In this document: positions 1 to 58,287 of the stretch, piece after piece
How the letters are laid out: every line of letters begins with the position of its first letter
How positions within the stretch are numbered: the first letter of the stretch is position 1
Source: Actinomycetota bacterium
GTDB lineage: Bacteria > Actinomycetota > Acidimicrobiia > IMCC26256 > VFJJ01
Direction: 5' to 3'
Length of the DNA stretch: 58,287 nucleotides
NCBI GenBank assembly: GCA_009886115.1
Contig: VFJJ01000057.1
Coordinates: 1-58,287, forward strand
Translations under genes and position numbers: made by a program
Notes under the pieces: model-generated
The model's database searches: none
Told to the model about the DNA's origin: nothing
Seen by the model: only the letters and a program-made list of their open reading frames with translations

Positions 1-1
1 G

Positions 2-3000
2 GCCCTGATGCCAGCGCAGCGACTGCATGCCGGCCACGTAGATCGCCTCGGCCCCGGGCTCCTCGAGGTGGCGCCCGAGCTGGTAGGCCTGCTCGGTGAG
101 CTGCTCGGCCGTGGCCAGATGGCCGGCGAGCAGCTCACGCTCGGCCGCGACATATGTGACGATCCAGCGCATGTCGGGTCGGCCGACCTCGTCGGCGATC
201 CGGGTCATCCGCCGGTAGAGCCGATCGGCCAGGACGACATCGGAGCGCAGCATGGCGCCGTAGCGACCGCGGTGGGCCGCGCCGAAGATCGCCGTCGGAT
301 CACCCGACCGCTCGGCGAGCGCGAGCATTTCCTCCGCCTCCGCAGGATCTTCAACGCCAAGTCCACCCGTCCCGGGTTGACCCAGCGACCAGACGTCGGC
401 GAGCGTTTCGAGGTCGTCGAGGCGCCGGGCGATCGCCACTGCGTGTTCACGGTCGGCGTGCGCCTGATCGGGATTGGAGAACATGCCGTCGTAGCCGAGT
501 CGGGCGAGGAGCCGAGCGCGGGCCGGGCTGTCGTGGCTGCCGACCTGGTCGAGCGCGGCCTGCAGGAGCGCCCGGGAGTCGAGATCGCCGGGATAGCCGC
601 GTTGATAGTCGGTGAGCGCCGCCTGGACGAGGGAGTCGGTGTCACCGAGGCGGGTGGCGAGCGCGGCGGCGTCGAGCCGGGTCTGGCGGAACGTGCGGTC
701 ACCGGCCTGGACCTGGGCCTGAGCCAACCGGAGGAGAAGGCCGCACGTCAGCTGCTCGTCCGGGTCGGGGGTGCGCCGGTGGAGCTGGAGGGCCTGGCGG
801 TACCAGCGCACGGCTTCGTCGGGGGCCAGCGCTTCGAGCGCACGGTCACCGGCTCGGGTGGCGTGCCCGGCGGCGAGGGTGAGATCGGCCGGGGTGACGG
901 CCGCCTCGGCCCAGTGCCGGGCCAGCTCGGTGATCCGGGCGTCGCTGAGGCCGTGCCCGAGCGCCTCGATGGTCTCGGCGATGCGGCGGTGGGTTCGAGC
1001 CCGGCGGGTGGCGGTGAGCTCGTCGTAGAGCGCGTGCTGGATGAGCGCGTGGGCGAAGGCGAACCGCTCGGCGGCGATGGTCTCGATGAGGGCGGCGGCC
1101 TCGGCCCGCTCCAGGGTGGTGATGACATCGTCGGCGTCGCGTCCGAGCACCCGGGCGAGCAGCTCGAGATCGAACTCCTGGCCGATCGCCGCGGCGGTGA
1201 CGAGCACGTCCTGGACGTCGGCGCCGAGCCGGGCCACGCGGCGCCGGACCAGACCCCGAACGGCGTCGGGCAGGACCCCGGCGCGCAGCTCGGTCCCGGT
1301 CTCGTGCAGGTGCCGGAACAGCTCGCCGGCGAAGAGCGGGTTGCCGTCGGTCTCGCGGTGAAGCGCGTCGGCCAGTGCCGGATCGGCACCGGTCAGGCGG
1401 GCGATGTCGTCTGGGCTCAGCCCGGCGAGCTTGATGTGTTGGACCGCCGGGTCGGTGGTGATGACCGGGAGCATGTCGGTGAGTGGCGTGTCGCCGTCGA
1501 GATCGGTGTGCCGGTATGTGGCCACGACCAGCAGCCGGGCCCCGGAGGCCGACGACAACAGGTGCCGGAGCAGGACGAGCGTCGCCTTGTCGGCCCAGTG
1601 GAGATCGTCGATCACGAACACCACCGGCGCCCGGGTCGATGCCTCGGTGAACGTGGCGACGGCGGCGTTCATCACGAGGTAACGCTCGGTCTCGGGGTCG
1701 GTGGCCGGCGGTTCGGGCAGCGACGATCGCCGCTCGGTGACCGAGGGGACGAGCCGGGCCAGCTCGGCGAGCCGGCGATCGCCGATCGCGTCGATGGCGG
1801 GGTCGGGAAGATGTTCGACGAGCTGGGTGAGCGCTTCGACGAACGGACGGTACGGGACCCGCAGGTCCTCGTCGCAGCGTCCGTGCAGCACCCACGCACC
1901 CGAGGCATGAGCCGTACGGGCTGCGGCTCCGGCGAGGGTCGTCTTGCCGATGCCCGACTCCCCGGCGATGAGCGCCATTCGGAGCTGACCGGCAACGGCT
2001 GCGCCGGCCAGGCCGGAGAGCACCCGGAGCTCGGCGTCGCGACCGACGAAGGTCGATCGGGTCGCTGCGGTCAGGCGCGGCGGCAGCGGCGGCGGATCGG
2101 GCTGGGCGGCGCGTGAGTCGAGGAGCTCTGTCGCCTCTCGTTCGACTCCGGCGCAGCCGTGCTCGCGGGCGAGCGGTCGTGCGGCCTCGAGGAGGGCGAC
2201 GGCGCGTTCCCGGTCGCCGGGTCCACGGCGCTCGAGGAGCATCCGGGCCCAGGCGAGCCGGGTGCGGGCGAGGAAGAACGGGGCCCGGATCTTCTCGTTG
2301 ACGGTCTGGGCCCGGGCGAAGAGCTCGTCGGCAACGTCCAGCCGCTGTTGCTGCGCGGCGAGCACACCAAGGGCATGGGCCACGGAGCCGGGCCAAAGCG
2401 CGCCGGTCGATGCGACCTGGTCGCGGAACGGGAGCATCAGGTCGAACAGGGCGGCGGCGTCGGCGGGGGAACCGACCCGGTCGCACACCTCGGCCCATAC
2501 GACCGCCCGGCCCAACCAGCCGACCTGACCCGAGATCCCTTCCCGCCGGGCGGTGCTGAGGAGCAGTCCGGCCTCCTCGAGCCGGCCGGCGGCCGAAAGG
2601 GCCAAGGCCATCACTGCGGTGCCCGATCCGTCGTAGAAGCTATCGAAGAGCTGGACCTGGGCCAGTAGATCGAGCTCGCCGGCGATCCGGCCGGCGTGCC
2701 AGGCGATGGCGGTCCGGTGCCACTGGGCGAACATCCCGGCTTGGGCCGTGGTTTCCCCAGCCGCGTGGTCGACCGCGTCGGCGCTCAACCGTTCGGCCTC
2801 GGCCGTGTCGCCGTGCAACAGGGCGAGGCTGGCCCGGTACGTCCGGTTCGTCCATTGCAACGCCGGTAGTCCGGTCTCGGCGGCGATCGCGGCCATCGCC
2901 TCGAGCCATCTCGCGGCCTCCTCGATGTCGCCCGACTCCACCGCCGCATGCACCCGCCACATGGCCGACCAGTGCACCAGTACCGGGTCGCCGAGCCGGT

Positions 3001-6000
3001 CAGCGAGCTCGACGGCCTCGGCGGTGATCTCGAGCCGTTCAACCAGCGTCTCGGGAACCCAGATCGCGAAGGCCACGAGGTTCAGGATCTGGGCCAGCAG
3101 CGCGGGAGCGTCGAGCCGGCGCGCGATGGCCAGGGCCTCGTCGGCCAGAGTCCGGCACCGCTCGAGATCGTCACCGACTCTCAGCTCGGCGGCCAGCGTG
3201 CCCAGCAGGCGCGCCCGAATCGGAGGGTCGCGCTCGTCGACCGCGGCGAGCGCAGCCTCGAGCATCTCGACCCGGTCAGTGGACAGCCCGCCGGCCGGGT
3301 CCACGAAACCTCGGCTGTTGGCCAACGTCGCCCGGGCCAACAGGCCGACGTCGCCGATGCGCCGGGCAAGGCGGCCGGCGTCGAGCAACGTGACGCGATA
3401 CACGGGATCGCCGGCGTTGCGTTGGGCCCGACCGAGACGCACGAGCAGGTCGCCGCTCGTGGCCTCCGCCGGTTCGCCGGTGCTTGGTGCGAGGAGCTCG
3501 AGGGCCTGGCCGTACCAACGGACGGCTTCATCAGGGGCCAGGGCCCTCATGGCGAGATCGCCTGCGGTGCGGGCGTAGCCGACCGCCCTGGCGGCACCGT
3601 CGGGCGTCGTCGTCGCCGCCCAGTGCCGGGCCAGCTCGGCGGCTCGCCGGCCGGTCGGATCGACCGCTTCGATCGCCTCGGCGACCCGTCGATGGAGCCG
3701 GGCCCGCCGGGTGGGGGTGAGGCCGGCGGCGATCGTGGTGGTGACCAGGCCATGGGCGAACACGAACCGTCCGGGCGCGACGCTCTGCACCAGACCGGCC
3801 GCTTCGGCAGCCTCGAGCGCGTCGAGCACCCCGTCCTCGTCCTCGTCGCCTCCGGCGGCGGCGACCGTGGCCAGATCGAACTCCCGGCCGATGACCGACG
3901 CGACCTGCAGGACGCGCTGGCCCGGCTCGCCGAGGCGGGCGACGCGCCTGCCGATCACCTCGCGGATGCTGTCGGGAAGCCCGGCCGCGTCGAGATCGGC
4001 ATGTGGGACCCAGCGGCCCGCCTCGTCGAGGTAGACGGCGCCGGTCTCGGCCAGGTGCCGCAGCAGCGCCTCGGTGAAGAACGGGTTCCCGTCGGTCTCG
4101 CGGTGGATGGCGCGCACCAGGCGCAACGCCTCGTCCTCGAGGTCCTGGCCGCTCATCGCCTCGACCAGGGCCACGACCTCGCGATCGGCCAGACCGTGCA
4201 AGGCCACCCGTTCGGTGAAGGCGTCGCGCCGCAGCGAGGCCAGCAGGTCGGTCAGCGGATGCCCCGCCGCCAGATCGCTGTCGCGGTAGGTGCCGATCAC
4301 CAGCAGCCGAGGCTGTCCGGTCTGCTCGACGGCATGGCGCAACAGCAACAGCGTCGGCTTGTCGGCCATCTGCAGATCGTCGAGCACCACGACCAGCGGG
4401 GCCCCGGTACACGCCGCGCCGAGCACGGCGCTCACGGCGCTGAACAACGACCAGCGGTCGGCGTCGGGGTCGCCGCGCACCGGCTGCGCCAGCCCGGGCA
4501 CCCGGTCGTTGACCGCGGGCACCAGCCGTGACAGGTCGACGAGACGGCGGCGGCCGATGCCCTCCAGCGTGTCGACCCGCAGGTGCTCGACGAGATGGCC
4601 GAGCGCCTCGATCCAGGGCCGGTACGGCACGCCCATGTCCTCGTCGCAGTGTCCGAACACCACGATCGCGCCCTGCCCGTGGGCCGCTCGAGCCATCTCC
4701 GCGGCCAGGCTGGTCTTGCCGATCCCCGGCTCACCCGAGATGAGCACGATCTGCGCGCTACCGGCGGCCGCCTGCTCGAACCTCGTCCCGATCCGTTCAC
4801 GCTCGGGGTCCCGACCGACGAATCCCCCCGTCGGCGTGGCCACGAGTAGACGGGGCAGCGGCACCCGACCGGCCTCCGTCGTGTCGGGCGTGGTCGTCGT
4901 GTCCGGCGTGGTCGTCGTGTCCGGCGTGGTCGTCGTGTCGGGCGTCGAGCGCACGCCCAGCCGCTGGAGCAGATAGACGCGCTCGGGGCGATCGATGTCG
5001 CGCAGCTCCTGGACACCCAGCTCGATGAGATGCCATCCGTTCGGGAGATCGTCGATGACCAGCTCGGCGGTGGCCTGGCTCACCGTTACGACCCTCGCCC
5101 GGGCCACGGCCCGCAAACGGGCGGCCCGGTTGACGGTCCTTCCGAAATAATCGCCCGCCCGTTCCTGCGCCTCGCCGGTGTGCACGGCGACCCGGACATC
5201 GAGCGGGGTCGCGGCCGGCCACGGCTCCGCGGCCACCGCGGCCTGCGCGTCGATCGCCGCGGCGACCGCGTCGGAAGCACGCTGGAACACGCTGAACGTC
5301 GAGTCCCCTTCCCCACGGGCCTTCAAGAGCACACCGCCGTGGGCTTCGACCGTGCCGCGCAGCAGGTCCTCGTGCCGGGCCACCGTCTCGGCCATGGTGG
5401 CGGGTGCCGTCTCCCACAGTCGCGTCGAGCCGACGATGTCGCTCAGCACGAACGTGACGACCCCCGTGGGTAGAACCGTGGGTCGAGGGCCCGTCTCCGC
5501 CGGAGGGTGCCAGGCCAGCTCGGGTTGCTGGCGCAGCACCCGCGCCTCCAGGTCCTGCAGCTCCGGGCTGGGGTCGATACCCAGCTCGTCGGCGAGGTGG
5601 CGGCGCAGACGTTGATAGGCCCGCAACGCGTCCGCCTGGCGACCCTGCCGGTACAACCCGGTGATCAGATGCGCCCACAGGCGTTCGCGCAGCGGTTCCT
5701 CGACGACCGCCGCTTCCGCCGCGGCGACGACCTCGGCGTGCTCACCGAGCACCAGCCGGGCTTCGAGCAGCGCTTCGACGGTCACCAACCGCAACTCGCC
5801 GAGCCGGGCCACCTCCACCAGCGCCCAACCGGCACCCGCGGCGTCGGCCAGGGCCGGTCCCCGCCACCAGAGCAACGCCCGTTGCCCGTGAGCGACCGCG
5901 CCGGCCGCGTCGCCCGCCGTCAGGCATCGCCGGGCCTGCGCGACCTCACCGTCGAACGAACCGACGTCGAGCTCACCGTCGGCGACAACCAACCGATACC

Positions 6001-6250
6001 CGCCTGGAGCATGGACCAACCGCTCGGCGCCCAGCGCCTTGCGCAGCTGCGACACGTAACCCTGCAGCGTCTGGGCGGCCGAACGCGGCGGGCTCCCGTC
6101 CCACAGATCCTCGATGAGCCGCTCGGCGGGGACCGCACGGTTGGCGTCGACCAGCAGGCGAACCAGCAGGGCCCGGGGCTTGGCCGCGCCGAACACGACC
6201 TCCTCCCCGCCGGTGCGTACCACCAGTGGCCCCAGGATCCCGAACTCCAC
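2..6250 (-). CDS. Giant multidomain regulator, partial (runs off left edge): SARP winged-HTH + BTAD + class III adenylyl cyclase + STAND/AAA ATPase + TPR-like + second STAND/AAA ATPase + TPR-like
   Basis: Manual translation from GTG 6250 (GGAGG upstream): VEFGILGPL..KPRALLVRLL..IEDLW (SARP); EPLRERLWAHLITGLYRQGRQADAL..LGIDPSPEL (BTAD); TFVLSDIVGST..KARGEGDS..VHTGE..GDYFGRTVNRAAR (cyclase); GEPGIGKT..VLDDLQMAD..TDGNPFF; then GESGIGKT..VIDDLHWAD..TDGNPLF. No stop found. The plus-strand shadow ORFs from 8 to 6355 all share one frame, consistent with a single continuous ORF. Confidence 0.9.
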   Translation of the reverse strand, partial: MEFGILGPLVVRTGGEEVVFGAAKPRALLVRLLVDANRAVPAERLIEDLWDGSPPRSAAQTLQGYVSQLRKALGAERLVHAPGGYRLVVADGELDVGSFDGEVAQARRCLTAGDAAGAVAHGQRALLWWRGPALADAAGAGWALVEVARLGELRLVTVEALLEARLVLGEHAEVVAAAEAAVVEEPLRERLWAHLITGLYRQGRQADALRAYQRLRRHLADELGIDPSPELQDLEARVLRQQPELAWHPPAETGPRPTVLPTGVVTFVLSDIVGSTRLWETAPATMAETVARHEDLLRGTVEAHGGVLLKARGEGDSTFSVFQRASDAVAAAIDAQAAVAAEPWPAATPLDVRVAVHTGEAQERAGDYFGRTVNRAARLRAVARARVVTVSQATAELVIDDLPNGWHLIELGVQELRDIDRPERVYLLQRLGVRSTPDTTTTPDTTTTPDTTTTPDTTEAGRVPLPRLLVATPTGGFVGRDPERERIGTRFEQAAAGSAQIVLISGEPGIGKTSLAAEMARAAHGQGAIVVFGHCDEDMGVPYRPWIEALGHLVEHLRVDTLEGIGRRRLVDLSRLVPAVNDRVPGLAQPVRGDPDADRWSLFSAVSAVLGAACTGAPLVVVLDDLQMADKPTLLLLRHAVEQTGQPRLLVIGTYRDSDLAAGHPLTDLLASLRRDAFTERVALHGLADREVVALVEAMSGQDLEDEALRLVRAIHRETDGNPFFTEALLRHLAETGAVYLDEAGRWVPHADLDAAGLPDSIREVIGRRVARLGEPGQRVLQVASVIGREFDLATVAAAGGDEDEDGVLDALEAAEAAGLVQSVAPGRFVFAHGLVTTTIAAGLTPTRRARLHRRVAEAIEAVDPTGRRAAELARHWAATTTPDGAARAVGYARTAGDLAMRALAPDEAVRWYGQALELLAPSTGEPAEATSGDLLVRLGRAQRNAGDPVYRVTLLDAGRLARRIGDVGLLARATLANSRGFVDPAGGLSTDRVEMLEAALAAVDERDPPIRARLLGTLAAELRVGDDLERCRTLADEALAIARRLDAPALLAQILNLVAFAIWVPETLVERLEITAEAVELADRLGDPVLVHWSAMWRVHAAVESGDIEEAARWLEAMAAIAAETGLPALQWTNRTYRASLALLHGDTAEAERLSADAVDHAAGETTAQAGMFAQWHRTAIAWHAGRIAGELDLLAQVQLFDSFYDGSGTAVMALALSAAGRLEEAGLLLSTARREGISGQVGWLGRAVVWAEVCDRVGSPADAAALFDLMLPFRDQVASTGALWPGSVAHALGVLAAQQQRLDVADELFARAQTVNEKIRAPFFLARTRLAWARMLLERRGPGDRERAVALLEAARPLAREHGCAGVEREATELLDSRAAQPDPPPLPPRLTAATRSTFVGRDAELRVLSGLAGAAVAGQLRMALIAGESGIGKTTLAGAAARTAHASGAWVLHGRCDEDLRVPYRPFVEALTQLVEHLPDPAIDAIGDRRLAELARLVPSVTERRSSLPEPPATDPETERYLVMNAAVATFTEASTRAPVVFVIDDLHWADKATLVLLRHLLSSASGARLLVVATYRHTDLDGDTPLTDMLPVITTDPAVQHIKLAGLSPDDIARLTGADPALADALHRETDGNPLFAGELFRHLHETGTELRAGVLPDAVRGLVRRRVARLGADVQDVLVTAAAIGQEFDLELLARVLGRDADDVITTLERAEAAALIETIAAERFAFAHALIQHALYDELTATRRARTHRRIAETIEALGHGLSDARITELARHWAEAAVTPADLTLAAGHATRAGDRALEALAPDEAVRWYRQALQLHRRTPDPDEQLTCGLLLRLAQAQVQAGDRTFRQTRLDAAALATRLGDTDSLVQAALTDYQRGYPGDLDSRALLQAALDQVGSHDSPARARLLARLGYDGMFSNPDQAHADREHAVAIARRLDDLETLADVWSLGQPGTGGLGVEDPAEAEEMLALAERSGDPTAIFGAAHRGRYGAMLRSDVVLADRLYRRMTRIADEVGRPDMRWIVTYVAAERELLAGHLATAEQLTEQAYQLGRHLEEPGAEAIYVAGMQSLRWHQG
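4878..4945. repeat. 18-bp tandem repeat (about 3.8 copies) encoding a (TPDTTT)n linker
   Basis: GTCGTGTC(G/C)GGCGTGGTC repeated in frame between the cyclase and first ATPase domains. Confidence 0.9.
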
Positions 6251-6359
6251 GGCCACCTCCCCGGTCGCGCGGGCAGATGGTACGTCGTTACGGGCGAACG
6301 CGAGCGATCCTCCAGCACGGCGCGAGGACCGCTCAAGCGGCGAGGCGCACGCTGACGAC

Positions 6360-7418
6360 ATGCTCGAGATCAGAACTGCCACCACACCCGAAGAGAACGA
6401 AGCCGTCTACCGGTTCCGCTACTCCATCTACGTTCAGGAGATGGGCCGCTACCAGACCATCGCCGACCATACCCGCCGCCGGCTCGCCGATCCCGAGGAC
6501 GACCGCAGCTGGATCGTCTACGCCCACGACGGTACCAACGTGGTCGGGACGATCCGCCTGACCTGGGGTGGCGACGGATTTTCCGACCGCCAGATCAGCC
6601 AGTACGGACTCGGGCCGTTCCTGGAGGAGATCCCGGCCGCCGTGATGGCCGTCGGCGAGCGCGCCATGATCTGCCCGGCATGGCGGGGTGGAGATCTCTT
6701 CGCCGAGCTGGCCAACGGTACCCAGGAACTCATCACCCGCCACGACGTCCGTGTCGTGTTCGGGGCCTGCGAGCCGCACCTGCTGTCGCTGTACTCCCGG
6801 TACCAGCGCCCCTACGCCACGAGGAACATCAACAGCCCCGAGGCCGGTTACCTCATCCCCCTGATCGCCTTCCCCCGAGGACCCGAAGCGCTCACCGGCC
6901 TCGGAGACGGACCGGGAACCCCCCGCTGCATCCACGACGTCCTCGACCGCACCGGAACCGTGAGCAACGCCATGCTGTCCGAACCAGCGGCCTACCACCA
7001 GCAGCTGCACCGGACGCTCGAGCAGCTCCCCGGCTCGCTCTTCGACGGCCTCACCGACGACGAGCTCGACCGGGCCACGGTCCACAGCAGCATCATCGAC
7101 TGCGCCCCCGGCGACCGGATACTCAAGCAGGGCGGCGTCGCCCGCAACGTCTTCGTCGTCCTCGCCGGCACCCTCGAGGTCAGCGACCACGGGCACCCCA
7201 TCGGCGTCGTCCACCCCGGTGAGGTCTTCGGCGAGACCGCCTACCTGCTCCAGCAACCCCGCAGCTACGACGTTGACGTGACCAGCGACGGCACCCGCAT
7301 CCTCAACCTCAGCGAACGCACGCTGCGCACGCTGACCGAACACGATCCCGTCGTCGCGACCAAGCTCCTCGGCAACATCTCCAAGACCCTGTGCCGGCGA
7401 CTCAGCACCGCCGGCTGA
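6360..7418 (+). CDS. GNAT N-acyltransferase (N-acyl amino acid synthase FeeM/NasP-like) fused to a C-terminal cyclic-nucleotide-binding domain
   Basis: N-terminus EIRTATT..EAVYRFRYSIYVQEMG..DPED..VGTIRL; C-terminal phosphate-binding cassette GEVFGETAYLLQQPRSYDV. ATG at 6360 preferred over the track start at 6114, which overlaps the divergent gene. Confidence 0.8.
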   Translation: MLEIRTATTPEENEAVYRFRYSIYVQEMGRYQTIADHTRRRLADPEDDRSWIVYAHDGTNVVGTIRLTWGGDGFSDRQISQYGLGPFLEEIPAAVMAVGERAMICPAWRGGDLFAELANGTQELITRHDVRVVFGACEPHLLSLYSRYQRPYATRNINSPEAGYLIPLIAFPRGPEALTGLGDGPGTPRCIHDVLDRTGTVSNAMLSEPAAYHQQLHRTLEQLPGSLFDGLTDDELDRATVHSSIIDCAPGDRILKQGGVARNVFVVLAGTLEVSDHGHPIGVVHPGEVFGETAYLLQQPRSYDVDVTSDGTRILNLSERTLRTLTEHDPVVATKLLGNISKTLCRRLSTAG

Positions 7419-7719
7419 GGCTGCAGCGCCGCGCGCCGCTCAGGAGCGAACCGCACGATGTCGACCCTGCCCAGTCCTCGGGATGGCCCGTTCGACGGCG
7501 GAACCGTGACCGGTACGAGGACAGGACACGCCGACAGCGGCGTGCGCCCCGATCACTGAGCGCGAGGCCACCACTGCTGCCCCGGTCCCGCGGTGGTCGA
7601 AACCTGTCGACATCGACGCGCTGAGCGACGACGAGCAACGTGCCGTTGCAAGGGGTACAGCGATGGAGGTCGAACGGCCCGTACGTCCCTCGCGCAAACG
7701 GCAGGCTCAGGGTCGGTCG

Positions 7720-8556
7720 CTACGCCTCGGCCGTCCAGACGACGGGAAACTGGGCTGGGTCGAGCTCGAGCGAGCCCGGCGAGAACCAGCGGCTGTAGAC
7801 GGGGTGGCGCACCGTGGGATGGTGACGGGTGCCGAGCCGGCCGAGATGGCTGACGACGCTCCGACGTTGACGGTCGGGTCGCTCATTGGGTGGGCTGCCG
7901 TGGAACGTCCAACCGTGGTGGAACGCAGCCCCGCCGGCGGGAACCTCGACGGGCGCGAGCAGGCTGTCGACGTCGATGCCGGCGGGCGCCTGGGCCCGGG
8001 CCAGCGCCAGCCAGTCGTCGGGAGCGTGGAAGTTGTCGCCGGTAGCGCTCGGAGCCCACCGGTGCGATCCTCGGACGTACCAGATGGTGCCGGTGTCGGC
8101 CGCGGTGTCGTCGAGCGCCATCCAGCAGGTGGTCATGTTCACCGGGTCGAGCCAGCCGTTGTAGGAGTTGTCGCGATGAGCGCCGATGGCCAGCCCGAGT
8201 GGCGGTTTCCACAAGACGTTGTCCTGCAGGAGGACCATCCCCGGAGCGTTCTCGAGCAGCGCGGCGAACTCGCCCTGACGGGCCGAGCGGGTCGTGGCCG
8301 CCACCACCGGGTCAGCCTTCCATGCGTTGCAGAGCTGCAGCGTCCGCTGGCCCCCGTCGGTGGCGGCGGTGTGCGCGATCGCGTTTGCTGTCGCGTCGTT
8401 CACCTCGTCCGGTGCGACCCCCGTCGCCCAGTTCCGGGCGAACAGCGGCGCGAACCGGGCAACGACGGCGGCGACCTCGTCCTCGGGCAGCAGCCGCTCG
8501 ACGACGACGAAGCCGTCACGCCGGTACTGCTCCGCCTGCTGATCCGTGGGTTGCAT
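7720..8556 (-). CDS. Phytanoyl-CoA dioxygenase family Fe(II)/2-oxoglutarate oxygenase
   Basis: YRRDGFVVVERLL; WKPP..AHRD (HxD); TCWMALDD; GSHRW; FHHGWTFHGS..N..RR; GGAGG RBS. Confidence 0.88.
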   Translation of the reverse strand: MQPTDQQAEQYRRDGFVVVERLLPEDEVAAVVARFAPLFARNWATGVAPDEVNDATANAIAHTAATDGGQRTLQLCNAWKADPVVAATTRSARQGEFAALLENAPGMVLLQDNVLWKPPLGLAIGAHRDNSYNGWLDPVNMTTCWMALDDTAADTGTIWYVRGSHRWAPSATGDNFHAPDDWLALARAQAPAGIDVDSLLAPVEVPAGGAAFHHGWTFHGSPPNERPDRQRRSVVSHLGRLGTRHHPTVRHPVYSRWFSPGSLELDPAQFPVVWTAEA

Positions 8557-8583
8557 GGCCTTTCCTCCGTGCCGAATCGAGAA

Positions 8584-8609
8584 TAGACTCCGCGAGGAAA
8601 CAGAGTTTC
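8584..8609 (+). promoter_or_regulatory. Candidate -10 (TAGACT) and inverted repeat GAAAC-AGA-GTTTC in a divergent promoter
   Basis: AT-richer 100-bp gap between divergent genes; TANNNT hexamer at 8586-8591 region; palindrome at 8597-8609. Confidence 0.35.
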
Positions 8610-8657
8610 TCCACATTCAACACGCTGCCGCTCGAGAGTTCGAGCGCGGGGGACACG

Positions 8658-9992
8658 ATGACGCTGCCCGAGGGCGCCCGGTTCGTGGTGATCGGCGCCG
8701 GGGTGCACGGCCTGTCTACGGCCTGGCACCTGGCCAAGGAGCTCGAAGCCCGCGGCACGGGCTGGGGCGGCGACGTCGTCGTCATCGACAAGAACGGTGT
8801 GGGCGCCGGCGCTTCGGGGATCGCCTGCGGAGTGATTCGCAACAACTACTACCAGCCTGCGATGCGGCGGCTGATGGCGCATTCGGTCTCGGTCTGGGAG
8901 TCGGATCCCGAGGCGTTCAGCTACCACCCCGTGGGATACATGCAGATCTCGCCCGAGGCGATGCACGAGCAGGTGGGCCGCATCCACGCCGAGCAACAGG
9001 CGATCGGCTACGAGTCGACGTTCATCGAGGGTGGGCTCGAGAGCCGGCTCTACATGCAGGCCATGTTCCCCGACTGGCAGGCGGGCAACATCACCTCGGT
9101 GTTGCACGAGCGCCGCGGTGGCTACGCCAACAACATCGCATCGATGCTGGGGCTGGCGGCCAAGGCTCGGGCCGAGGGGGTGAGGATCTTCACCGGTACC
9201 AAGGTGACCGGCCTCACGGTCGAAGCCGGTGCGGTGACCGCCGTCGAGACCGATCAGGGGACGATCCGCTGTGAGCAGGTCGTCATCGGGGCCGGCCCCT
9301 GGGTACGAGATTTCTGGCGCATGCTCGACCTTCCCGAGACCGTGAACGTCCTCGGCCGCGACGGCCAGCGGTACGACCGGCCGATGTGGACCTACTGGTG
9401 CCTCGAAGAGGGCACCCTCGGGGTCGACCCGACATATCTCACCGATGCAAGCGGGAAGATGCCGCCGGTGATACACGTCGACACCGATGCGCCACTCATC
9501 GACGACGTCGACGGATCGGTGATCACCGACGGGCTGTGGGGCATCTACTTCAAGCCCGACTTCAACTTCGGCGGGGTGCAGGGCGGGGCGATGCCGTACA
9601 TCGTCGACAAACCGCTCGACCAGGTGGCGGTCGACCCCTACGGCACCGCCAGTCCCGACTTCGTGGTGGGGACGAGCTTCAAGCGCATGTGGACCTCGGC
9701 GCTGGCGCATTGCCTCAAGCGCTTCGAGGGCAAGGGTCATCTGTTCAAGGACGAGCCCTCGGGCGGGTTGGGCTGCTTCACCCCCGACAGCTTCCCGATG
9801 TTCGACACCTTCTGCCAGAACGCCTACGTGATCGCCGACTCGAACCACGGCTACAAGATGCTCGGCGTCGGCGCGCTGGTGGCCAAAGCGATGTTGGGCG
9901 AGCCTCAGGAGCTGCTGCATCCCTTCCGCTTCGCGCGCTATGCGGAAGGCGACCTTCACCCGGTCAGCAACTCCCCCTTCCCCTGGAGCTAG
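8658..9992 (+). CDS. FAD-dependent amine oxidoreductase (sarcosine oxidase beta / N-methylglutamate dehydrogenase A-like)
   Basis: VVIGAGVHGLSTAWHL Rossmann motif; GASGIACGVIR; FTPDSFP; NHGYKM. Confidence 0.82.
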   Translation: MTLPEGARFVVIGAGVHGLSTAWHLAKELEARGTGWGGDVVVIDKNGVGAGASGIACGVIRNNYYQPAMRRLMAHSVSVWESDPEAFSYHPVGYMQISPEAMHEQVGRIHAEQQAIGYESTFIEGGLESRLYMQAMFPDWQAGNITSVLHERRGGYANNIASMLGLAAKARAEGVRIFTGTKVTGLTVEAGAVTAVETDQGTIRCEQVVIGAGPWVRDFWRMLDLPETVNVLGRDGQRYDRPMWTYWCLEEGTLGVDPTYLTDASGKMPPVIHVDTDAPLIDDVDGSVITDGLWGIYFKPDFNFGGVQGGAMPYIVDKPLDQVAVDPYGTASPDFVVGTSFKRMWTSALAHCLKRFEGKGHLFKDEPSGGLGCFTPDSFPMFDTFCQNAYVIADSNHGYKMLGVGALVAKAMLGEPQELLHPFRFARYAEGDLHPVSNSPFPWS

Positions 9993-10007
9993 CGACCGAT
10001 TCTCGTC

Positions 10008-10056
10008 GTTCTGTGTGCAGAGAGCGTCGCCGGGCGACCGTTTCTGCACACAGAAC
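10008..10056. repeat. REP-like palindromic element, copy 1
   Basis: GTTCTGTGTGCAGA..GTCGCCGGGCGAC..TCTGCACACAGAAC; perfect 14-bp arms; intergenic. Confidence 0.85.
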
Positions 10057-10092
10057 CAGTTGATCCATCGACCGAGCACCAGGGAGATCGAC

Positions 10093-11505
10093 ATGGCCGA
10101 CAGGATGTGGGGAGCCGAGCCCTATTGGGGTCTTGGACCTGAGTGGGATCCCGATTGGGTGCTCACGGATCGCCAGAAGGAGCTCCGCGCCACGATCATC
10201 GAGCTGTGCGAACGCGAGATGCGCGCCAACGCCAAGCGTTTCGACGACACGCTCGAGTACCCGCGTCGCAACCTCGAGCTGCTCGGCGAGCACGGGTTCC
10301 TCGCTCTCACCGTCCCCGAGGAGTATGGCGGGTTGGGCGAGAATCACGTTGCCTACGCCATGGTGTGCGAGACGATCGCCCGCTATGGCTGCGCGTCGAC
10401 GGCGATGTGCTACGTGATGCACATGGGTGCGGTCAACGCCATCATGCTGCGCCCCACCGAGTTCCTGATCGACAAGTACATCCGGCCCCTCAACAGCGGC
10501 AAGATCGGCACGCTTTCGTACAGCGACCCCGAGACGGGCAGCCATTTCTGGTATCCCATCTCGTCGGGTGCCGAGCGCACCGACGGCGGGTTCAACGTGC
10601 GCAAGAAGGCGTCGTGGACCACCTCGGCGGGCTTCGCCGATTTCTACGTCGTGCAGACCACCAGCCCCGACTTCTCCTGGTACGACGACCTCTCGGTCTT
10701 CGTCGTCGACAAGGAGGACGCCCAGGCCCGGCCCGAGCTCTGGGACGCGCTGGGCTTGCGTGGCAACCAGTCGGGCTCGTTGAACATCGCGGGGTTCGTG
10801 CCCGAGAGCCAGATCATCGGGCCGGTCGGTGACGGTGCAGCATCGAACGACGAGTCGGTCGACCCATGGTTCCTCATCGGATCATCGTCGGTCTGGAACG
10901 GCATCGCCCTCGGTGCGATCGACATCACCAAGCGCCACACGACTCGTAAGAAGCACGTCGACGTGGGCCTGCGCGTGTGCGACTACCCGACGATCCAGGA
11001 CTATGTCGGCGAGTGCGTCATGGACACGAATGCCAAGCGCCTCTTCACCTACTCGGTCGCCCAGGGCTGCGATCGGGTGACCGACAACAACACGCGGGCC
11101 CTCGGGCCGGGCGAGTTCGCGCGGGCCGATCTGCTGCACTGGTTGTGGCAGATCAAGTTCGAGGCGGCCAAGAACGTCGCCAACGTGTGCGACAAGATGC
11201 TCCACGCCTGCGGCGGTTCCGGCTACAAGCGCGACATGGAGCTCGAGCGCTATCTCCGCGACGGCAAGGCCGGCTGGGTGATGGGCCCGACCAACGAGGT
11301 GCTGCGCCAGTTCGTGGGCAAGGCCGTGCTGCTCGGCTTCGAATCGCTCGACTACTGGAACCAGGCCGTCAACCAGCGCGCCATCGACAACGAGGTGAAG
11401 AAGCTCGACGCCAAGGCCAAGCGGGCGCTGGCGGAGCGGTTGCTCACAGAAGCCGACGACGATGAAGCCAAGGGGGCCAAGGGGACCGTGAAGTCGGCCT
11501 CCTGA
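10093..11505 (+). CDS. Acyl-CoA dehydrogenase-fold flavoprotein, non-canonical
   Basis: LTVPEEYGGLG, SYSDPETGS, KASWTTS, WDALGLRG, HACGGSGY, LERYLRD; GGGAG RBS. Confidence 0.85.
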   Translation: MADRMWGAEPYWGLGPEWDPDWVLTDRQKELRATIIELCEREMRANAKRFDDTLEYPRRNLELLGEHGFLALTVPEEYGGLGENHVAYAMVCETIARYGCASTAMCYVMHMGAVNAIMLRPTEFLIDKYIRPLNSGKIGTLSYSDPETGSHFWYPISSGAERTDGGFNVRKKASWTTSAGFADFYVVQTTSPDFSWYDDLSVFVVDKEDAQARPELWDALGLRGNQSGSLNIAGFVPESQIIGPVGDGAASNDESVDPWFLIGSSSVWNGIALGAIDITKRHTTRKKHVDVGLRVCDYPTIQDYVGECVMDTNAKRLFTYSVAQGCDRVTDNNTRALGPGEFARADLLHWLWQIKFEAAKNVANVCDKMLHACGGSGYKRDMELERYLRDGKAGWVMGPTNEVLRQFVGKAVLLGFESLDYWNQAVNQRAIDNEVKKLDAKAKRALAERLLTEADDDEAKGAKGTVKSAS

Positions 11506-11507
11506 TC

Positions 11508-13865
11508 GTGGACGGCGTGGACGGCGTGGAGCGCCCCGTGGATGGTGGCGGCCGGGACGATGAGCCGACTCCTCCTGTCACTGCCAACGGCACCGTGACG
11601 AGACCTCGCCTGCGCCAACCCGGCCTCGTCGTTGCGGAGTCGGGCGTCGAGCGATACCGGGTCCCGGGAGGCGGCTCGGTCGTGGTCGCGCTGGCGGGCG
11701 ACGACGTGATCGAGATCACCGACCCCGAGGGGGGTGGACGGTGTGAGCTGCGAGCCTTGGGGCGAGACGGCACCAACGGGCTCCGGGTGATCGGCGTCCA
11801 TCGCGAAGGCTCGGCGGATGGGGTGCAGCTCTTCGGCCGGTGGTCGCCAGCGGGAGCGGCGGTTCGGTTCGTCGCCAGTGACGATGTGGCGGTCACGATC
11901 GCGTCAGCGCCGCGGGTCATGGCCGTGGACGAGCACGATCCGCCATCCGAGCTTCGGGTCAGGGTCACCAGGGCGCGACCTGGCGCGAACCTCGACACGC
12001 CGGAGCTTCCACCGCCACTCGCGCTTCCTCTCCTCCTCGACCGCCGGGTCGATCGGGCGACGGCCACGGTCTACGAGGTGGCGGCTGGCCAATGGGTGCA
12101 GATCATCGACGTCGAGGGTCGCCAGTGCTCGGACCTCCTGGCGTTCAACGCCCGCCGGCTGCACGACGGGGTCGAGCGCGGCATCGATCCGACGACAACG
12201 CGCACGCTGGTCGGCTCGCTGTATCCCGGTCCGGGCCTGTATTCCAAGTACTACGACCAGGACATGCAGCCACTGCTCGAGGTGGTACGTGACACCGTCG
12301 GCCGGCACGACACCTTCGGCCTGGCGTGCACGGCCAAGTACTACGAGGACATGGGCTATCCCGGTCACGCCAACTGCTCCGAGAACTTCAACGCCTCGCT
12401 GGCGCCCTTCGGTATCGAGCCGAGGCGAGGGTGGCCGGCGGTCAACCTCTGGTACAACACGCTGATCGGGCCAGGCAACACGATCTCGCTCGACGAGCCC
12501 TGGAGCCGTCCCGGCGATTACGTGTTGCTGCGCGCTCTCACCGATCTGGTGGTCGGATCATCGGCCTGTCCCGACGACATCGACCCCACGAACGCCTGGA
12601 ATCCCACCGATGTCCACGTGCGGGTCTACGACTCCGGCCGCACCTTCACGAAGGCGATATCGCACCGCGTGACACCCGACGCCGATCCCATCCTCACCCA
12701 GGACACCGCGTTCGCCCCGTGCTGGAGCGAGCTCACCCGGCGAGTCACCGAGTACCGGGGCTTCTGGTTGCCGACGTCGTTCTCGAGTGAAGGTGCCGTC
12801 GCCGAGTACTGGGCATGTCGCGAGCGGGCGGTGGTCATCGACCTGTCGCCGCTGCGGAAGTTCGAGGTGACCGGTCCCGACGCCGAGCCCCTGCTACAGG
12901 CCGCGCTCACCCGCGATGTCCGCAAGCTCGCCACCGGCCAGGTCGTGTACTCGGCCATGTGCACCGAGACCGGCGGCATGCTCGACGACGTCACGGTGTT
13001 CCGGCTCGGCCCCGACCTGTTCAGGGTCGTCGGCGGCGACGAGCACGACGGCGTGTGGCTGCGCGAACTCGCGGAGAAGCTGGGCTACCGGGTCTGGGTG
13101 CGCCATTCGACGAGCCAGCTGCACAACCTGGCGGTCCAGGGGCCCCTGAGTCGGGCGATCGTACGGGAGATCGTCTGGACGCCACCGGGTCAGCCTTCGG
13201 TCGACGAGCTCAGGTGGTTCCGGTTCACGATCGGGCGCATCGGAGGCTTCAACGGCCCGGCGTTGCTCGTGTCACGCACCGGATACTCGGGCGAGCTGGG
13301 CTATGAGCTGTGGTGTCACCCGAATGACGCTCGTGCGGTGTGGGACGCCGTCTGGGAGGCCGGCCGTCCCCACGGCCTGTCGCCGCTGGGCCTCGATGCG
13401 CTCGACGTGCTGAGGATCGAGGCCGGCTTGGTGTTCGCCGGGTACGAGTTCGACGACCAGGTCGACCCCTACGAGGCCGGTATCGGCTTCGCCGTGGCGC
13501 TCGACAAGGGCCGTCCGCCCGACCAGCCCGACCATCCCGGCGACGACTTCGTGGGACGCGACGCGCTCCGGCGACGCCGAGCCCAACCCCAGCGGGTGCT
13601 GGTTGGGTTGGAGCTGGCCGGGAACGAGACGGCCGGCCACGGCGACCCGGTGCACCTCGGACGACCCCGGGTGGGCGTGGTCACCAGCGGGTGTCGCTCG
13701 CCGTGGCTGGGCACGAACATCGCTCTTGCTCGGGTCGCCGTCGAGGAGGCGGCGTTGGGCACCGAGCTCGAGATCGGCAAGATCGACGGCCACCAAAAGC
13801 GCATCCCCGCCCGGGTCGTGCTCTTCCCGTTCTACGACCCCGGCAAGACCAAGCCCCGCTCGTAG
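11508..13865 (+). CDS. tdm: Trimethylamine N-oxide demethylase-like (DUF1989 + GcvT aminomethyltransferase domains); start uncertain
   Basis: IIDVEGRQCSD, RHDTFGLACTAKYYEDMGYPGHANC, WYNT, EPWSRPGDY, SACPDDIDP; then GcvT motifs DLSPLRKFEVTGPDA, SRTGYSGELGYE, LRIEAG, PFYDP. Confidence 0.85.
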   Translation: MDGVDGVERPVDGGGRDDEPTPPVTANGTVTRPRLRQPGLVVAESGVERYRVPGGGSVVVALAGDDVIEITDPEGGGRCELRALGRDGTNGLRVIGVHREGSADGVQLFGRWSPAGAAVRFVASDDVAVTIASAPRVMAVDEHDPPSELRVRVTRARPGANLDTPELPPPLALPLLLDRRVDRATATVYEVAAGQWVQIIDVEGRQCSDLLAFNARRLHDGVERGIDPTTTRTLVGSLYPGPGLYSKYYDQDMQPLLEVVRDTVGRHDTFGLACTAKYYEDMGYPGHANCSENFNASLAPFGIEPRRGWPAVNLWYNTLIGPGNTISLDEPWSRPGDYVLLRALTDLVVGSSACPDDIDPTNAWNPTDVHVRVYDSGRTFTKAISHRVTPDADPILTQDTAFAPCWSELTRRVTEYRGFWLPTSFSSEGAVAEYWACRERAVVIDLSPLRKFEVTGPDAEPLLQAALTRDVRKLATGQVVYSAMCTETGGMLDDVTVFRLGPDLFRVVGGDEHDGVWLRELAEKLGYRVWVRHSTSQLHNLAVQGPLSRAIVREIVWTPPGQPSVDELRWFRFTIGRIGGFNGPALLVSRTGYSGELGYELWCHPNDARAVWDAVWEAGRPHGLSPLGLDALDVLRIEAGLVFAGYEFDDQVDPYEAGIGFAVALDKGRPPDQPDHPGDDFVGRDALRRRRAQPQRVLVGLELAGNETAGHGDPVHLGRPRVGVVTSGCRSPWLGTNIALARVAVEEAALGTELEIGKIDGHQKRIPARVVLFPFYDPGKTKPRS

Positions 13866-13886
13866 CCCCCAGCGCCCCACCGCCCG

Positions 13887-13935
13887 GTTCTGTGTGCAGA
13901 AATCGTCGCCTGGCGATGATTTCTGCACAAATTTC
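13887..13935. repeat. REP-like palindromic element, copy 2
   Basis: GTTCTGTGTGCAGAAATCGTCGCCTGGCGATGATTTCTGCACAAATTTC between convergent genes. Confidence 0.85.
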
Positions 13936-13956
13936 GGGGGGGGCGGCTCCGGGTGG

Positions 13957-14382
13957 CTACGAGTCGGGGCTGGGGACGATGAGGACGGGGCAGGGGGCGT
14001 GGTGCACGACACGCTGGCTGACGCTCCCGAGCACGGCGCCGGCCCACGCGCCGTGGCCGCGGGATCCCACGACGATGGCGTCGGCCCGCTCGGCCTTGGC
14101 CGTCTCGCAGATCTCCCAGGCAGCCCCGCGCGCTCCCGGCCGGGCGAACAGGGTGCCGGCGACCTTGCCCCCCGCGTCCTCGATCCTCGTCTTGACGGTG
14201 TCGAGCAGCGAGCGGGCAGCCGCCTCCGATTCCTCATGGGCGGCGCCTCGGGAGGGCCACACATCGAGGACGTGCAACACGACGAGAGCCCCTCCCGTCG
14301 AGGCCGACAGCTTCGCCGCGGTCTCGATCACTGCGTCATTGGCGGTTGAACCATCGACCCCGACCACGATGCGCTCGAACAT
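13957..14382 (-). CDS. Universal stress protein
   Basis: IVVGVDGS; IVVGSRGHG..LGSVSQRVVHHAPCPVLIV. Confidence 0.93.
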   Translation of the reverse strand: MFERIVVGVDGSTANDAVIETAAKLSASTGGALVVLHVLDVWPSRGAAHEESEAAARSLLDTVKTRIEDAGGKVAGTLFARPGARGAAWEICETAKAERADAIVVGSRGHGAWAGAVLGSVSQRVVHHAPCPVLIVPSPDS

Positions 14383-14502
14383 GAGATCCTCCCTGATGGC
14401 GCGTGCGTTGCCACGAGCATGCGCCGGGCACGGACGTGCCGGACAGGGCCGGAGGGCACCCGTCGCCGAGTCGTTCGGCCCGGCGACACGGGTCGAACAG
14501 GC

Positions 14503-15036
14503 TCAGGTCGTGTAGCGGCTGCGGTGGAACACCAGGGGCTCGTTGTCGGCGCTGTCGACTGCTTCCACGCGTCCGACGAGGATCACGTGGTCGCCCCCGT
14601 GGAACCAGTGCTCGAGACGGCACTCCAGCGTCGCGTGGGTACCGGTGAGGACGGGGATGCCGGCGTCGGTCAGACGATGCTCGATGCCGGCGAGCTTGTC
14701 GTCGCTCGGACGGGCGAAATGACCCGACAGTCGTTGCTGATCGGCAGCGAGGATGTTCACCACGAACGCCCGTCCGATGGCGAAGCCGGCCATGCTGGGA
14801 GCGCGCCGGTTCAGGCAGATCAGCACGAGTGGGGGATCGAGCGACACCGACGTGAACGAGTTGGCGGTGAACGCCAGCAGGCGGTCGTCGGCTCCCCGGG
14901 TGGTGACGACGGTGACACCGGTGGCGAAGGACCCGACCGCCCGCTTGAACGCCGCGGTGTCGACCGCTGCAGCCTCGATGGCAGCTGCATGCGCGTCGTC
15001 GACCTCGGCGGGCGCCGGTCCCTCTGGGAAGCTCAC
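14503..15036 (-). CDS. Flavin reductase (HpaC/DszD-like)
   Basis: FATGVTVVT, TANSFTSVSLDPPLV, GGDHVILVG, PLVFHR. Confidence 0.92.
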   Translation of the reverse strand: MSFPEGPAPAEVDDAHAAAIEAAAVDTAAFKRAVGSFATGVTVVTTRGADDRLLAFTANSFTSVSLDPPLVLICLNRRAPSMAGFAIGRAFVVNILAADQQRLSGHFARPSDDKLAGIEHRLTDAGIPVLTGTHATLECRLEHWFHGGDHVILVGRVEAVDSADNEPLVFHRSRYTT

Positions 15037-15054
15037 GCGCGGGCCTCCCCCTCC

Positions 15055-15105
15055 CACATCTGCGCGGAAATGTGCGCCCGGTGAGCAATTCCGCGCAAAT
15101 TTCGG
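15055..15105. repeat. REP-like palindromic element, divergent copy 3
   Basis: TGCGCGGAA..TTCCGCGCA followed by AATTTCGGGG; same length and 3' end as copy 2. Confidence 0.7.
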
Positions 15106-15121
15106 GGAGGTGGGGTCGGGG

Positions 15122-16068
15122 TCATGGCGCCGGTCGGGGCTGGACGTGGCCGAAACCGAAGCGGCCCTTGATGCACAGGTTGCCGCTCGTGATGTCGTGA
15201 TCGGCCGGTGAAGTGACCTTGACGATGGTGTTGTCCTGCACGTGAAGCGTGAGGTTGCAGCCCACGCCGCAGTAGGGGCAGATCGTGTCGGTGGCGGTCT
15301 GGCGCGACGCGTCCCAAGTCCCGGCCAACCGCATGTCGAACTCGATGCTGGGCATCAGGGCGCCGGTGGGGCACACGGCGATGCAGTTCCCGCAATACAC
15401 GCAGGCCGAGTCGGGCAGGCCCAGGGCGAACTCGGTCGAGATGCGAGCGTCGAACCCCCGCCCGGCCACGCCGATGGCGAAGGTGTTCTGCCACTGCTCG
15501 CCGCACGCATCGACGCACTGGTAGCACAGAATGCACTTCGCGTAGTCGCGGACGTACAGGTCGTTGTCGACCGTGGCCGGTTGGTGGACGGTTTCCGCGA
15601 TGGCGTGATCGCCGGCGGGCGGCAGGTGATGATGACCGGCCTGGGCGGCGTCGCGTACCCCCGCATCGGAGAACGACGGTCGCCCGAACCGGCCGGGGTC
15701 GGCGCGGTACTCGTGGTTCCAACGCTCGACGTTGGCCGTGGTCGAGAGGTCGACCGACGAGCCGAGCAACTCGAGCACCATGCGGCGACTGTGCTTCACG
15801 CGATCGGACGCCGTGTGCACGACCATCCCCGGCTCCACGGTGCGCGAGCACGACGGCACCAGCACCCGCGCGCCCTCCACCTCCACCATGCACACCCGAC
15901 AGGCGTTCTTCGGCGTGATCGTGGGCCCGAAGCACAGCGTGGGTATCTCGTGCCCTTCCCGTCGGCAGGCGTCGAGGATCGTCGACCCCTCGGGAACCTT
16001 CACCGTCTCGCCGTCGACGGTGAGCTCGACCTTTCGGACGGGTGCTCGCAGGGCCACCGGTGTGCTGC

Positions 16069-16072
<4 letters not shown>
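15122..16072 (-). CDS. Formate dehydrogenase Fe-S subunit (2Fe-2S + 2x4Fe-4S + molybdopterin-oxidoreductase Fe4S4 domain)
   Basis: IPTLC..ACRVC..SC; CILCYQCVDAC; CVYCGNCIAVCP; TICPYCGVGC..LCIKG; GTGA overlap with upstream gene. Confidence 0.9.
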
Positions 16073-17936
<1,864 letters not shown>

Positions 17937-17937
<1 letters not shown>

Positions 17938-19859
17938 CAGGCTCCTGCGGTCGCGAGCTTGTCGATGCGGACGGCCGAGGCCTTGAACTCGGCGGTCCCC
18001 GACTTGGGATCCCATGCCTCGATGGTGAGCTGGTTGGTGTCGACGTCGTCGGGGAAGTGCATCGTCATGAACACCAGTCCCGGGCGCAAGCCGGGATCGA
18101 TCCGGGTCGGGACCTCGAGCACGCCCCGCCGCGAGCTGACGCGGACGGTCTCGTCTGGGACCAGGCCGAGACGATGTGCGTCCTCGGGCGAGACGTCGAT
18201 CGTCTCGCCCATCCGCATGGGCGACGACATCGCACCCGACTGCACCCCGGTGTTGTACGAGTCGAGGCGTCGCCCCGTGGTGAGGCGCAGCGGGAAGTCG
18301 TCGGAGAGCTCGTCGACGGGCGAAGAGTGAGCCACGACCGAGAACGGAGCCCGGCGACCGAGCGTTGCCGGATCGTCGGACCACAGGCGCCCGTGCAGAT
18401 AGCTCGGTTCGAGCTCGGTCTCGGACGGGCACGGCCACTGGATGCCACCCAGGTCTTCCAAGCGGCGATAGCTCATCCCGGTGTGCATCGGTGACAGTGA
18501 GCGCAGCTCGTCCCAGATCGCCTCGGCCGAGTCGTACCGCCAGTCGTGACCGAGCCGCCGAGCGAGGTCGAGGATGATGTCGATGTCGTCGCGTGCTCCC
18601 TCGGGAGCGTCGATGGCCTTGCGGACCCGCTGCACGCGCCGCTCGGAGTTGGTGACCGTGCCCTCGGTCTCGCACCAGGCGGCCGAGGCCGGGAGCACGA
18701 CGTGGGCCAGCTGCGCGGTGCGGGTGAGGAAGATGTCCTGGACCACGAGGTGCTCGAGGCCCGAGAGGTGGTGGATGGCCTGCTCGACGTCGGCCTCGGA
18801 CTGGGCCGGGTTCTCGCCGATCACATAGAGGGCGGTGAGGTCGCCCCGCCCCATGGCCTCGAACATCTGGGTGAGATGCCAGCCGTACCGGGGCACGATC
18901 GTCGTGCTCCAGGCCGCGTCGAACTTCGCCCGGGCTTCGGCATCGAGGATGTCCTGGAAGCCGGGGAGGCGGTTGGGGATGGCGCCCATGTCGCCGCCGC
19001 CCTGCACGTTGTTCTGTCCCCGCAAGGGATTGAGGCCCGACCCGTACCGTCCGACGTGTCCGGTGAGCAGCGCGAGGTTGATGAGCGAGAGCACGTTGTC
19101 GACGGCGTCGTGGTGCTCGGTGATGCCGAGCGTCCAGCAGATCTGGGCCCGATCGGCCCGGGCATAGGCCTGTGCCAGCTCGCGAATCACCTCGGCCGGT
19201 ACGCCGGTGACGGCCGCGCCGCGTTCGAGCGTCCATTCCTCGACCGACGCCGCGTACTCGGCGAACCCGGTCGTGGCCCGCTCGATGAACACGCGGTTGT
19301 GCAGCCCGGCATGGATGATCTCGCGTGCCACCGTGTTCGACAGGGCGATGTCGGTGCCGACGTGCAGCCCCAACCAGCCATCGGCCCACTGGGCGCTGCT
19401 CGTGCGGCGCGGATCGATGCAGTAGAGCGAAGCGCCGGCGTTCACCGCCGTGAGCACGTGGTGGAAGAAGATGGGATGGGTCTCGCGCGCGTTCGAGCCC
19501 CAGAGGACGATCACGTCGGTGTCCTCGACCTCGCGGTATGACGAGGTGCCACCGCCTGCTCCGAAGACCGTCGCCAGACCGACGACGCTGGGAGCGTGTC
19601 AGGTGCGGTTGCAGGAGTCGATGTTGTTGGTGCCGATGGCGACCCGGACGAACTTCTGGGCGACGAAGTTCATCTCGTTGGTGGCCTTCGAGCACGAGAA
19701 GACGCCCACCGAGCTCGGACCTCGAGTGTCACGAGCGCCGCGGAACCCGGCCGCGGCACGATCGAGCGCCTCGTCCCACGACGCGGGGCGTAGCTGACCT
19801 CCATCGCGGACGAGCGGTGTGGTGAGCCGTTGGTACGGCTGAGGAGCACGGCGCGGCAC
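17937..19859 (-). CDS. fdhF: Selenocysteine-containing Mo/W-bisPGD formate dehydrogenase catalytic subunit (about 640 aa, UGA at 19599-19601)
   Basis: Track ORFs 19599..19859 and 17937..19514 are in the same frame, joined by NNIDSCNRT-U-HAPSVVGL; LRGQNNVQG carries the catalytic Arg; AGGAGG RBS. Confidence 0.92.
19565..19601 (-). promoter_or_regulatory. Bacterial SECIS element
   Basis: UGA CAC GCU CCC AG CGUCGUC GGUCU GGCGACG: a stem starting 11 nt after the UGA with a GGUCU apex, as in fdhF-type SECIS. Confidence 0.8.
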
Positions 19860-19997
19860 GGGGACCTCCTGTTTCCTCTGGCGATCCGAAGTCTACTGTG
19901 ATGAAACTCGTCGGGTCAGGGCGAGCGGATGCACCAGCCGGTCCCGGACGGGCCGCCACACGGGGGCGGCAACACGGTGCGATGCGGTGCGTTGCGG

Positions 19998-21095
19998 TCA
20001 CCCCGAGCGTTCGCACATTCCGTAGCCCGGTTCGCCGTCGCACTCGAAGCTGGCGAGCGACTGGCTCATCACCCGCGCCGCATCGGGTCGGAGGCCGAGT
20101 GCCCCGGCGGCCGCGGCCGCTGCCCCCATGGGCCTCGATCCCAGCTCGCCCAGACCGCCGAGACCCATCGACGTCCACACGGTTCGGTCGTCGCGTCCCG
20201 TGAGCCGGGTGAGGCCGAGGCTGTCGCAGGCCACTTCGACCACGAAGTCGGCCCGGGGATCGTCGCGGTTCACAGGCGGTGCGTAGATGATGCGGTTGGG
20301 GTGCACGGTCTCACCGTCCCACACGTAGGCCTCGCTGAACGCGTAGCCGCCCGAGGCGCCGTGGCGCATGTGACACTGCAGCCCAACGGCCCGTCCGCTC
20401 TCAGGGAACACGGCGCCGATCCACGTGTGGGCCTTGAAGCCTTCGAGGATCCGGACCCCACGCACGTGCCCCCGAAGGCCGTGCGCGTTGAACTCGTGGG
20501 CCGTGCGGTCGACCACGATGGTTCCCGTCGCCGAGATCGCCTGGTCGTAGCGAAACGCCGATCGCGACATGCCCGCCGTGAGACGACCGGCGATCCAGAG
20601 CCCGGCTGGCCCCTTCATCGCCTCGGCGGCCTCGGGCAGCAGCGAACCCTGCAGCCAGATGGGAGCCACTGTCGTGGCTTCGACATCGAGCGAGACGCGG
20701 ACCGTCGCCCCGTGGCTGACATCGCCCGTGGCGTGCTCGGCGTCGCTGCTCGTGGTGAGCGGGAAGTCGCGCAGCTGATAGGCCCAGCGCCGAAAGGGCT
20801 CGATGCAGTGGTAGCGCACGTGTGCCGTCTCGGGGGCGTCGGACCGGAGGATGGGCGCAGGATCGGGGCCTCCGGAGAGGATGCGCCCGTCGGGCAGGAA
20901 CACCACAGCGCGGCCCTGGGCCTCGCCGTCGTGCGCATGGATGCGCAACTCCACGCCGAGGTTGCGAGCCTTGTCGTGCAACCACACCACGAAGGTGTCG
21001 ATGACGGCCGGGTCGTCGGGGTGCGCCGCGGTGAGCGCATGGTCGTCGGTGGGCTCTCGCCCACTGGCGAACGGATCACTCGAGGGAGGCGCCAT
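19998..21095 (-). CDS. Conserved hypothetical protein (beta-barrel, DUF7064/7065-like, tentative)
   Basis: AGGAG RBS; coding-like composition; motifs CIEPFRRW, RYDQ..GTI, GLRGHVRGVR resemble the protein at 28336. Confidence 0.65.
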   Translation of the reverse strand: MAPPSSDPFASGREPTDDHALTAAHPDDPAVIDTFVVWLHDKARNLGVELRIHAHDGEAQGRAVVFLPDGRILSGGPDPAPILRSDAPETAHVRYHCIEPFRRWAYQLRDFPLTTSSDAEHATGDVSHGATVRVSLDVEATTVAPIWLQGSLLPEAAEAMKGPAGLWIAGRLTAGMSRSAFRYDQAISATGTIVVDRTAHEFNAHGLRGHVRGVRILEGFKAHTWIGAVFPESGRAVGLQCHMRHGASGGYAFSEAYVWDGETVHPNRIIYAPPVNRDDPRADFVVEVACDSLGLTRLTGRDDRTVWTSMGLGGLGELGSRPMGAAAAAAGALGLRPDAARVMSQSLASFECDGEPGYGMCERSG

Positions 21096-21963
21096 GTGGA
21101 TCTCCTGTCGCTTGGTGCCCAGTGACCGGGTCACCCGTCGCGCTCGGTCGACCCGGTGCGATCGGTGCGTTCGACGGGAGCAGGCGGAGATCCTCGGTCC
21201 ACACCGGCGAGATCAGCACCCGGAGCACCTCGTCGGCCACCTCGGCCGGCGTCATCTCGCTGGCGCGGGCCTGCCCTCGTCCGGCTCGGGCCTCGAAGAA
21301 GCCGGCGAGCGCAGCCGGGTCCCAGGCCGAGGCGAACTCGGTGCCGCTGGTGGGCCCGACGACGATGCGCAGGAAGGCGATCGTCGGGTGCTCGTTGCGC
21401 CAACCTCGGATCATCGCGTCGAGCGCCGCCTTGCTCGACCCGTACGGGACCAGAGCCGGGCGGGGATCTTCACTCGACACCGACGAGAGGTACGCGGCCC
21501 GTCCGTGACTCTCGGCGAGATGGTCGATGGCCGCTCGGGTCACGAGCGCGGCACCCACGACGTTGGTCTCGAGCACGGTTCGCCAAACGTCACCGTCGGT
21601 CGTCCTCAACGTGGACAAGGTCGAGACCCCGGTCGCGTACACGAGGGCGTCGAGGCCGCCGAGCGCGTTCAGTGCTTCGTCGACGAGACGGTCGCAGTCG
21701 TCGTCGCGGCGCACATCGGCGGTGATCGCGGTGATCGCAGGCGCGGGGAAGGGTGTCGCTTCCGGTCGATCGTCGGGAGCCCGAGCACGGGCACTCGCGA
21801 CTGCCGCTGCTTGCGCGCCAAGGGACTGCAGGCGATCGGTCCGCCGACCTGCGGCAGCCACGTGAGCACCCCGGGCCGCGGCGGCCACGGCGATGGCCCG
21901 TCCGATGCCCGACGACGCCCCCACGACCAGCAACCGCACGCCCGCCAGACCCGCCGTGCTCAC
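21076..21963 (-). CDS. SDR oxidoreductase
   Basis: VGASSGIG; YGSSK. Confidence 0.88.
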   Translation of the reverse strand: MSTAGLAGVRLLVVGASSGIGRAIAVAAAARGAHVAAAGRRTDRLQSLGAQAAAVASARARAPDDRPEATPFPAPAITAITADVRRDDDCDRLVDEALNALGGLDALVYATGVSTLSTLRTTDGDVWRTVLETNVVGAALVTRAAIDHLAESHGRAAYLSSVSSEDPRPALVPYGSSKAALDAMIRGWRNEHPTIAFLRIVVGPTSGTEFASAWDPAALAGFFEARAGRGQARASEMTPAEVADEVLRVLISPVWTEDLRLLPSNAPIAPGRPSATGDPVTGHQATGDPHGASLE

Positions 21964-23147
21964 GTGAGCTCGAGATACGGAGCGAAGCGCTCGCGGTAGA
22001 AGCCGAACCGTCGCCCCATCAGCTCGGGGTCGAGGCCGAAGTCGCTGGCGACGTAGGTGTGCCCGCCGTGCTGGTCACGGGGGTTGGCCGCCCACCACGC
22101 TCGCATCCGCGCCTCGGCATCGGGGCTCAACGGGGTCCCGAGCCACTTGTAGAGCCCGTGGACGGCGGCCACGGGATCGCGCTGGAACGCCGTGAACCCG
22201 ATGTCGTGGAAGCGGTGGTCGCGACCGGCATCGCGGAACGCGACCAGCCGCTCCATCGCGACCGTCCAGTGATGCGCGTTGAGCCTCCCGGCCTCGACCG
22301 GATCGACGTTCGTGGTGAGCATCTGCCTGACCTCGACGTAGAGATCGGCCACCGACGGCAACACGCTGGCCACGTCGCGATGGGTCATGACGAAACGGGT
22401 CTCGGGAAAGACCTTCTCGCGGTCGGCGAGAAAGAGCATGTGCGTGGGGCTCTTGAGTCGCCAGCTCTGGCGTGGGCGTCGCCACTGCAGCAGCTTGAGC
22501 GCCCGCTTCTCGTAGCGGTACATGGGCTCCATGTCGCAGTCGAGCAGCCAGTCGCTGTAGGTGGGGATGCTCACGAACGCTTGGAACGACTGGGCCTTGA
22601 ACTCCAAGCCCATCAGGTGGTGGTCTTCGTCGGGCCCGGTCGCCGACTGCGGCAGCATCGACTTGAGGCGAGGAGCCATGTGGTCCTGCGCCGCGATCTC
22701 GGCTGCAGCCGCGGCGATGCGTTCCTCGTCGGCCTCGGCCGACACGCCGGGGGGAGGGCACGGAGCCGATGCCTCCCACACGGTGAGGCATCGGGCCGAC
22801 GGATCCTGCGCCAGCATGAACGCCAGCGCCGTCGATCCGGTTCGGGGCAGGCCCAGCCCGAGCAGCTCGATCGTGACGTCCTGCTCGTCGATCTCGGGAT
22901 GACGGGCGTACCAGTCCTCGATGCGCAGCCGGTTGGCGAGCAGCCGGCTGAGCATGCCGTAGAAGGCGTCCTCGCCGAAGGGGTTGAACGACACCTCGGC
23001 CTCGACCGACCGCACCAGGACCTCGAGGCCCTCGCGCCAGGTGTCGCCCCCGAAGTCGGCGAGACCGGTCGAGCTGCGGGCCCCGTCGACCAGCAACTCG
23101 ATCCGGGATCTCACCGAGGACGCGCCCGGCGAAGTTGGCCAGCTCAT
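21960..23147 (-). CDS. Sulfotransferase (actinobacterial Stf-like)
   Basis: GLPRTGSTAL (5'-PSB), LKSPTH, MTHRD..S (3'-PB). Confidence 0.9.
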   Translation of the reverse strand: MSWPTSPGASSVRSRIELLVDGARSSTGLADFGGDTWREGLEVLVRSVEAEVSFNPFGEDAFYGMLSRLLANRLRIEDWYARHPEIDEQDVTIELLGLGLPRTGSTALAFMLAQDPSARCLTVWEASAPCPPPGVSAEADEERIAAAAAEIAAQDHMAPRLKSMLPQSATGPDEDHHLMGLEFKAQSFQAFVSIPTYSDWLLDCDMEPMYRYEKRALKLLQWRRPRQSWRLKSPTHMLFLADREKVFPETRFVMTHRDVASVLPSVADLYVEVRQMLTTNVDPVEAGRLNAHHWTVAMERLVAFRDAGRDHRFHDIGFTAFQRDPVAAVHGLYKWLGTPLSPDAEARMRAWWAANPRDQHGGHTYVASDFGLDPELMGRRFGFYRERFAPYLELT

Positions 23148-23359
23148 GGTCGGTCCTCACTCGTGCGTGGTCGAGGCTCGAGATCGCGGCCGCTCACGGG
23201 AATCGCCCATGGTGACCGCACTCGGGAGCGTAATCATCGCGTCGACCGAGGTGCTCGTGACCGAACCGCCGCGACCGCTGCTGCCCGACGGTACGGTCGC
23301 GCCCCCTGAACCCGCCTGATGTGGGAGCCTTCGGGCTCTCGTGAACAAGGAGCACCACC

Positions 23360-23935
23360 ATGGAAGCTCGCATCGGCATCGCTCCCGACGTGAGCGTCGA
23401 GGTCGCCGAGCTGCTCGCGCTGGCGTCGGCGCCCAACCGGGGGACCCCGGGCACCATCGAGGTGCTCGCCCATCGGCCGCCGATGCTCGGCTCGTTCCTC
23501 ACCTGGGCCCGGGTCCTGGCCCGCGATGGCGTCCTGAGCCGCCACGACCACGAGATCCTGGCTCTCCGGGCGTCGCTCAACTGCCGCTCCCCGTTCGAGT
23601 GGGGCGAGCACCTGATCTTCGCCCGGGGCGCCGGGCTGAGCGACCACGACGTTGACGCCATCGTCGTCGGGCCCGATGCTCCGGGGTGGGAACCGCACGA
23701 GGCGGCCCTGCTGCGTGCCGCCGACCAGCTCCACCACGGGTTCGAGATCGACGATGCCACCTGGGCCGAGCTCGCGGGCCGATACGACGAGGGTCAGCTG
23801 GTCGAGATCGTCTACGTCGTCGGGCAGTACACGATGCTGTCGATGGTGGCCAACGGGTTGCGGGTGTCGGTGCCCGAGACGTTCAGACCGCTGCCACACG
23901 CCTGTGGTCGAGCCGACGCCGCGACCGCGTCGTGA
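23360..23935 (+). CDS. Carboxymuconolactone decarboxylase/AhpD-like protein
   Basis: EILALR..FEWGEH..GLS..EIVYVVGQY; AAGGAG RBS. Confidence 0.85.
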   Translation: MEARIGIAPDVSVEVAELLALASAPNRGTPGTIEVLAHRPPMLGSFLTWARVLARDGVLSRHDHEILALRASLNCRSPFEWGEHLIFARGAGLSDHDVDAIVVGPDAPGWEPHEAALLRAADQLHHGFEIDDATWAELAGRYDEGQLVEIVYVVGQYTMLSMVANGLRVSVPETFRPLPHACGRADAATAS

Positions 23936-24924
23936 CGTGGCGGGACGTCGTCGACCGGGTGATCGAGGGGCCGGTCGTGACGAGCTACACCCGTGTCGGG
24001 TCGGCCGTGAGGAGCCGGCTCGACGAGTGGCGCACGCTCGACTCGTACGATCTCGAGGGCCGGACCGTCGTGCTCACCGGGGCGACGTCGGGCCTGGGTC
24101 TGGCTGCGGCACGACAGCTCGCACGCTGCGGGGCAACCCTGGTGCTCGTCGCCCGCAACCAAGCCAAGGCCGAGGGGGTGGCGAGAGACCTGGTCGATGT
24201 GGGCCTACGAGCTCCGGCGACGCCCCCCGTGGTGATCGTGGCCGATCTCGGATCGCTGGCCGACGTGCGCGCTGCGGCCGAGCAGATCGACGCCCGGTGT
24301 TCGCGCATCGACGCGCTCGTGCACAACGCCGGGACGCTGACTCCTCGACGTGAGCTCACAGCCGACGGGATCGAGTTGACCGTCGCCAGCCAGGTCGTGG
24401 GACCCTTCCTGCTCACCTGCTTGCTGCGCGATCTCCTCGTACGGTCGGCTGCGTCGGCCCCCGCTCGCGTCCTGACCATGTCGTCGGGAGGCATGTACAC
24501 CCAGCCGCTCGACGTGTCACAGCTGGAGATGGCCGCTCCCGGCTATCGCGGCTCGGTCGCGTACGCCAGGGCCAAGCGGGCTCAGGTGACCCTCAACGAG
24601 ATGTGGGGCGAGCGCCTCGCCGGGACGGGCGTGGTGTTCCACGCTCTGCACCCGGGGTGGGCCGACACGCCCGGGGTGCGTGAAGCCCTGCCCCGATTCC
24701 GGGTGATCGTCGGGCCCCTGCTGCGCTCGCCGGCCCAGGGTGCCGACACGCTGGTGTGGTTGGCAGCCGACGACGGAGCTCCGCTGGCCTCGACCGGCGA
24801 CTTCTGGCTCGATCGGCGGCGCCGCTCGATCCACCGTCTGCGATCGACGTGCCGCTCCGACACCCCGGAGGCTCGCCGCGAGCTCTGGGCGTGGTGCGAG
24901 AGCCACAGCGGCTGCACGGCCTGA
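23932..24924 (+). CDS. SDR oxidoreductase (DHRS12-like)
   Basis: TGATSGLG, HNAG, SSGGMY, YARAK, HPGWADTPG; GTGA overlap. Confidence 0.9.
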   Translation: MTWRDVVDRVIEGPVVTSYTRVGSAVRSRLDEWRTLDSYDLEGRTVVLTGATSGLGLAAARQLARCGATLVLVARNQAKAEGVARDLVDVGLRAPATPPVVIVADLGSLADVRAAAEQIDARCSRIDALVHNAGTLTPRRELTADGIELTVASQVVGPFLLTCLLRDLLVRSAASAPARVLTMSSGGMYTQPLDVSQLEMAAPGYRGSVAYARAKRAQVTLNEMWGERLAGTGVVFHALHPGWADTPGVREALPRFRVIVGPLLRSPAQGADTLVWLAADDGAPLASTGDFWLDRRRRSIHRLRSTCRSDTPEARRELWAWCESHSGCTA

Positions 24925-25139
24925 ACCTCGCTGGGCGTCGGCCGAAACAACGCACCGAACGCACGTGATCGCCAACCCGATCGGGTATCTCGCAGACCGC
25001 ACGACCTTCGATGATCTCCGAGCCGGTAGGGCGCCTCGGCCGATAGGGTGCGCCCGGTCGCGGAGCTTCCGTCCGGACGGCGGGCCCCGACCGATGCTGG
25101 CCGACCGGCCGACTGGCCGACGACTCGGGGGGTATCGGC

Positions 25140-26825
25140 GTGGTCACGAACGTGCTCCATCAACACAGCGGCCCCGGAGTCACCTGGTCGAGGGTCAACA
25201 TGGCCGAGACCGTCGTGGGGGTCCAGACCCCGCTGAGCTGGTGTTGTTGGGACGAATTCGGCGAGCGTGCGTTTCGGATCGGGTACCGCCAGCTCAAGCT
25301 CGTACCCAAGGCGTTCTTGGAGGTCCCGGCGTCGATCGACGAGCAGTTCACCGCGATCTTCTTCGGGCAGGGTGCCTGCAACCTCGACGCATTCCGGGTG
25401 GCGCTCGCCGCCATGCCGGGCAACACCGGCGAGGCCGCAGAGGCAGGATTCTTCTCCTCGGCCGACACGGCGGGGAAGCGCCGCCGCACGATGGAGTCGC
25501 GGTGGCGACAGCTCGTCGTGCTGGTCTGGCTGCCGATGTACGAGCTCGGTGTGGCCCACCGCCTGGCCCGCATCCGCGCCGCCAGTCGAGAGCACTGGCG
25601 GCAGTGTCGGAGCGAGCTGCCGACCGCCGACCGTGCTCTCGCCACACGCCGGCTGCACGAGGCGCTCGGGCAGGCCGCCGACGAGGTCGCGGCCCAGATC
25701 GCCGTCTCGACCTTGGTGGGTATGGCCCACGGTGCGATCCAGGCGCTTCTCGATCGGGTCGGTCGTCGCGATCTCGAGCTGGTGCTGATCGGCGGATACG
25801 GCCACACCGAGGAGCTCGACATCGCCGCGGCCATGTGGACGGTCGCCCGTCAGGGTGGCGATGTCAGGGAGTTCCTTGACGAGCACGGGTTTCACGGTCC
25901 TGCCGAGGGCGAGCTGTCGAGCTCCTCGTGGCGCGAAGAGGCCAGCCCGGTCGAGTCGCTCGTCGAGAGCTTCCGGGGCATGCCGGCCGACGCCGACCCG
26001 CGCACCGCCGAGCGGGCGGCGATCGCTGCGAGGGAACGGGCCGAAGCGACGATCCTGCAAGGCCTCAACGGTCTCGATCGCTGGAGGGGGCGCCGCATCC
26101 TGGCCAAGGGCCGGCGCATCATCCCCTTGCGGGTCGTGGCCAAGGCGGCGTTCACCCAGACGTTCGACGTTGCCCGTATCGCAGCTCGAGTCATCGGTGC
26201 GCACCTGGTGGCCGAGGGCCGCCTGGATGACAGCGAGGACGTGTTCTACCTCTCGCTGGCTGAGATCGACGATCGCCAGTTCCCGGGTGATCTCCGCGAG
26301 GTCGTAGCGCAGCGCCGTGGGGTGCGGGATTCCTACGCGCGCATCGAGCTTCCGCTGATGTGGACCGGGATGCCCGAGCCGCTCACGGTGGCGCACGATG
26401 CAGTGCCATCCCACGGGGCCCGCCCGGGAGACGACGCGCTCGTCGGCATCGGGGTGAGCGCCGGAATCGTGGAAGGGCCGGCCCATGTCCTCGCCGACCC
26501 GGGTGACCCGTCAGCCTTCACGCCCGGCGACATCCTCGTGTGTCACACGACCGATCCGAGCTGGACGAGCTACTTCCTCATGGCCAGCGGCGTGGTCATC
26601 GACATCGGCGGTACCCTCAGCCACGGTGCGATCGTTGCCCGGGAGCTGGGGATCCCATGCGTGATGAACTATCCCGGCACCCGTGTGCTGCAGACCGGTG
26701 ATCGCATCCGCGTCGACGGCACCGCCGGCACCGTGACCGTCATCACCCGGGTCGGTTCCACCGGGCCGGCGCCATTCGAGGGTCCGGGAGCGCCGGGCTC
26801 GCCATCAGCCGAGGAGAAGACCTGA
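25140..26825 (+). CDS. PEP-utilising enzyme mobile (phosphohistidine) domain protein, no ATP-grasp domain; paralog 1
   Basis: C-terminus GDILVCHTTDPSW..GGTLSHGAIVARELGIPCV..IRVDG; central GFHGPAEGELSSSSWRE and DVFYL. Confidence 0.88.
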   Translation: MVTNVLHQHSGPGVTWSRVNMAETVVGVQTPLSWCCWDEFGERAFRIGYRQLKLVPKAFLEVPASIDEQFTAIFFGQGACNLDAFRVALAAMPGNTGEAAEAGFFSSADTAGKRRRTMESRWRQLVVLVWLPMYELGVAHRLARIRAASREHWRQCRSELPTADRALATRRLHEALGQAADEVAAQIAVSTLVGMAHGAIQALLDRVGRRDLELVLIGGYGHTEELDIAAAMWTVARQGGDVREFLDEHGFHGPAEGELSSSSWREEASPVESLVESFRGMPADADPRTAERAAIAARERAEATILQGLNGLDRWRGRRILAKGRRIIPLRVVAKAAFTQTFDVARIAARVIGAHLVAEGRLDDSEDVFYLSLAEIDDRQFPGDLREVVAQRRGVRDSYARIELPLMWTGMPEPLTVAHDAVPSHGARPGDDALVGIGVSAGIVEGPAHVLADPGDPSAFTPGDILVCHTTDPSWTSYFLMASGVVIDIGGTLSHGAIVARELGIPCVMNYPGTRVLQTGDRIRVDGTAGTVTVITRVGSTGPAPFEGPGAPGSPSAEEKT

Positions 26826-27223
26826 TGTTGCCCCGCCAGCAGGTTGTCGACGCCGTCATCGAGGCCCATCATCGCTGGAACACGAGAGACCGGGAGGGCT
26901 GGATCGCCATGTGGCATCCCGACGCGGTCATCGACGATCCTGTCGGTGCCCCGACGAAACACGGTCTCGCGGCGGTCGAGCAGAGCTGGGAGGCTGGTTT
27001 CTCGCAAGAGCCGTGGTTCGTCGTGCCCGGCGAGATCCACGTGTGCGGCAACGCCGCCGCGTTCACGGCGTCGCACCTCAGCATCCTCGAAGGGCGACGT
27101 GTGCTCATGACCGATATCGAGATCTGGGAGTTGGCCGACGACGGCCGATTCATCCGCGTGAAGGCCTATTACGAGCCACTCTCGGGGACCCCCGATTACT
27201 TCCTCCCGAGCACGTCGGGCTGA
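26825..27223 (+). CDS. SnoaL/NTF2-like (ketosteroid isomerase-like) protein
   Basis: DAVIDDPVG; DDGRFIRVKAYY; translationally coupled. Confidence 0.8.
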   Translation: MLPRQQVVDAVIEAHHRWNTRDREGWIAMWHPDAVIDDPVGAPTKHGLAAVEQSWEAGFSQEPWFVVPGEIHVCGNAAAFTASHLSILEGRRVLMTDIEIWELADDGRFIRVKAYYEPLSGTPDYFLPSTSG

Positions 27224-28269
27224 TGGCCGCCGCGGGTTCGAGCCCGTTCGACGAGTTCCTCGCCGTAGCCGACGAGGGTCGAGATGCGTTGCTCGGCCGA
27301 TATCACGACCTCGACCCGATCGAGCGGGCCGACGCGGAAGCCTTCTGCGCGCAGGTGATCGAGACGGCGTTGCAGCTCGTCGCTGTCGACGGCGCCCGGC
27401 CGGCTTTCGTGCCGTGGCAGACCCCGACACGCCGTTACACCGATAATGGCCTCGACTCGGTGTACCGCATGGCCTTCGTCGACGACGAGCATCGCTACCT
27501 GATCTGCGGCACCCGTACCGACGAGTGTTACCTGTCGATCTCACTCTACGCCGCCGATTCCGGTCAGCCCGACCGTCAGGTCAGCAGCGCGAACCACCTC
27601 GATCTCGGTGTCGACAGAGGCCGGAGCTTCGAGATGGAGTTGGCGCCGGCGGATGGAGGCACGATCGTCATCACGAGGCAGTACGTGGTCGACCCGCAGG
27701 CCGACGTGACCCGCCTGTTCCGTATCGGAGTGGTGGCCGGACCGCCCCCGAGCCCGGCGTCTCAGACCGCGACTGACGCCGGATGGGGTCGTGCCGCAGG
27801 CCTCGTCCGAGCGCTCACGACGGAGCCCCCACTGCGTCACCCTCCCCCGCCCTGGGTGTCGCACACGGTCAACACGATGGGCGATCCCAGTGGTTGGGAG
27901 ACCGATCCTCTCCCGGGCCGCAGCGCCGTCGATCAACGCTACGCGTCGGGGCCCTTCGACCTGGGCGACGGCGAGGCCTTGGTGATGGAGACCCGACTCC
28001 CTCGATGCGCTTACGCCAGTGCGACCGCGTGGAACCGCTTCTCCCAGAGCGTCGATCAACGGTTCCACCGCTCGACGATCAATCAGCGAACGGCGGTGCG
28101 CTCGGCCGACGGACGTGTGCGCGTCGTGGTGGCGCCGCGCGATCCGGGCGTGGCCAACTGGCTCGATACCGGCGGCCGGACCCGGGGATCGGTCTTCTGG
28201 CGGTTCCTGCTGGCCGAGGAGCCCGCTGAGGCGATCTCGTGCGAGGTGCTCCCGATCGATCGGCTCTGA
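27223..28269 (+). CDS. DUF1214-like protein
   Basis: DNGLDSVY..YLICG; ADGRVRVVVAPRDPGVANWLDTGG..G..FWR. Confidence 0.78.
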   Translation: MAAAGSSPFDEFLAVADEGRDALLGRYHDLDPIERADAEAFCAQVIETALQLVAVDGARPAFVPWQTPTRRYTDNGLDSVYRMAFVDDEHRYLICGTRTDECYLSISLYAADSGQPDRQVSSANHLDLGVDRGRSFEMELAPADGGTIVITRQYVVDPQADVTRLFRIGVVAGPPPSPASQTATDAGWGRAAGLVRALTTEPPLRHPPPPWVSHTVNTMGDPSGWETDPLPGRSAVDQRYASGPFDLGDGEALVMETRLPRCAYASATAWNRFSQSVDQRFHRSTINQRTAVRSADGRVRVVVAPRDPGVANWLDTGGRTRGSVFWRFLLAEEPAEAISCEVLPIDRL

Positions 28270-28335
28270 CGAGCACGGGTCGCTCCAGGCGTGAGCCCTC
28301 CACCGGAGCCTGTGACGGAGCCTCTGTCGGGGGCC

Positions 28336-29307
28336 TCAGGTGGGCCGGCGGGACTGTTCTCGGGCCTGGGCTCGGGCGAAGGCCCGGTAACGGTCGACGT
28401 GCCAGACGTCCTGGTCCTCTCCCCAGCCGACGGTCGAGACACCAGCTGAGCCCACGTACTCCCACCGGGTGAGGCTCACCCAGTTGAACATCCACGGGAT
28501 GTTGGTGAACGACGCCCGGTTCACGCACGTGCCCACCGCTTCGACGCGCCGGCCCAGCGAGTCGACCGCCCGCACGACGACGCGACGCGGCCACAGGCCG
28601 TCACGCTCGACGGTCCTCGTGCCGCTCACCAGGGCCGCCGCCTCGCCGTCGCGCCAGAGGTAGCCCATGACGACGGGAGCGCCGGCCGTGTCCGGGAGCG
28701 AGAAGGCCAGGAACGCCGAGTCGGCGCACTGGGCATGGTCGTAGCCCATGCGCAACGTCGGGTCCTCGATTCGGGGGCCCCACGACCGATCCCGGATGGC
28801 GTAGCAATCGACCGGGATCTCCTCGCCGTGCAGAACCATGCGCCCGGTCACGTGGCCCGGTTGGTCGACGTGCGCCGAGAACAGGCCGGGGGGATCTCCG
28901 CGGCCGAGCACATGGGGCTCCATGACGGCCCGGAACTCCACGTCGATCGAGCAGTCGGGGTGGTCGTAGGTGACGTGGTACGCGCTGAGCGGTTCCAGGC
29001 AGCGCACACCGATCCCAAGGGGGAACTGGAAGTCACGCAGATCCCCGAGCTTCGGCAGGGGGAGGCTCCACTGGTAGTTCCAGTGGAGGCTGTCCCACGG
29101 GAGGCACCCGGTGTCGTCCCACACCATGACCCCTCCTCCGAAGATGCCCATGTTCGGGCGCACCCAGGGATAGACGTAGGCCTGGATCCGCCGCTCGGGC
29201 ACCGAGATCGAGAACCAGGTCGTCTCGCTCCACAGGGGGTCGTCAGAAGCTGGGGGATGGAAGTTGTCGTCGCTGGCGTCGAGCCGAACTCCCTGGTCGC
29301 CGTGCAT
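28336..29307 (-). CDS. Conserved hypothetical protein (DUF7064/7065-like, tentative)
   Basis: DDNFH..WSETTWF, CLEPL, HVDQPG, IRDRSWGPR; TGATG coupling. Confidence 0.72.
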   Translation of the reverse strand: MHGDQGVRLDASDDNFHPPASDDPLWSETTWFSISVPERRIQAYVYPWVRPNMGIFGGGVMVWDDTGCLPWDSLHWNYQWSLPLPKLGDLRDFQFPLGIGVRCLEPLSAYHVTYDHPDCSIDVEFRAVMEPHVLGRGDPPGLFSAHVDQPGHVTGRMVLHGEEIPVDCYAIRDRSWGPRIEDPTLRMGYDHAQCADSAFLAFSLPDTAGAPVVMGYLWRDGEAAALVSGTRTVERDGLWPRRVVVRAVDSLGRRVEAVGTCVNRASFTNIPWMFNWVSLTRWEYVGSAGVSTVGWGEDQDVWHVDRYRAFARAQAREQSRRPT

Positions 29308-30908
29308 CAGATGCGCTCCGATCGCTCGAGGATCTCGACGGATCCCGTCGATCCGTCGATGCGGATCACATCGCCGGTGTGGAGCGTGCGGGTACCCGTC
29401 CGCGTGTTGATGACACAGGGGATACCCACCTCCCGGGCCACGATCGCGCCGTGGCTGAGAGCGCCACCGATGTCGATGACACATCCCGCGGCCACGAGGA
29501 AGTACGGGGCGTAGCTCGGGTCGGTCGTCTCGCACACGAGGATCTCGCCCGGTTCGAGATCGCCCGTGCTCGGGTCGAGCAACACCCGGACGATTCCCTC
29601 GGCCACACCCGGGCTCACGCCCACGCCCGAGACCGCGTCGGCAAGGCCCGCGGGCTCGAACGCTCGCGGCTCGACCATCCCCAGCCACGACTCGGGAAGG
29701 ACGATCGCGAGGTACTCGTCGTAGCGGGCCCGCCGGAACGCCACGAGCTCCGTGACATTGCTGGGCACCTCGGCGGTGAGCAGCTCGTCGACGGTGAGGA
29801 AGAACACGTCCTCGGGATCGTCGAGCAACCCTCGGCGCGCCCATTCGGCCCCGATCACACGGGCCTGGGCTCGCATGGCGTCGAGCATCTGCATCAGGCC
29901 CGCCTTGCCGATCTCGCGCAACGGAACGTAGGTGTGCGTTGCCCGGAGCAGCAGTCGTGCGTAGGGTCGGCGGTACCAGACCAGCGCGGCCACGAGCTCG
30001 CGCTCTGCTGCGATGCGCTCGTCAACCCGTGCCCGTTCGGCGACGCGGGGATCGGTACCGTCGTCCATCGAGCGGAGCGTGCTCACGAGGCGCTCGACCG
30101 GCGCCGGATCGTCGCGCCACGAACGGCTCGACATCTGGCCCTGGGCCGGGCCCTGGAAGCCGCGTCGAGCGAGGAACTCCGCGATGCTCAGCCGGTCGCG
30201 CGACACGGCCCAGAGATCGGCCGTGGTCTCGATCTCGATCGACTCGTGCCCGCCGAAGAGCGTGAGCATGAGATGGCTCTTGTCGACCGAGGCCAAGGTC
30301 TTGCCCAGCTGCTGGAACAGCGGCCCGCACAGAAGCGCGACGTTGGTGTGGGGTCGGGCCATCTGGTGGAAGCGCTCGCGGGCCTCGACGAACCGGCGAA
30401 AGGCTGTGGCTGCGTCGCCGCTCGATTCGGTGATGGCCTGACGCCAGAAACGCTCGTTGTCGGCGTGCACGCGACGCAGCCAGCGTGGCGTCCGGGCGAA
30501 CAGCACCGGGGTCTTGAGGAACACCACCGGATAGCGACGCCGCGAGTTGTTGCTCTCGACACCAGGACGTACCGAACCGAAGTAGTGCTCTTCGAGCGCG
30601 TCGCCCGAGGTGCCCGGTTGCAGGTCGGCCCACTGGCGCGAGAGGTCGACGTTCAGTGCCACCCGTCCGAAGAAGATCGACGACGTGCGGTGGTCGACGT
30701 CGTCGGGAGGCGGAGCGACCGTGGTGGAGAGGATCCCCATGTCGTGGTACGACTGGCGAATCATGCGCTCGTTGGCGTCGTCCCAGTGCGACCAGTTGAG
30801 CGGCGTACTCACCCCGGGGATGCCCTCGGCGATGTTCACGCGCGTCCAGGCGATACCGGGGCCCGAGACCCGATGGAGCGGATCGTTGAGTGCTGCCGGC
30901 TGTGCCAT
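29307..30908 (-). CDS. PEP-utilising enzyme mobile (phosphohistidine) domain protein; paralog 2
   Basis: GEILVCETTDPSY..GGALSHGAIVAREVGIPCV; N-terminus SGPG.W.RVN.AE..GV.TPL.W shared with paralog 1. Confidence 0.88.
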   Translation of the reverse strand: MAQPAALNDPLHRVSGPGIAWTRVNIAEGIPGVSTPLNWSHWDDANERMIRQSYHDMGILSTTVAPPPDDVDHRTSSIFFGRVALNVDLSRQWADLQPGTSGDALEEHYFGSVRPGVESNNSRRRYPVVFLKTPVLFARTPRWLRRVHADNERFWRQAITESSGDAATAFRRFVEARERFHQMARPHTNVALLCGPLFQQLGKTLASVDKSHLMLTLFGGHESIEIETTADLWAVSRDRLSIAEFLARRGFQGPAQGQMSSRSWRDDPAPVERLVSTLRSMDDGTDPRVAERARVDERIAAERELVAALVWYRRPYARLLLRATHTYVPLREIGKAGLMQMLDAMRAQARVIGAEWARRGLLDDPEDVFFLTVDELLTAEVPSNVTELVAFRRARYDEYLAIVLPESWLGMVEPRAFEPAGLADAVSGVGVSPGVAEGIVRVLLDPSTGDLEPGEILVCETTDPSYAPYFLVAAGCVIDIGGALSHGAIVAREVGIPCVINTRTGTRTLHTGDVIRIDGSTGSVEILERSERI

Positions 30909-31006
30909 CAGCAGATTCTACGAACTGCTCGCGCTGTGGTCATCTGCGTTACCCGGGTCGGCGATCACCTGCTCCGGCCGCCAGCGATGACGGTTCGGGC
31001 GGGTGC

Positions 31007-31891
31007 TCACGCCTGGTCTTCGAGCGACCAGTCGTCGGGGAACGGGATGGAGGTGCGGGCGAAGTTCCCGCCGTCGCACGACGGGATGACCACGCCCGAC
31101 ATGTACTCGGAGTCGTCGGAGGCGAGGAACGTCGCCACGCCGGCGTTGTCGCGCAGACGCGGTGGCCGGTTGAGCTTGAGCGGCCCGGGGAACATCGAGC
31201 GGGCGTCCCAGGCCAGCCCGCTCTCGGCCAGTGCGGCCTCCTCGTACGACATCCCGTTCACCTCGGCGTCGGAGGGAAGGGCGAAGTTGACGGCCATGCC
31301 GTGCGCGGGGGCGAGGCCATTGACCCTGATGCCCCAACGGCCGAGGTCGAACGCCATCGACTTCACGAGTGCGATCGCCCCGGCCTTGGCCGAGCAGTAC
31401 GGACCGAAGCCCGGGTAGGCGTTGAGACCACCGGCCGACGTGGTGACGACGATGTTGCCGAAGCCTTGGGGCTTCATCACCCGGGCGGCGTGCTTCCCGC
31501 TGAAGAAGACGCCCTTGTAGACGACGGCGTTGACGGCGTCGAACTGGGCCTCGGTGAACTCCTCGAAGGGGATCGTGCCGAAACCGTCGACGGGCACCCC
31601 GGCGTTGGCGAACATGATGTCGAGGCGGCCATAGGTGTCGACGGCGGCGCGCACCGCGGCCTCGACCTCGGCCTCGATCGTGACGTCGACCTTCATCCCG
31701 ATGGCGACACCGCCGGTGTCGCTGATCGCCTGGGCGACGTCGTGAGCGCGCTTGTCGACCAGGTCGGTGACCACGATCGAGGCGCCCTCCTCGGCCCACC
31801 ACCGGGCGCACTCGCGCCCGAGGCCCGAGCCCGCTCCGGTGATGACGGCGACCTTGTCGGCGAAGCGCCCTGTGCTCGTGTGGGCTGCCAT
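31007..31891 (-). CDS. SDR oxidoreductase
   Basis: TGAGSGLG, ANAG, YCSAK. Confidence 0.92.
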   Translation of the reverse strand: MAAHTSTGRFADKVAVITGAGSGLGRECARWWAEEGASIVVTDLVDKRAHDVAQAISDTGGVAIGMKVDVTIEAEVEAAVRAAVDTYGRLDIMFANAGVPVDGFGTIPFEEFTEAQFDAVNAVVYKGVFFSGKHAARVMKPQGFGNIVVTTSAGGLNAYPGFGPYCSAKAGAIALVKSMAFDLGRWGIRVNGLAPAHGMAVNFALPSDAEVNGMSYEEAALAESGLAWDARSMFPGPLKLNRPPRLRDNAGVATFLASDDSEYMSGVVIPSCDGGNFARTSIPFPDDWSLEDQA

Positions 31892-31986
31892 GGTTCCCCC
31901 GGTGTCTCGATGGTGAAGCTGGAAGGTGGTGAACGGACCGGCCCGACGTGTGTCGGCGTGTCGGGTGTGTCGGGTGTGTCGGTGGA

Positions 31987-34452
31987 TCAGCGCGCCGGAA
32001 GCGGATCGGGAGCGAAGATCACGCCGTCGGCCTCCAGCTCGGCGATGGCGTCGGCGGAGTATCCCAGCTCGTGGAGGATCGCGGTGTTGTGCTCACCCCG
32101 TACGCATCCGGGGCGAGCCCGGCCGGGGGTGAGGCTCAAGTCGACGGGCACGCCGCTGCGTACCACCGTCCCGAAGAGAGGATGGCCGACCTCGAGCGAG
32201 CGTCCGGTCTCGCGCATCACGGGATCGTCGAGCGTGAAGGCCGACTGCGAGTCTTCCCGTACAGCCACACATCCCACGTCGACTCCAGCCAGCAGCGACT
32301 CCCACTCGGGCGCCGGACGTTCGGCGAACACCGCCGTCAGCTCCTCGATCAGCAAGGCGTCATTGGTGTTGCGGGCGGCGACGGTCGCGAACCTCGGATC
32401 GCTCGGCAACGCCTGGCGTCCGATGGCCTCGGTGAATCGTGTCCACTCCCCCTCGGTGGGAACGACGATGCACACCCAACCCTCGGCTGCCTCGTACAGG
32501 CGGCTCAGGGCGCCCGTCCCCATGTTCTCGGCGTCGCAGACCGGGACGGAGACCTTGTCGGCGTATGTGCAGAAGTCGTCGGAGTAGGCGAGAGCGTTGC
32601 CGCCGATCATGCTCGCGACCACGAACTGGCCTCGTCCCGTACGCCGCTGGTGCAGCACCCCCAAACAGATCGCCGGGAGCACGGCCAGCGCGGCGTTCGA
32701 GTCGCCGTCGACGATGTGCGCGAGCCGAGGCGCGATCACCGCCTGGAGCTCGGGGACGCTCAGGTCGACGTTGAGCTCGGGGTCGATCCAGTGGCCGACC
32801 TGTCGGCCGAAGCTGCCCGCGACGGCCTGCGCCGCTTGGGCGTAGAGGGCTCGGTGCGCATACGGGCCGTCGACGCCGTACCCGGCGGCGTGCACGTAGA
32901 CGATTCGCGGGTTGAGACGCGAGACGGTGTCGTGGTCGATGCCGAGGCGTTCGGCCACACCCGAACGAAAGCCGAGGACGAACACGTCGGCCTTCGCCAG
33001 CACCTCGTGGGCGATCTTGCGGCCTGCCTCGCTGGCGAGGTCGAGCGAGAGGCTCTCCTTGCCGCTCGTGGTCTTGACCGATCCGACCTCGGGGCCGAAC
33101 GAGCGCCGCATCGGATCGCCGACCCGGTCCTCGAGCTTGATGACCCGAGCCCCGAGGTCGGCGGCCATCGAGACCCCGAAGGGCATGGCGTAGAAGTATC
33201 CGAACTCGACGATCGTGACGCCCGTCAGCGGGCCCGCAGCGTGGCGACCGTCACCGTCACCGCCGCCGTCACCGGTTCCGTTGGCAGCCGGGACGGTGCT
33301 GGGGGAGCGAGGAGATGGGAGCGGGTCGTGGGCGTCGAGCGCCGGCGCCGAGCGCGTGATGACGGCCGGCGACCCCCGGAAGCCGGCGAGCGGTCCGACC
33401 TGGCGGACGGGACCGTGCACGGGATCGTCGACGGTGATGGCGTTGCCGTTGTGGACGATCTGCGGATGGTCGAGGCCCTCCTCGCTCGTGGCCGCGACCT
33501 CGAACGCGATGTCGGGATCGGCGAGCAGCAGCGGCAGCCACTCGGTGAGCGTCTTGGTGCGGAACGCCTCCCACATCTGGTCTTCCCAGACCTGGGCGTC
33601 CTCCGGGGAGTCGAACATCGGGAGGTTCTTGTTCTGCGGTAGGTCGAGGAGCGCGCCGAGCCCGGCGACGCGGGTGAGCGATTGGGCCTGGTGCGGCAAG
33701 ACCGTCGAGGTCTGGATGAACCGGCCGTCGCGCGTGCCGACGAGCAACCCGTAGCGGGTGAAGGCCATCGCGCCCGACTTGGTGTCGGCGACGCCGCTGT
33801 TGCCTGCCCGGCGCATCATCAGCGTGATCATCAACGAGAAGTAGTCGAGCGGGTCGAGACCCTGGACGAGCGTGGCGTCGACCCGCTGGCCGTGGCCCGT
33901 CTGGTCGCGAACGAGCAGAGCACCGGCGATCCCGCCCAGGGCCATCATCGCCGCTCCGTAGCTGCCCGAGAGCTGCGGGAAGTAGATCGGGCCGTTGCGC
34001 GGCGCGTACGACCCGCGGGCGAACACGCCGGCCTTGGCGGCCACGAGGGCCTCGTAACCCTTGAGCCTGCTGTAGTTCCCGGTTGGCCCGAACCCGCTGA
34101 TCGCGCAGTAGACGAGCGAGGGATCGGCGCCGCACAGCGCCGCTGCACCCACGACCCAGCCGTCGGCCACGCCGGGGCTGAACCCCTCGACGACGATGTC
34201 GGCGCCGGCAGCGAGCTCACGGACCCGCGCTCGCCCGGCCTCGGTGCGGAGGTCGGCGACCACGCTCTCCTTGCCCCGGTTCCAGACCAGGAATCCCGAC
34301 GGCGACAGCGTGCGCAGGCGATCGCCCCCGGGCGCCTCGATCTTGACGACCCGGGCGCCGAGATCGGCCAGGACCATCCCCACCATCGAAGCAGCCGCGC
34401 TCCCGGCGCCCATCTCGATGACGGTCAGCCCACCGCAGATCGTGTGGTTCAC
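31987..34452 (-). CDS. Double-domain CaiB/BaiF family III CoA-transferase
   Basis: Two repeats: LADLGARVVKIE..GDRLR..NRGKES and ADLGARVIKLE..GDPMR..GKES; C-terminal GEHN. Confidence 0.88.
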   Translation of the reverse strand: MNHTICGGLTVIEMGAGSAAASMVGMVLADLGARVVKIEAPGGDRLRTLSPSGFLVWNRGKESVVADLRTEAGRARVRELAAGADIVVEGFSPGVADGWVVGAAALCGADPSLVYCAISGFGPTGNYSRLKGYEALVAAKAGVFARGSYAPRNGPIYFPQLSGSYGAAMMALGGIAGALLVRDQTGHGQRVDATLVQGLDPLDYFSLMITLMMRRAGNSGVADTKSGAMAFTRYGLLVGTRDGRFIQTSTVLPHQAQSLTRVAGLGALLDLPQNKNLPMFDSPEDAQVWEDQMWEAFRTKTLTEWLPLLLADPDIAFEVAATSEEGLDHPQIVHNGNAITVDDPVHGPVRQVGPLAGFRGSPAVITRSAPALDAHDPLPSPRSPSTVPAANGTGDGGGDGDGRHAAGPLTGVTIVEFGYFYAMPFGVSMAADLGARVIKLEDRVGDPMRRSFGPEVGSVKTTSGKESLSLDLASEAGRKIAHEVLAKADVFVLGFRSGVAERLGIDHDTVSRLNPRIVYVHAAGYGVDGPYAHRALYAQAAQAVAGSFGRQVGHWIDPELNVDLSVPELQAVIAPRLAHIVDGDSNAALAVLPAICLGVLHQRRTGRGQFVVASMIGGNALAYSDDFCTYADKVSVPVCDAENMGTGALSRLYEAAEGWVCIVVPTEGEWTRFTEAIGRQALPSDPRFATVAARNTNDALLIEELTAVFAERPAPEWESLLAGVDVGCVAVREDSQSAFTLDDPVMRETGRSLEVGHPLFGTVVRSGVPVDLSLTPGRARPGCVRGEHNTAILHELGYSADAIAELEADGVIFAPDPLPAR

Positions 34453-34692
34453 TGTCGCTCCCGCGGCGATTGACGGACGTGGGCACTGTACGGGGAGGCG
34501 CCGGCCCGAGGAAAGCGGCATCTCCCCGCCCGCCGCCACCGGTTGCCGCCCGTTCTCGCGCGTTCATTTCCCTTCCTTTCACTTCCTTTTCCTTCCATTC
34601 GTGTTCGCTGACCTCGGCTCCCGTCCGCTCCCGGTCAGCACACCGCGGGATCGGTACGCTCGTCGAGGCGTTGCGAGGGGGAGGGGAGCCGG

Positions 34693-36411
34693 TTGTTCGA
34701 TGTGGTGGTCCGAGGGGGGACGGTCGTCGATGGCACGGGAGGGCGTCGTCGCCGAGCCGACATCGGGATCGTCGCCGGCCGCATCGCCGCCATGGGGCTC
34801 CTCGAGCCGACATCCGCTCGGGAGGTCGTCGACGCGAGCGATCGCATCGTCGCTCCCGGCTTCGTCGACGTCCACTCGCACCTCGACGCCCAGGTCTTCT
34901 GGGACCCGGGGCTGACCCCGTCGTCGTTGCACGGTGTCACGACGACCCTGTCGGGGAACTGCGGTTTCACCCTGGCGCCGACCAACGAAGCAGCGACCGA
35001 CTACCTCGTTCGGATGCTCGCCGTTGTCGAGGGCATGCCGCTCGCCGCCCTCCAGGCCGGTGTCCCGGCCGATTGGTCGACGACCGCCGAGTACCTCGAT
35101 CGCATCGAAAGCAGATTGGCGATCAACGCCGGCTTCATGGTCGGGCACAGTGCCCTGCGGAGGGTCGTCATGGGCCCGGCTGCCGTCGAACGAACCGCCA
35201 CGCCTTCGGAGCTCACGGCCATGGAATCGATGCTGCGAGATGGCCTCGCTGCCGGGGCCCTGGGCTTCTCGTCGTCGTGGGGGCCTGCGCACTTCGACGC
35301 CAACGGCGACCGGGTGCCCTCGCGCTGCGCCGACCGCGATGAGCTCGTGGCCCTGGCCGCGATCTGTGGCGAGTTCGCCGGCACGTCGCTCGAGTTCATC
35401 CCCGAGCGAGCCGATCGCTTCGATGACGCGCAGCTCGAGACGATGACGTCGATGTCGGTAGCTGCGGGCCGTCCGCTCAACTGGAACATCGTCCGGATCA
35501 TGGCCGGCAACCGCTCCGAGACGGCCGGGGTGCTCGCCGCCGGTACCCACGCTCGGGCCCATGGGGCCAAGATCGTGGTGTTGCACATGCCCATCCCGTC
35601 GCGGGCGCGGTTCTCGTTCCTCACCGGCTTCGTGCTCGACGCCCTCCCCGGCTGGGGCCCGGTGCTCTCGCTCCCCGTTGCCGAGCGGCTCGGGGCATTG
35701 CGTGATCACGAGGTGCGGAGCCGTCTGGCCCGGGGTGCGGCCGAGGCCGTGGGCGGGTTGGCCGAGATCGCCGAGTGGGGCAACCGGGTGATCTCCGACA
35801 CCTCGACGGCCGAGACGGCGCGGTATCGGGGCCGGCTCGTCGCCGACATCGCGCTCGAGGAGGCCAAGACCCCGTTCAACGCGCTGCTCGACGTGGTCTG
35901 CGCCGACGGGTTGCAGACCATGTTCACCCGGCCGGCGAGCGAGCCCAGCCGCGCCGACTGGGACGCCGGCGTGGCGGCATGGCGAGATGGGAGGGCGCTC
36001 ATCGGGGGCTCGGATGCCGGAGCCCATCTCGACTTCACCGCGTACTTCGACTACCCGGTCTACGTGATCGAGCACGCGGTGCGGCGCCACGATGCGCTGT
36101 CACTCGAGGAGGCCGTCCACCTCATGACCGACGTACCCGCCCGCTTGTACGGCCTGCGCGACCGGGGACGTGTCGAGGTCGGGGCCTGGGCCGATCTCGT
36201 GCTCTTCGACGAGGCCACGATCGCCTGCGGTGAGATCGCGACCCGCCACGATCTCCCGGCCGGCGCCGGTCGCCTGTACGCCGAACCCGTTGGCATCGAC
36301 CGGGTCATCGTCAACGGCGTCACCGTGGTGGCTGACGGCCGCCTCACCGGCCGCCTAGCCGGCACCCTGTTGCGATCGGGCCGCGACACCTTCACCCCGT
36401 CGATGGTGTGA
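34693..36411 (+). CDS. N-acyl-D-amino-acid deacylase family amidohydrolase
   Basis: GGTVVDGTG, PGFVDVHSHLD, GNCG, GGSDAGAH. Confidence 0.9.
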   Translation: MFDVVVRGGTVVDGTGGRRRRADIGIVAGRIAAMGLLEPTSAREVVDASDRIVAPGFVDVHSHLDAQVFWDPGLTPSSLHGVTTTLSGNCGFTLAPTNEAATDYLVRMLAVVEGMPLAALQAGVPADWSTTAEYLDRIESRLAINAGFMVGHSALRRVVMGPAAVERTATPSELTAMESMLRDGLAAGALGFSSSWGPAHFDANGDRVPSRCADRDELVALAAICGEFAGTSLEFIPERADRFDDAQLETMTSMSVAAGRPLNWNIVRIMAGNRSETAGVLAAGTHARAHGAKIVVLHMPIPSRARFSFLTGFVLDALPGWGPVLSLPVAERLGALRDHEVRSRLARGAAEAVGGLAEIAEWGNRVISDTSTAETARYRGRLVADIALEEAKTPFNALLDVVCADGLQTMFTRPASEPSRADWDAGVAAWRDGRALIGGSDAGAHLDFTAYFDYPVYVIEHAVRRHDALSLEEAVHLMTDVPARLYGLRDRGRVEVGAWADLVLFDEATIACGEIATRHDLPAGAGRLYAEPVGIDRVIVNGVTVVADGRLTGRLAGTLLRSGRDTFTPSMV

Positions 36412-36482
36412 CCCCGGCTGCCGCCGGGCCAGGCCGGGCCTGGCCGCGGCGGATGCCCGCTCGGCCTCGGCGCTGGCAGCTC

Positions 36483-39305
36483 TCAGCCGGGAACCGAGTG
36501 AGCGCGGTCGCCCAGGTATGCCGTGGCGACGGCCTCATCGGTGTCGAGGAGCTCCGGTCGGCCTTGGGCGATGATGCGTCCAGCGTCGAGGACGTAGAGC
36601 CGATCGACGAGCGAGCGCATCATCGGGACGTCGTGATCGATCACCACCAAGCTCGCGCCGAGGTGATCGCGTATCTCGCGGATGATCCGCGAGAACGAGG
36701 CGATCTCGGGAGGGGCGAACCCGGCCGTCGGCTCGTCGAGGAGGAGCACGTCGGCACCCAGTCCCACGACACAGGCGAGCTCGACGAGCCGGCGCACGCC
36801 GGTCGGGAGCGTCGACGACGGATGGGTGGCGTACTCGGAGAGGCCGAGGAGCTCGATGATCTCGGCCGCTCGAGCCCGGCGTGTCCGGTCGCGCCTGACG
36901 GCGCCGGGCCAGCCCGACATCGTCGCGACGAGTCGTGAGGGGAGTTGGCGTTCGAGTGCCAACTCGACGCTCTCGCAGACCGTGAGATCGGCGAACAGCA
37001 GTGCCTGCTGTTGGGTTCGACCTAGACCGCGACGGGCACGCTGGTGCGGAGCCAGGGTTGTGATGTCGTTTCCGTGCAAGAGGATGCGACCGGCCGCCGG
37101 GCGGGTCACACCGGTCAAGGCGTCGAAGAGCGTGGTCTTGCCCGCACCGTTCGGCCCCATCAACCCGAGGATCTCTCCCGCCTCGAGCTGGATCGACACG
37201 CTCTCGACCGCCGTGATGCCGCCGTACCTGACCGTGATCCCTTCGGCCACCAACGGCCGAGCGCCGTCGGCGGTCGTCCCGGGCGGGAACCGGCGGACGA
37301 GCGCACGTGTCGGTGTCGGTGTCGCACGAGCCGATGGCGTCGGATCCGGAGCTGGCGGCGGCGATGATGGGCTCGAACGCACGAGGCGGGCAACGATGCG
37401 GTCGCGCACGTCGAATACGAGTGACGCCATCCCACCGGGTACGAGGATGAACACGAGGATGACTGCGAATCCCGACGACAACAGCGCGTAGTCGTCGCCG
37501 AGGATGCGGGGAATGCCTTCGATCCACACCGCTCCGAGCACGGCACCGGTGATGCTCGTGACCCCGCCGAACACGGTGGTGACGACCAGACCGAACGACT
37601 TGGCAGCGCCGAACTTGGTTCCGGGGTCGGTCGAGAAGTTGATGAGCAGGCCCCCGTACATGAATCCGGCGAGCGTGGCGATCCCACCGGAGATCACGAA
37701 CGCCCGGAGCTTCACCAGCCTGGGGTTGATCGCCAGGCTCGTCGCCGAGACCTCGTTGTCGCGCACCGCCACCATCATGCGGCCCGGGCCGGTGCTGCGG
37801 ATGCGCTGCACCACCACGCAGGTGATGACGAGCACGAGGAGGCACAGCCAGTAGTAGTTGCGTTCTTCGTCGAAGTCGACGCCGGCGATCACGGGACGGT
37901 CGATGTGCAGCGACGACCCGACGCCGGTCCTGGTGGTCACGAACCAGTCCTGGTTGAAGAGCCATGTGCTCGTGCCGATGGCAAAGGCCAGCGTTGTGAC
38001 GGCCAGGAACAGGCCCCGGACTCGTAGCGCGGGGAGACCGACACCGAGCGCCACCGTGCACCCGGCGACCACGGCCAGCGCACCCGCAGCCAGATACGGG
38101 ATGTCGGCCAGGAGCAGTCGGCCCCCCAGCGCCGCTCCGATCCCCACGAACGAATACTGGCCCAGCGAGACGTGCCCCGAATAGCCGGTGAGGACCACGA
38201 GCGACACGCCCATGAGCGCGAACAGCACGACGCTGGATGCTCGGAACTGGTTCGACGGTGTGAGCGCCAACGGTGCCAGGACCGCCAGCCCGATCACGAC
38301 GGTCCGCGTGGCGACCCGCAACGCCCGGACGCGATGGTGGCGTGCCAGAAGAGGCTCGATCGGCCGGACCGAGCGGGCGAAGGTCCACCCCGATCGGTCA
38401 CGGCCCCGGATCAGCTGACCGAGATTGCGTCGGGCGAGGAGGCTCAGCACGATCAGGATCGCGATCACGAGCTCGACCACGCCCCCGGACGGGTAGTTCC
38501 ACAACACGAGCGCCCCAACGACGCCGATCGCGATGCCGCCCGCGAACGAACCAGCCAGGCTGGTGAGGCCGCCGATCATCGCGGCGCCGAGCGATCGCAA
38601 CAGCAGCGACGGCCCCAGTGCCTCCGAAACGGCCAGCGGGCGCGTCGGGCCGTAGAGGATCGCAGCGACGCCAGCCAGGAGACCGGCGATCGACCACATC
38701 GTGAACGAGATCCGGTGGATGGGGATGCCGGCGAGTCGGGCGGCCTCGCCGTTGTCGGCCACGGCCCGGCTGGCTCGCCCCACCGTGCTCCGGCGCAGGA
38801 ACAGCGCCAGCCCGGCGACGATCAGCGGCGACACCAGCAGGATCAGGATCTGGCCCGGTCCGAGGAACAACTCGCCGATCTGGATCTCCCACGAGAACGG
38901 CGTCGGATACCGCTCGCCCTCGAGCCGGCTCACGCTCGGCAGCAACAGGCTGAAGGCGAAGATCACCTGGCCCAGGCCGATCGTCGCCACCATGGCCGTC
39001 AGCCTCGGTGCGCTCTCGAGGCGCCTGATCACCAGCAGCTCGCAGAGCCCGCCGAGCATGGCGGCGGTGACGAGACCCATCGGGAGAACGATCCAGTACG
39101 GCCAGCCGGCGTTGAGCACCAACAAGGGAACGATCAGGCTCGGGAGCGCACCGAGCTCGCCGGCAGCCAGGTTCAGAACGCGCGAGGTCTTGTAGACGAG
39201 CGTCAGGCCCACGGCGACGAGCGAGTACGTGAGCCCGGTGATCACGCCGAGGACCACGATGTGCAGGGGGATCTCGAAGTCGATGAAGGGGATCGTGAAG
39301 GTCAT
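36483..39305 (-). CDS. Fused branched-chain-amino-acid-type ABC permease-permease-ATPase (LivH-LivM-LivG)
   Basis: Two hydrophobic permease repeats (VLNLAAG; GHVSLGQ, LRVRGLFLAVTT); GPNGAGKTT, LLLDEP, IDHD. Confidence 0.92.
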   Translation of the reverse strand: MTFTIPFIDFEIPLHIVVLGVITGLTYSLVAVGLTLVYKTSRVLNLAAGELGALPSLIVPLLVLNAGWPYWIVLPMGLVTAAMLGGLCELLVIRRLESAPRLTAMVATIGLGQVIFAFSLLLPSVSRLEGERYPTPFSWEIQIGELFLGPGQILILLVSPLIVAGLALFLRRSTVGRASRAVADNGEAARLAGIPIHRISFTMWSIAGLLAGVAAILYGPTRPLAVSEALGPSLLLRSLGAAMIGGLTSLAGSFAGGIAIGVVGALVLWNYPSGGVVELVIAILIVLSLLARRNLGQLIRGRDRSGWTFARSVRPIEPLLARHHRVRALRVATRTVVIGLAVLAPLALTPSNQFRASSVVLFALMGVSLVVLTGYSGHVSLGQYSFVGIGAALGGRLLLADIPYLAAGALAVVAGCTVALGVGLPALRVRGLFLAVTTLAFAIGTSTWLFNQDWFVTTRTGVGSSLHIDRPVIAGVDFDEERNYYWLCLLVLVITCVVVQRIRSTGPGRMMVAVRDNEVSATSLAINPRLVKLRAFVISGGIATLAGFMYGGLLINFSTDPGTKFGAAKSFGLVVTTVFGGVTSITGAVLGAVWIEGIPRILGDDYALLSSGFAVILVFILVPGGMASLVFDVRDRIVARLVRSSPSSPPPAPDPTPSARATPTPTRALVRRFPPGTTADGARPLVAEGITVRYGGITAVESVSIQLEAGEILGLMGPNGAGKTTLFDALTGVTRPAAGRILLHGNDITTLAPHQRARRGLGRTQQQALLFADLTVCESVELALERQLPSRLVATMSGWPGAVRRDRTRRARAAEIIELLGLSEYATHPSSTLPTGVRRLVELACVVGLGADVLLLDEPTAGFAPPEIASFSRIIREIRDHLGASLVVIDHDVPMMRSLVDRLYVLDAGRIIAQGRPELLDTDEAVATAYLGDRAHSVPG

Positions 39306-39360
39306 CGGGCGCCGCCAGGCTGTCGCGACACGTTTCGATCCCCCGGCTCCCGTATCCCTT

Positions 39361-39373
39361 TTCAGGATACTCT
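39361..39373. promoter_or_regulatory. Candidate operator TTCAGGATACTCT
   Basis: One of four similar intergenic sites. Confidence 0.55.
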
Positions 39374-39408
39374 ATTGACCCAGCAGCGGGTGGGAGAGGG
39401 GCGTTCGC

Positions 39409-40125
39409 ATGGAGTCACTCGTCGGCCGGACGGTCGTCGTTCTGGGCGGGAGCTCGGGGATGGGACTGGCCACGGCCCTGGCCGCACGCGATGCCGGCGC
39501 CCACGTGGCCATCGCGGCACGCACGCCCGATCGTCTCGCGCGGGCCGCGGCCACGGTCGGCCCGGACACCCGGTCGTACGCGCTCGACGGCGCCGATGGT
39601 GATGCCGTCGAGGCGATGTGCGCCGACCTCGGCGTCATCGACCACCTCGTGTCGTTCACGGGTGACCAGCCTGCTGCGCCGATCGGCGAGACCACCCACG
39701 ACCTCGTCGTTCAGGCGCTCGATGCGCGGGTCTGGACGGCTCGCAACGTGTGCGTCTCGGCCGTGGCCCGCATGCCCGAGCACGGATCGCTCACGTTCTG
39801 CTCGGGCCTGTCTGCCGTGCGACCCCGTGCCGGTCGAGCCGCTGGTGCGGTGGCGACCGCGGCGCTCGAGTCGTTGGTTCGAGCCATGGCGTTGGAGCTC
39901 GCGCCCATCCGGGTCAACACGATCCGGCCCGGTGCCTTCGACACTCCGGTGCTCGATCGAGCGTTCGGAGCGAACAAGCACGAAGCGACCCGTGCCTTCG
40001 TCGAGGGTCTGCCGATCAAGCGGCTGGGTCGTCCCGAGGAGCTGGCGCATGCCGTGCTCTTCCTCATGACGAACACCTACGTCACCGGGACCGTGCTCAA
40101 CGTCGACGGCGGCGCGCTCATGTGA
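39409..40125 (+). CDS. SDR oxidoreductase (atypical)
   Basis: GGSSGMG; PIRVNTIRPG; VDGG; no YxxxK. Confidence 0.88.
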   Translation: MESLVGRTVVVLGGSSGMGLATALAARDAGAHVAIAARTPDRLARAAATVGPDTRSYALDGADGDAVEAMCADLGVIDHLVSFTGDQPAAPIGETTHDLVVQALDARVWTARNVCVSAVARMPEHGSLTFCSGLSAVRPRAGRAAGAVATAALESLVRAMALELAPIRVNTIRPGAFDTPVLDRAFGANKHEATRAFVEGLPIKRLGRPEELAHAVLFLMTNTYVTGTVLNVDGGALM

Positions 40126-40223
40126 CAGAGGACGGCCGCCCGGCGACCTCGAGGGCGCCGAGAGGCCCCGTGTGGCGCGCTCCCCGGTCACGCAGTCACG
40201 CAGCAGTGACGACGAGACCTCGA

Positions 40224-41681
40224 TCATTCACCGTTGGCGAGGGTCACGACCCGGGCGGACCCGCCGCGTCGGTGATCGGCTCCGGCGCTGAGGCGATCGC
40301 CGACGACAGCAACCACGTTGGCGCTCCCGAAGCCCTCCGGCCCGGGATCGCGGGCCAGGGCCTCGGGCCAGATCCTCGAGAGCGGATGGTCTGGCTCGAG
40401 CGCGAGGTCGCCACCGAAGCAGACCTTGAAGCGTGGCGCGTCGATGGCATCCTGAGGTGTATGGCCCTCGCAGAGGAGGCGGATGAGGACCTGCACCTGG
40501 GCCTGTGGCTGCATGATCCCCCCTGCGACGCCGAGGCACAGCTGCACCCGACCGTCGGGGCCGGTCACCATGGCGGGGATGGTCGTGTGCGGGGGCTGCC
40601 CGGGCGACGGCATGCGTCGCAACATCCGGAACATCGTCGCCCGGTTCTGGATCGGGCTCCCCAGCACAGGGATACCGAGGTGGCTGCCGAAGTCGCCGAA
40701 GACCGAGGTGATCAAGGAGACGGCGAGCCCATCGTTCTCCATCACGGCCAGATAGGTGGTGTCGCCCCGGGCCGGGCTCGGCCGTTGAGGGCCCATCGCC
40801 GCAGGGTCGAACCCGGCCGCCGCCATGCCCCGCCTGAGCGCGTCGGCGACCCGGTCCCAGTCTTCGTGTGGTCGATCGAGGGCTTCGAGCTCGCGCAACG
40901 CGTGGAGCACCGCGGGCCCCTGCGTGGGAGCCGGCAGCTCCCAGACCGAGCAGCCTCGGAAGCTCGCACACTCGGCAGTGATCGACCCGGTGCGGTGCGA
41001 CCCGAGATCGTGGTGGTCGAGGTAGCCCCCGTCGGCCCGCACCACCTCGACGATCTCGTCGGCGATCGGCCCTTCGTACAGGGTGCGGGCGCCACCGACG
41101 ACGATGGCCTCGAGGCAGTCGGCCAGGCGGTGGTTGCGCACGACGCTCCCGAGCGCCACGGGCCGCCCGTCGGGTACGTACAAGGGCCCCAGAACCGGAT
41201 CGGAGCCGATCTCCGCCGCGGCCCGTGCGGCCGCGCTGGCGAGGGACGGCCGCACCTCGAACCCCTTGTGGGCCAGGGCGATTGCCGGAGCGAGGACCGT
41301 GGCCAACGACAGCGTGCCGTGGGCTTCCAGGGTCGTCACGAGCAGGTCGACCGCTCCCGGAGGCGTCACCGACCGGCCACCGCGTGGTGGCACCCCGTCG
41401 AGCCCGTCGGCCCGGAGGGCTTCGGCCGTGAGGCCCTGTGGCACCGCCCCCGATCCGCCGAACGCCAAGGGGGCAGTGGTGGGGTCGTCGCCTCGCCCTC
41501 GTCCCAGGAGGAGGAACGCGTCTCCGGCGACACCGCACGACTGCGGCTCGACGACGTACAGGACGAACGCCGCGGCGACCGCCGCATCGACGGCGTTCCC
41601 ACCAGCCCGGAGCATCTCCACCGCCGTTTCGGTGGCGCGCGGATCCGAGGTGGCGACGGCAGCCTGCCGCGGCGGGTTCAC
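40224..41681 (-). CDS. ggt: Gamma-glutamyltransferase family Ntn-hydrolase
   Basis: GGNAVDAAVAA..VVEP; GDTTYL (Thr nucleophile); GGIMQPQ; IDAPR; GTGA overlap. Confidence 0.85.
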   Translation of the reverse strand: MNPPRQAAVATSDPRATETAVEMLRAGGNAVDAAVAAAFVLYVVEPQSCGVAGDAFLLLGRGRGDDPTTAPLAFGGSGAVPQGLTAEALRADGLDGVPPRGGRSVTPPGAVDLLVTTLEAHGTLSLATVLAPAIALAHKGFEVRPSLASAAARAAAEIGSDPVLGPLYVPDGRPVALGSVVRNHRLADCLEAIVVGGARTLYEGPIADEIVEVVRADGGYLDHHDLGSHRTGSITAECASFRGCSVWELPAPTQGPAVLHALRELEALDRPHEDWDRVADALRRGMAAAGFDPAAMGPQRPSPARGDTTYLAVMENDGLAVSLITSVFGDFGSHLGIPVLGSPIQNRATMFRMLRRMPSPGQPPHTTIPAMVTGPDGRVQLCLGVAGGIMQPQAQVQVLIRLLCEGHTPQDAIDAPRFKVCFGGDLALEPDHPLSRIWPEALARDPGPEGFGSANVVAVVGDRLSAGADHRRGGSARVVTLANGE

Positions 41682-42835
41682 AGCCGAAGGAACTTCTCGG
41701 CGTTGCCCCAGAGGATGTTGCGCCGGGCCTCCTCGCTCACCGACGACCATCCGAAGATCACCTCGGGCGAGTTCGGGAACTGGCCACCTGGGTGGGGGAA
41801 ATCGGACTGATACAGCAGGGCGCCGTCGCCGACCATCTCGATGAGGTGCTTGGCGATGGCGTCGCCCTCGTACAGCTCGATCCCGCAGAAGATCCGTCCC
41901 GACTGCGCGTACTCGATCGGCGACAGGTCGATCGGAGGTACGGCGTGGCTCATGTAGTCGGCTTGGCCCTTGAGCCTGACGAGCCACGCCGGAAGCCACC
42001 CGGCGCTGCACTCGGCGAACCCGACCCGCAGACGCGGGTAACGATCGAAGAGCCCGCTCAGGATCAGATACGCCACGAGACGCTCCGCTCCCCACGGATG
42101 CGCGGCCGCTCGAGCGATGACGACGTTGTCCCAGATGTCGCGGTACCCGGGGAAGTAGGGCGGCTCGTAGAAGAACGAGTGGTGCAACAGGGGCAGGTCG
42201 TGCTCGCCCATCGCCTCCCAGATCGGGTGCAGCGACGGATCATCGACCGGGAGCCCCTCAGGCAGCACGACGGATACGGCACACACGTGAGGGAGCGCCG
42301 ACTGGCTGCGGATCGTGGCGGCAGCCTGCTCGGCCGCGGCGCCCGACACGAGGATCGTGCCCCTCAGCCGCTTCGGATCGGCGCTGCAGTACGCCTCCAG
42401 ATAGCGGAGGTACGCCGAATAGATCTCCAGCCCCATCTCGATGTCGAGCGCAGAAACCGCATTGACGAACGTCCCGGGGATGATCAGGTGCCCGTCGACC
42501 CCTTCCAGGTCCATGTCGTGCAGCCGCCCGGCTGCGTTCATGTCGTTGACACCCGGCGTGTAGGGCGTCGGCAACGAGGTACGGCTCACGCTTCCCTTGA
42601 GCGGGGAAACCCCACCGGTTCCCGCTGCTGCCGTCCCCTCGGTGCTCGTTCCCAACCGCCGGCGGTACGGGAACGGATGGATGCTCAGATGGTGGCCACC
42701 TTCGGTCTGGGGCTGGTGGAACGGTGCGAGCTCCGACCACCGATCGCGCAGCACGGGGCCTGCGAACTGCTCGAGGGTCTCGATGCTCGGCCCCACGTGG
42801 GTATCGGAGTCGAAGATGCGATAGCCGTTCCTCAT
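41678..42835 (-). CDS. Amidohydrolase_2 family protein
   Basis: DSDTHV, LLHH, GLFDRYPRLRVGFAE, SDFPH, NA. Confidence 0.9.
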   Translation of the reverse strand: MRNGYRIFDSDTHVGPSIETLEQFAGPVLRDRWSELAPFHQPQTEGGHHLSIHPFPYRRRLGTSTEGTAAAGTGGVSPLKGSVSRTSLPTPYTPGVNDMNAAGRLHDMDLEGVDGHLIIPGTFVNAVSALDIEMGLEIYSAYLRYLEAYCSADPKRLRGTILVSGAAAEQAAATIRSQSALPHVCAVSVVLPEGLPVDDPSLHPIWEAMGEHDLPLLHHSFFYEPPYFPGYRDIWDNVVIARAAAHPWGAERLVAYLILSGLFDRYPRLRVGFAECSAGWLPAWLVRLKGQADYMSHAVPPIDLSPIEYAQSGRIFCGIELYEGDAIAKHLIEMVGDGALLYQSDFPHPGGQFPNSPEVIFGWSSVSEEARRNILWGNAEKFLRL

Positions 42836-42892
42836 CGGGACGTCCTCCGTTGCTGTTGGTGCCACGTCAAGGTCGTGAGGGACGGTCCGAAG

Positions 42893-43915
42893 CTACACAC
42901 GATCGGCCCCGCCGGGGATCGCATGTATTGCCTCGATCAGTGCGCCCCAGCGCTCGGGATCGTCGTGGAAGGCGACGTTGAAGCTGAGCCGATCTACGAT
43001 CCCGCCGTAGTGCGCGGCGACGAGTTTCGGGATGTCGTCGATCTGGCCCACGACGGCGAACGCTTCGAGGACGTCGTCGTCGATGAGGCGCATCATGTCG
43101 ACCTCGCGCCCTTCTCGGGCGAGCGCCGCCAGCTCGGGTTGGAGGTCGCCCCAGCCCTGCAGCTCGAGGACGCCCCGATATGCCGGCGTCGCTCCGTAGA
43201 AGGCCAACCGGCTCTGCACGCGGGCCTTCGCTGCGGCCGTCTCAGCGGCGTCGCGGCCGGTGACGAGGAACACCGGTCGGGCGATCTCGACATCGGGTCG
43301 TGTACGGCCCCCGGTGCGTAAACCGTCATCGAACGCGGGGAGCGTGACCTCGCGGAGGTACCTCGGCGTCGAGAACCCGTGCACCAACAGCCCGTCGGCG
43401 ACCTCACCGGCGACACGCACCATGCTGGCTCCCACCGCGGCCAGCATGATCGGCGGGTTGCCATGGGGGTTCGGTCCGGGGTCGAAGAACGGGGTGAGCA
43501 GGGTGTGCCGGTAGAACTCGCCCTCGAAACGCAGGGGGGCGTCGCCGGCCCACGCACGCCAGATGGCACGGACGGCGAGGATCAGCTCGCGCATCCTCGG
43601 TACCGGTCGATCGAAGGCCGCGCTGAACCTTCGCTCGACGTGGGCCCTGACCTGGCTACCGAGGCCGAGCATGAAACGACCCTGGGAATAGGTCTGAAGG
43701 TCGTTCGCCGTCTGGGCCAGGTGCCACGGGCTCCGTGGAAAGGCGACCGCGATCGCGGTGGCCAGGCACACCCGGCTGGTCTCGGCGGTGCAGCGCATCA
43801 ACGAGAGAAAGGGGTCGTGCACGGTCTCGGTGACCGAGACACCGTCGAACCCGATCGACTCGGCCAGCCCGGCCCGGTGGAGCGAGTCATGGTCGAGGAT
43901 CGCATGGACCTTCAT
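42893..43915 (-). CDS. LLM-class F420-dependent oxidoreductase (TIGR03617-like)
   Basis: ETVHDPF, AIAVAFPRSP, GRFMLGLGSQVRAHVERRF, YGATPAY. Confidence 0.9.
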   Translation of the reverse strand: MKVHAILDHDSLHRAGLAESIGFDGVSVTETVHDPFLSLMRCTAETSRVCLATAIAVAFPRSPWHLAQTANDLQTYSQGRFMLGLGSQVRAHVERRFSAAFDRPVPRMRELILAVRAIWRAWAGDAPLRFEGEFYRHTLLTPFFDPGPNPHGNPPIMLAAVGASMVRVAGEVADGLLVHGFSTPRYLREVTLPAFDDGLRTGGRTRPDVEIARPVFLVTGRDAAETAAAKARVQSRLAFYGATPAYRGVLELQGWGDLQPELAALAREGREVDMMRLIDDDVLEAFAVVGQIDDIPKLVAAHYGGIVDRLSFNVAFHDDPERWGALIEAIHAIPGGADRV

Positions 43916-43919
43916 GGAA

Positions 43920-43932
43920 TAAGTATACTGAA
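43920..43932. promoter_or_regulatory. Candidate operator overlapping a -10 element (TAAGTATACTGAA)
   Basis: AGTATACT palindrome; minus-strand TATACT lies 6 nt before the ATG at 43915. Confidence 0.6.
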
Positions 43933-43958
43933 TATGTCGATCGCGGAGGAGGGGCCCG

Positions 43959-44852
43959 ATGCGAATTGATCCCGTGGGCGGCGGCCCGGTGCGGGATGCT
44001 CCGATACCTGAGGTCACGGAGATCGCCTGGGTGAACGGACGCCTCGTGCCCAACGGCGAACCGGCGCTCCGGTCCGACGACCGCGGGATCGTGGGCCTGG
44101 GCGCGTTCGAGGCCGTGAAGGTCGTCGCGGGCGTTCCGTTCGCGCTGCATCGGCACCTCGATCGGCTGGTGGCGTCGGCCTCGCCGCTGGGAATCGAGGT
44201 CGACCTCGCCGCCGTCCGCGCCGGCACCGACGCCGTGCTGGCCACCACACCTCCTGGGGCTCCCCCGTTCTGGCTGCGGATCACGGTCACGGCCGGGCCG
44301 GGCCGGATGGCCAGTGCCGCACGGGCGAGCGAGCCGACCGTCGTCGCGTCCATCGCCCCCATGGTCGTCTGGGGCCCGGCCGCCGACGTGGTCGTCGTGC
44401 CCTGGTCGCGCAACGAACACGGGGCATCGGCCGGGCTCAAGACGGTCTCGTATGTCGACAACGCCCGCGCGCTGCGCTTCGCCCACGATCAGGGAGCCGA
44501 TGAGGGGTTGTTCGCCAACACTGTGGGGAACCTGTGTGAGGGCGCAGGCTCCAACGTGTTCGTCGTTCGCGACGGCACGCTGGTCACCCCGCCGCTGTCG
44601 GCCGGGTGCCTCGCCGGGATCACGCGCTCTCTCCTGCTCGAGCGTATGCCGTCGATCGTCGAGGCCGACGTCCCGGTCGCCGAGCTCGCGACCTGCGAGG
44701 AGGCGTTCCTCACGTCGACGAGCCGCGACGTCCATCCGATTCGCTCGATCGACGGGCGAACGCTCCGCGTCGCTCCCCGGGGCCTCACCGCAGATGCGCA
44801 GGAGGCCTTTGCAGCCGTCGTGCGCGCCATGGCCGACGCGGAGCGCCCGTGA
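43959..44852 (+). CDS. Class IV PLP aminotransferase / aminodeoxychorismate lyase family (start may be about 18 codons downstream)
   Basis: DRG..G.GAFE, HLDRL, LKTVSY, EGAGSNVF, LAGITR. Confidence 0.9.
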   Translation: MRIDPVGGGPVRDAPIPEVTEIAWVNGRLVPNGEPALRSDDRGIVGLGAFEAVKVVAGVPFALHRHLDRLVASASPLGIEVDLAAVRAGTDAVLATTPPGAPPFWLRITVTAGPGRMASAARASEPTVVASIAPMVVWGPAADVVVVPWSRNEHGASAGLKTVSYVDNARALRFAHDQGADEGLFANTVGNLCEGAGSNVFVVRDGTLVTPPLSAGCLAGITRSLLLERMPSIVEADVPVAELATCEEAFLTSTSRDVHPIRSIDGRTLRVAPRGLTADAQEAFAAVVRAMADAERP

Positions 44853-44910
44853 CTTCGCTTCGGAGGGCCGGGCTGGGGTCCGCGGTCGCGACCCTGCCGG
44901 TGGGGGAGTC

Positions 44911-47130
44911 GTGAGCGAGCCAGAGGTGGGGGAGCCGCATGCGGGCCGTCCGGTTGCCACGGAGTCAGCGTCCACACGCCCGACGGAGCGTGACGCCGCC
45001 ATCCTGTCACCCGACAGCACCCCGCGATCCGACGTCGCGATCACCCGCCGGTTGGTGGGAGTGTCCAGGTGGCCGCTGATCCTCCTGACCGCGATCTATG
45101 CGGTGAACGTGAGCGATCAGTTCCTCCTGCCGAGCGTCTTCCCACTGTTGAAAGGGGAATTCGGGTTGTCCGACACCCAGCTCGGCCTGCTCTCGGGCTC
45201 GTACCTGGTGTCGGTGACCGTGCTCACCGTGCCCTTCGGCACGATCGCGGATCGGTTCGTCCGTACCCGGGTCGTCGCCTGGGGGACGGCCGCCTGGGGC
45301 GCAACCATGGTGTGGACGGGACTGGCCCGAGGCTACCCCAGCCTCCTCGCCTCCCGGATGCTCCTCGGCGCATGGGATCCGTGCGACAACCCGACGTCCC
45401 AGTCGTTACTGGCCGACTACTACCCGGTCGGGCAACGCACGAAGGTCCTGAGCGTCTATCAAATCGGGCAGTTACTTGGTATTCTCATGCTGCCCATCGC
45501 CGGAGCCATGGCCACGGAGTGGGGCTGGCGCTCGACCTTTTTCTTCTTCTCGCTTCCAGCGTTCGTCGTTGCGATCCTGGCCTGGCAGCTCCCCGAGCCG
45601 ATCCGGGGTGCCATGGACCGGCGCCACGCCAACCTCCGGACCACGACCGCGGTGGAGTCCGACTACGACCACATCGGCACCCGGGCGGCGTACCGCGAGC
45701 TGCTGCACATCCGCACCTTCACCTCGATCTTCGTGTCCTCGACCTTTGGAAGCCTCTTCTTCGGCTCCATCGGGGTGTGGGCACCGACCTACATGGTCCG
45801 CTACCTCGGTTTCACGCTGACCGAGGCCGCCTCGGCCACCGGCCTGTTCGCCCTCGGAGGCATCGTCGGGGCGCTCGGTTCGGGGTATGTCACCGATTCC
45901 CTCACCCGGTCGGGTCACACCGCCGCGCGTGTGGTCGTGGCCTCGACCATGCGCATCGTCACCGCCCCGTTGTTCTTCGTGGCCTTCTCGGTCGACAACG
46001 CGCCCGCGATGCTCGTGTTCTTCACGCTCGGCGCCATCACGCTCACGGCCTCCCAGCCCCCCCTCAACGCGGCTCGGGCCGATGTCGTCCATCCCAGCCT
46101 GCGCGGTCGGGCGACCTCGCTCGACGCCGTGTTCCAGAGCATCGCCGGGGCGGCCGCACCGGTGATCATGGGCGTCATCGCCGATGCCACCTCACTCCGC
46201 ACCGCGTTCCTCGTGGTGGTCCCGCTGGTCGCGGTCGCCGGCCTCATCCTGTTGCTCGTTGCCCTCCCGGTGTATCGGCGCGACGTGGGCCGCTTGCGCG
46301 ACCTTCTCTGGGACGAGAGCCGCCGCGCCGCGGGGCTCGACGAGGTGGCGGCTGCCGAGATGCTGCAGCTCCGCGACCCCTCCGAGGAGCGGGCGATACG
46401 CCGGCGCGACGACGTCATCCTCGAGATCGACGACCTCTCGTTCTCGTACGGTCCGGTCCAGGTGTTGTTCGGCATCACGATGCAGATCCCCCGGGGTGGG
46501 TGCCACGCCATCCTCGGCCGCAACGGTGTCGGCAAGACGACGCTCCTCTCGACGGTGGCCGGGCTCCTCGACGCGCAGTCGGGCGAGACGGTCTACGACG
46601 GTCTCGAGCTCACCGGTATCCCGACCGAGCAGCGTGTGGCCCTCGGCATCACGCTGATGGCCGGCGGCCGTTCGACGTTCCCCTCGTTGAGCGTCTCCGA
46701 GAACCTCTGGATCGGCGGGTACCCGTTCAGCACCGAGCACGACCTCATTCGCGACCGGATGTCGGAAGTCTTCAGCGTCTTCCCCGAGCTCGAGCGCCGG
46801 GTGAACCAGCCCGGGGGGACGCTCTCGGGAGGCGAGCAGCAGATGCTGGCGTTGGGACGGGCACTCATGGCCGGCCCCTCGCTGCTGCTCATCGACGAGC
46901 TCTCGCTCGGCCTGGCGCCCCGCATCACCCAGGAGCTCCTCGCTGCGCTGCGTCGGGTCAAGGCGCTCGGGACGACGATCGTGATCGTCGAGCAGTCGGT
47001 GCGCACCGCGCTCGACATCGCCGACACCGTGGTGTTCATGGAAAAGGGGGTCGTGCACCCGCTCGGGTCGGCCGACGGGCTCGACCAGGACGAGCTGGCG
47101 CAGATGATGCTCGGAGCGGTCGTCGCGTGA
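44911..47130 (+). CDS. MFS transporter fused to a LivF-like ABC ATPase
   Basis: MFS motif GTIADRFVRT and about 12 TM segments; then GRNGVGKTT, LSGGEQQ, LLIDE, VEQ in one frame. Confidence 0.88.
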   Translation: MSEPEVGEPHAGRPVATESASTRPTERDAAILSPDSTPRSDVAITRRLVGVSRWPLILLTAIYAVNVSDQFLLPSVFPLLKGEFGLSDTQLGLLSGSYLVSVTVLTVPFGTIADRFVRTRVVAWGTAAWGATMVWTGLARGYPSLLASRMLLGAWDPCDNPTSQSLLADYYPVGQRTKVLSVYQIGQLLGILMLPIAGAMATEWGWRSTFFFFSLPAFVVAILAWQLPEPIRGAMDRRHANLRTTTAVESDYDHIGTRAAYRELLHIRTFTSIFVSSTFGSLFFGSIGVWAPTYMVRYLGFTLTEAASATGLFALGGIVGALGSGYVTDSLTRSGHTAARVVVASTMRIVTAPLFFVAFSVDNAPAMLVFFTLGAITLTASQPPLNAARADVVHPSLRGRATSLDAVFQSIAGAAAPVIMGVIADATSLRTAFLVVVPLVAVAGLILLLVALPVYRRDVGRLRDLLWDESRRAAGLDEVAAAEMLQLRDPSEERAIRRRDDVILEIDDLSFSYGPVQVLFGITMQIPRGGCHAILGRNGVGKTTLLSTVAGLLDAQSGETVYDGLELTGIPTEQRVALGITLMAGGRSTFPSLSVSENLWIGGYPFSTEHDLIRDRMSEVFSVFPELERRVNQPGGTLSGGEQQMLALGRALMAGPSLLLIDELSLGLAPRITQELLAALRRVKALGTTIVIVEQSVRTALDIADTVVFMEKGVVHPLGSADGLDQDELAQMMLGAVVA

Positions 47131-47621
47131 TGACGTCAGGGCTCGGCGCCCCCGCCAGCGCCCCCGCCAGCGCCTCCGAGCGAGCCTCCGGACGCGCCGA
47201 CGATCCGGGCGACGATCGCACCGCGGGGCGCGCGTCGCGACGCATGACGGTGGCGTTCTACACCGCGGTCACGGTGGGTCTCGTGGTCTCGTTCGGGCTG
47301 TGGGTGCACGCCGTGGTCGACCAACCGCCGGTGAAGCTCGCCGAGCCCCGCGTTCAGCAGGACGACAGCGGTGCCCGGGTGCAGACGCTGGCCCACAACC
47401 AGTCGGCGACCATCACGTATTGCGTCGAGGTCGAGATGCAGGCCATCGACCGTGACGGGCGCACGCTCGAGAAAGTGGTCGCCACATCGAGCAGCGGCGA
47501 CGCCATCCGGCCCGGCCAGAAAGCCAACTTCGTCGGCGTCTTCACGCAGATGACCGCCACGGAGATCAACGAGGAGCTCGACGAGTACGTCGCCTACGTC
47601 ACCCGCCGCACCGAGTGCTGA
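47130..47621 (+). CDS. Hypothetical single-TM membrane protein
   Basis: TGATG coupling; one hydrophobic helix then a soluble beta-rich domain. Confidence 0.65.
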   Translation: MTSGLGAPASAPASASERASGRADDPGDDRTAGRASRRMTVAFYTAVTVGLVVSFGLWVHAVVDQPPVKLAEPRVQQDDSGARVQTLAHNQSATITYCVEVEMQAIDRDGRTLEKVVATSSSGDAIRPGQKANFVGVFTQMTATEINEELDEYVAYVTRRTEC

Positions 47622-47766
47622 GCGGCCATGGTGCTCATCGTGCTCACGGCGTCCACGGGCCATCGCAGTCGATCGGGGTTTCTACAGTGTGCAAGGTGCC
47701 CGACCGTTGAGGGCCGGTCCTCATCGATCGTGACCAGCGCGAGGGGCGCGAGAGGAGCCACCGAGG

Positions 47767-48573
47767 ATGACCAAGCGTTCGCCGATCGAGATCCGTCCAC
47801 TCTCGCCCGCCGTCGGCGCTGAGGTCGTCGGTCTCGACCTGTCGCAGCCGATCGACGGCGAGTCGTTCGGCCGCCTGGTCCAGGCCTTCACCGATCACTG
47901 CCTGCTGGTGTTTCCTGCACAGCAGCTCGAGCCGGCGGCGCAGTGGAGCTTCGGGTGCCTGTGGGGCGAGCCCTTGGTCGTGCCGTATCTCGCACCCCAC
48001 GCCGTCACCGGGTTCCCCGGGATCCTCCGGGTACCCAACATGGGCAAAGCCGAGACGCTCACCGAGAACTGGCATTTCGACTCGGCCTTCTTCGAGGAGC
48101 CGCCGCCGATCGCCATCCTCGCCGCCCAGGAGCTCCCGCCGATCGGGGGCGACACGATGTGGTCGAACATGTACCGGGCCTACGAGGCGCTGTCGCCGGC
48201 GATGCAGCTTCTGCTCGGCCAGGTTCGCGCGGCGTTCACGGGCACGCGCGTCGACGATGGTGAGCGGCGCGACGTGGTGACCATGCACCCCGTGGTGCGG
48301 ATCCACCCCGTCACCGGGAAGCGGGCCCTGGCAATCGGCCGGATCGAGTCGGTGCCCCACCTCGAGGGCATGACGCCAGACGAAAGCCGTCCGATCATCG
48401 AGTTCCTGTACCGCCACGTCGCCCGTCCCGAGTTCGTCCACCGTCACCACTGGCGTCGAGGCGACGTCGTCATGTGGGACAACCGGTGCCTGCTCCACTA
48501 CGCCGTGCACGACTACGGCGACGCCCCCCGCTTGCTCCATCGGATGACCGTGCTGGGCGCACCCTGCACCTGA
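47767..48573 (+). CDS. TauD/TfdA family dioxygenase
   Basis: GAEVVGLDL, WHFD, GGDT.W, HPVVRIHP, WDNRCLLH..R. Confidence 0.92.
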   Translation: MTKRSPIEIRPLSPAVGAEVVGLDLSQPIDGESFGRLVQAFTDHCLLVFPAQQLEPAAQWSFGCLWGEPLVVPYLAPHAVTGFPGILRVPNMGKAETLTENWHFDSAFFEEPPPIAILAAQELPPIGGDTMWSNMYRAYEALSPAMQLLLGQVRAAFTGTRVDDGERRDVVTMHPVVRIHPVTGKRALAIGRIESVPHLEGMTPDESRPIIEFLYRHVARPEFVHRHHWRRGDVVMWDNRCLLHYAVHDYGDAPRLLHRMTVLGAPCT

Positions 48574-48579
48574 GGCCGG

Positions 48580-49458
48580 CTAACGCGCTCGTGGTGGGGC
48601 GGCGGCGGGAACATCGACCTCGACCGAGACGAGGGAGCCGATCGCAGCGCCGGCGATGCTGCGCGAGGCCTCCTCGTCGTAGAGGCACACGAACAACGTC
48701 GTCCCTGCGGCGCCGCCGAGCGCGCAGGCGAAGGCGCCCCGACCGGCGGTCTCGAGACGGTCGGTCACCAGGCCCCCGTCGAGAACACGCACGACCTGAC
48801 CGTTGACCGGATCGGCGACCCAGACGGCGCCTTCGGCGTCGAGGGCGATCCCGTCCGGAACCGTCGAGCCCAGGTCGGCGAACACCCGACGGTCGTGGAG
48901 CGATCCGTCGAGCCCGATCGAGAACGCGGTCAGCAGGTTGGCAGCCGATTCGGCCACGATCAACGTCTCGCCGCTGGGATCGATGACGGCACCGTTGGCG
49001 AAGTCGAGGGGATCGCCGACAGGGCGGGCCGAGCCGTCGACGTCGACGAGCACGAGTCGTCCCGCCGCCGGTGCTGCGCCTCCCAGGAGGTCGTAGCCGA
49101 AGTGGCCGACGTAGGCCCGGCCGAGCCCGTCGACCACCATGTCGTTGGCCCGACCGACGGTGAACGCGCTCAGATCGGCCACCGTGATCAGGTCGCCGGC
49201 GGCGTGGCGGTACAGGCACCGCGACGTCGAGCCGACGACGAGGAGATGGCCTCCGGCGTCCCATCCGAGCCCCCCGGGGCCGTCGGGTACCTCGACCACC
49301 GGAGACAGGGGCCCGTCGGGCGGCCCGGCGAGGACCCGACCGGCGCGCTTTTCGACGAGCCAGATCCTGTCGTCGTGCCAGCGGGGGCTCTCGGGGAAGG
49401 CCAGCCCGCCGGCCACCTCGACGAACCCGGCGACGTCGTTGTGCTCTGCCACGGTCAC
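48580..49458 (-). CDS. SMP-30/gluconolactonase family protein
   Basis: FPESPRW, NDMVVD, FANG, PDGIALDAEG. Confidence 0.9.
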   Translation of the reverse strand: MTVAEHNDVAGFVEVAGGLAFPESPRWHDDRIWLVEKRAGRVLAGPPDGPLSPVVEVPDGPGGLGWDAGGHLLVVGSTSRCLYRHAAGDLITVADLSAFTVGRANDMVVDGLGRAYVGHFGYDLLGGAAPAAGRLVLVDVDGSARPVGDPLDFANGAVIDPSGETLIVAESAANLLTAFSIGLDGSLHDRRVFADLGSTVPDGIALDAEGAVWVADPVNGQVVRVLDGGLVTDRLETAGRGAFACALGGAAGTTLFVCLYDEEASRSIAGAAIGSLVSVEVDVPAAAPPRAR

Positions 49459-49539
49459 CCCCGGACGTCCGTCGTGCTGAGCATCATCCGCAGTGGAGCG
49501 CTCGTGGGCTCCCGGGCCCACCCTTGCGCGCCCCGGTAT

Positions 49540-49552
49540 TTCAGTATACTGT
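49540..49552. promoter_or_regulatory. Candidate operator TTCAGTATACTGT
   Basis: Perfect palindrome CAGTATACTG in a divergent promoter. Confidence 0.6.
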
Positions 49553-49645
49553 TCACCGCTCGCGGGACCAATGGGCGTCCGTCCCAGTTGCGACCACTCG
49601 GCCTCGACTGCGTGACGCGACAGGTGCATCCGGGGGGATCGAACC

Positions 49646-51043
49646 ATGCGTACCAAGACCGGCGTTCGTTTCGTGGCCAGTGCGATGGCGCTGGCCCTCC
49701 TGGCCGCAGCGTGCGGCGACGACGATGACGACGCTCCCGTAGCAGCGGTCACGACCGTCTCGGCGAGTGACACCACCGAGGCCACGACCGGCACGACCGG
49801 GGGAGCGGGGCCCGCGACAACCGTGGCGACCGAGCCCGCGACCACGACCACGGCGGCTCCGGCGGAGCCGGTGACGATCAAGATCGGCTTCGCCTACCCC
49901 GATCTCTCGCTGTTCACCGACGCCTTCCCCAAGGCCACCATCGGTGATCCGGAGTTGCAGATCCTGGCCGCTGTCGAGAAGGCCAGGGCCGACGGGCTCC
50001 TGCCGGTCGGCCACGTCGACATCGAGCTCTCGATCCGGAAGTTCAGCGTCCTCGACGACGACGACAAGCAGGCGGTGTGCCAGGCCTTCGCCGAGGAGGA
50101 CGAGGTCTTCGCCGTGCTCGCCCAGCGGGAGTTCAACGCGGGGAGCGAGTGCCTGGCATCCCGCTTCGACATTCCGACCATCAACATCGCGCCGTTCCCG
50201 CCGAGCAAGTACGAGTCGATCGGTCCGTCGCTGTTCACCATGCGGGTCGACGAGGGCACGATCGCCCGGCAGTTCGTGGCCTGGGCGGCGGCCGAAGGCA
50301 TCTTCGACGACAAGTCCATCGGGCTCATCTTCGACACCCGCTACGAGGAGACGACCGACATCCTCAAGGAGGCGATGGCCGCGGCCGGATACTCGTTCGT
50401 CAGTGAGGTTTCGCTCACCGGCGAGGGCATCGGCGAGGTCGACGTCGCCGTGGTGGCTCAGCGCCTCAAGGCCGACGGCGCCGACCTGATCATCGCCCCG
50501 GTCGGCAGCACCGACGTGGGCAACGTGATGGCTGCAGCCAACGACATCGACTACCTGCCCGAGTGGGTCGACTTCGACATCCAGTCGCACATGGGTGACG
50601 TCTCGGCCAGCTTCTTGGAGGACAACCACTACGACGGGACCAGGGCCATCGCTGCACTCAAGGTCGGCGATCCGGCCGACAACGAGCTCGACCCTGGGGC
50701 CGCGGAATGCCTTGCCAACTACGAGGAATTCGCCGGTGTCACCATCGAGCCCGCGGTCTCCACCATCGAGTCGGGTGAGCTCGAGACTCTGCTCATGACC
50801 TGCGATCTCCTGAGCGTGCTGCTCGCCGGGCTCGATGCCGCGGTCGCCAGCGGTGAGGAGATCACCGCTGCGTCGCTGATCGCCGGGCTGGAGACCGTGT
50901 CGGGTCTGCCTCTGGCGTACTGGGATTCCGTGTCCTTCACTGCAGACAAGCACAGCGGTGCCGACACCTGGCGCGAGGTCGTGTACGAGGCTGACTGCTT
51001 CTGCTTCCAGCCGGTCGGCGAGTTCACGCCGTTCGACGTCTGA
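49646..51043 (+). CDS. ABC substrate-binding lipoprotein (Liv/type I periplasmic-binding family)
   Basis: Lipobox LAAAC, Thr/Ala-rich tether, IKIG, acidic body. Confidence 0.82.
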   Translation: MRTKTGVRFVASAMALALLAAACGDDDDDAPVAAVTTVSASDTTEATTGTTGGAGPATTVATEPATTTTAAPAEPVTIKIGFAYPDLSLFTDAFPKATIGDPELQILAAVEKARADGLLPVGHVDIELSIRKFSVLDDDDKQAVCQAFAEEDEVFAVLAQREFNAGSECLASRFDIPTINIAPFPPSKYESIGPSLFTMRVDEGTIARQFVAWAAAEGIFDDKSIGLIFDTRYEETTDILKEAMAAAGYSFVSEVSLTGEGIGEVDVAVVAQRLKADGADLIIAPVGSTDVGNVMAAANDIDYLPEWVDFDIQSHMGDVSASFLEDNHYDGTRAIAALKVGDPADNELDPGAAECLANYEEFAGVTIEPAVSTIESGELETLLMTCDLLSVLLAGLDAAVASGEEITAASLIAGLETVSGLPLAYWDSVSFTADKHSGADTWREVVYEADCFCFQPVGEFTPFDV

Positions 51044-51259
51044 CAGCGAAAGCTCAGGCATGGTCGAGCGCGGTCCCGGGTCTCCGCCACCCGGGACCGC
51101 CCGATCGGTCGCTGACCGACGATGACGGCCTCCTCCGAGACAGCGGCGCGCGAGCCGGGTCAGGCCCCTCTCGGAGCTCCGCGTTGTGGAGGTCTCTGGC
51201 GGTATCCGGGTCGACGTGATCGTCGGCCAGCGTGGTTGGGAGCGGGCACTCGATGTCAT

Positions 51260-51272
51260 TTGAGGATACTGA
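51260..51272. promoter_or_regulatory. Candidate operator TTGAGGATACTGA
   Basis: Reverse complement TCAGTATCCTCAA matches the motif; 13 nt before the ATG. Confidence 0.55.
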
Positions 51273-51285
51273 TATCCTGGGCGGG

Positions 51286-52956
51286 ATGACCTCAGTCGGG
51301 CAGCGCCTCGTCGATCTCCTGGGCGCCACCGGGTCCCCGATCTTCGGAGTGCCCGGGGGCCAGACGCTGCCGCTGTACGCAGCCAGTGCCGCGTCAGGGC
51401 ACCGGCACGTGCTCGTGCGCGACGAGCGCAACGCGGCCTGCGCCGCGGACGCCTACGCCCGAGTGACGGGTCAGGTCGGGATCTGCGACGCCACGGTCGG
51501 CCCCGGTGTCACGAACCTGGTGTCGGGCCTGGCCGAGGCGTACGCATCGTCGATCCCCGTGATCGCCATCATCGCCGACATACGACGCGACACCGAGCAC
51601 CTCCGACGCCGATCGGTGGTCTCGCAGGCGCTCGATCAGCGGGCGCTGCTCGCCCCCGTCACCAAGTGGGTCGGGCAGGTGCGCGAGCCGGCCGCGCTCG
51701 ACGAGATCGTCGACCACGCGCTCCGGGTGGCCACCACCGGGCGCTGCGGTCCTGTCGCCATCGAGATTCCCGAGGACATCTTCCTCGGAGCGGCCGACCT
51801 GGCCCGGCCCCGGACGACAACCCCGTCCGATCTCGAGTACCCGAGACATCGGCCCGGGCTCTCGACGCGCGTGCTCGAAGAGGTCGCGGCCCTGGTTCGG
51901 GGCGCGTCCCGTCCGGTCGTCCTCGCCGGGGGTGGGGTTGTGCTCAGCGGCGCCGCCGCGGCACTGACCCAGTTGGCGGAGAGTCACAACCTGCCCGTCG
52001 TCACCACCCTCAACGGCAAGGGCGGTATCGACGAACGAGCGCGCCTGTCGGGCGGGGTCGTCGGTAGCTTCGGCACCGCTCGGGGCAACGTGGTCGTCCG
52101 CTCGGCCAATCTCGTGATCGCCGTCGGGACCAAGCTCGATCAGCTCACGACGCATTCGTGGCGGCTCCCCGCTCTGAGCCAAGACGTGGTGCACATCGAC
52201 ATCGACGGCGAGGAGATCGGGCGCACGATGCCCGTCCGCATAGGCGACGTCGCAGATGCCCGCTCGTTCCTCGAGCAGCTCGACACCGCACTGGTCGGGT
52301 GGTCGTCGCCCGGAGTGGCTGGCGGTTCGTGGATCGACGACATCAACCCCCACGACCAGGCCAAGAGCCCGGGCGACGGGCGGATCTCCCCGGTCGAGGT
52401 GGTCTCGGCCCTCGACGACCTGTTGGGGCCCGACGACCTCCTCGTGTGCGACGCCTCGCTGGCTTCGGGCTGGGCCGCCACCTATTTCCGGATCAAGCGT
52501 TCCGGCGTCGGGATGGTCGCACCCCGCGGCCTCGCCGGTCTCGGCTGGGCGCCCGGTGCGGCGCTGGGTGCGCGGCTGGGCCGTCCGGCGGGCAAGGTGG
52601 TCGTGCTCACGGGCGACGGAGCCTGGGGCTACGGCCTGGTCGAGGTGGAAACCGCAGCGCGACTCGGCCTCGACATCTCCTACGTCGTGCTGAACAACGC
52701 TGCGCTCGGCTGGGTGCGTCACGCCGAGGAGGCGATGTATCCCGAGTCGAGCTCGACCTTCGACGAGGTCGACTTCGCCGGTGTCGCCCGGGGCATGGGA
52801 GCGAACGCGTGGTGCGTTCACGACCCGACGACGCTGGCGACGGCGTTGGCTGATGCCCTTCGCGACCCGGGACCGTCGCTCGTCGATGTCAAGACCTCGG
52901 TCGACCCGTCACCGGTGATCCGTCTCGGGGTGGTACGCCAATCGCCATACATCTAG
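51286..52956 (+). CDS. ThDP-dependent enzyme (acetolactate synthase-like)
   Basis: GVPGG, RDE..A..ADAYAR, GPGVTN, GDGAW..VVLNN. Confidence 0.9.
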   Translation: MTSVGQRLVDLLGATGSPIFGVPGGQTLPLYAASAASGHRHVLVRDERNAACAADAYARVTGQVGICDATVGPGVTNLVSGLAEAYASSIPVIAIIADIRRDTEHLRRRSVVSQALDQRALLAPVTKWVGQVREPAALDEIVDHALRVATTGRCGPVAIEIPEDIFLGAADLARPRTTTPSDLEYPRHRPGLSTRVLEEVAALVRGASRPVVLAGGGVVLSGAAAALTQLAESHNLPVVTTLNGKGGIDERARLSGGVVGSFGTARGNVVVRSANLVIAVGTKLDQLTTHSWRLPALSQDVVHIDIDGEEIGRTMPVRIGDVADARSFLEQLDTALVGWSSPGVAGGSWIDDINPHDQAKSPGDGRISPVEVVSALDDLLGPDDLLVCDASLASGWAATYFRIKRSGVGMVAPRGLAGLGWAPGAALGARLGRPAGKVVVLTGDGAWGYGLVEVETAARLGLDISYVVLNNAALGWVRHAEEAMYPESSSTFDEVDFAGVARGMGANAWCVHDPTTLATALADALRDPGPSLVDVKTSVDPSPVIRLGVVRQSPYI

Positions 52957-53050
52957 GCCGGCCATGGGTGTCGTCGAGACGCGACGGGCGCGCGGTCATC
53001 GCCTCTCGGCGCCGGGCGATGGCCCACCTGATTCGGAGGGGGGAGCGCTC

Positions 53051-54193
53051 GTGGAGTTCGAGTGGTCGCAGGAGGACAGCAGCTTCCGTACGCAGCTCCG
53101 GGCGTTCCTCGACGAGGAGCTCCCAGGCCGGTGGACGGGTGCCGTCGCCACGCTGGGATCACGCGAGAACGTCGCGTACTCGCGCCGCTTCGCCGGCCTC
53201 ATGGCCGAGCACGGCTGGTTGACGCCGCACTGGCCGACCGAGCACGGCGGACACGCCGCTTCGGCCTGGCAGCACACCGTCCTCGGCGAGGAGCTGTGGT
53301 CGATCGGCGAGCCCCGGGGCCCGCAGTACATGAACGTCAACTGGATCGGGCCGTCGATCATGGCCCACGGCACGCCCGACCAGCAGCGTCTGCACCTCCC
53401 GTTGATCGCCCGAGGCGACGTGATCTGGTGCCAGGGCTTCTCGGAACCTGACGCCGGAACCGACCTGACTTCCTTGCGCACCCGGGCCGAGCTCGACGGT
53501 GACGAGTACGTCGTGAACGGATCGAAGATCTGGACCTCGTACGCCGACGTCGCTAACTACTGCTATCTCCTCGTCCGCACCGACAGCGGAGGCACCCGCG
53601 GTCAGGGGATCTCCGTGCTCCTGGTGCCGACCGACACCCCCGGGTTCGCGATCCGACCGATCGGGTCGATGGTCGGCGAGCACTCGTTCAACGAGCTCGT
53701 GTTCACCGACATGCGGGTCCCCGTGAGCTGCCGGCTCGGACCCCAGGACGAGGGCTGGGCGGTCGTCAGGGAAGCGCTGGCGTACGAGCGGGTCGGCGCG
53801 CCCCGCTGGGCCCGGGCCGCGCGTCTCCTCGAGGAGGTGGTCGAGTGGGCGATCGCCAACGACCGCTTCGACGATCCCGTCAGCCTGGAGATCGTCGGCC
53901 GAGCCCGGGCGACGTGCGAGGCCGCCCGGCTGCTCTACTACCGCGTGATCGACGAGCGCGACCGGGCCCAGGGCAGCTCGGCCAATCCGTCGCTCGCCCG
54001 GGTGGCGATGGTGCAGGCCGAACGGATCGTGGCCGAGGCCTGCCTCGAGCTCATGGGCGCCGGCTCGCTCGAGTACGCCAGCCTGGCCGACCATCAGCTG
54101 CGCAAGTCCCTGGCCGCCGGCGTGGCCGCCGGGACGTACGAGGTGCAGCTCAACCTCATCTCCCGCTTGCACCTGCGCCTGCCCAAAGGTTGA
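53051..54193 (+). CDS. Acyl-CoA dehydrogenase (catalytic alpha-type subunit)
   Basis: WCQGFSEPDAGTDL, NGSKIWTS, FNELVF, LAYER. Confidence 0.92.
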   Translation: MEFEWSQEDSSFRTQLRAFLDEELPGRWTGAVATLGSRENVAYSRRFAGLMAEHGWLTPHWPTEHGGHAASAWQHTVLGEELWSIGEPRGPQYMNVNWIGPSIMAHGTPDQQRLHLPLIARGDVIWCQGFSEPDAGTDLTSLRTRAELDGDEYVVNGSKIWTSYADVANYCYLLVRTDSGGTRGQGISVLLVPTDTPGFAIRPIGSMVGEHSFNELVFTDMRVPVSCRLGPQDEGWAVVREALAYERVGAPRWARAARLLEEVVEWAIANDRFDDPVSLEIVGRARATCEAARLLYYRVIDERDRAQGSSANPSLARVAMVQAERIVAEACLELMGAGSLEYASLADHQLRKSLAAGVAAGTYEVQLNLISRLHLRLPKG

Positions 54194-54196
54194 TCC

Positions 54197-55174
54197 GTGG
54201 ACTTCGATCTCGACCTCGAACAAGAAGCGATCGTCTCGGCGGTCGACGCGATCCTCGATCACCACGCCGGCCCGGCCCGGATGCGGGCGCTCGGTGGCGA
54301 CGATCCCGGCTACGACCACGAGCTCGACCGGGTGCTGCAGGCGCACGGCTACCTCGAGCTGGCCGATGGTGGCGATGGCCTTCGCGGCCGACTCGAGGCG
54401 GCGCTGGTGGTCGAGGCGGTCACGGCCCGCCACGGGGTGATCGCCGGTGGCACGCGTGCGCTCGTGGGGCCGGTGCTCGGGATCGACGTGCCCGGTCCGA
54501 TCGCCGTGGTCGCCGCGGGTCATCGCGGCCCGGCCCGGTTCCTCGCCGACGCCCGAACCATCGTGGTCGTCGACAGCACGGAGGTTCGGGTCCTGAGCCC
54601 GGGCCCGGGGTCCACGATCCGGGTGCGGTCGAGGATGGGTTGGCCCATGGGCCGCCTGGCCCCGTCCGGCGCGGCTGCCGGCCCCGCCGATCGAGCTGGC
54701 CCGCTCGATCTGGAGGGAGGGCAAACGGTGGCCGTCGCCCCGTCCGTGGTCGGCGCCTGGTGGCGGGTCGCATTGGCTGCCGAGCTCGTCGGGACCATGC
54801 GTGCGGCGCTGGCGCTGACCGTCGAGCACGTGACGCACCGCAGGCAGTTCGACAAGGCGATCGGGTCGTTCCAGGCCGTGCAACACCGGCTCGCCGAGTG
54901 CGCGGTGGCCGTTGAAGGGAGCCGATGGCTCATGCTGGAGGCGGCGTGGCTGGGTGCGCCGCCGCAGGCCGCGGCGGTTGCGCTGACGCAGGCGCTGACG
55001 GCGGCCCAGCGGGTGTTCGCCGACACCCACCAGTTCCATGGGGCGCTCGGGTTCACCACCGAGTACGACCTCCACCTCGCGACCATGCGACTGCCCGCGC
55101 TGCGCATCGAGGCCCAGGCCTTGGGCAGGCCCGCGACCGCGGTTGCCGTCGAGCGGTGGAAGACCGCCCGATGA
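54197..55174 (+). CDS. Acyl-CoA dehydrogenase, short beta-type subunit
   Basis: RRQFDKAIGSFQAVQHRLA, HQFHGALGFT.E. Confidence 0.88.
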   Translation: MDFDLDLEQEAIVSAVDAILDHHAGPARMRALGGDDPGYDHELDRVLQAHGYLELADGGDGLRGRLEAALVVEAVTARHGVIAGGTRALVGPVLGIDVPGPIAVVAAGHRGPARFLADARTIVVVDSTEVRVLSPGPGSTIRVRSRMGWPMGRLAPSGAAAGPADRAGPLDLEGGQTVAVAPSVVGAWWRVALAAELVGTMRAALALTVEHVTHRRQFDKAIGSFQAVQHRLAECAVAVEGSRWLMLEAAWLGAPPQAAAVALTQALTAAQRVFADTHQFHGALGFTTEYDLHLATMRLPALRIEAQALGRPATAVAVERWKTAR

Positions 55175-55244
55175 GCTCGACGCCGATCACGCCAACGAGC
55201 TCGCGGCCGGTGACCCCCGGGCGTCGTGGACGAGACGGCGCGCG

Positions 55245-56192
55245 ATGAGCCTCGATCTCTCCTACAGCGCCGAGCAGCAGGCCTTGGCCGAGTCGGTCCG
55301 CCGCCATTGCGAGCGGACCCTTGCGATGCCGCACTTTGACGCTGCCCCTTCCGTCGCCGTCGATCCGCTGCCGGCCGGGTACTGGTCGGGTCTGGCCGAG
55401 CTCGGGGTGCTGGCACTGGGCACCCCCGAGGGCGGCGGTGGATGTCTCGAGATCTGCGCGGCCATGGAGGCGTTGGGGACGGCCGCCGCGCCCGGTCCGC
55501 TCGTGGGCCACTTCGTCGCTACCGCCCTGTTGGCGCCCGACGACCGCTCGCCGCTGACGACCGCAACAGGCCTGGTCACCGTGGGCTGCCCGCCGCTGCT
55601 CCCCTGGGCCGCGGTGGCCACGACGTTCGTCGAGCTCGCTGACGACCGGGCCTGGCTGGCACGGCCACGCGGAGCGCCGGAACCCGTCGAGACCACCGCC
55701 GGCGAGCCCTGGGCCCGGGTCGGGCTCGAGCGGGTGTCGGAGCTGGGCGATCCCCGGCTCGCCGTTGCCCGCGGCCAGGTCGCGCTGGCGGCGTATCTCG
55801 TCGGCGCGGGCCGGCACTTGCTCGCCGTCTCGGTCGACTACGCCCGCGACCGGGTGCAGTTCGGCCGCCCGATCGGGAGCTTCCAGGCGGTCGCCCATCC
55901 GCTGGCCGACCGCGCGACCTCGCTACAGGCAGCCTCGATCCTGGTTCGCATCGGGGCGTTCCGCATCGACGATGGCGACCAGGCAGGCCCGGGCGCGGCC
56001 GCGACAGCGCTGCTCTCGTCGGCCCGAGCCGCGACCGAGATGGCGTATCGCGCACACCAGACCATGGGCGCCATGGGTTTCACGGTCGAAGGACCCGTGG
56101 CCCGGGCATCGCTGCGCATCCGCCAGCTGAGCCTGCATTCTCCCGGCCTTCCCCGTGCACGGCACCTCGTGCTCGAAGGGCTCGGGTTGTGA
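55245..56192 (+). CDS. Acyl-CoA dehydrogenase, short beta-type subunit
   Basis: RVQFGRPIGSFQAVAHPLA, HQTMGAMGFT.E. Confidence 0.88.
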   Translation: MSLDLSYSAEQQALAESVRRHCERTLAMPHFDAAPSVAVDPLPAGYWSGLAELGVLALGTPEGGGGCLEICAAMEALGTAAAPGPLVGHFVATALLAPDDRSPLTTATGLVTVGCPPLLPWAAVATTFVELADDRAWLARPRGAPEPVETTAGEPWARVGLERVSELGDPRLAVARGQVALAAYLVGAGRHLLAVSVDYARDRVQFGRPIGSFQAVAHPLADRATSLQAASILVRIGAFRIDDGDQAGPGAAATALLSSARAATEMAYRAHQTMGAMGFTVEGPVARASLRIRQLSLHSPGLPRARHLVLEGLGL

Positions 56193-56226
56193 CGGACCGA
56201 ACACGAGGAAGCAGAAAGGACAGCTC

Positions 56227-57045
56227 ATGGCGATCACGGAGCCCGTCGAGGGCCTTCTCTACGAGAAGCGCGACCACATCGCGTTCATCACGCTGAATCG
56301 GCCCGAGCGGGGCAACGCACTGCACGGCTCCATGGTGGGGCCCATGAAGGAGATCTGGGCCGAGGTACGCGAGGATCCCTGGATCCGGTGTGCCATCGTG
56401 ACCGCTGCTGGCGAACGCCATTTCTGCACGGGTGCCGACGTGGGTGCGGTCGTGGCCCGGGGGGGCAAGGTGAGCTCCGGCAAGGGCCCGCTCACCGACG
56501 AGGTGTTCTGGTCGCCTCGCCAGAACCGGGTCTGGAAACCCACCATCTGCGCCGTGAACGGCGCCGTCGCCTCTGCAGGGCTGCACTTCGTCGTCGACGC
56601 CGACATCGTCGTCGCCTCGCGGACGGCCACCTTCCTCGACACCCACGTGAACGTCGGGATGGTCGGCGCGGTTGAGAACATCGGCTTGGCCAAGCGCCTG
56701 CCGTTGGGCAGCGCGCTGCGGATGACCTTGTGCGGCAAGGCGTACCGGATGACCGCCGAGCGCGCGTATCAGCTCGGTCTGGTCGATGAGCTCACCGAGC
56801 CGGCCGACCTCCTGTCGAGCGCTGAGGAGATCGCCAAGCAGATCTGCGCCAACTCACCGGCCGCGGTCTCGTTGTCGCAGCAGGCGATCTGGAGCTCGGT
56901 CGAGATGGGCTATCGCGACAGCCTCGAGTATGGCTGGGCGCTGCTGCGCATGCACTGGGACCATCCCGACTTCAAGGAAGGGCCCAAGGCGTTCGCCGAG
57001 AAGCGCGAACCCCAGTGGTATTCGCCCGATGCCCCCGCTCACTGA
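56227..57045 (+). CDS. Enoyl-CoA hydratase/isomerase (crotonase) family
   Basis: LNRPERGNAL, FCTGAD, KPTICAVNG, EGPKAFAEKREP. Confidence 0.92.
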   Translation: MAITEPVEGLLYEKRDHIAFITLNRPERGNALHGSMVGPMKEIWAEVREDPWIRCAIVTAAGERHFCTGADVGAVVARGGKVSSGKGPLTDEVFWSPRQNRVWKPTICAVNGAVASAGLHFVVDADIVVASRTATFLDTHVNVGMVGAVENIGLAKRLPLGSALRMTLCGKAYRMTAERAYQLGLVDELTEPADLLSSAEEIAKQICANSPAAVSLSQQAIWSSVEMGYRDSLEYGWALLRMHWDHPDFKEGPKAFAEKREPQWYSPDAPAH

Positions 57046-57071
57046 GCACGCATACCGACGATCGGGCGTTC

Positions 57072-58196
57072 ATGGACCTGACTCTGGATCCCGACCTCGA
57101 GGCGTTCCGGACCGAGGTTCGGCGCTTCCTCCACGACTTCGGTGAAGCCGACGCGTTCTTCCACCACGAGGGCGAGCACGAGGTCGCGACCCGTCGCTTG
57201 AACCGGGCCCTGGGTGAGCGGAACTGGCTGGCGCTCACCTGGCCCGAGGAAGCGGGCGGGCAGGCAAAGTCGCCCCTGTACGAGTTCGTGCTCTGGGACG
57301 AGATGGCGCGGGCCCGGGCAGCGAGGCCGCCGCTCGGGGCGGGCATCGTGGCCAAGACCATCGTGGCGTTCGGCACGAGTGAGCAGAAGGCTCGACTGCT
57401 CCCGGGCCTCAGGGCTGGGGAGACGTTCTTCTCGTTGGGCTATTCGGAACCCGAAGCCGGCTCCGACTTGGGAGGCTTGCGCACGAGGGCCGTCCTCGAC
57501 GGTGATCGCTACATCCTCAACGGGGAGAAGCGTTGGACCTCGGGCGCGCACCGGGCCGACTACCTCTGGGTGCTGTGCCGGACCGGACCGCTGGAGGCTC
57601 GGGCTCGGGCGCTGACCATCCTGATCGTCGACCGTCGCAGCCCGGGCATCACGATCTCGCCCATCCCCGCGATCGACGGCGAGCGCTTCAACGAGGTGCG
57701 TTTCGACGACGTGATCGTGCCCGTGTCGAACCGCGTCGGCGAGGAGAACGGGGCCTGGACGTTGATCAGCGAAGCCCTGGCCACGGAACGCCATGTGCAG
57801 TTCCCGCCGGCTCGCGTCAGGCAGGACTTCGATGACGTCGTGGCGTGGCTCCGCGAGCAGGGCCTCACCGACGACCCGGTGGTGCGTTACCGACTCGCCG
57901 ACCTCGCCGTCGACGTCGCCGAGGCCGAGGCATTGGCGCTGGCGATGCTCGAGGCGGTTCAGAACGGCCGACCGGTGGTGGTCGAGGCGGCGTGCAACAA
58001 GTTGGCCGGCAGCGAGGTCTGCCAACGGGTTGCCCGTCTGGCCGGCGACGTTGGTGCACCCGAGGCCATCGTGCGCGGTTCGTTGATCGAGTACCTGTGG
58101 CGCCAGTCGATCAGCGAGACCATCGGCGGGGGCACGTCGGAGATCATGCGGGGCATCATCGCTGGCAACGCTCTGGGCCTGAGCGCCAGGGCCTGA
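57072..58196 (+). CDS. Acyl-CoA dehydrogenase (catalytic alpha-type subunit)
   Basis: GYSEPEAGSDL, NGEKRWTS, FNEVRF, LATER, IGGGTSE. Confidence 0.92.
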   Translation: MDLTLDPDLEAFRTEVRRFLHDFGEADAFFHHEGEHEVATRRLNRALGERNWLALTWPEEAGGQAKSPLYEFVLWDEMARARAARPPLGAGIVAKTIVAFGTSEQKARLLPGLRAGETFFSLGYSEPEAGSDLGGLRTRAVLDGDRYILNGEKRWTSGAHRADYLWVLCRTGPLEARARALTILIVDRRSPGITISPIPAIDGERFNEVRFDDVIVPVSNRVGEENGAWTLISEALATERHVQFPPARVRQDFDDVVAWLREQGLTDDPVVRYRLADLAVDVAEAEALALAMLEAVQNGRPVVVEAACNKLAGSEVCQRVARLAGDVGAPEAIVRGSLIEYLWRQSISETIGGGTSEIMRGIIAGNALGLSARA

Positions 58197-58257
58197 GCGC
58201 CGAGCGCCGAGCGCCGAGCGCCGAGCGCCGAGCGCCGAGCGCCGAGCGCCGAGCGCC
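58195..58257. repeat. Perfect heptamer tandem repeat (GAGCGCC)9
   Basis: Nine exact copies beginning within the stop codon. Confidence 0.95.
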
Positions 58258-58287
58258 CGGGCCGCAGCCGGGGCGGTCGCCTCTGAC

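Follow-up and report, generated by a model that had tools for sequence, protein, structure and literature searches.

Why should a transcriptional regulator that carries its own cyclase domain lie head to head with an acyltransferase that carries a cyclic-nucleotide-binding domain, and what might pass between the two? The question is raised by one end of the window, by which is meant the whole stretch of 58,287 nucleotides that was analysed, where a SARP/class III adenylate cyclase/STAND gene (the left gene) and a GNAT-cNMP gene (the right gene) diverge from a short shared gap. The answer that we favour, held with modest rather than high confidence and drawn from sequence comparison, is that, in an uncultured actinobacterium of Acidimicrobiia type, the pair makes up a single regulatory module, in which a sensor would drive both the promoter of its neighbour and the cAMP-gated enzyme that this neighbour encodes. 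The features on which this reading is built are collected in Table 1.

Table 1. Features of the divergent gene pair, with positions in the window.
Feature	Position	Strand	Evidence
SARP / class III adenylate cyclase / 2x STAND-TPR gene, 3'-truncated, GTG start	2..6250	-	ORF, Pfam, homologue lengths
SARP DNA-binding part: OmpR-type wHTH (residues 22-76) and BTAD (94-239)	5534..6187	-	Pfam, NCBIfam partial matches
Class III cyclase catalytic domain (residues 263-398): metal Asp, Lys, GEGD, substrate Asp, Asn, Arg	5057..5464	-	Pfam, alignment
Tandem repeat of an 18-bp unit, 3.8 copies; codes for PDTTTT linker from cyclase to STAND module 1	4877..4945	-	
STAND module 1: AAA_16 P-loop NTPase (GEPGIGKT, VVVLDDLQ) and helical TPR-like sensor region	2117..4840	-	
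STAND module 2: internal duplicate of module 1, cut off by contig end	2..2116	-	Pfam, self-alignment
Divergent promoter region, 109 bp	6251..6359	.	
GGAGG Shine-Dalgarno of left gene	6260-6256	-	
-10-like hexamer TACCAT of left gene, putative -10 role; TACsNT in 7/7 orthologous gaps	6277..6282	-	
Four heptamers in 11-bp register; candidate SARP-binding array over -35 region of right gene	6300..6339	+	
Heptamers GCGAGCG, TCCAGCA, GCGAGGA and TCAAGCG, respectively	6300, 6311, 6322, 6333	+	
-10-like hexamer CACGCT, 8 nt past last heptamer and 6 nt before ATG	6348..6353	+	
GNAT-cNMP gene, 352 aa; AlphaFold model pLDDT 90.4, pTM 0.87	6360..7418	+	ORF, Pfam, homologues
FeeM/Acetyltransf_5-type N-acyltransferase domain, residues 15-148 (fold 1-178)	6402..6803	+	Pfam, NCBIfam, fold comparison
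cNMP-binding domain, residues 249-328; phosphate-binding cassette FGETAYLLQQPRS	7104..7343	+	Pfam, alignment
Glu292 and Arg301 in phosphate-binding cassette FGETAYLLQQPRS	7233-7235, 7260-7262	+	

The left gene starts at a GTG that stands 5 nt from its Shine-Dalgarno sequence and that corresponds to the starting residue of its homologues, and it is still open at its 3' end. Since the first base of the window is also that of the contig, the C-terminus of the protein is missing; 2083 amino acids are present as against 2240-2283 in full-length double-STAND homologues, so that some 160-200 residues have been lost. Within the part that is present, Pfam places a Trans_reg_C domain (28.5 bits, cut-off 26.2), a BTAD domain (143 bits, E 1e-41), a Guanylate_cyc domain (35.9 bits, cut-off 21.9) and two AAA_16 domains (195 bits) with the Walker A sequences GEPGIGKT and GESGIGKT, together with a weak TPR_12 match (E 0.009; 16.6 bits, well below the cut-off of 30.1), and the NCBIfam AfsR and BagI/FevR models match in part. 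Aligned to each other, the STAND modules show 43% identity over 717 columns. Judged by these domains, the left protein ranks among the MalT/AfsR-like STAND sensors, with two output domains, a SARP and a class III adenylate cyclase, on one chain, and it belongs to a SARP-cyclase family of at least 1913 proteins at E <= 0.001 among 8000 candidates scored.

The residues on which cyclase chemistry depends are all in place. The motifs quoted in the first-pass annotation (SDIVGST, GEGDS, the Lys in LLKARG, the Asp in GDYFG and the Asn/Arg pair in TVNRAAR) were found as described, and by alignment they fall on the positions that, in solved cyclases, serve the metal, the substrate and the transition state. 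Across 121 sequences, made up of the window protein and its 120 best SARP-cyclase homologues, the first metal Asp and the acidic residue of the GEGD/GD motif are invariant (121/121 each), and the substrate Lys is kept in 116, the substrate Asp in 119, the Asn in 117 and the Arg in 120, such that the catalytic set is both intact in the window and under purifying selection. The full class III residue set of two metal Asp, Lys/Asp and Asn/Arg is thereby present, with the caveat that in KARGEGD two extra residues separate the Lys from the second metal Asp, which makes the second metal ligand ambiguous, either Glu or Asp. The cyclase looks active and specific for ATP, the substrate to which the Lys/Asp pair points rather than to pyrimidines.

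Two groups of known regulators invite comparison with this protein. Like the large SARPs and SARP-LALs, for instance AfsR, PimR, SanG and FilR, it has an N-terminal wHTH and BTAD, with a P-loop NTPase and (weakly matched) TPR region C-terminal to them. It differs from them, however, in that its STAND/TPR module is duplicated, in that its predicted target here is a single enzyme gene and not a biosynthetic gene cluster, and in that a complete cyclase domain with all of the catalytic residues lies between the SARP and the NTPase. SARP-LALs of the PimR type lack a guanylate-cyclase signature according to a review of SARPs (PMC10972967), and the full Guanylate_cyc domain with its catalytic residues rules out an assignment of the left protein to that type. 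The second group is that of the mycobacterial CHD+LuxR proteins Rv0386, Rv1358 and Rv2488c, which similarly combine a class III cyclase, a STAND-type ATPase/TPR region and DNA binding on one chain, a combination that makes an Rv0386-type protein a dual-output sensor (PMC3466318). In that type the DNA-binding domain is a C-terminal LuxR HTH, whereas in the left protein it is an N-terminal SARP; the CHD+LuxR subfamily is moreover restricted to Mycobacterium, and no adjacent cNMP-gated effector is described for it in the same source (PMC3466318).

If the SARP of the left protein has a target, the most immediate candidate is the gap beside it, which has the 109-bp length and the divergent setting that the first-pass annotation gave it. 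In the same review, SARPs recognise heptameric direct repeats in classical 11-bp units that overlap the -35 box, and regulators of the AfsR, PimR, SanG and FilR type bind such repeats near it (PMC10972967); the four heptamers of the gap are a candidate array of this kind. In all seven orthologous gaps the best heptamer matches lie at -60 and -27 from the ATG, with 6-7 of 7 bases, and those at -49 and -38 reach 4-6 and 3-4 bases, respectively, over a background mean of about 2. The order that follows the heptamers, namely 8 nt, CAyGsT, 6 nt and ATG, is the same in 7/7 gaps, the -10-like box reading CACGCT in six loci and CATGGT in one at an identical offset, and the length of the gap is conserved across the seven loci as well. 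The short distance between CACGCT and the ATG implies a leaderless mRNA. Within the 5.4-Mb assembly the three-repeat heptamer pattern occurs once, at this gap, and the proximal heptamer plus -10 motif alone is found at chance frequency (7 found, 5-14 expected). The weight of this proximal motif comes from its conserved position, in sequences that are related and hence non-independent. The gap has the layout expected of a SARP-activated, leaderless promoter that would drive the acyltransferase gene.

The protein encoded on the other side of the gap, whose start Met is shared by its homologues, fuses a predicted N-acyltransferase domain to a cyclic-nucleotide-binding domain (Pfam cNMP_binding, E 5e-13). 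The FGE...PRS pocket, reported as intact before, proves to be so: Glu292 and Arg301 are invariant in 18/18 aligned homologues and match up with the FGE...R(S/T)A cassette found in PKA and PKG. There is a precedent for such a combination in NasP, a cAMP-activated N-acyl amino acid synthase that Clardy and Brady are said to have obtained in 2007 from an uncultured beta-proteobacterium. NasP is metagenome-derived and activated by cAMP (PMC4897644) and acylates phenylalanine (PMC5643525). The right protein resembles it by description in that a NAS/FeeM-type N-acyltransferase is placed under what may be a direct cAMP switch, the feature for which NasP is noted (PMC4897644), and in its fusion, seen with Pfam, of a NAS domain to a cyclic-nucleotide-binding domain. 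This fusion is widespread, and clusters that combine FeeM and cNMP_binding are common in the ESM Atlas in Pseudomonadota and Actinomycetota. Unlike the pair in the window, NasP has no reported dedicated cyclase or SARP partner in the available material.

These components suggest how the module could work. A ligand or partner would be read by the two STAND/TPR modules, leading to nucleotide-dependent oligomerisation of the left protein. The oligomer would line up SARP domains on the four 11-bp-phased heptamers, thereby switching on the leaderless promoter of the right gene, and at the same time would bring cyclase domains together into active dimers that generate cAMP. In the right protein, the C-terminal cNMP domain would then bind the cAMP and turn on the FeeM/OlsB-type N-acyltransferase domain. 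With acyl-ACP or acyl-CoA as donor, this domain may attach a fatty acyl group to an amino acid or a similar amine, and so generate an N-acyl amino acid or aminolipid. The outcome would be a coherent feed-forward (AND) gate of two genes, in which a single enzyme becomes both more abundant and more active in response to one input.

Such a scheme depends upon the two genes belonging together, and the first-pass annotation had named as the first of its refuters a pair that is never co-located in other genomes. The pair is co-located elsewhere. Among 108 other GNAT-cNMP loci (79 genomic and 29 metagenomic), a cyclase-bearing ORF lies within 250 bp of the GNAT-cNMP gene in 29 and is absent in 49, with 30 loci too short to judge, giving 29 of 78 informative loci; the locus L063 is a thirtieth adjacent case that the 250-bp rule missed. 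A cyclase would be expected as either neighbour by chance in about 1% of cases (roughly 0.3-1.6%), a base rate taken from the approximately 28 cyclase genes of the 5.4-Mb genome studied here and from five related genomes, which have 41, 32, 32, 5 and 17 PF00211 matches. Among the 79 genomic loci the commonest neighbour cluster is cyclase/STAND (28), followed by a generic SDR (12). In a quick IQ-TREE phylogeny the clade of the window (SH-aLRT 96) has 14 rows, of which 8 have a divergent SARP-cyclase gene and 4 are too short; in the other two, L012 and L013, the SARP-cyclase-STAND gene is one SDR gene away, such that 8 of the 10 informative members have it adjoining. In other clades the partner is a cyclase-STAND, a STAND-TPR-cyclase or a small stand-alone cyclase, and several orientations occur. 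The two-gene module is real, and the recurrence of the pairing in related uncultured bacteria indicates that the two genes are probably one small control circuit.

What the recurrence leaves to be weighed is the nature of the link, which might be transcriptional only, with the cyclase feeding a shared cAMP pool and the cNMP domain of the acyltransferase reporting global cAMP. The genome favours such an arrangement in that its roughly 28 cyclase genes are accompanied by 13 cNMP-binding domains, as a result of which the cAMP is unlikely to be private to the gene pair, and the 49 informative GNAT-cNMP loci with no adjacent cyclase include a whole clade of 18. Furthermore, 150 genomes of the same order supplied 21 SARP-cyclase loci that are more distant (two of them, L124 and L125, from unpublished genomes), and none of the 21 has a GNAT-cNMP gene within 1.5 kb upstream, one (L121) having another cNMP-domain protein there; these paralogues adjoin unrelated genes, including MDMPI_N/DinB (4/21), P450 (2/21) and hydrolases. 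It follows that the cyclase is a generic component of the regulator family, and its presence does not have to be explained by service to the adjoining enzyme. For these reasons the description of the circuit as self-contained in the first-pass annotation is not supported, although what it had to say on co-location, the catalytic set, the cNMP pocket and the type of GNAT is. Against a purely transcriptional link, cyclases that have no SARP at all, whether cyclase-STAND, STAND-TPR-cyclase or stand-alone, adjoin GNAT-cNMP genes in separate clades and phyla, and in the genome G004 three of the five PF00211 matches flank its GNAT-cNMP gene. A link through transcription alone does not account for these pairings, and we regard that alternative as unlikely, if still of some weight.

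A further alternative retains the circuit and changes the product, in that the right protein would transfer acetyl or acyl groups to proteins or small molecules under the control of cAMP, rather than be a lipid or N-acyl amino acid synthase. Mycobacterial Pat/KATmt joins a cNMP-binding domain to a GNAT and so puts acyl transfer directly under the control of cAMP, and cAMP-gated protein acetylation by Pat is an established precedent. The fold comparison, which the first-pass annotation had proposed alongside one of profile models, gives this alternative some encouragement. Foldseek finds the AHL synthase BjaI as the best match of the N-terminal domain (E 1.7e-9, TMq 0.67), with FeeM at rank 9, and in VIA-align FeeM (2g0b; Z 16.5, 166 residues aligned, rmsd 2.9) is tied with the small GNAT YjcF (Z 16.9) and close to 1xeb (Z 16.3), ahead of the other AHL synthases TofI (15.4), RpaI (15.3) and LasI (14.9); because generic GNATs score alike, a FeeM-like fold does not discriminate. 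The FeeM Pfam score (PF21926) is also marginal, since the whole protein reaches 27.8 bits and the isolated domain 29.6 with a cut-off of 27, and the genes next to the pair include neither an acyl carrier protein nor a fatty-acid gene, nor any conserved third gene. The family as a whole (812 proteins at E <= 0.001) nevertheless argues for the FeeM side. The right protein itself matches Acetyltransf_5, as do 19 of 20 members at E <= 0.01, with 16 matching FeeM and just 3 Acetyltransf_1; the NCBIfam OlsB model matches 19 members (best E 1.7e-13) and the exosortase-associated NAS model 15, all far under the equivalog cut-offs. The longest fold alignments, of 162-166 residues, are those to FeeM and the AHL synthases, as against 139-142 for small GNATs. 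Pat has the opposite domain order and a different GNAT subfamily, and its NCBIfam model covers the cNMP region only, with 21.4 bits where the cut-off is 460, so that the right protein is not a Pat. A Pat-like activity is in our estimation distinctly improbable, and the GNAT is best described as an acyltransferase of the FeeM/OlsB/LuxI-fold type.

The right protein shares a common fold with FeeM, OlsB and LuxI-type AHL synthases, and weak sequence matches with FeeM and OlsB, yet these enzymes carry no cNMP domain. OlsB is rejected because the equivalog cut-off is missed widely (29.4 against 350 bits), and a LuxI-type AHL synthase because the LuxI Pfam family matches 0/20 GNAT-cNMP members at E <= 0.01, although the resemblance in fold is strong.

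A cyclase beside a cNMP-domain effector, together with STAND NTPase sensors, also has the logic of a Pycsar-like anti-phage pair, whereby the STAND sensor-cyclase would detect infection and the cyclic nucleotide would activate the effector. The PADLOC PycTIR and Pycsar effector models do match the right protein (E 3e-10 to 3e-7), but only through its cNMP domain, and the left protein matches no PADLOC Pycsar cyclase model, so that the pair was not classed as Pycsar. The Lys/Asp specificity residues suit ATP and not pyrimidines, the left protein has a SARP DNA-binding domain and the gap a SARP-type promoter, the neighbouring genes are metabolic rather than defensive, and a GNAT is not a known Pycsar effector, all of which leaves a role in defence very improbable. 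That two common actinobacterial gene types from large families, in genomes rich in cyclases, simply fell side by side is already contradicted by the comparative data, with 29-30 of 78 informative loci adjacent where about 1% is expected, the near-constant divergent arrangement within the clade and the conserved gap and promoter layout of seven loci, and hardly merits belief.

The first-pass annotation knew of no account of a SARP-cyclase-STAND/GNAT-cNMP pairing, and none was found in the literature searched. The pair is a new variant beside known kinds, the large SARP or cyclase-STAND regulators on one side and the cAMP-activated NasP on the other. More tentatively, and with rather less assurance than we attach to the module itself, a single sensing event in one polypeptide may give rise to both a promoter and a cAMP output that act on the neighbouring enzyme. 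If this is true, an acylated amino acid signal or lipid would be made under the control of a minimal two-gene coherent feed-forward AND gate. The SARP-cyclase-STAND proteins of uncultured Actinomycetota, at least 1913 in number, would then make up a large class of dual-output sensors that has gone undescribed, each member with a dedicated neighbouring target, and the GNAT-cNMP proteins, as a family, would recur as private receivers of cyclic nucleotide that is made locally.

The functional tie between the left gene (SARP-cyclase-STAND) and the right gene (GNAT-cNMP) stands on far firmer ground than does any one of the biochemical steps that may be proposed for them. Both lie at the start of a contig in a draft genome (5.4 Mb, 224 contigs, 95.6% complete), of which the window covers contig C80 from base 1 to base 58,287, with a G+C content of about 72% and with uncultured Acidimicrobiia as the nearest relatives of its genes. 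The left reading frame is still open at base 2, so the C-terminus is lost at the contig end, and the length of full-length two-module relatives (2240-2283 aa) indicates that some 160-200 residues are absent. Its GTG start has a GGAGG 5 nt upstream and corresponds to the start residue in homologues. The 109-bp divergent gap reported in the first-pass annotation (6251-6359) separates the two start codons.

Features of the divergent gene pair and of the intervening gap
Feature	Position	Strand	Description or basis
Left gene	GTG 6250 to base 2, reading frame still open	-	translation
Right gene	ATG 6360 to stop ending 7418	+	352 aa
Trans_reg_C	residues 22-76, left protein	-	Pfam
BTAD	residues 94-239, left protein	-	Pfam
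Guanylate_cyc	residues 263-398, left protein	-	Pfam
AAA_16 P-loop NTPase, two copies, each followed by a long helical region	left protein	-	Pfam
First metal Asp	SDIVGST, left protein cyclase
Substrate Lys	LLKARG, left protein cyclase
Substrate Asp	GDYFG, left protein cyclase
Asn and Arg	TVNRAAR, left protein cyclase
Heptamers	6300, 6311, 6322, 6333	+	candidate SARP sites
Hexamer CACGCT	6348-6353	+	putative -10
Hexamer TACsNT, then GGAGG	6282-6277	-	conserved; fits promoter and ribosome-binding site of left gene

How widely is the pair maintained? Loci with relatives of the right protein, 79 genomic and 29 metagenomic (108 together), were searched using the left protein and, in addition, a cyclase HMM derived from the matches, adjacency being defined as a cyclase-bearing stop-to-stop ORF no more than 250 bp from the GNAT-cNMP gene. 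By this rule 29 loci are adjacent, 49 offer 1.5 kb or more of sequence to either side but no adjacent cyclase, and 30 are too short to tell; one further adjacent case, L063, was missed because the ORFs overlap. At L012 and L013 the SARP-cyclase-STAND gene is one SDR gene away, at L059 a frameshifted cyclase lies 593 bp upstream of the GNAT-cNMP gene and at L061 the adjoining STAND gene runs past the contig end. Since the sample contains near-copies (L050/L104-106, L054/L110, L089/L090) and the loci share kinship, the adjacency counts exceed the number of separate events. Within a tree of 95 proteins (quick IQ-TREE, SH-aLRT support only) the window clade has a support of 96 and 14 rows, of which 8 have a divergent SARP-cyclase gene, 4 are too short, with the first 100 residues of a SARP gene visible upstream in one of these (L090), and the last two are L012 and L013. 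The neighbourhood comparison suggested in the first-pass annotation thus finds that the pair recurs.

Outside the window clade the partner takes other forms, including cyclase-STAND proteins in Acidimicrobiia and Solirubrobacterales, at times on both sides of the GNAT-cNMP gene, STAND-TPR-cyclase proteins in Acidimicrobiia and in MAGs labelled Myxococcota, and a stand-alone cyclase of 264 aa in a MAG labelled Gammaproteobacteria and in three metagenome contigs with the identical protein. A further clade, of 18 GNAT-cNMP proteins, shows no adjacent cyclase. When neighbouring ORFs were clustered by all-against-all BLAST after a GC3 filter, a cyclase/STAND cluster occurred within 4 kb in 28 of the 79 genomic loci, the next most frequent being a generic SDR (12 of 79). 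Equal longest-contig sizes hint that ten of the best SARP-cyclase matches and ten of the best GNAT-cNMP matches reside on common contigs. In two MAGs labelled Solirubrobacterales (L053 and L080, 6640-14450) cyclase-STAND genes flank the GNAT-cNMP gene on both sides and on the same strand, and the L080 locus accounts for three of only five matches to PF00211, the Pfam cyclase domain, in its genome. At L091 the divergent SARP-cyclase gene upstream is joined by a second cyclase gene, of the cyclase-AAA_16 type (5247-5903, +), just 3' of the GNAT-cNMP gene.

Beyond the two genes the surroundings change. The downstream neighbour encodes PhyH in the window, MFS in L009, EamA in L010, RibD_C in L011 and SDR in L012/13, with no conserved third gene among them, and no acyl carrier protein or exporter gene accompanies the pair. 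The PhyH dioxygenase gene (7720-8616) is convergent with the right gene, while in the two closest genomic relatives the convergent gene encodes a transporter (MFS, L009:11105-12685, -; EamA, L010:10973-12352, -), which may or may not be relevant. Further along the window, G+C falls from about 0.72 to 0.64-0.66 between 8500 and 11000, over FAD oxidoreductase and acyl-CoA dehydrogenase-like genes, and a single ORF at 11508-13865 (+) fuses DUF1989 to an aminomethyltransferase (GCV_T and GCV_T_C).

Seen from the side of the regulator, the SARP-cyclase architecture is very common. A set of 1913 such proteins was recovered at E ≤ 0.001 among 8000 candidates scored, and in a sample of 150 genomes from the same order the best matches are 38-54% identical to the N-terminal 470 residues of the left protein. 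None of the 21 distant loci that span SARP and cyclase (two of them, L124 and L125, from unpublished genomes) has a GNAT-cNMP gene in the 1.5 kb upstream, so the pairing belongs to one orthologous regulator subfamily, and the cyclase domain is a general trait of the SARP-cyclase family and not an adaptation to the GNAT-cNMP partner. Four of these 21 genes (L122, L134, L136, L137) have a divergent upstream gene of the MDMPI_N/DinB family, which may be another recurrent regulator-target pair, and one (L121) has a divergent gene (896-1555, -) for a 220-aa protein that is mainly a cNMP-binding domain; the remaining upstream neighbours are P450s (2), hydrolases and assorted genes. Elsewhere in the window's own genome, contig C165 carries nine cyclase-STAND genes in tandem on one strand (1478-25727). 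A second GNAT copy at the end of the same contig (26127-26530, -), which runs into a Crp-like HTH fragment, is degraded: its frame is broken by a stop and a frameshift, and it was left out of the evidence.

A transcriptional connection between the genes is suggested by the gap itself. TCGAGCG is a consensus for SARP heptamers, which follow an 8-bp spacing rule, and in actinobacteria, where the -10 consensus is TANNNT, leaderless mRNAs are frequent. Seven orthologous gaps (window, L009, L010, L088, L090, L091, L098) were aligned on the right-gene ATG, and in each the two best matches to TCGAGCG fall at -60 and -27 with 6-7 of 7 bases, the heptamers at -49 and -38 matching at 4-6 and 3-4 of 7 against a background of about 2 of 7 in the same regions. 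After the last heptamer come 8 nt, the hexamer CACGCT (CATGGT in L009), 6 nt and the ATG. In the window no Shine-Dalgarno sequence precedes that ATG. The reading of the hexamer as a -10 element is based on its conservation and not on likeness to a consensus, and a generic promoter scan of 6100-7800 found no sigma-70 consensus site. An automated direct-repeat search of the gap at set thresholds returned nothing, as the heptamers are too degenerate. Genome-wide, the proximal heptamer plus -10 occurs at chance level (7 found, 5-14 expected) and is uninformative by itself; the three-repeat version of the heptamer pattern has a single occurrence in the whole assembly, at the gap. On the opposite strand the distal heptamer lies over the -35 region of the left gene, making its autoregulation possible. 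A review (PMC10972967) describes SARP sites as heptameric direct repeats, classically in 11-bp units over the -35 box, a layout that the candidate array in the gap matches.

The left protein combines these SARP and cyclase domains with two NTPase-sensor modules that are 43% identical over 717 aligned columns, a similarity that points to internal duplication; one of the two helical regions gives a weak Pfam match to TPR_12. Forms with one module (about 1350-1400 aa) and three modules (about 3140-3220 aa) were also found. Between the cyclase and the first STAND module runs a PDTTTT linker, whose coding DNA is an 18-bp tandem repeat (4877-4945; 3.8 copies, 96% matches). The metal- and substrate-binding residues of class III cyclases, along with their Asn/Arg pair, have established roles, and the first-pass annotation held these motifs to be intact, which is borne out by alignment of the domain to solved class III cyclases with the key residues at the expected positions. 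In the segment KARGEGD the stretch from the Lys to the second metal Asp is longer by two residues, so that the second metal ligand could be either the Glu or the Asp. Among the window protein and its best 120 SARP-cyclase homologues the catalytic positions are kept in 116-121 of 121; this conservation argues for an active enzyme, and the Lys/Asp pair for ATP as its likely substrate. A Glu/Lys combination replaces that pair in 5 of 34 cyclase domains adjoining GNAT-cNMP genes (L054, L077, L083, L107, L110), in an alignment whose Asn column appears shifted in some rows, and hints at another nucleotide specificity in that clade.

The right protein belongs to a GNAT-cNMP fusion family of 812 proteins at E ≤ 0.001, the best 120 of which all have the cNMP domain, and ESM Atlas clusters place FeeM-type fusions in Pseudomonadota, Actinomycetota and Bacteroidota. 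Its C-terminal domain is cyclic-nucleotide-binding (Pfam E 5e-13), with a cassette, FGETAYLLQQPRS, that aligns with its counterpart in PKA and PKG, FGE...R(S/T)A; Glu292 and Arg301 show no variation across the homologues aligned (18 of 18). The N-domain is a GNAT that narrowly passes the Pfam threshold for FeeM (27.8 bits, cut-off 27) and also matches Acetyltransf_5. Across 20 family members there are matches to Acetyltransf_5 (19), FeeM (16), NCBIfam OlsB (19) and exosortase-associated NAS (15), the last two all far under their equivalog cut-offs, and none to the LuxI family. AlphaFold models are confident both for the whole protein (pLDDT 90.4, pTM 0.87) and for the N-domain (pLDDT 88.3), which was folded separately because a profile search of solved structures with the whole protein had only cNMP-domain entries among the 60 matches listed and so said nothing of the GNAT. 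The top Foldseek hit is BjaI, a CoA-dependent AHL synthase (E 1.7e-9, TMq 0.67), with FeeM in ninth place, and VIA-align gives Z scores of 16.9 for YjcF (139 aligned), 16.5 for FeeM (166 aligned), 15.4 for TofI, 15.3 for RpaI and 14.9 for LasI. The N-domain is therefore placed in the FeeM/OlsB/LuxI-fold branch of acyl-transferring GNATs without being an equivalog of any characterised enzyme, and the modelled fold alone cannot tell it from small acetyltransferases. Of the comparison envisaged in the first-pass annotation, the fold branch stands and neither OlsB equivalence nor LuxI membership does.

What might such a pair do? Input-driven oligomerisation is established for STAND proteins of the MalT and AfsR types, and class III cyclases need to dimerise. 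Some input, sensed by the STAND/TPR modules, would drive oligomerisation of the left protein, arraying its SARP domains on the phased heptamers to turn on the right gene and at the same time pairing its cyclase domains into dimers that make cAMP. The cAMP would open the cNMP-gated acyltransferase, as in NasP, whose activation by cAMP is described in PMC4897644. The product is likely an N-acyl amino acid or an aminolipid, the weakest link of the mechanism, and for the chain as a whole, from sensing through transcription and cAMP to acyl product, the balance tips slightly in favour.

The description of the circuit as self-contained did not survive, as the genome carries some 28 genes for cyclases besides 13 cNMP domains. 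A link through transcription alone, with cAMP drawn from a shared pool, is unlikely, for cyclases that lack a SARP domain also adjoin the GNAT-cNMP family. That the right protein is a Pat-like protein or small-molecule acyltransferase is decidedly improbable, as both its sequence affinities and its reversed domain order speak against this. A Pycsar-like defence pair is very hard to sustain, since PADLOC matches the cNMP domain only, the specificity residues of the cyclase indicate ATP and the gene context is metabolic. Adjacency by chance is scarcely credible, with an expectation of roughly 0.3-1.6% for a cyclase as either neighbour, a figure based on the roughly 28 cyclase genes in the 5.4 Mb of the window's genome and on PF00211 matches in five related genomes (41, 32, 32, 5 and 17).

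Each part of the proposed sensing-to-acylation chain has a known relative. For the right protein these are NasP, which is cAMP-activated, and Pat as a cNMP-GNAT fusion. For the left protein they are the mycobacterial cyclase-ATPase-TPR-LuxR proteins (PMC3466318) and the large SARPs and SARP-LALs, the latter differing, according to the review PMC10972967, by having no cyclase signature. What may be new is a SARP that contains a complete cyclase and is conserved as the partner of a FeeM-like acyltransferase under cNMP gating, for neither of which was a description found in the full-text literature covered, a body that leaves most subscription journals outside; the first-pass annotation had likewise known of none for the pairing.

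It is an old question how cAMP can act specifically in bacteria with dozens of adenylate cyclases, all of which make the same diffusible molecule. In this locus two things bind a cyclase to a single candidate receiver, the conserved adjacency of the genes and a promoter that is probably under the control of the cyclase protein's own DNA-binding domain, so that two genes and 109 bp of DNA are enough to put the question to the test. It is this two-gene handle on cAMP specificity in many-cyclase bacteria that makes the finding of moderate to high interest. The locus also extends the SARP regulators by a class that bears a cyclase and sets cAMP-activated NasP, an orphan precedent, in a genomic context, and the widespread GNAT-cNMP enzyme family, unstudied save for NasP, may be a source of N-acyl amino acids or aminolipids in Actinomycetota of soil and sediment.

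Follow-up and report, generated by a model that had tools for sequence, protein, structure and literature searches.

The closest described counterparts of the locus that we analysed are the Tdm systems of Methylocella silvestris and Paracoccus sp. DMF (PDB 9Q59, 9Q5L and 9Q5A; PMC13619132). The structure of Paracoccus TDM shows one Zn site, without Fe, and C285, C301 and C365 as the Zn ligands, while D220, F327 and D367 contact substrate or product and R480, F582, F672 and K782 belong to the folate site (PMC13619132). The dimethylamine (DMA) monooxygenase DmmDABC is described as a haem-dependent oxidative N-demethylase (PMC5520151). The partners of tdm in the known systems are tmm and dmmDABC. 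Tmm is the bacterial FMO-type trimethylamine (TMA) monooxygenase, a class B enzyme of a single component that uses NADPH. Three more groups of enzymes are relevant here: the group D two-component flavin monooxygenases with an acyl-CoA dehydrogenase (ACAD) fold, to which nitrososynthases and isobutylamine N-hydroxylase belong, the oxidative N-demethylases of the sarcosine oxidase beta, dimethylglycine oxidase and MgdA family, and FdsABG, the NAD-dependent formate dehydrogenase (FDH) of Cupriavidus and Rhodobacter.

The window, 58,287 nucleotides in all, comes from an uncultured soil-type actinobacterium. A DAO-family oxidoreductase gene, an ACAD-fold gene and tdm follow each other on the plus strand and are met by Usp, flavin reductase and FDH genes on the minus strand, so the partners of tdm are others than those in Methylocella and Paracoccus. 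An earlier note on this DNA saw tdm converge on an FDH operon, which is right, the minus-strand FDH genes running from 19859 down to 15122 with flavin reductase and Usp in between. It also placed an FAD amine oxidoreductase beside tdm; that gene is real (8658-9992), but the ACAD-fold gene (10093-11505) separates the two. We find it rather likely that the region 7720-15036 is the upper part of a variant of the aerobic trimethylamine pathway, in which two uncharacterised flavoenzymes that accompany tdm in many bacteria probably fill the steps before and after Tdm. Apart from the family membership of Tdm, all assignments are drawn from gene context. This was compared over 80 tdm loci, mostly from Actinomycetota, which are related and not independent, since they were chosen by their similarity to this Tdm, and over a second sample of 401 evenly drawn Actinomycetota genomes, 10 of which have tdm.

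The demethylase

The tdm gene (11508-13865, plus strand, with a start codon that may lie anywhere from 11508 to 11595) encodes 785 aa with the Pfam domains DUF1989 (181-348), GCV_T (409-662) and GCV_T_C (696-777) in one chain, the same three-domain architecture as in Methylocella and Paracoccus. The protein matches Paracoccus TDM (9Q59) with an E-value of 1.1e-246, shares 57% identity with the TVC homologue from M. silvestris, and passes the NCBIfam equivalog NF053776 by a narrow margin (1134.8 bits, with the cut-off at 1100, over profile positions 94-762 of 763). It carries the motif H267-x2-F270-x3-C274-x12-H287-x2-C290, then W315 and Y316, and exactly 64 residues past C290 comes C354; the earlier note had the motif and the spacing to the third Cys right, but gave Y before W. 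The motif is no chance pattern, because H267, F270, C274, H287, C290 and C354 are shared by all 75 Tdm sequences of the alignment. C274, C290 and C354 align with the three Zn ligands of Paracoccus TDM at an offset of 11, and the substrate contacts D220, F327 and D367 correspond to D209, Y316 and D356. The reading of these positions as Zn, Fe and substrate residues is hence correct for Zn and substrate but not for Fe, given the single Zn site without Fe in the known structure (PMC13619132). The four folate-site positions are occupied by R469, F571, F661 and K780, each of which is shared by 73 to 75 of the 75 sequences. Judged by its domains, the equivalog, the match to 9Q59 and the conservation of residues, the product is a true member of the TMAO demethylase family, as had been claimed. 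It would be a Zn enzyme that converts TMAO to DMA and formaldehyde, the C1 unit being passed to tetrahydrofolate via the GcvT domain.

The differences from the described enzymes are the host, an uncultured actinobacterium, and Y316 in place of the Paracoccus F327. The latter, together with an equivalog score barely above the cut-off and a partner enzyme that is uncharacterised, could be taken to point to another tertiary amine/N-oxide pair, for example a larger dimethylalkylamine, as the substrates of this Tdm-like protein and of the ACAD-fold enzyme beside it. We regard this as quite improbable, as there is little or no variation at the other Zn, substrate and folate positions, the change from F to Y is conservative, and of the 75 sequences 56 have Y at position 316 and 19 have F, some of those with Y adjoining a canonical Tmm. 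The Tdm tree argues in the same direction, for the partner label (ACAD-fold protein or Tmm) switches at least six times on it and the sequences are not split by type of partner, and the neighbourhood consists of genes for C1-amine metabolism.

The ACAD-fold flavoprotein and its reductase

The gene at 10093-11505 (plus strand, 470 aa; Pfam Acyl-CoA_dh_N, Acyl-CoA_dh_M, Acyl-CoA_dh_1 and Acyl-CoA_dh_2), between the DAO gene and tdm, encodes a candidate for the oxygenase half of a trimethylamine monooxygenase with two components. Its candidate reductase is an HpaC/C1-type NAD(P)H:flavin reductase (14503-15036, minus strand, 177 aa; Pfam Flavin_Reduct, E 1.7e-38), whose best NCBIfam matches are reductase components of two-component monooxygenases, each under its cut-off. 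These two genes, the most informative ones of the locus, were missed by the earlier note. Both Pfam and the public annotations name the ACAD-fold protein an acyl-CoA dehydrogenase, and ACADs, about 25% identical, are its nearest solved structures by sequence. That it is an ordinary acyl-CoA dehydrogenase which stands by tdm through coincidence is nevertheless extremely improbable, for the gene immediately precedes tdm in 55 of the 80 loci, every time in the same orientation and across at least six phyla, and in the 401 Actinomycetota genomes it is confined to the 10 with tdm and absent from the other 391. Furthermore, a flavin reductase accompanies it, and the motif YEGT, which in three solved ACADs holds the catalytic Glu, aligns to MGPT, invariant in seven family members, so that Glu is replaced by Gly; the loss is judged at this position, and a base elsewhere, as in isovaleryl-CoA dehydrogenase, is possible. 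The protein does not reach any NCBIfam cut-off (best Rv1679_FadE16, 206 bits against 600).

A fold search with a moderate model (pLDDT 68) confirmed the ACAD fold, with a flavin monooxygenase (5z8t) as the top match and ordinary ACADs within a factor of about 100, and such a search is unable to separate an oxygenase from a dehydrogenase. With the group D enzymes DszC (4DOY), TdsC (5XDC) and 5Z8T the protein has the ACAD fold, the missing catalytic Glu and the HpaC-type reductase in common. It differs from these structures in being only about 19-24% identical to them, in carrying an internal insert and, at the C-terminus, a conserved helical stretch of some 45 extra residues, and in belonging to no curated family. 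The heteroatom oxygenation carried out by group D enzymes would match the chemistry of the candidate oxygenase. With reduced flavin from the reductase, the ACAD-fold protein could oxidise TMA to TMAO and so replace the absent FMO-type Tmm.

The distribution of the genes is consistent with such a replacement. The Xanthobacter locus L063 has the order dmmD / ACAD-reductase-tdm-dmmABC and Methylocella (L037) dmmD-tmm-tdm, so the ACAD-fold/reductase pair fills the slot beside tdm that tmm has in Methylocella, while showing no kinship to Tmm in sequence or fold; unlike Tmm, it would work with two components and with free reduced flavin. Up to 10 kb from tdm, a locus mostly has either the ACAD-fold gene or Tmm (ACAD-fold gene only in 51 of the 80 loci, Tmm only in 15, both in 4 and neither in 10), but they are not strict alternatives, given the four loci with both, which are all from Pseudonocardia and have no flavin reductase nearby. 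Searches of whole genomes found Tmm in none of five with the ACAD cluster against five of five controls, and none in the genome of Xanthobacter L063; FMO-type Tmm is likewise missing from all 10 tdm-positive Actinomycetota genomes, and the only one of the 401 that has it is without a tdm match at E<=1e-150. In the genome studied here the best tblastn match to M. silvestris Tmm has 24% identity over 222 aa, with none at E<=1e-60. The ACAD-fold protein is also the more conserved of the two neighbours, being 59-87% identical across phyla against 56-71% for Tdm.

Among ACAD-positive loci with 5 kb or more of flank on each side, 30 of 35 contain a flavin reductase homologue and the other five have none in the locus. 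The reductase gene is sandwiched by the ACAD gene and tdm in Xanthobacter L063 and in L075, and here it lies on the opposite strand to the ACAD-fold gene. Fused ACAD-Tdm proteins also occur, although they are rare, and they hint that oxygenase and demethylase may work as one complex.

The DAO-family oxidoreductase

The gene at 8658-9992 (plus strand, 444 aa; Pfam DAO, E 2.1e-35) encodes a candidate dimethylamine dehydrogenase or oxidase that is distant kin of soxB, ThiO and DMGDH. Its FAD-binding N-terminal half resembles sarcosine oxidase beta, dimethylglycine oxidase and MgdA (1Y56, 2GAG and 1PJ5; E 1e-12 to 1e-8), but it aligns only at profile positions 2-216 of 353, its NCBIfam scores are far under the cut-offs, and it is distinct from the soxB/mgdA of its own genome (about 30% identity over 214 residues). 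Relatives of this protein are labelled 'methylglutamate dehydrogenase subunit A' by some annotation pipelines. We propose that it would convert DMA to methylamine by oxidative demethylation, releasing a C1 unit, and in this way take the place of the absent DmmDABC. It is found near tdm in 39 of the 80 loci and DmmC only in 7, the two never together, and the DmmC family PF11927, HODM alpha, is found in none of five genomes with the DAO cluster, nor in the present genome, against four of four controls. Unlike the haem/PAS protein DmmC, to which it is unrelated, the enzyme is FAD-dependent and encoded by a single gene, with a separate GcvT-like gene alongside in some tdm-negative genomes.

A different division of labour would have the ACAD-fold oxygenase and its reductase work downstream of Tdm, from DMA to methylamine, in hosts that import TMAO and not TMA, with the DAO enzyme placed elsewhere in the methylamine/N-methylglutamate branch. 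The strict adjacency to tdm suits a step after Tdm just as well as one before it, and the four Pseudonocardia loci with Tmm, ACAD-fold gene and Tdm are natural if the ACAD-fold enzyme is no substitute for Tmm. However, Xanthobacter L063 has a full dmmDABC beside ACAD-reductase-tdm in a genome without Tmm, and in six loci DAO stands with Tmm and Tdm where both ACAD and Dmm are missing. The DAO gene is present in 22 of the 401 Actinomycetota, namely in all 10 with tdm and in 12 of the 391 without it, where its neighbours are methylamine genes (mgd/sox-like, fhs, GcvT-like or gmaS-mgsABC), whereas the ACAD-fold gene occurs in none of the 391; one would expect such a distribution if DMA were handled by DAO and not by the ACAD-fold enzyme. 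ACAD-fold two-component oxygenases such as DszC and the nitrososynthases also typically oxygenate N or S and not methyl C-H, and altogether we hold this division of labour to be unlikely. There are, on the other hand, 26 ACAD-positive loci without DAO within 10 kb.

With the ACAD-fold enzyme before Tdm and the DAO enzyme after it, methylamine may be taken up by GmaS and the N-methylglutamate pathway of contig C135, and C1 units may be turned into formate through FolD and Fhs. As the earlier note stated, the window itself is without tmm, dmm and gmaS. Of the genes that it listed for a search of the whole genome, gmaS, mgsABC and fhs were found on C135, together with mgd/sox-like genes, and folD on C107, but tmm and dmmABC were not found, with DmmA and DmmC giving no tblastn match. 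There is about an even chance that soil Actinomycetota, Acidobacteriota, Latescibacterota, Gemmatimonadota and some Hyphomicrobiales oxidise TMA with a first enzyme (ACAD-fold, two-component) and a third (DAO) that have no kinship to those of the textbooks, and if that is true, surveys with tmm and dmm as markers overlook most terrestrial TMA oxidisers.

The formate dehydrogenase

The FDH is encoded by three genes on the minus strand. The molybdopterin catalytic subunit (17937-19859) lacks N-terminal Fe-S domains and has an in-frame TGA at 19599-19601, in the context NRT-U-HAPSV, that would be read as selenocysteine, with profile positions 1-80 of Pfam Molybdopterin ahead of the TGA and 100-352 past it, followed by Molydop_binding. 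The second gene (16069-17937, 622 aa), the start ATG of which at 17937 overlaps the preceding stop, encodes a fusion of NuoE and NuoF that is the NAD(H)/FMN diaphorase (Pfam 2Fe-2S_thioredx, Complex1_51K, SLBB and NADH_4Fe-4S; NCBIfam nuoF_fam and nuoE_fam), and this NADH-type module supports the NAD link that the earlier note gave to the FDH. The third gene (15122-16072), with a start GTG at 16072 that overlaps the NuoEF stop, is the Fe-S half of a split alpha subunit (Pfam Fer2_4, Fer4_7 and Molybdop_Fe4S4; one 2Fe-2S and two 4Fe-4S clusters). Against TIGR01591 (Fdh-alpha, cut-off 666.25) the catalytic gene scores 644.3 bits over positions 52-672 and the Fe-S gene adds 49.9 bits over positions 1-49, so that the sum for the two genes, a rough one as the protein is split, exceeds the cut-off.

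A homologue in L067, 70% identical to the catalytic subunit, has a stop at the same place, and the genome has the set for decoding selenocysteine (selA, selB, selD and tRNA-Sec). A hairpin of 7 bp with the loop GGUCU starts 14 nt past the UGA (-10.5 kcal/mol), while the 67-nt fold does no better than shuffled sequences (z -0.28). By its sequence the enzyme is a selenocysteine-containing, NuoEF-linked and split FDH. It has the Mo-bisPGD catalytic domain, Fe-S chain and NuoE/NuoF-like diaphorase modules of FdsABG, but its alpha subunit is split after Molybdop_Fe4S4, the gene for the Fe-S half following that for the diaphorase, NuoE is fused to NuoF, and selenocysteine takes the place of the active-site cysteine.

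The adjoining FDH could oxidise formate to CO2, and its NADH could also supply the flavin reductase. The earlier note went further and proposed that methyl groups are oxidised to CO2 for energy by a single self-sufficient island made up of Tdm, FAD amine oxidoreductase and NAD-linked FDH. The genes are placed as it stated, the flavin reductase appears co-oriented with the FDH genes, 85 nt 3' of them, fhs and folD are in the genome for formate, and a sister species (G006) keeps the entire arrangement, FDH included. FDH parts are, however, found near tdm in only one of the 80 loci besides G006, so that an island which burns methyl groups to CO2 is plausible but no more. As a neighbour of tdm the FDH is restricted to this genus plus that one locus. 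The proposal moreover leaves out the partners that are conserved, namely the flavin reductase and the ACAD-fold gene, and gives no account of the source of TMAO or the use of DMA without Tmm and Dmm; as a description of the whole it is possible but rather doubtful.

Host and flanking genes

By RpoB and GyrB the contig is from Actinomycetota and not proteobacterial, which agrees with the earlier note, and the class Acidimicrobiia that it suggested is consistent with the data, although weakly indicated. GyrB is 66% identical to that of an Ilumatobacteraceae MAG against 56-63% for four other actinobacterial MAGs, and for RpoB, the gene of which is missing from the Ilumatobacteraceae MAG, the identity to Streptosporangiaceae, Pseudonocardia and Euzebyaceae is 73-74%. 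The Tdm of the host also groups with an Ilumatobacteraceae sequence on the Tdm tree, and the Tdm of the Ilumatobacteraceae MAG has no match among 264 genomes of the host's order.

The last gene of the minus-strand string encodes a universal stress protein (13957-14382; Pfam Usp, E 1.2e-31) with an RBS at its start, and is syntenic in G006. At the other end, divergent from the DAO gene, lies a gene for a PhyH-family Fe(II)/2-oxoglutarate oxygenase (7720-8556, minus strand; Pfam PhyH, E 3.7e-25) that starts with ATG at 8556 behind an RBS. Across 18 sequences there is no variation at H127-x-D129, H213/H214/H219 and R231, and the protein looks like an active accessory enzyme, possibly a demethylase or a hydroxylase. 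The gene is present in 17 of the 80 tdm loci, every one of them ACAD-positive, and is syntenic in G006.

Gene content and origin of the contig

Methylated amines carry a sizeable flux of carbon and nitrogen and are aerosol precursors, and their oxidation by bacteria is tracked by tmm, tdm, dmm and gmaS, all of them defined in Proteobacteria. The window is contig C80 of the draft genome G000 (5.45 Mb, 69.5% G+C, 224 contigs, completeness 95.6%, contamination 3.0%). Third-position G+C together with Pfam gave a gene string that begins with a PhyH-type oxygenase (7720-8556, - strand), followed on the + strand by a DAO-family FAD oxidoreductase (DAO, 8658-9992), a protein of the acyl-CoA dehydrogenase fold (ACAD-fold protein, 10093-11505) and the TMAO demethylase Tdm with DUF1989, GCV_T and GCV_T_C domains (11508-13865). 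On the - strand follow Usp (13957-14382), a flavin reductase (14503-15036) and the formate dehydrogenase (FDH) genes, which encode an Fe-S protein (15122-16072), a NuoE-NuoF fusion (16069-17937) and a molybdopterin subunit (17937-19859). The earlier note had seen a methyl-oxidising island in Tdm, the FAD amine oxidoreductase and the NAD-linked FDH, and its limits, 8658 and 19859, coincide with the starts of DAO and FDH.

RpoB, GyrB and the best matches of Tdm and the ACAD-fold protein all make the contig actinobacterial rather than proteobacterial. RpoB of G000 shares 73-74% identity with its counterparts in Streptosporangiaceae, Pseudonocardia and Euzebyaceae genomes and 61-67% with that of a Thermoleophilia genome. 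The assembly of an Ilumatobacteraceae MAG has no rpoB, and GyrB was compared instead; this MAG is the nearest (66%, other genomes 56-63%) and is also the best named match of Tdm (71%) and of the ACAD-fold protein (87%). The membership of Acidimicrobiia that had been thought probable is consistent with these marker comparisons, which fall short of establishing it. The GTDB family of G000 has two species and the order 264 genomes, and searches at both levels found Tdm only in G000 and its sister species G006, the Ilumatobacteraceae Tdm not being found among the 264 genomes of the order.

The TMAO demethylase

Judged from its sequence, the Tdm call is correct but ordinary. The motif H267-x2-F270-x3-C274-x12-H287-x2-C290, followed by W315/Y316 and C354, was confirmed; the protein scores 1134.8 bits against the NCBIfam equivalog for TMAO demethylase (NF053776, cut-off 1100), and residues 104-785 match the cryo-EM chains 9q59, 9q5l and 9q5a of Paracoccus TDM (E 1.1e-246). 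The paper on the Paracoccus enzyme (PMC13619132) gives C285, C301 and C365 as a three-cysteine Zn site, D220, F327 and D367 as substrate and product contacts, and R480, F582, F672 and K782 as folate-site residues. By alignment these correspond in the window Tdm to C274, C290 and C354, to D209, Y316 and D356, and to R469, F571, F661 and K780. All three sets are invariant or nearly so in the window Tdm and 74 full-length homologues; at position 316, 56 of these 75 sequences have Y and 19 have F, and both His of the motif are invariant. An Fe site is not reported for the Paracoccus enzyme in that paper, and the motif residues read earlier as Zn/Fe ligands are therefore to be taken as Zn only. What Tdm adds here is chiefly the occurrence of a known enzyme in an actinobacterial lineage that is uncultured.

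Missing and present enzymes of the pathway

Searches of G000 by tblastn with proteins from related loci did not find the FMO-type TMA monooxygenase Tmm (best match 24% identity over 222 aa), nor DmmA or DmmC of dimethylamine monooxygenase, and the DmmC profile PF11927 had no match in G000, with 4/4 control genomes matched. Genes for a regulator and an amino-acid-type permease were located on another contig, C135, along with a GS-like gene and a second mgsABC-like set, sox/mgd-like genes, fhs, gmaS and mgsABC; with folD on C107, the pathway is thus complete at its methylamine end. Of the genes that the earlier note had proposed to look for in the genome, gmaS, mgs, fhs and folD are accordingly present, and tmm and dmm were not found. 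On the evidence of these searches, G000 is without the canonical enzymes for the steps from TMA to TMAO and from DMA to MMA.

The second GS-like gene and mgsABC-like set on C135 (10419-15000) are directly upstream of the sox/mgd-fhs-gmaS-mgsABC cluster. With 33-55% identity to the first set, they suggest a paralogous module of the gamma-glutamyl / N-methylglutamate type that serves another amine. The genome also has an ACAD-like paralogue on C92, which was rejected because there is no amine context around it.

Partners of tdm in other genomes

A scan for Tdm relatives with one genome per species gave 574 stretches, and the best 80 of these were retained together with flanks of up to 10 kb. The ACAD-fold protein was found by tblastn in 55 of these best 80 loci at 59-87% identity, the identity of Tdm itself being lower (56-71%). 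A first tblastn pass over the same loci found the flavin reductase in 40, DAO in 43 and PhyH in 17, and with identity thresholds applied DAO and the reductase were left in 39 each. In 55/55 ACAD-positive loci the ACAD-fold gene is directly upstream of tdm on the same strand, with a projected gap of -96 to +285 nt, or of about 626 nt in L063 (Xanthobacter sp. VNH20) and L075, where the reductase separates the two genes. A flavin reductase is present in 30 of the 35 ACAD-positive loci with flanks of 5 kb or more on each side.

The arrangements vary, as Pfam annotation of four loci shows. Methylocella silvestris TVC has dmmD-tmm-tdm, and Xanthobacter sp. VNH20 has dmmD and ACAD-reductase-tdm-dmmA-dmmB-dmmC. 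In a Thermoleophilia MAG gmaS-mgsABC is followed, further on, by ACAD-tdm-PhyH and after that by reductase, permease, IclR and DAO; in a second actinobacterial MAG soxBAG-fhs-ACAD-tdm is succeeded by reductase, IclR, DAO and permease. Within 10 kb of tdm in the best 80 loci, ACAD occurs without Tmm in 51, Tmm without ACAD in 15, both in 4 and neither in 10; DAO occurs without DmmC in 39, DmmC without DAO in 7, both in none and neither in 34. All four combinations of candidate enzymes for the first and third steps are seen: Tmm with Dmm (6 loci), Tmm with DAO and no ACAD (6), ACAD with Dmm (1) and ACAD with DAO (29). A FastTree phylogeny of 75 Tdm sequences follows taxonomy, and the ACAD/Tmm label needs at least six changes on it, which means that the partners have been repeatedly swapped around an unchanged Tdm.

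From what is directly observed, namely the family membership of Tdm, its intact active site, the gene content and the co-occurrence, we infer a pathway in which the ACAD-fold protein, supplied by the reductase, would carry a flavin hydroperoxide that N-oxygenates TMA. Tdm would then yield DMA and methylene-THF, the DAO enzyme would convert DMA to MMA, GmaS, Mgs and Mgd would finish MMA, and FolD and Fhs would produce formate. The main rival is that the ACAD-fold enzyme acts on DMA, and it is favoured by the four loci where ACAD and Tmm occur together (L014, L043, L054 and L066), all from Pseudonocardia, which have no flavin reductase seen nearby and are the sole cases of apparent redundancy between the two. 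Xanthobacter speaks against it, having a full dmm set and Tmm nowhere in the genome.

Whole genomes bear on the same choice. Tmm was found in none of the five genomes with the ACAD cluster that were searched (Xanthobacter, two Actinomycetota, one Acidobacteriota and one Latescibacterota; controls 5/5), and DmmC in none of five with the DAO cluster. Among 400 evenly sampled Actinomycetota genomes and G000, Tdm (E<=1e-150) occurs in 10, and the ACAD-fold protein (E<=1e-100) in precisely those 10, adjacent in each. Tmm (E<=1e-60) was found in one sampled genome only, G480, so that tmm is absent and the ACAD-fold gene present in 10/10 tdm-carrying genomes; G480 gave no Tdm match at E<=1e-150, an uncertain absence with 3682 of its bases outside the search. 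DAO (E<=1e-100) occurs in 22 genomes, 10 with Tdm and 12 without, the latter count depending partly on an unpublished genome, G396. In nine of these 12 the surroundings of DAO were inspected: it adjoins sox/mgd-like genes in four loci (L090, L091, L093, L094), in some of them with a GcvT-like gene and fhs as well; in L092 its only such neighbour is a GcvT-like gene, and in L096 and L098 it adjoins gmaS-mgsABC; L097 has only fhs near DAO, and L095 no methylamine-type neighbour beside it. From this distribution the ACAD-fold gene belongs strictly to the Tdm module, and, with its surroundings, DAO to the DMA/MMA module. Both the strict dependence of the ACAD-fold gene on Tdm and the independence of DAO from it speak against DMA as the ACAD-fold substrate.

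What makes the locus valuable is the lack of the canonical enzymes together with tightly linked uncharacterised flavoenzymes, which makes a variant TMA pathway directly testable. If the ACAD-fold gene encodes the TMA monooxygenase, the textbook pathway would be a minority arrangement only, and two or three clonable genes would suffice to test directly both an amine N-oxygenase of a new class and a DMA-oxidising flavoenzyme that is likewise new. In the full-text literature searched, outside subscription journals, no partner of Tdm with an ACAD fold or of the DAO type was described, and a term search of PMC5520151 did not find the words Actinobacteria, Gram-positive or alternative.

The ACAD-fold protein

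Every ACAD domain is present in the ACAD-fold protein (Pfam). It reaches the cut-off of no curated family, the best NCBIfam family being Rv1679/FadE16 (206 bits against 600). Among 8000 proteins scored from a large collection, 1498 are relatives at E<=1e-20, and the top 120 are 78-95% identical with generic names only. The 'YEGT' of three solved ACADs, the site of the catalytic Glu, aligns with 'MGPT', and seven family members that span four phyla all have 'GWVMGPTNEV'. Solved ACADs served as the control because the window's own ACADs also lack Glu at that position. The AlphaFold model is moderate (pLDDT 68.4, pTM 0.73), and its best Foldseek match is 5z8t, a 'flavin-containing monooxygenase'; ordinary ACADs, DszC and TdsC come close behind, so the fold search has no power to separate oxygenases from dehydrogenases, and what it confirms, for the predicted structure, is the ACAD fold. 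The ESM Atlas name 'putative dibenzothiophene monooxygenase' is a lead only.

Five proteins of 852-1286 aa (P0245-P0249), each a single sequence from a metagenome assembly, join the ACAD-fold family to DUF1989/GCV_T in one chain, and may be real oxygenase-demethylase fusions or indel or frameshift artefacts of adjacent overlapping genes. Two over-long ACAD matches, P0097 and P0103, were discarded, being only extended ORF calls in which there is no extra domain.

Formate dehydrogenase and other genes of the window

In the catalytic FDH gene (17937-19859, -) an in-frame TGA (19599-19601), with NRT-U-HAPSV as its context, occupies the canonical Sec position and falls between positions 80 and 100 of the Molybdopterin profile. 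A homologue in a Thermoleophilaceae locus, 70% identical, has a stop at the same place, and G000 has selA, selB and tRNA-Sec on C73 and selD on C57. A 7-bp hairpin with a GGUCU loop begins 14 nt after the UGA; the free-energy z-score of the wider fold, uninformative at 70% G+C, was no better than shuffles. Ordinary gene callers would split this gene into pieces of 97 and 553 aa.

The alpha subunit is split after Molybdop_Fe4S4, with its Fe-S half encoded downstream of the NuoE-NuoF fusion gene, so that the order (15122-19859, -) is Mo half, fusion and Fe-S half; the stop and start codons of these genes overlap. The sister species G006 has the same permuted order (L086, contig C270), which is thus not an assembly error. 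The FDH can close the pathway functionally; its position beside tdm is limited to the genus of G000, FDH parts being found in 1 of the best 80 tdm loci.

Just upstream of the FDH genes is a 378-aa ORF (20001-21134, -) with a strong coding G+C bias, no Pfam match and no paralogue in G000; in the ESM Atlas it comes nearest to clusters of DUF7064/DUF7065 (DUF2804-like) proteins from Actinomycetota, again a lead only. Two large transporter fusions, at 36486-39371 (-) and 44119-47127 (+), look like the Liv-type/MFS fusion type, one with two BPD_transp_2 permease domains and ABC_tran, the other with MFS_1 and ABC_tran. In a very large ORF at 2-6406 (-), which extends past the window end and has more than 2100 aa, Trans_reg_C and BTAD occur together with a guanylate/adenylate cyclase domain and two AAA/STAND NTPase modules.

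Follow-up and report, generated by a model that had tools for sequence, protein, structure and literature searches.

How do two swivel-domain phosphotransferases acquire their phosphate when neither carries an ATP-grasp domain? The question is raised by a 58,287-nucleotide stretch of actinobacterial DNA (the window), in which two convergent operons encode the predicted acceptor phosphotransferases A and B (Table 1). An original prediction, made from the sequence, held that these proteins are either charged in trans or run from a phosphorylated substrate, as part of an undescribed pathway. Here, comparisons at the level of sequence and predicted structure make it reasonably probable that A and B are grasp-less proteins with the fold of rifampin phosphotransferase (RPH), likely phosphorylating small-molecule hydroxyls, and that they are charged in trans via a protein of the Rv1126c family, in this genome (G000) probably from PEP by a donor encoded on a separate contig (C158).

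Table 1. Features of the two operons and of the candidate donor; positions are those of the window unless a contig is named.
Feature	Position	Strand	Remarks
Acceptor phosphotransferase A (predicted)	25140..26825	+	561 aa, GTG start; RPH-type substrate domain and swivel
A, variant R331-V332-x-x-K335 site	26130-26144	+	compared with RPH Arg-Glu-x-x-Lys
A, swivel His495	26622-26624	+	within SHGAIVARE
SnoaL/ketosteroid-isomerase-like protein	26825..27223	+	132 aa; PF12680; TGATG-coupled to A
DUF1214-like protein	27223..28269	+	348 aa; PF06742 below cut-off; TGATG-coupled
DUF7064/DUF7065 protein (barrel gene)	28336..29307	-	323 aa; coupled to B
RDRSWG motif of DUF7064/65 protein	28777-28794	-	
Acceptor phosphotransferase B (predicted)	29307..30908	-	533 aa, ATG start; RPH-type substrate domain and swivel
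B, swivel His486	29451-29453	-	within SHGAIVARE
B, intact R331-E332-x-x-K335 site	29904-29918	-	compared with RPH Arg-Glu-x-x-Lys
Promoter-like site ATGACC-17-TAGAAT	30915..30943	-	ends 7 nt ahead of B's ATG
Donor-partner fusion	C158:5223-7679		PPDK swivel, intact PEP/pyruvate barrel, Rv1126c-like domain; no ATP-grasp

Results

A and B have the RPH fold without its ATP-grasp domain

Both reading frames described in the original prediction are present, each with its SHGAIVARE histidine, and their products are 41% identical across 539 aligned residues. Their GC3 values (0.85 and 0.86) are coding-like, compared with 0.74–0.75 in two shadow ORFs. The PRK08296 models, which we take to represent the H subunits of two-component dikinases, match A and B in the swivel only, at no more than 108 bits against cut-offs of 578–730, and NF041857 scores them at 125–129 bits against a cut-off of 999. 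PF00391 was the sole Pfam match of either protein in our local library, with PF27448 additionally listed in the homologue search. The AlphaFold model of B (pLDDT 95) matched the rifampin-binding and swivel domains of RPH (PDB 5FBU) over B's whole length (E = 7e-22, TMq 0.70), at 18–19% identity in the structural alignment, and by its identity to B, A is predicted to combine the same RIF-binding-domain fold with a C-terminal swivel histidine. The Pfam scan of both proteins and the whole-length match of B rule out a cryptic grasp in the N-terminus, as the original prediction had assumed. A and B therefore share the substrate-domain fold and C-terminal swivel histidine of RPH-Lm (PDB 5FBS/5FBT/5FBU, 5HV1; PMC4844700) but lack the N-terminal ATP-grasp that RPH-Lm carries on the same chain. 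Their family comprises 175 homologues, mostly of 520–560 aa, and the swivel histidine is invariant (110/110 family sequences).

The two proteins differ at the acceptor site. In RPH this is Arg666-Glu667-x-x-Lys670, whose Arg666 and Glu667 are required for the second half-reaction (PMC4844700). The site is intact in B, whereas in A valine replaces the glutamate. A clusters with its counterparts at loci L057 and L085 (support 0.999), all three with R-V-x-x-K, and across the family at least 40 of 109 sequences lack the glutamate, as A does, its loss extending to whole clades. The substitution in A, which escaped the original prediction, was considered as decay or error and rejected, since it is common to orthologues at 51% identity.

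Upstream of B lies a promoter-like site that might give a near-leaderless transcript, a weak indication given one such site against 0.5 expected by chance. The interval separating the two convergent operons yielded no terminator.

The ATP-grasp partner is not apparent

In G000 (224 contigs, 95.6% complete), PF01326, the PPDK_N check suggested by the original prediction, matched in neither paralogue and only once overall, inside a complete PEP synthase (contig C42); no stand-alone ATP-grasp was found there with PF01326, TIGR01828 or two home-built grasp profiles. The congener G001 (94% complete) likewise has a PEP synthase only and no dedicated stand-alone grasp. Among 68 family loci, retained from 74 after L106, L110 and L112–L115 were dropped as partial or distant three-domain proteins, none has a stand-alone PEPS-type grasp gene. 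The comparison with phenylphosphate synthase drawn in the original prediction is thus misleading as to the partner, and an HpeI-type grasp gene is unlikely to fill that role.

One alternative is that A and B are nonetheless ordinary H subunits of two-component dikinases, with the ATP-grasp supplied in trans by the PEP synthase on C42 or by a gene missing from the assembly, which the number of contigs and the completeness of the latter would allow. HpeHI, CreHI and PpsAB work in this way via a transient complex (PMC12167813), and their substrate domain and swivel also form a separate protein that needs charging in trans. Moreover, at five family loci a member is fused to a PEPS-type grasp, so that a grasp is evidently able to charge this swivel. 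We nevertheless consider this explanation unlikely. Those systems have a dedicated grasp subunit, whereas none was found at the 68 loci or in G000 and the congener offers a PEP synthase only; the stand-alone grasps in genomes G051 and G007 each adjoin a different swivel protein outside the acceptor family; and good genomes that lack an Rv1126c-like gene do not keep surplus swivels (0/23; see below). The donor associated with the family also differs from a grasp subunit: it carries a swivel itself and comes with a third protein.

A PPDK-derived donor and an Rv1126c-like protein accompany the family

At the 68 loci, a VadK-type gene, whose product is a donor derived from PPDK and equipped with a swivel, is present in 24 and a gene for an Rv1126c-like protein, a His-bearing protein of 200 aa, in 28, with both together in 23; the two VadK-type genes tested both score above the NF004531 cut-off. 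The same three components are also found fused. At L063, acceptor, donor and partner form a single ORF behind a DUF7064 gene of 59% identity, while donor-partner fusions occur at L056, L085 and L111 and acceptor-partner fusions in P0095, P0100, P0103 and L154. At the level of genomes (with L106 retained and the loci of one genome counted once), the partner is present in 56 of 63 family genomes; two of the seven without it carry a cis-grasp member, and neither partner nor cis grasp was found in five of the 63, for which completeness is not given. Of 45 good relative genomes, all those with an Rv1126c-like protein have surplus swivels (22/22) and none of those without it does (0/23), although in many cases the single surplus swivel is a small gene adjoining the partner, and kin do not provide independent observations. 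Most of the 23 partner-less genomes have PPDK or PEP synthase, yet no surplus swivels. In a sample of 81 Actinomycetes genomes, 12 have the partner, among them all five with the full-length family, three of these five being new. Acceptors reach 12 copies beside catabolic genes, and G000 has five that are full-length and grasp-less; a swivel match on contig C148 is a remnant of roughly 50 aa and was left out of the counts. Neighbourhood, fusion and profile evidence thus support charging in trans within an undescribed pathway, with the amendment that a PPDK-derived donor and an Rv1126c-family protein, rather than a grasp partner, associate with the acceptors.

The probable donor of G000 retains the PEP half of PPDK

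The single Rv1126c-like domain of G000 is fused to a grasp-less PPDK on C158, a contig separate from the acceptors, where the surrounding genes are unrelated. Among the 120 matches listed for this PEP-type donor family, 117 have PF00391 and PF02896 and none has PF01326, and all 116 full-length donors among the matches listed keep the histidine and five of six PEP-site motifs; with architecture and motifs conserved across the family, a broken PPDK was rejected. The C158 donor is PPDK-like (573 bits for TIGR01828 versus 158 for PTS-I), and PF05524, the HPr-binding domain, has no match in G000 (7/14 control genomes match). Like VadK (Rv1127c) with Rv1126c (PMC13400623), it pairs half of a PPDK with the same partner family. 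However, the VadK/PRK05878 architecture comprises a PPDK-type grasp and swivel without the barrel, whereas C158 encodes the reciprocal half, with the barrel kept and the grasp lost, fused to the partner. The congener carries the same donor protein, 12 swivels and one grasp. Two further genomes with a PEP-type donor have several grasp-less swivel genes, in one of them 6–12 kb away, but a grasp-less swivel gene lies nearby in only 3 of 22 metagenomic loci with such a donor. In an order-level search of 106 genomes, the donor was found in G000 and G001 only; it co-occurs with the window's exact acceptor subfamily in G000 only, G001 giving a weak partial match.

The partner is predicted to combine a winged helix with a conserved four-helix bundle

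A homologue search with the partner gave 1,907 matches, from a family named MarR in databases, and returned no Rv number; identity with Rv1126c was therefore tested by primer and synteny. The gene directly downstream of the vadK-primer match was found by the partner profile at E = 5e-76, and this single profile matches it and the C-terminal domain of C158, which belongs to the profile seed, at 246 and 206 bits. The partner is predicted to contain a MarR-like winged helix (Z about 12) and a four-helix bundle whose best match, the p130Cas bundle (Z 12.8, rmsd 1.9, 111 aligned), falls within the common helical-match range. Foldseek found nothing for the partner at E ≤ 0.001, a wide structure search gave winged-helix and generic bundle matches only, and an Atlas search named no family. 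The conserved residues map to the four-helix bundle (S172, H181 and R192 in 79/79, H174 in 78/79); in the winged helix, helices 2–3 are shortened in 22/79.

The winged helix and the MarR name raise the possibility of a regulatory relay, in which the Rv1126c-like protein is a regulator: the donor would set its phosphorylation state, ligand-bound acceptors would drain it, and certain acceptors (A, for instance) would be sensors and not enzymes. Loss of the acceptor-site glutamate in whole clades would fit, and VadK is reported as regulatory, the authors favouring control of the methylcitrate cycle (PMC13400623). The probability of this reading seems to us about as low as that of a grasp in trans, since the conserved residues sit in the bundle and not in the winged helix, large enzymes frequently carry the domain as a fusion, and acceptor copies beside catabolic genes are so numerous.

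The gene coupled to B points to possible phosphate elimination

The uncharacterised genes described as translationally coupled to the acceptors are so indeed, with TGATG stop/start overlaps at all three junctions (A to SnoaL, SnoaL to DUF1214-like, and B to DUF7064/DUF7065). The SnoaL-like protein matches ketosteroid isomerase (E = 2e-7), and its close homologue adjoins A's orthologue at L057; the DUF1214-like protein matches the uncharacterised PDB entry 6ANS (E = 3e-19), and at L085 A's orthologue is followed by a DUF1214-like homologue. The barrel gene coupled to B encodes a predicted phosphate-eliminating lyase that is distantly homologous to 25-phosphosteroid lyase: a profile built from 13 sequences and spanning about 110 positions reached that enzyme at E = 1e-8, and both have the RDRSWG motif, whose Asp is Asn in 9G4C. 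A single-sequence PDB search with the barrel gene gave no match and did not reach the lyase. The B operon may thereby follow the phosphorylate-then-eliminate logic of the 25-hydroxysteroid kinase/25-phosphosteroid lyase tandem (PMC8449060; PDB 9FZN, 9G2I, 9G4C), although that kinase uses ATP directly via a ternary complex.

A protein donor might not be needed at all, if A and B moved phosphate between small molecules, or hydrolysed it, via their own histidine. HpeH alone is reported to transfer phosphate from 4-phosphoacetophenone to acetovanillone (PMC12167813), and most of the 14 DUF7064-like genes of G000 lie far from any swivel gene. We regard this reading, which includes the suggestion that the paralogues run from a phosphorylated substrate, as improbable, because the ties to donor and partner seen in neighbourhoods, fusions and profiles would then have no explanation.

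Discussion

Our results favour a relay in which A and B are charged via an Rv1126c-family protein. That they are instead inactive RPH-like genes, decayed after loss of the grasp, is highly improbable despite the absent grasp and A's missing glutamate, given the number and mostly similar length of the homologues, the invariant histidine and the sharing of A's substitution by its orthologues. The first element of the relay is visible in the sequence of C158, with its swivel, PEP/pyruvate barrel and Rv1126c-like domain. By the chemistry of PPDK and Enzyme I, PEP would phosphorylate the C158 swivel histidine. The four-helix Rv1126c-like domain would pass the phosphate to the acceptor swivel histidine, probably via its own conserved histidine (H174 or H181) or otherwise as a docking adaptor. 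As in RPH, the acceptor swivel would then move to the substrate cleft and phosphorylate an alcohol or phenol. For B, the coupled DUF7064/65 protein might finally eliminate the phosphate, for a net dehydration as with 25-phosphosteroid lyase; this is the weakest step. A single donor would serve all five full-length grasp-less acceptors of G000, and in other bacteria the donor half would be of the VadK type, fed by ATP, or else a complete PPDK.

The PEP:sugar PTS (Enzyme I and HPr) and the PEP-dependent DhaKLM system are PEP-driven His-to-His relays in which a swivel-plus-barrel donor charges soluble acceptors. The relay proposed here differs in its PPDK-like donor without PF05524 and in its presumed carrier, a helical bundle. 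We consider it an evenly balanced proposition that a relay parallel to the PTS is widespread in actinobacteria and Myxococcota, in which PPDK or either of its halves would charge a phosphohistidine carrier of the Rv1126c family and, through it, batteries of grasp-less RPH-fold kinases, with products often dehydrated by DUF7064/65 phospho-lyases. In Mycobacterium tuberculosis, such a relay would consist of VadK, Rv1126c and Rv2047c and supply mycoketide phosphorylation. Rv2047c (PRK05865) resembles A and B in having an RPH-like region and a swivel, with no grasp match at that gene, and differs in its N-terminal epimerase/reductase domain, which is absent from the window proteins; it has been proposed to phosphorylate mycoketide (PMC2443190, PMC7058343). 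Rv2047c-like architectures also occur near the partner gene in genome G018. In the Tn-seq data of PMC7058343, Rv1126c, ppdK/VadK, Rv2047c and pks12 share one profile, which we count as distant genetic support. In its consulted text, the VadK study suggests neither a small-molecule acceptor nor a function for Rv1126c, and its filtered VadK co-IP table contains neither Rv2047c nor Rv1126c (PMC13400623).

A and B thus likely receive their phosphate through an as yet undescribed relay, which the three-protein system of G000 makes testable in vitro without knowledge of the substrate. If correct, it would provide a mode of action for a large family of grasp-less genes annotated as "PEP-utilizing enzyme", a role for a large family now labelled MarR, and a link between DUF7064/65 and phosphate elimination. 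It would represent a PEP-driven route to small-molecule kinases, parallel to the PTS but built from PPDK. It would also point to a function for a kinase of the tuberculosis bacterium that has lacked an explanation, predicting what VadK phosphorylates and which protein phosphorylates mycoketide, a prediction that already fits the published Tn-seq data.

Results

A and B, the 561- and 533-aa paralogues of the window, are genuine, uninterrupted ORFs with 41% mutual identity, and both end in a PF00391 phosphohistidine ("swivel") domain with SHGAIVARE intact, as originally predicted. Over its whole length the predicted structure of B can be overlaid on two domains of rifampin phosphotransferase (RPH), substrate and swivel, and it leaves no space for an ATP-grasp ("grasp"), cryptic or otherwise, and for B the predicted lack of a nucleotide-binding domain held. 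The Arg-Glu-x-x-Lys site that RPH requires for phosphate transfer onto its substrate (PMC4844700) is intact in B, which is very probably an acceptor. In A and its two nearest relatives (51% identity) the Glu is Val; A may well be an acceptor too. Translational coupling is borne out by TGATG overlaps at all three junctions (A/SnoaL, SnoaL/DUF1214-like and B/DUF7064-65).

The search for a stand-alone grasp that had been suggested with the original prediction found none in the genome (G000), and no grasp dedicated to the acceptors is present in its assembly: eight PF00391 matches stand against one PF01326 match, that of PEP synthase. Five of its proteins are full-length grasp-less swivel proteins of 533–579 aa (A, B and those on contigs C108, C60 and C23; see table). 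A gap in the assembly could account for a missing grasp, but it is an unlikely explanation, since the congener G001 (94% complete) repeats the pattern with 12 swivel matches, one grasp and a protein of the C158 type. Relatives of the C108, C60 and C23 acceptors adjoin PEP-type donors (swivel plus barrel) in loci L241 and L267.

Features in G000 and in loci from other DNA
Location	Feature	Remarks
C42	PEP synthase	swivel and sole PF01326 match of G000
C108:821-2560	grasp-less acceptor	different subfamily from A/B
C60:4405-6078	grasp-less acceptor	different subfamily from A/B
C23:31392-33059	grasp-less acceptor	different subfamily from A/B
C148:24206-24316	swivel remnant, ~50 aa	His motif intact; outside any plausible full gene
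C158:5223-7679	PPDK without grasp	additional 200-aa C-terminal domain
window 19998-23147	second DUF7064-like gene	without RDRSWG; behind SDR and sulfotransferase
window 31987-34539	850-aa protein, two CoA-transferase family III halves	upstream of SDR preceding B
L189:2477-14675	tandem pair of Rv2047c-type genes (epimerase + RPH-like + swivel)	~3 kb from Rv1126c-like gene
L191:5947-10537	PPDK with two Rv1126c-like genes and a small swivel gene	degenerate barrel motifs in PPDK
L209:5187-9804	two swivel-bearing open frames	directly after PEP-type donor; one also with NUDIX domain

With the N-terminal 420 residues of B as query (7,998 candidates scored), 175 proteins were found, mostly of 520–560 aa. 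The best 74 of 576 confirmed stretches in a genome scan were taken as loci, and 68 hold a clear family member. Within 10 kb on either side of that member, a PPDK-type grasp-plus-swivel gene occurs at 24 of the 68 loci, the 200-aa domain known from C158 at 28, both together at 23 and a stand-alone PEPS-type grasp at none; both PPDK-type donors tested (n = 2) passed the NF004531/PRK05878 cut-off. Acceptor, donor and 200-aa domain are seen in all fusion combinations, including a single ORF in L063 that unites all three, with two swivels, immediately behind a gene 59% identical to B's coupled gene. A's orthologue adjoins a 200-aa gene in L057 and a donor fused to that domain in L085. At five of the 68 loci the family member is fused to a PEPS-type grasp (L087, L088, L094, L097 and L098); these members are scattered within the Gly-for-Glu clade, often next to grasp-less paralogues, and may reflect repeated fusion or loss.

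The 200-aa, Rv1126c-like domain (the partner) is predicted to combine a winged helix, shortened in 22 of 79 sequences, with a four-helix bundle; S172, H181 and R192 occur in 79/79 and H174 in 78/79. Of the 63 family genomes, 56 have it (25 where it had been seen previously, and 31 of the 38 that were searched), and two of the seven genomes without it have a cis-grasp member. Swivels outnumber grasps in 27 of 28 genomes with the partner versus 4 of 33 without, among 61 genomes of the order that include kin and are therefore not independent, with matches drawn from the scored part of the candidates. The four exceptions are 70–85% complete; among the 45 good genomes the surplus occurs in 22/22 versus 0/23, and a surplus of at least two in 16/22 versus 0/23, with many single surpluses due to a 110-aa swivel gene next to the partner. 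Of 81 Actinomycetes genomes, 12 yielded the partner, including all five with the full-length family (three of them new). These associations make it quite likely that the acceptors depend on the partner, which has about an even chance of being a phosphocarrier itself.

Genome G187 gave at least 11 family matches and G227 at least 12, each with a single partner match, a pattern of one hub and many acceptors. The 110-aa stand-alone swivel gene (SGTPxSHIGIVSRE) is divergent from an Rv1126c-like gene in L124, L125, L126, L134, L137, L138 and L146 and occurs more widely in L178–L184, in some with mdh, icd and folD close by; its product is a possible free phosphocarrier.

G000 has a single partner domain, that of the C158 protein, whose domain make-up is conserved. 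Among the 120 C158-type matches listed (167 found), 117 have PF00391 and PF02896, the remaining three are shorter with PF02896 only, and none has PF01326. In all 116 listed proteins of at least 700 aa the His of the swivel is retained along with five motifs of the barrel; 81 show the sixth by a strict pattern and none the grasp motifs. Two genomes combine such a donor with five (G383) or three (G481) grasp-less swivel frames of 575–641 aa, one on the same contig as the donor, and in each of three further genomes that carry the partner, a lone PPDK-type grasp gene accompanies surplus swivels. Evidence against such a donor role is that a grasp-less swivel gene accompanies a C158-type donor at only 3 of 22 metagenomic loci, many of them on short contigs, and that the A/B subfamily was seen with such a donor in G000 only. 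If the acceptors do depend on the partner, C158 is probably the donor in G000.

In Mycobacterium, the published primer for vadK (Rv1127c, a grasp-plus-swivel donor) matches exactly in one genome among 401 of the genus; the gene directly downstream matches the partner profile (E 5e-76) and by position is Rv1126c. Genome G776 has at least two swivel matches (3 of 29 candidates scored), its sole grasp candidate is VadK's, and the second swivel match we take, by position, to be Rv2047c.

In the VadK study, co-expression with Rv1126c reportedly raised solubility, and a 2 M NaCl wash served to part the two (PMC13400623). Against a relay among these proteins, Rv2047c and Rv1126c are both absent from that study's filtered VadK co-IP list, its authors propose methylcitrate-cycle control, and the lipids they describe are PDIM and SL-1, with mycoketides unmentioned in that section. 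The Rv2047c swivel has been proposed to serve mycoketide phosphorylation (PMC2443190). In agreement with such a relay, a Tn-seq study has Rv1126c and ppdK (one operon), Rv2047c and pks12 as four of 165 varying genes; each is non-essential in cMBT, hemin, haemoglobin and 7H10, and the three mycobactin conditions make each essential or growth-defective (PMC7058343).

Discussion

A PPDK can drop either end, or have its barrel decay (L191), yet retain swivel and partner, as expected if the partner becomes the swivel's second client. The PPDK of L191 resembles a transitional form on the way to VadK.

When B's coupled gene was combined with 12 relatives in a profile, this matched 25-phosphosteroid lyase (E 1e-8) across RDRSWG, the Asp of which is Asn in PDB entry 9G4C; a single-sequence search with the coupled gene alone did not reach this lyase. 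At 19 of 74 loci a DUF7064-like gene is encoded on the same strand no more than 400 nt away, and G000 has 14 DUF7064-like matches. In the steroid kinase-lyase tandem, an alcohol is dehydrated via its phosphate (PMC8449060, PMC11061730), and by analogy B and its coupled DUF7064/65 gene may dehydrate an alcohol in this way, the lyase step being tentative. A's coupled proteins are ketosteroid-isomerase-like and DUF1214-like, and the window is abundant in acyl-CoA, SDR and CoA-transferase genes. Beside the second DUF7064-like gene, sulfation may be the activating step.

We found no description of a relay of donor, partner and grasp-less acceptors in the literature searched (subscription papers and preprint supplements excluded). 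The A/B system would work like a two-component dikinase fed by a PTS-like relay, but it lies outside both families.
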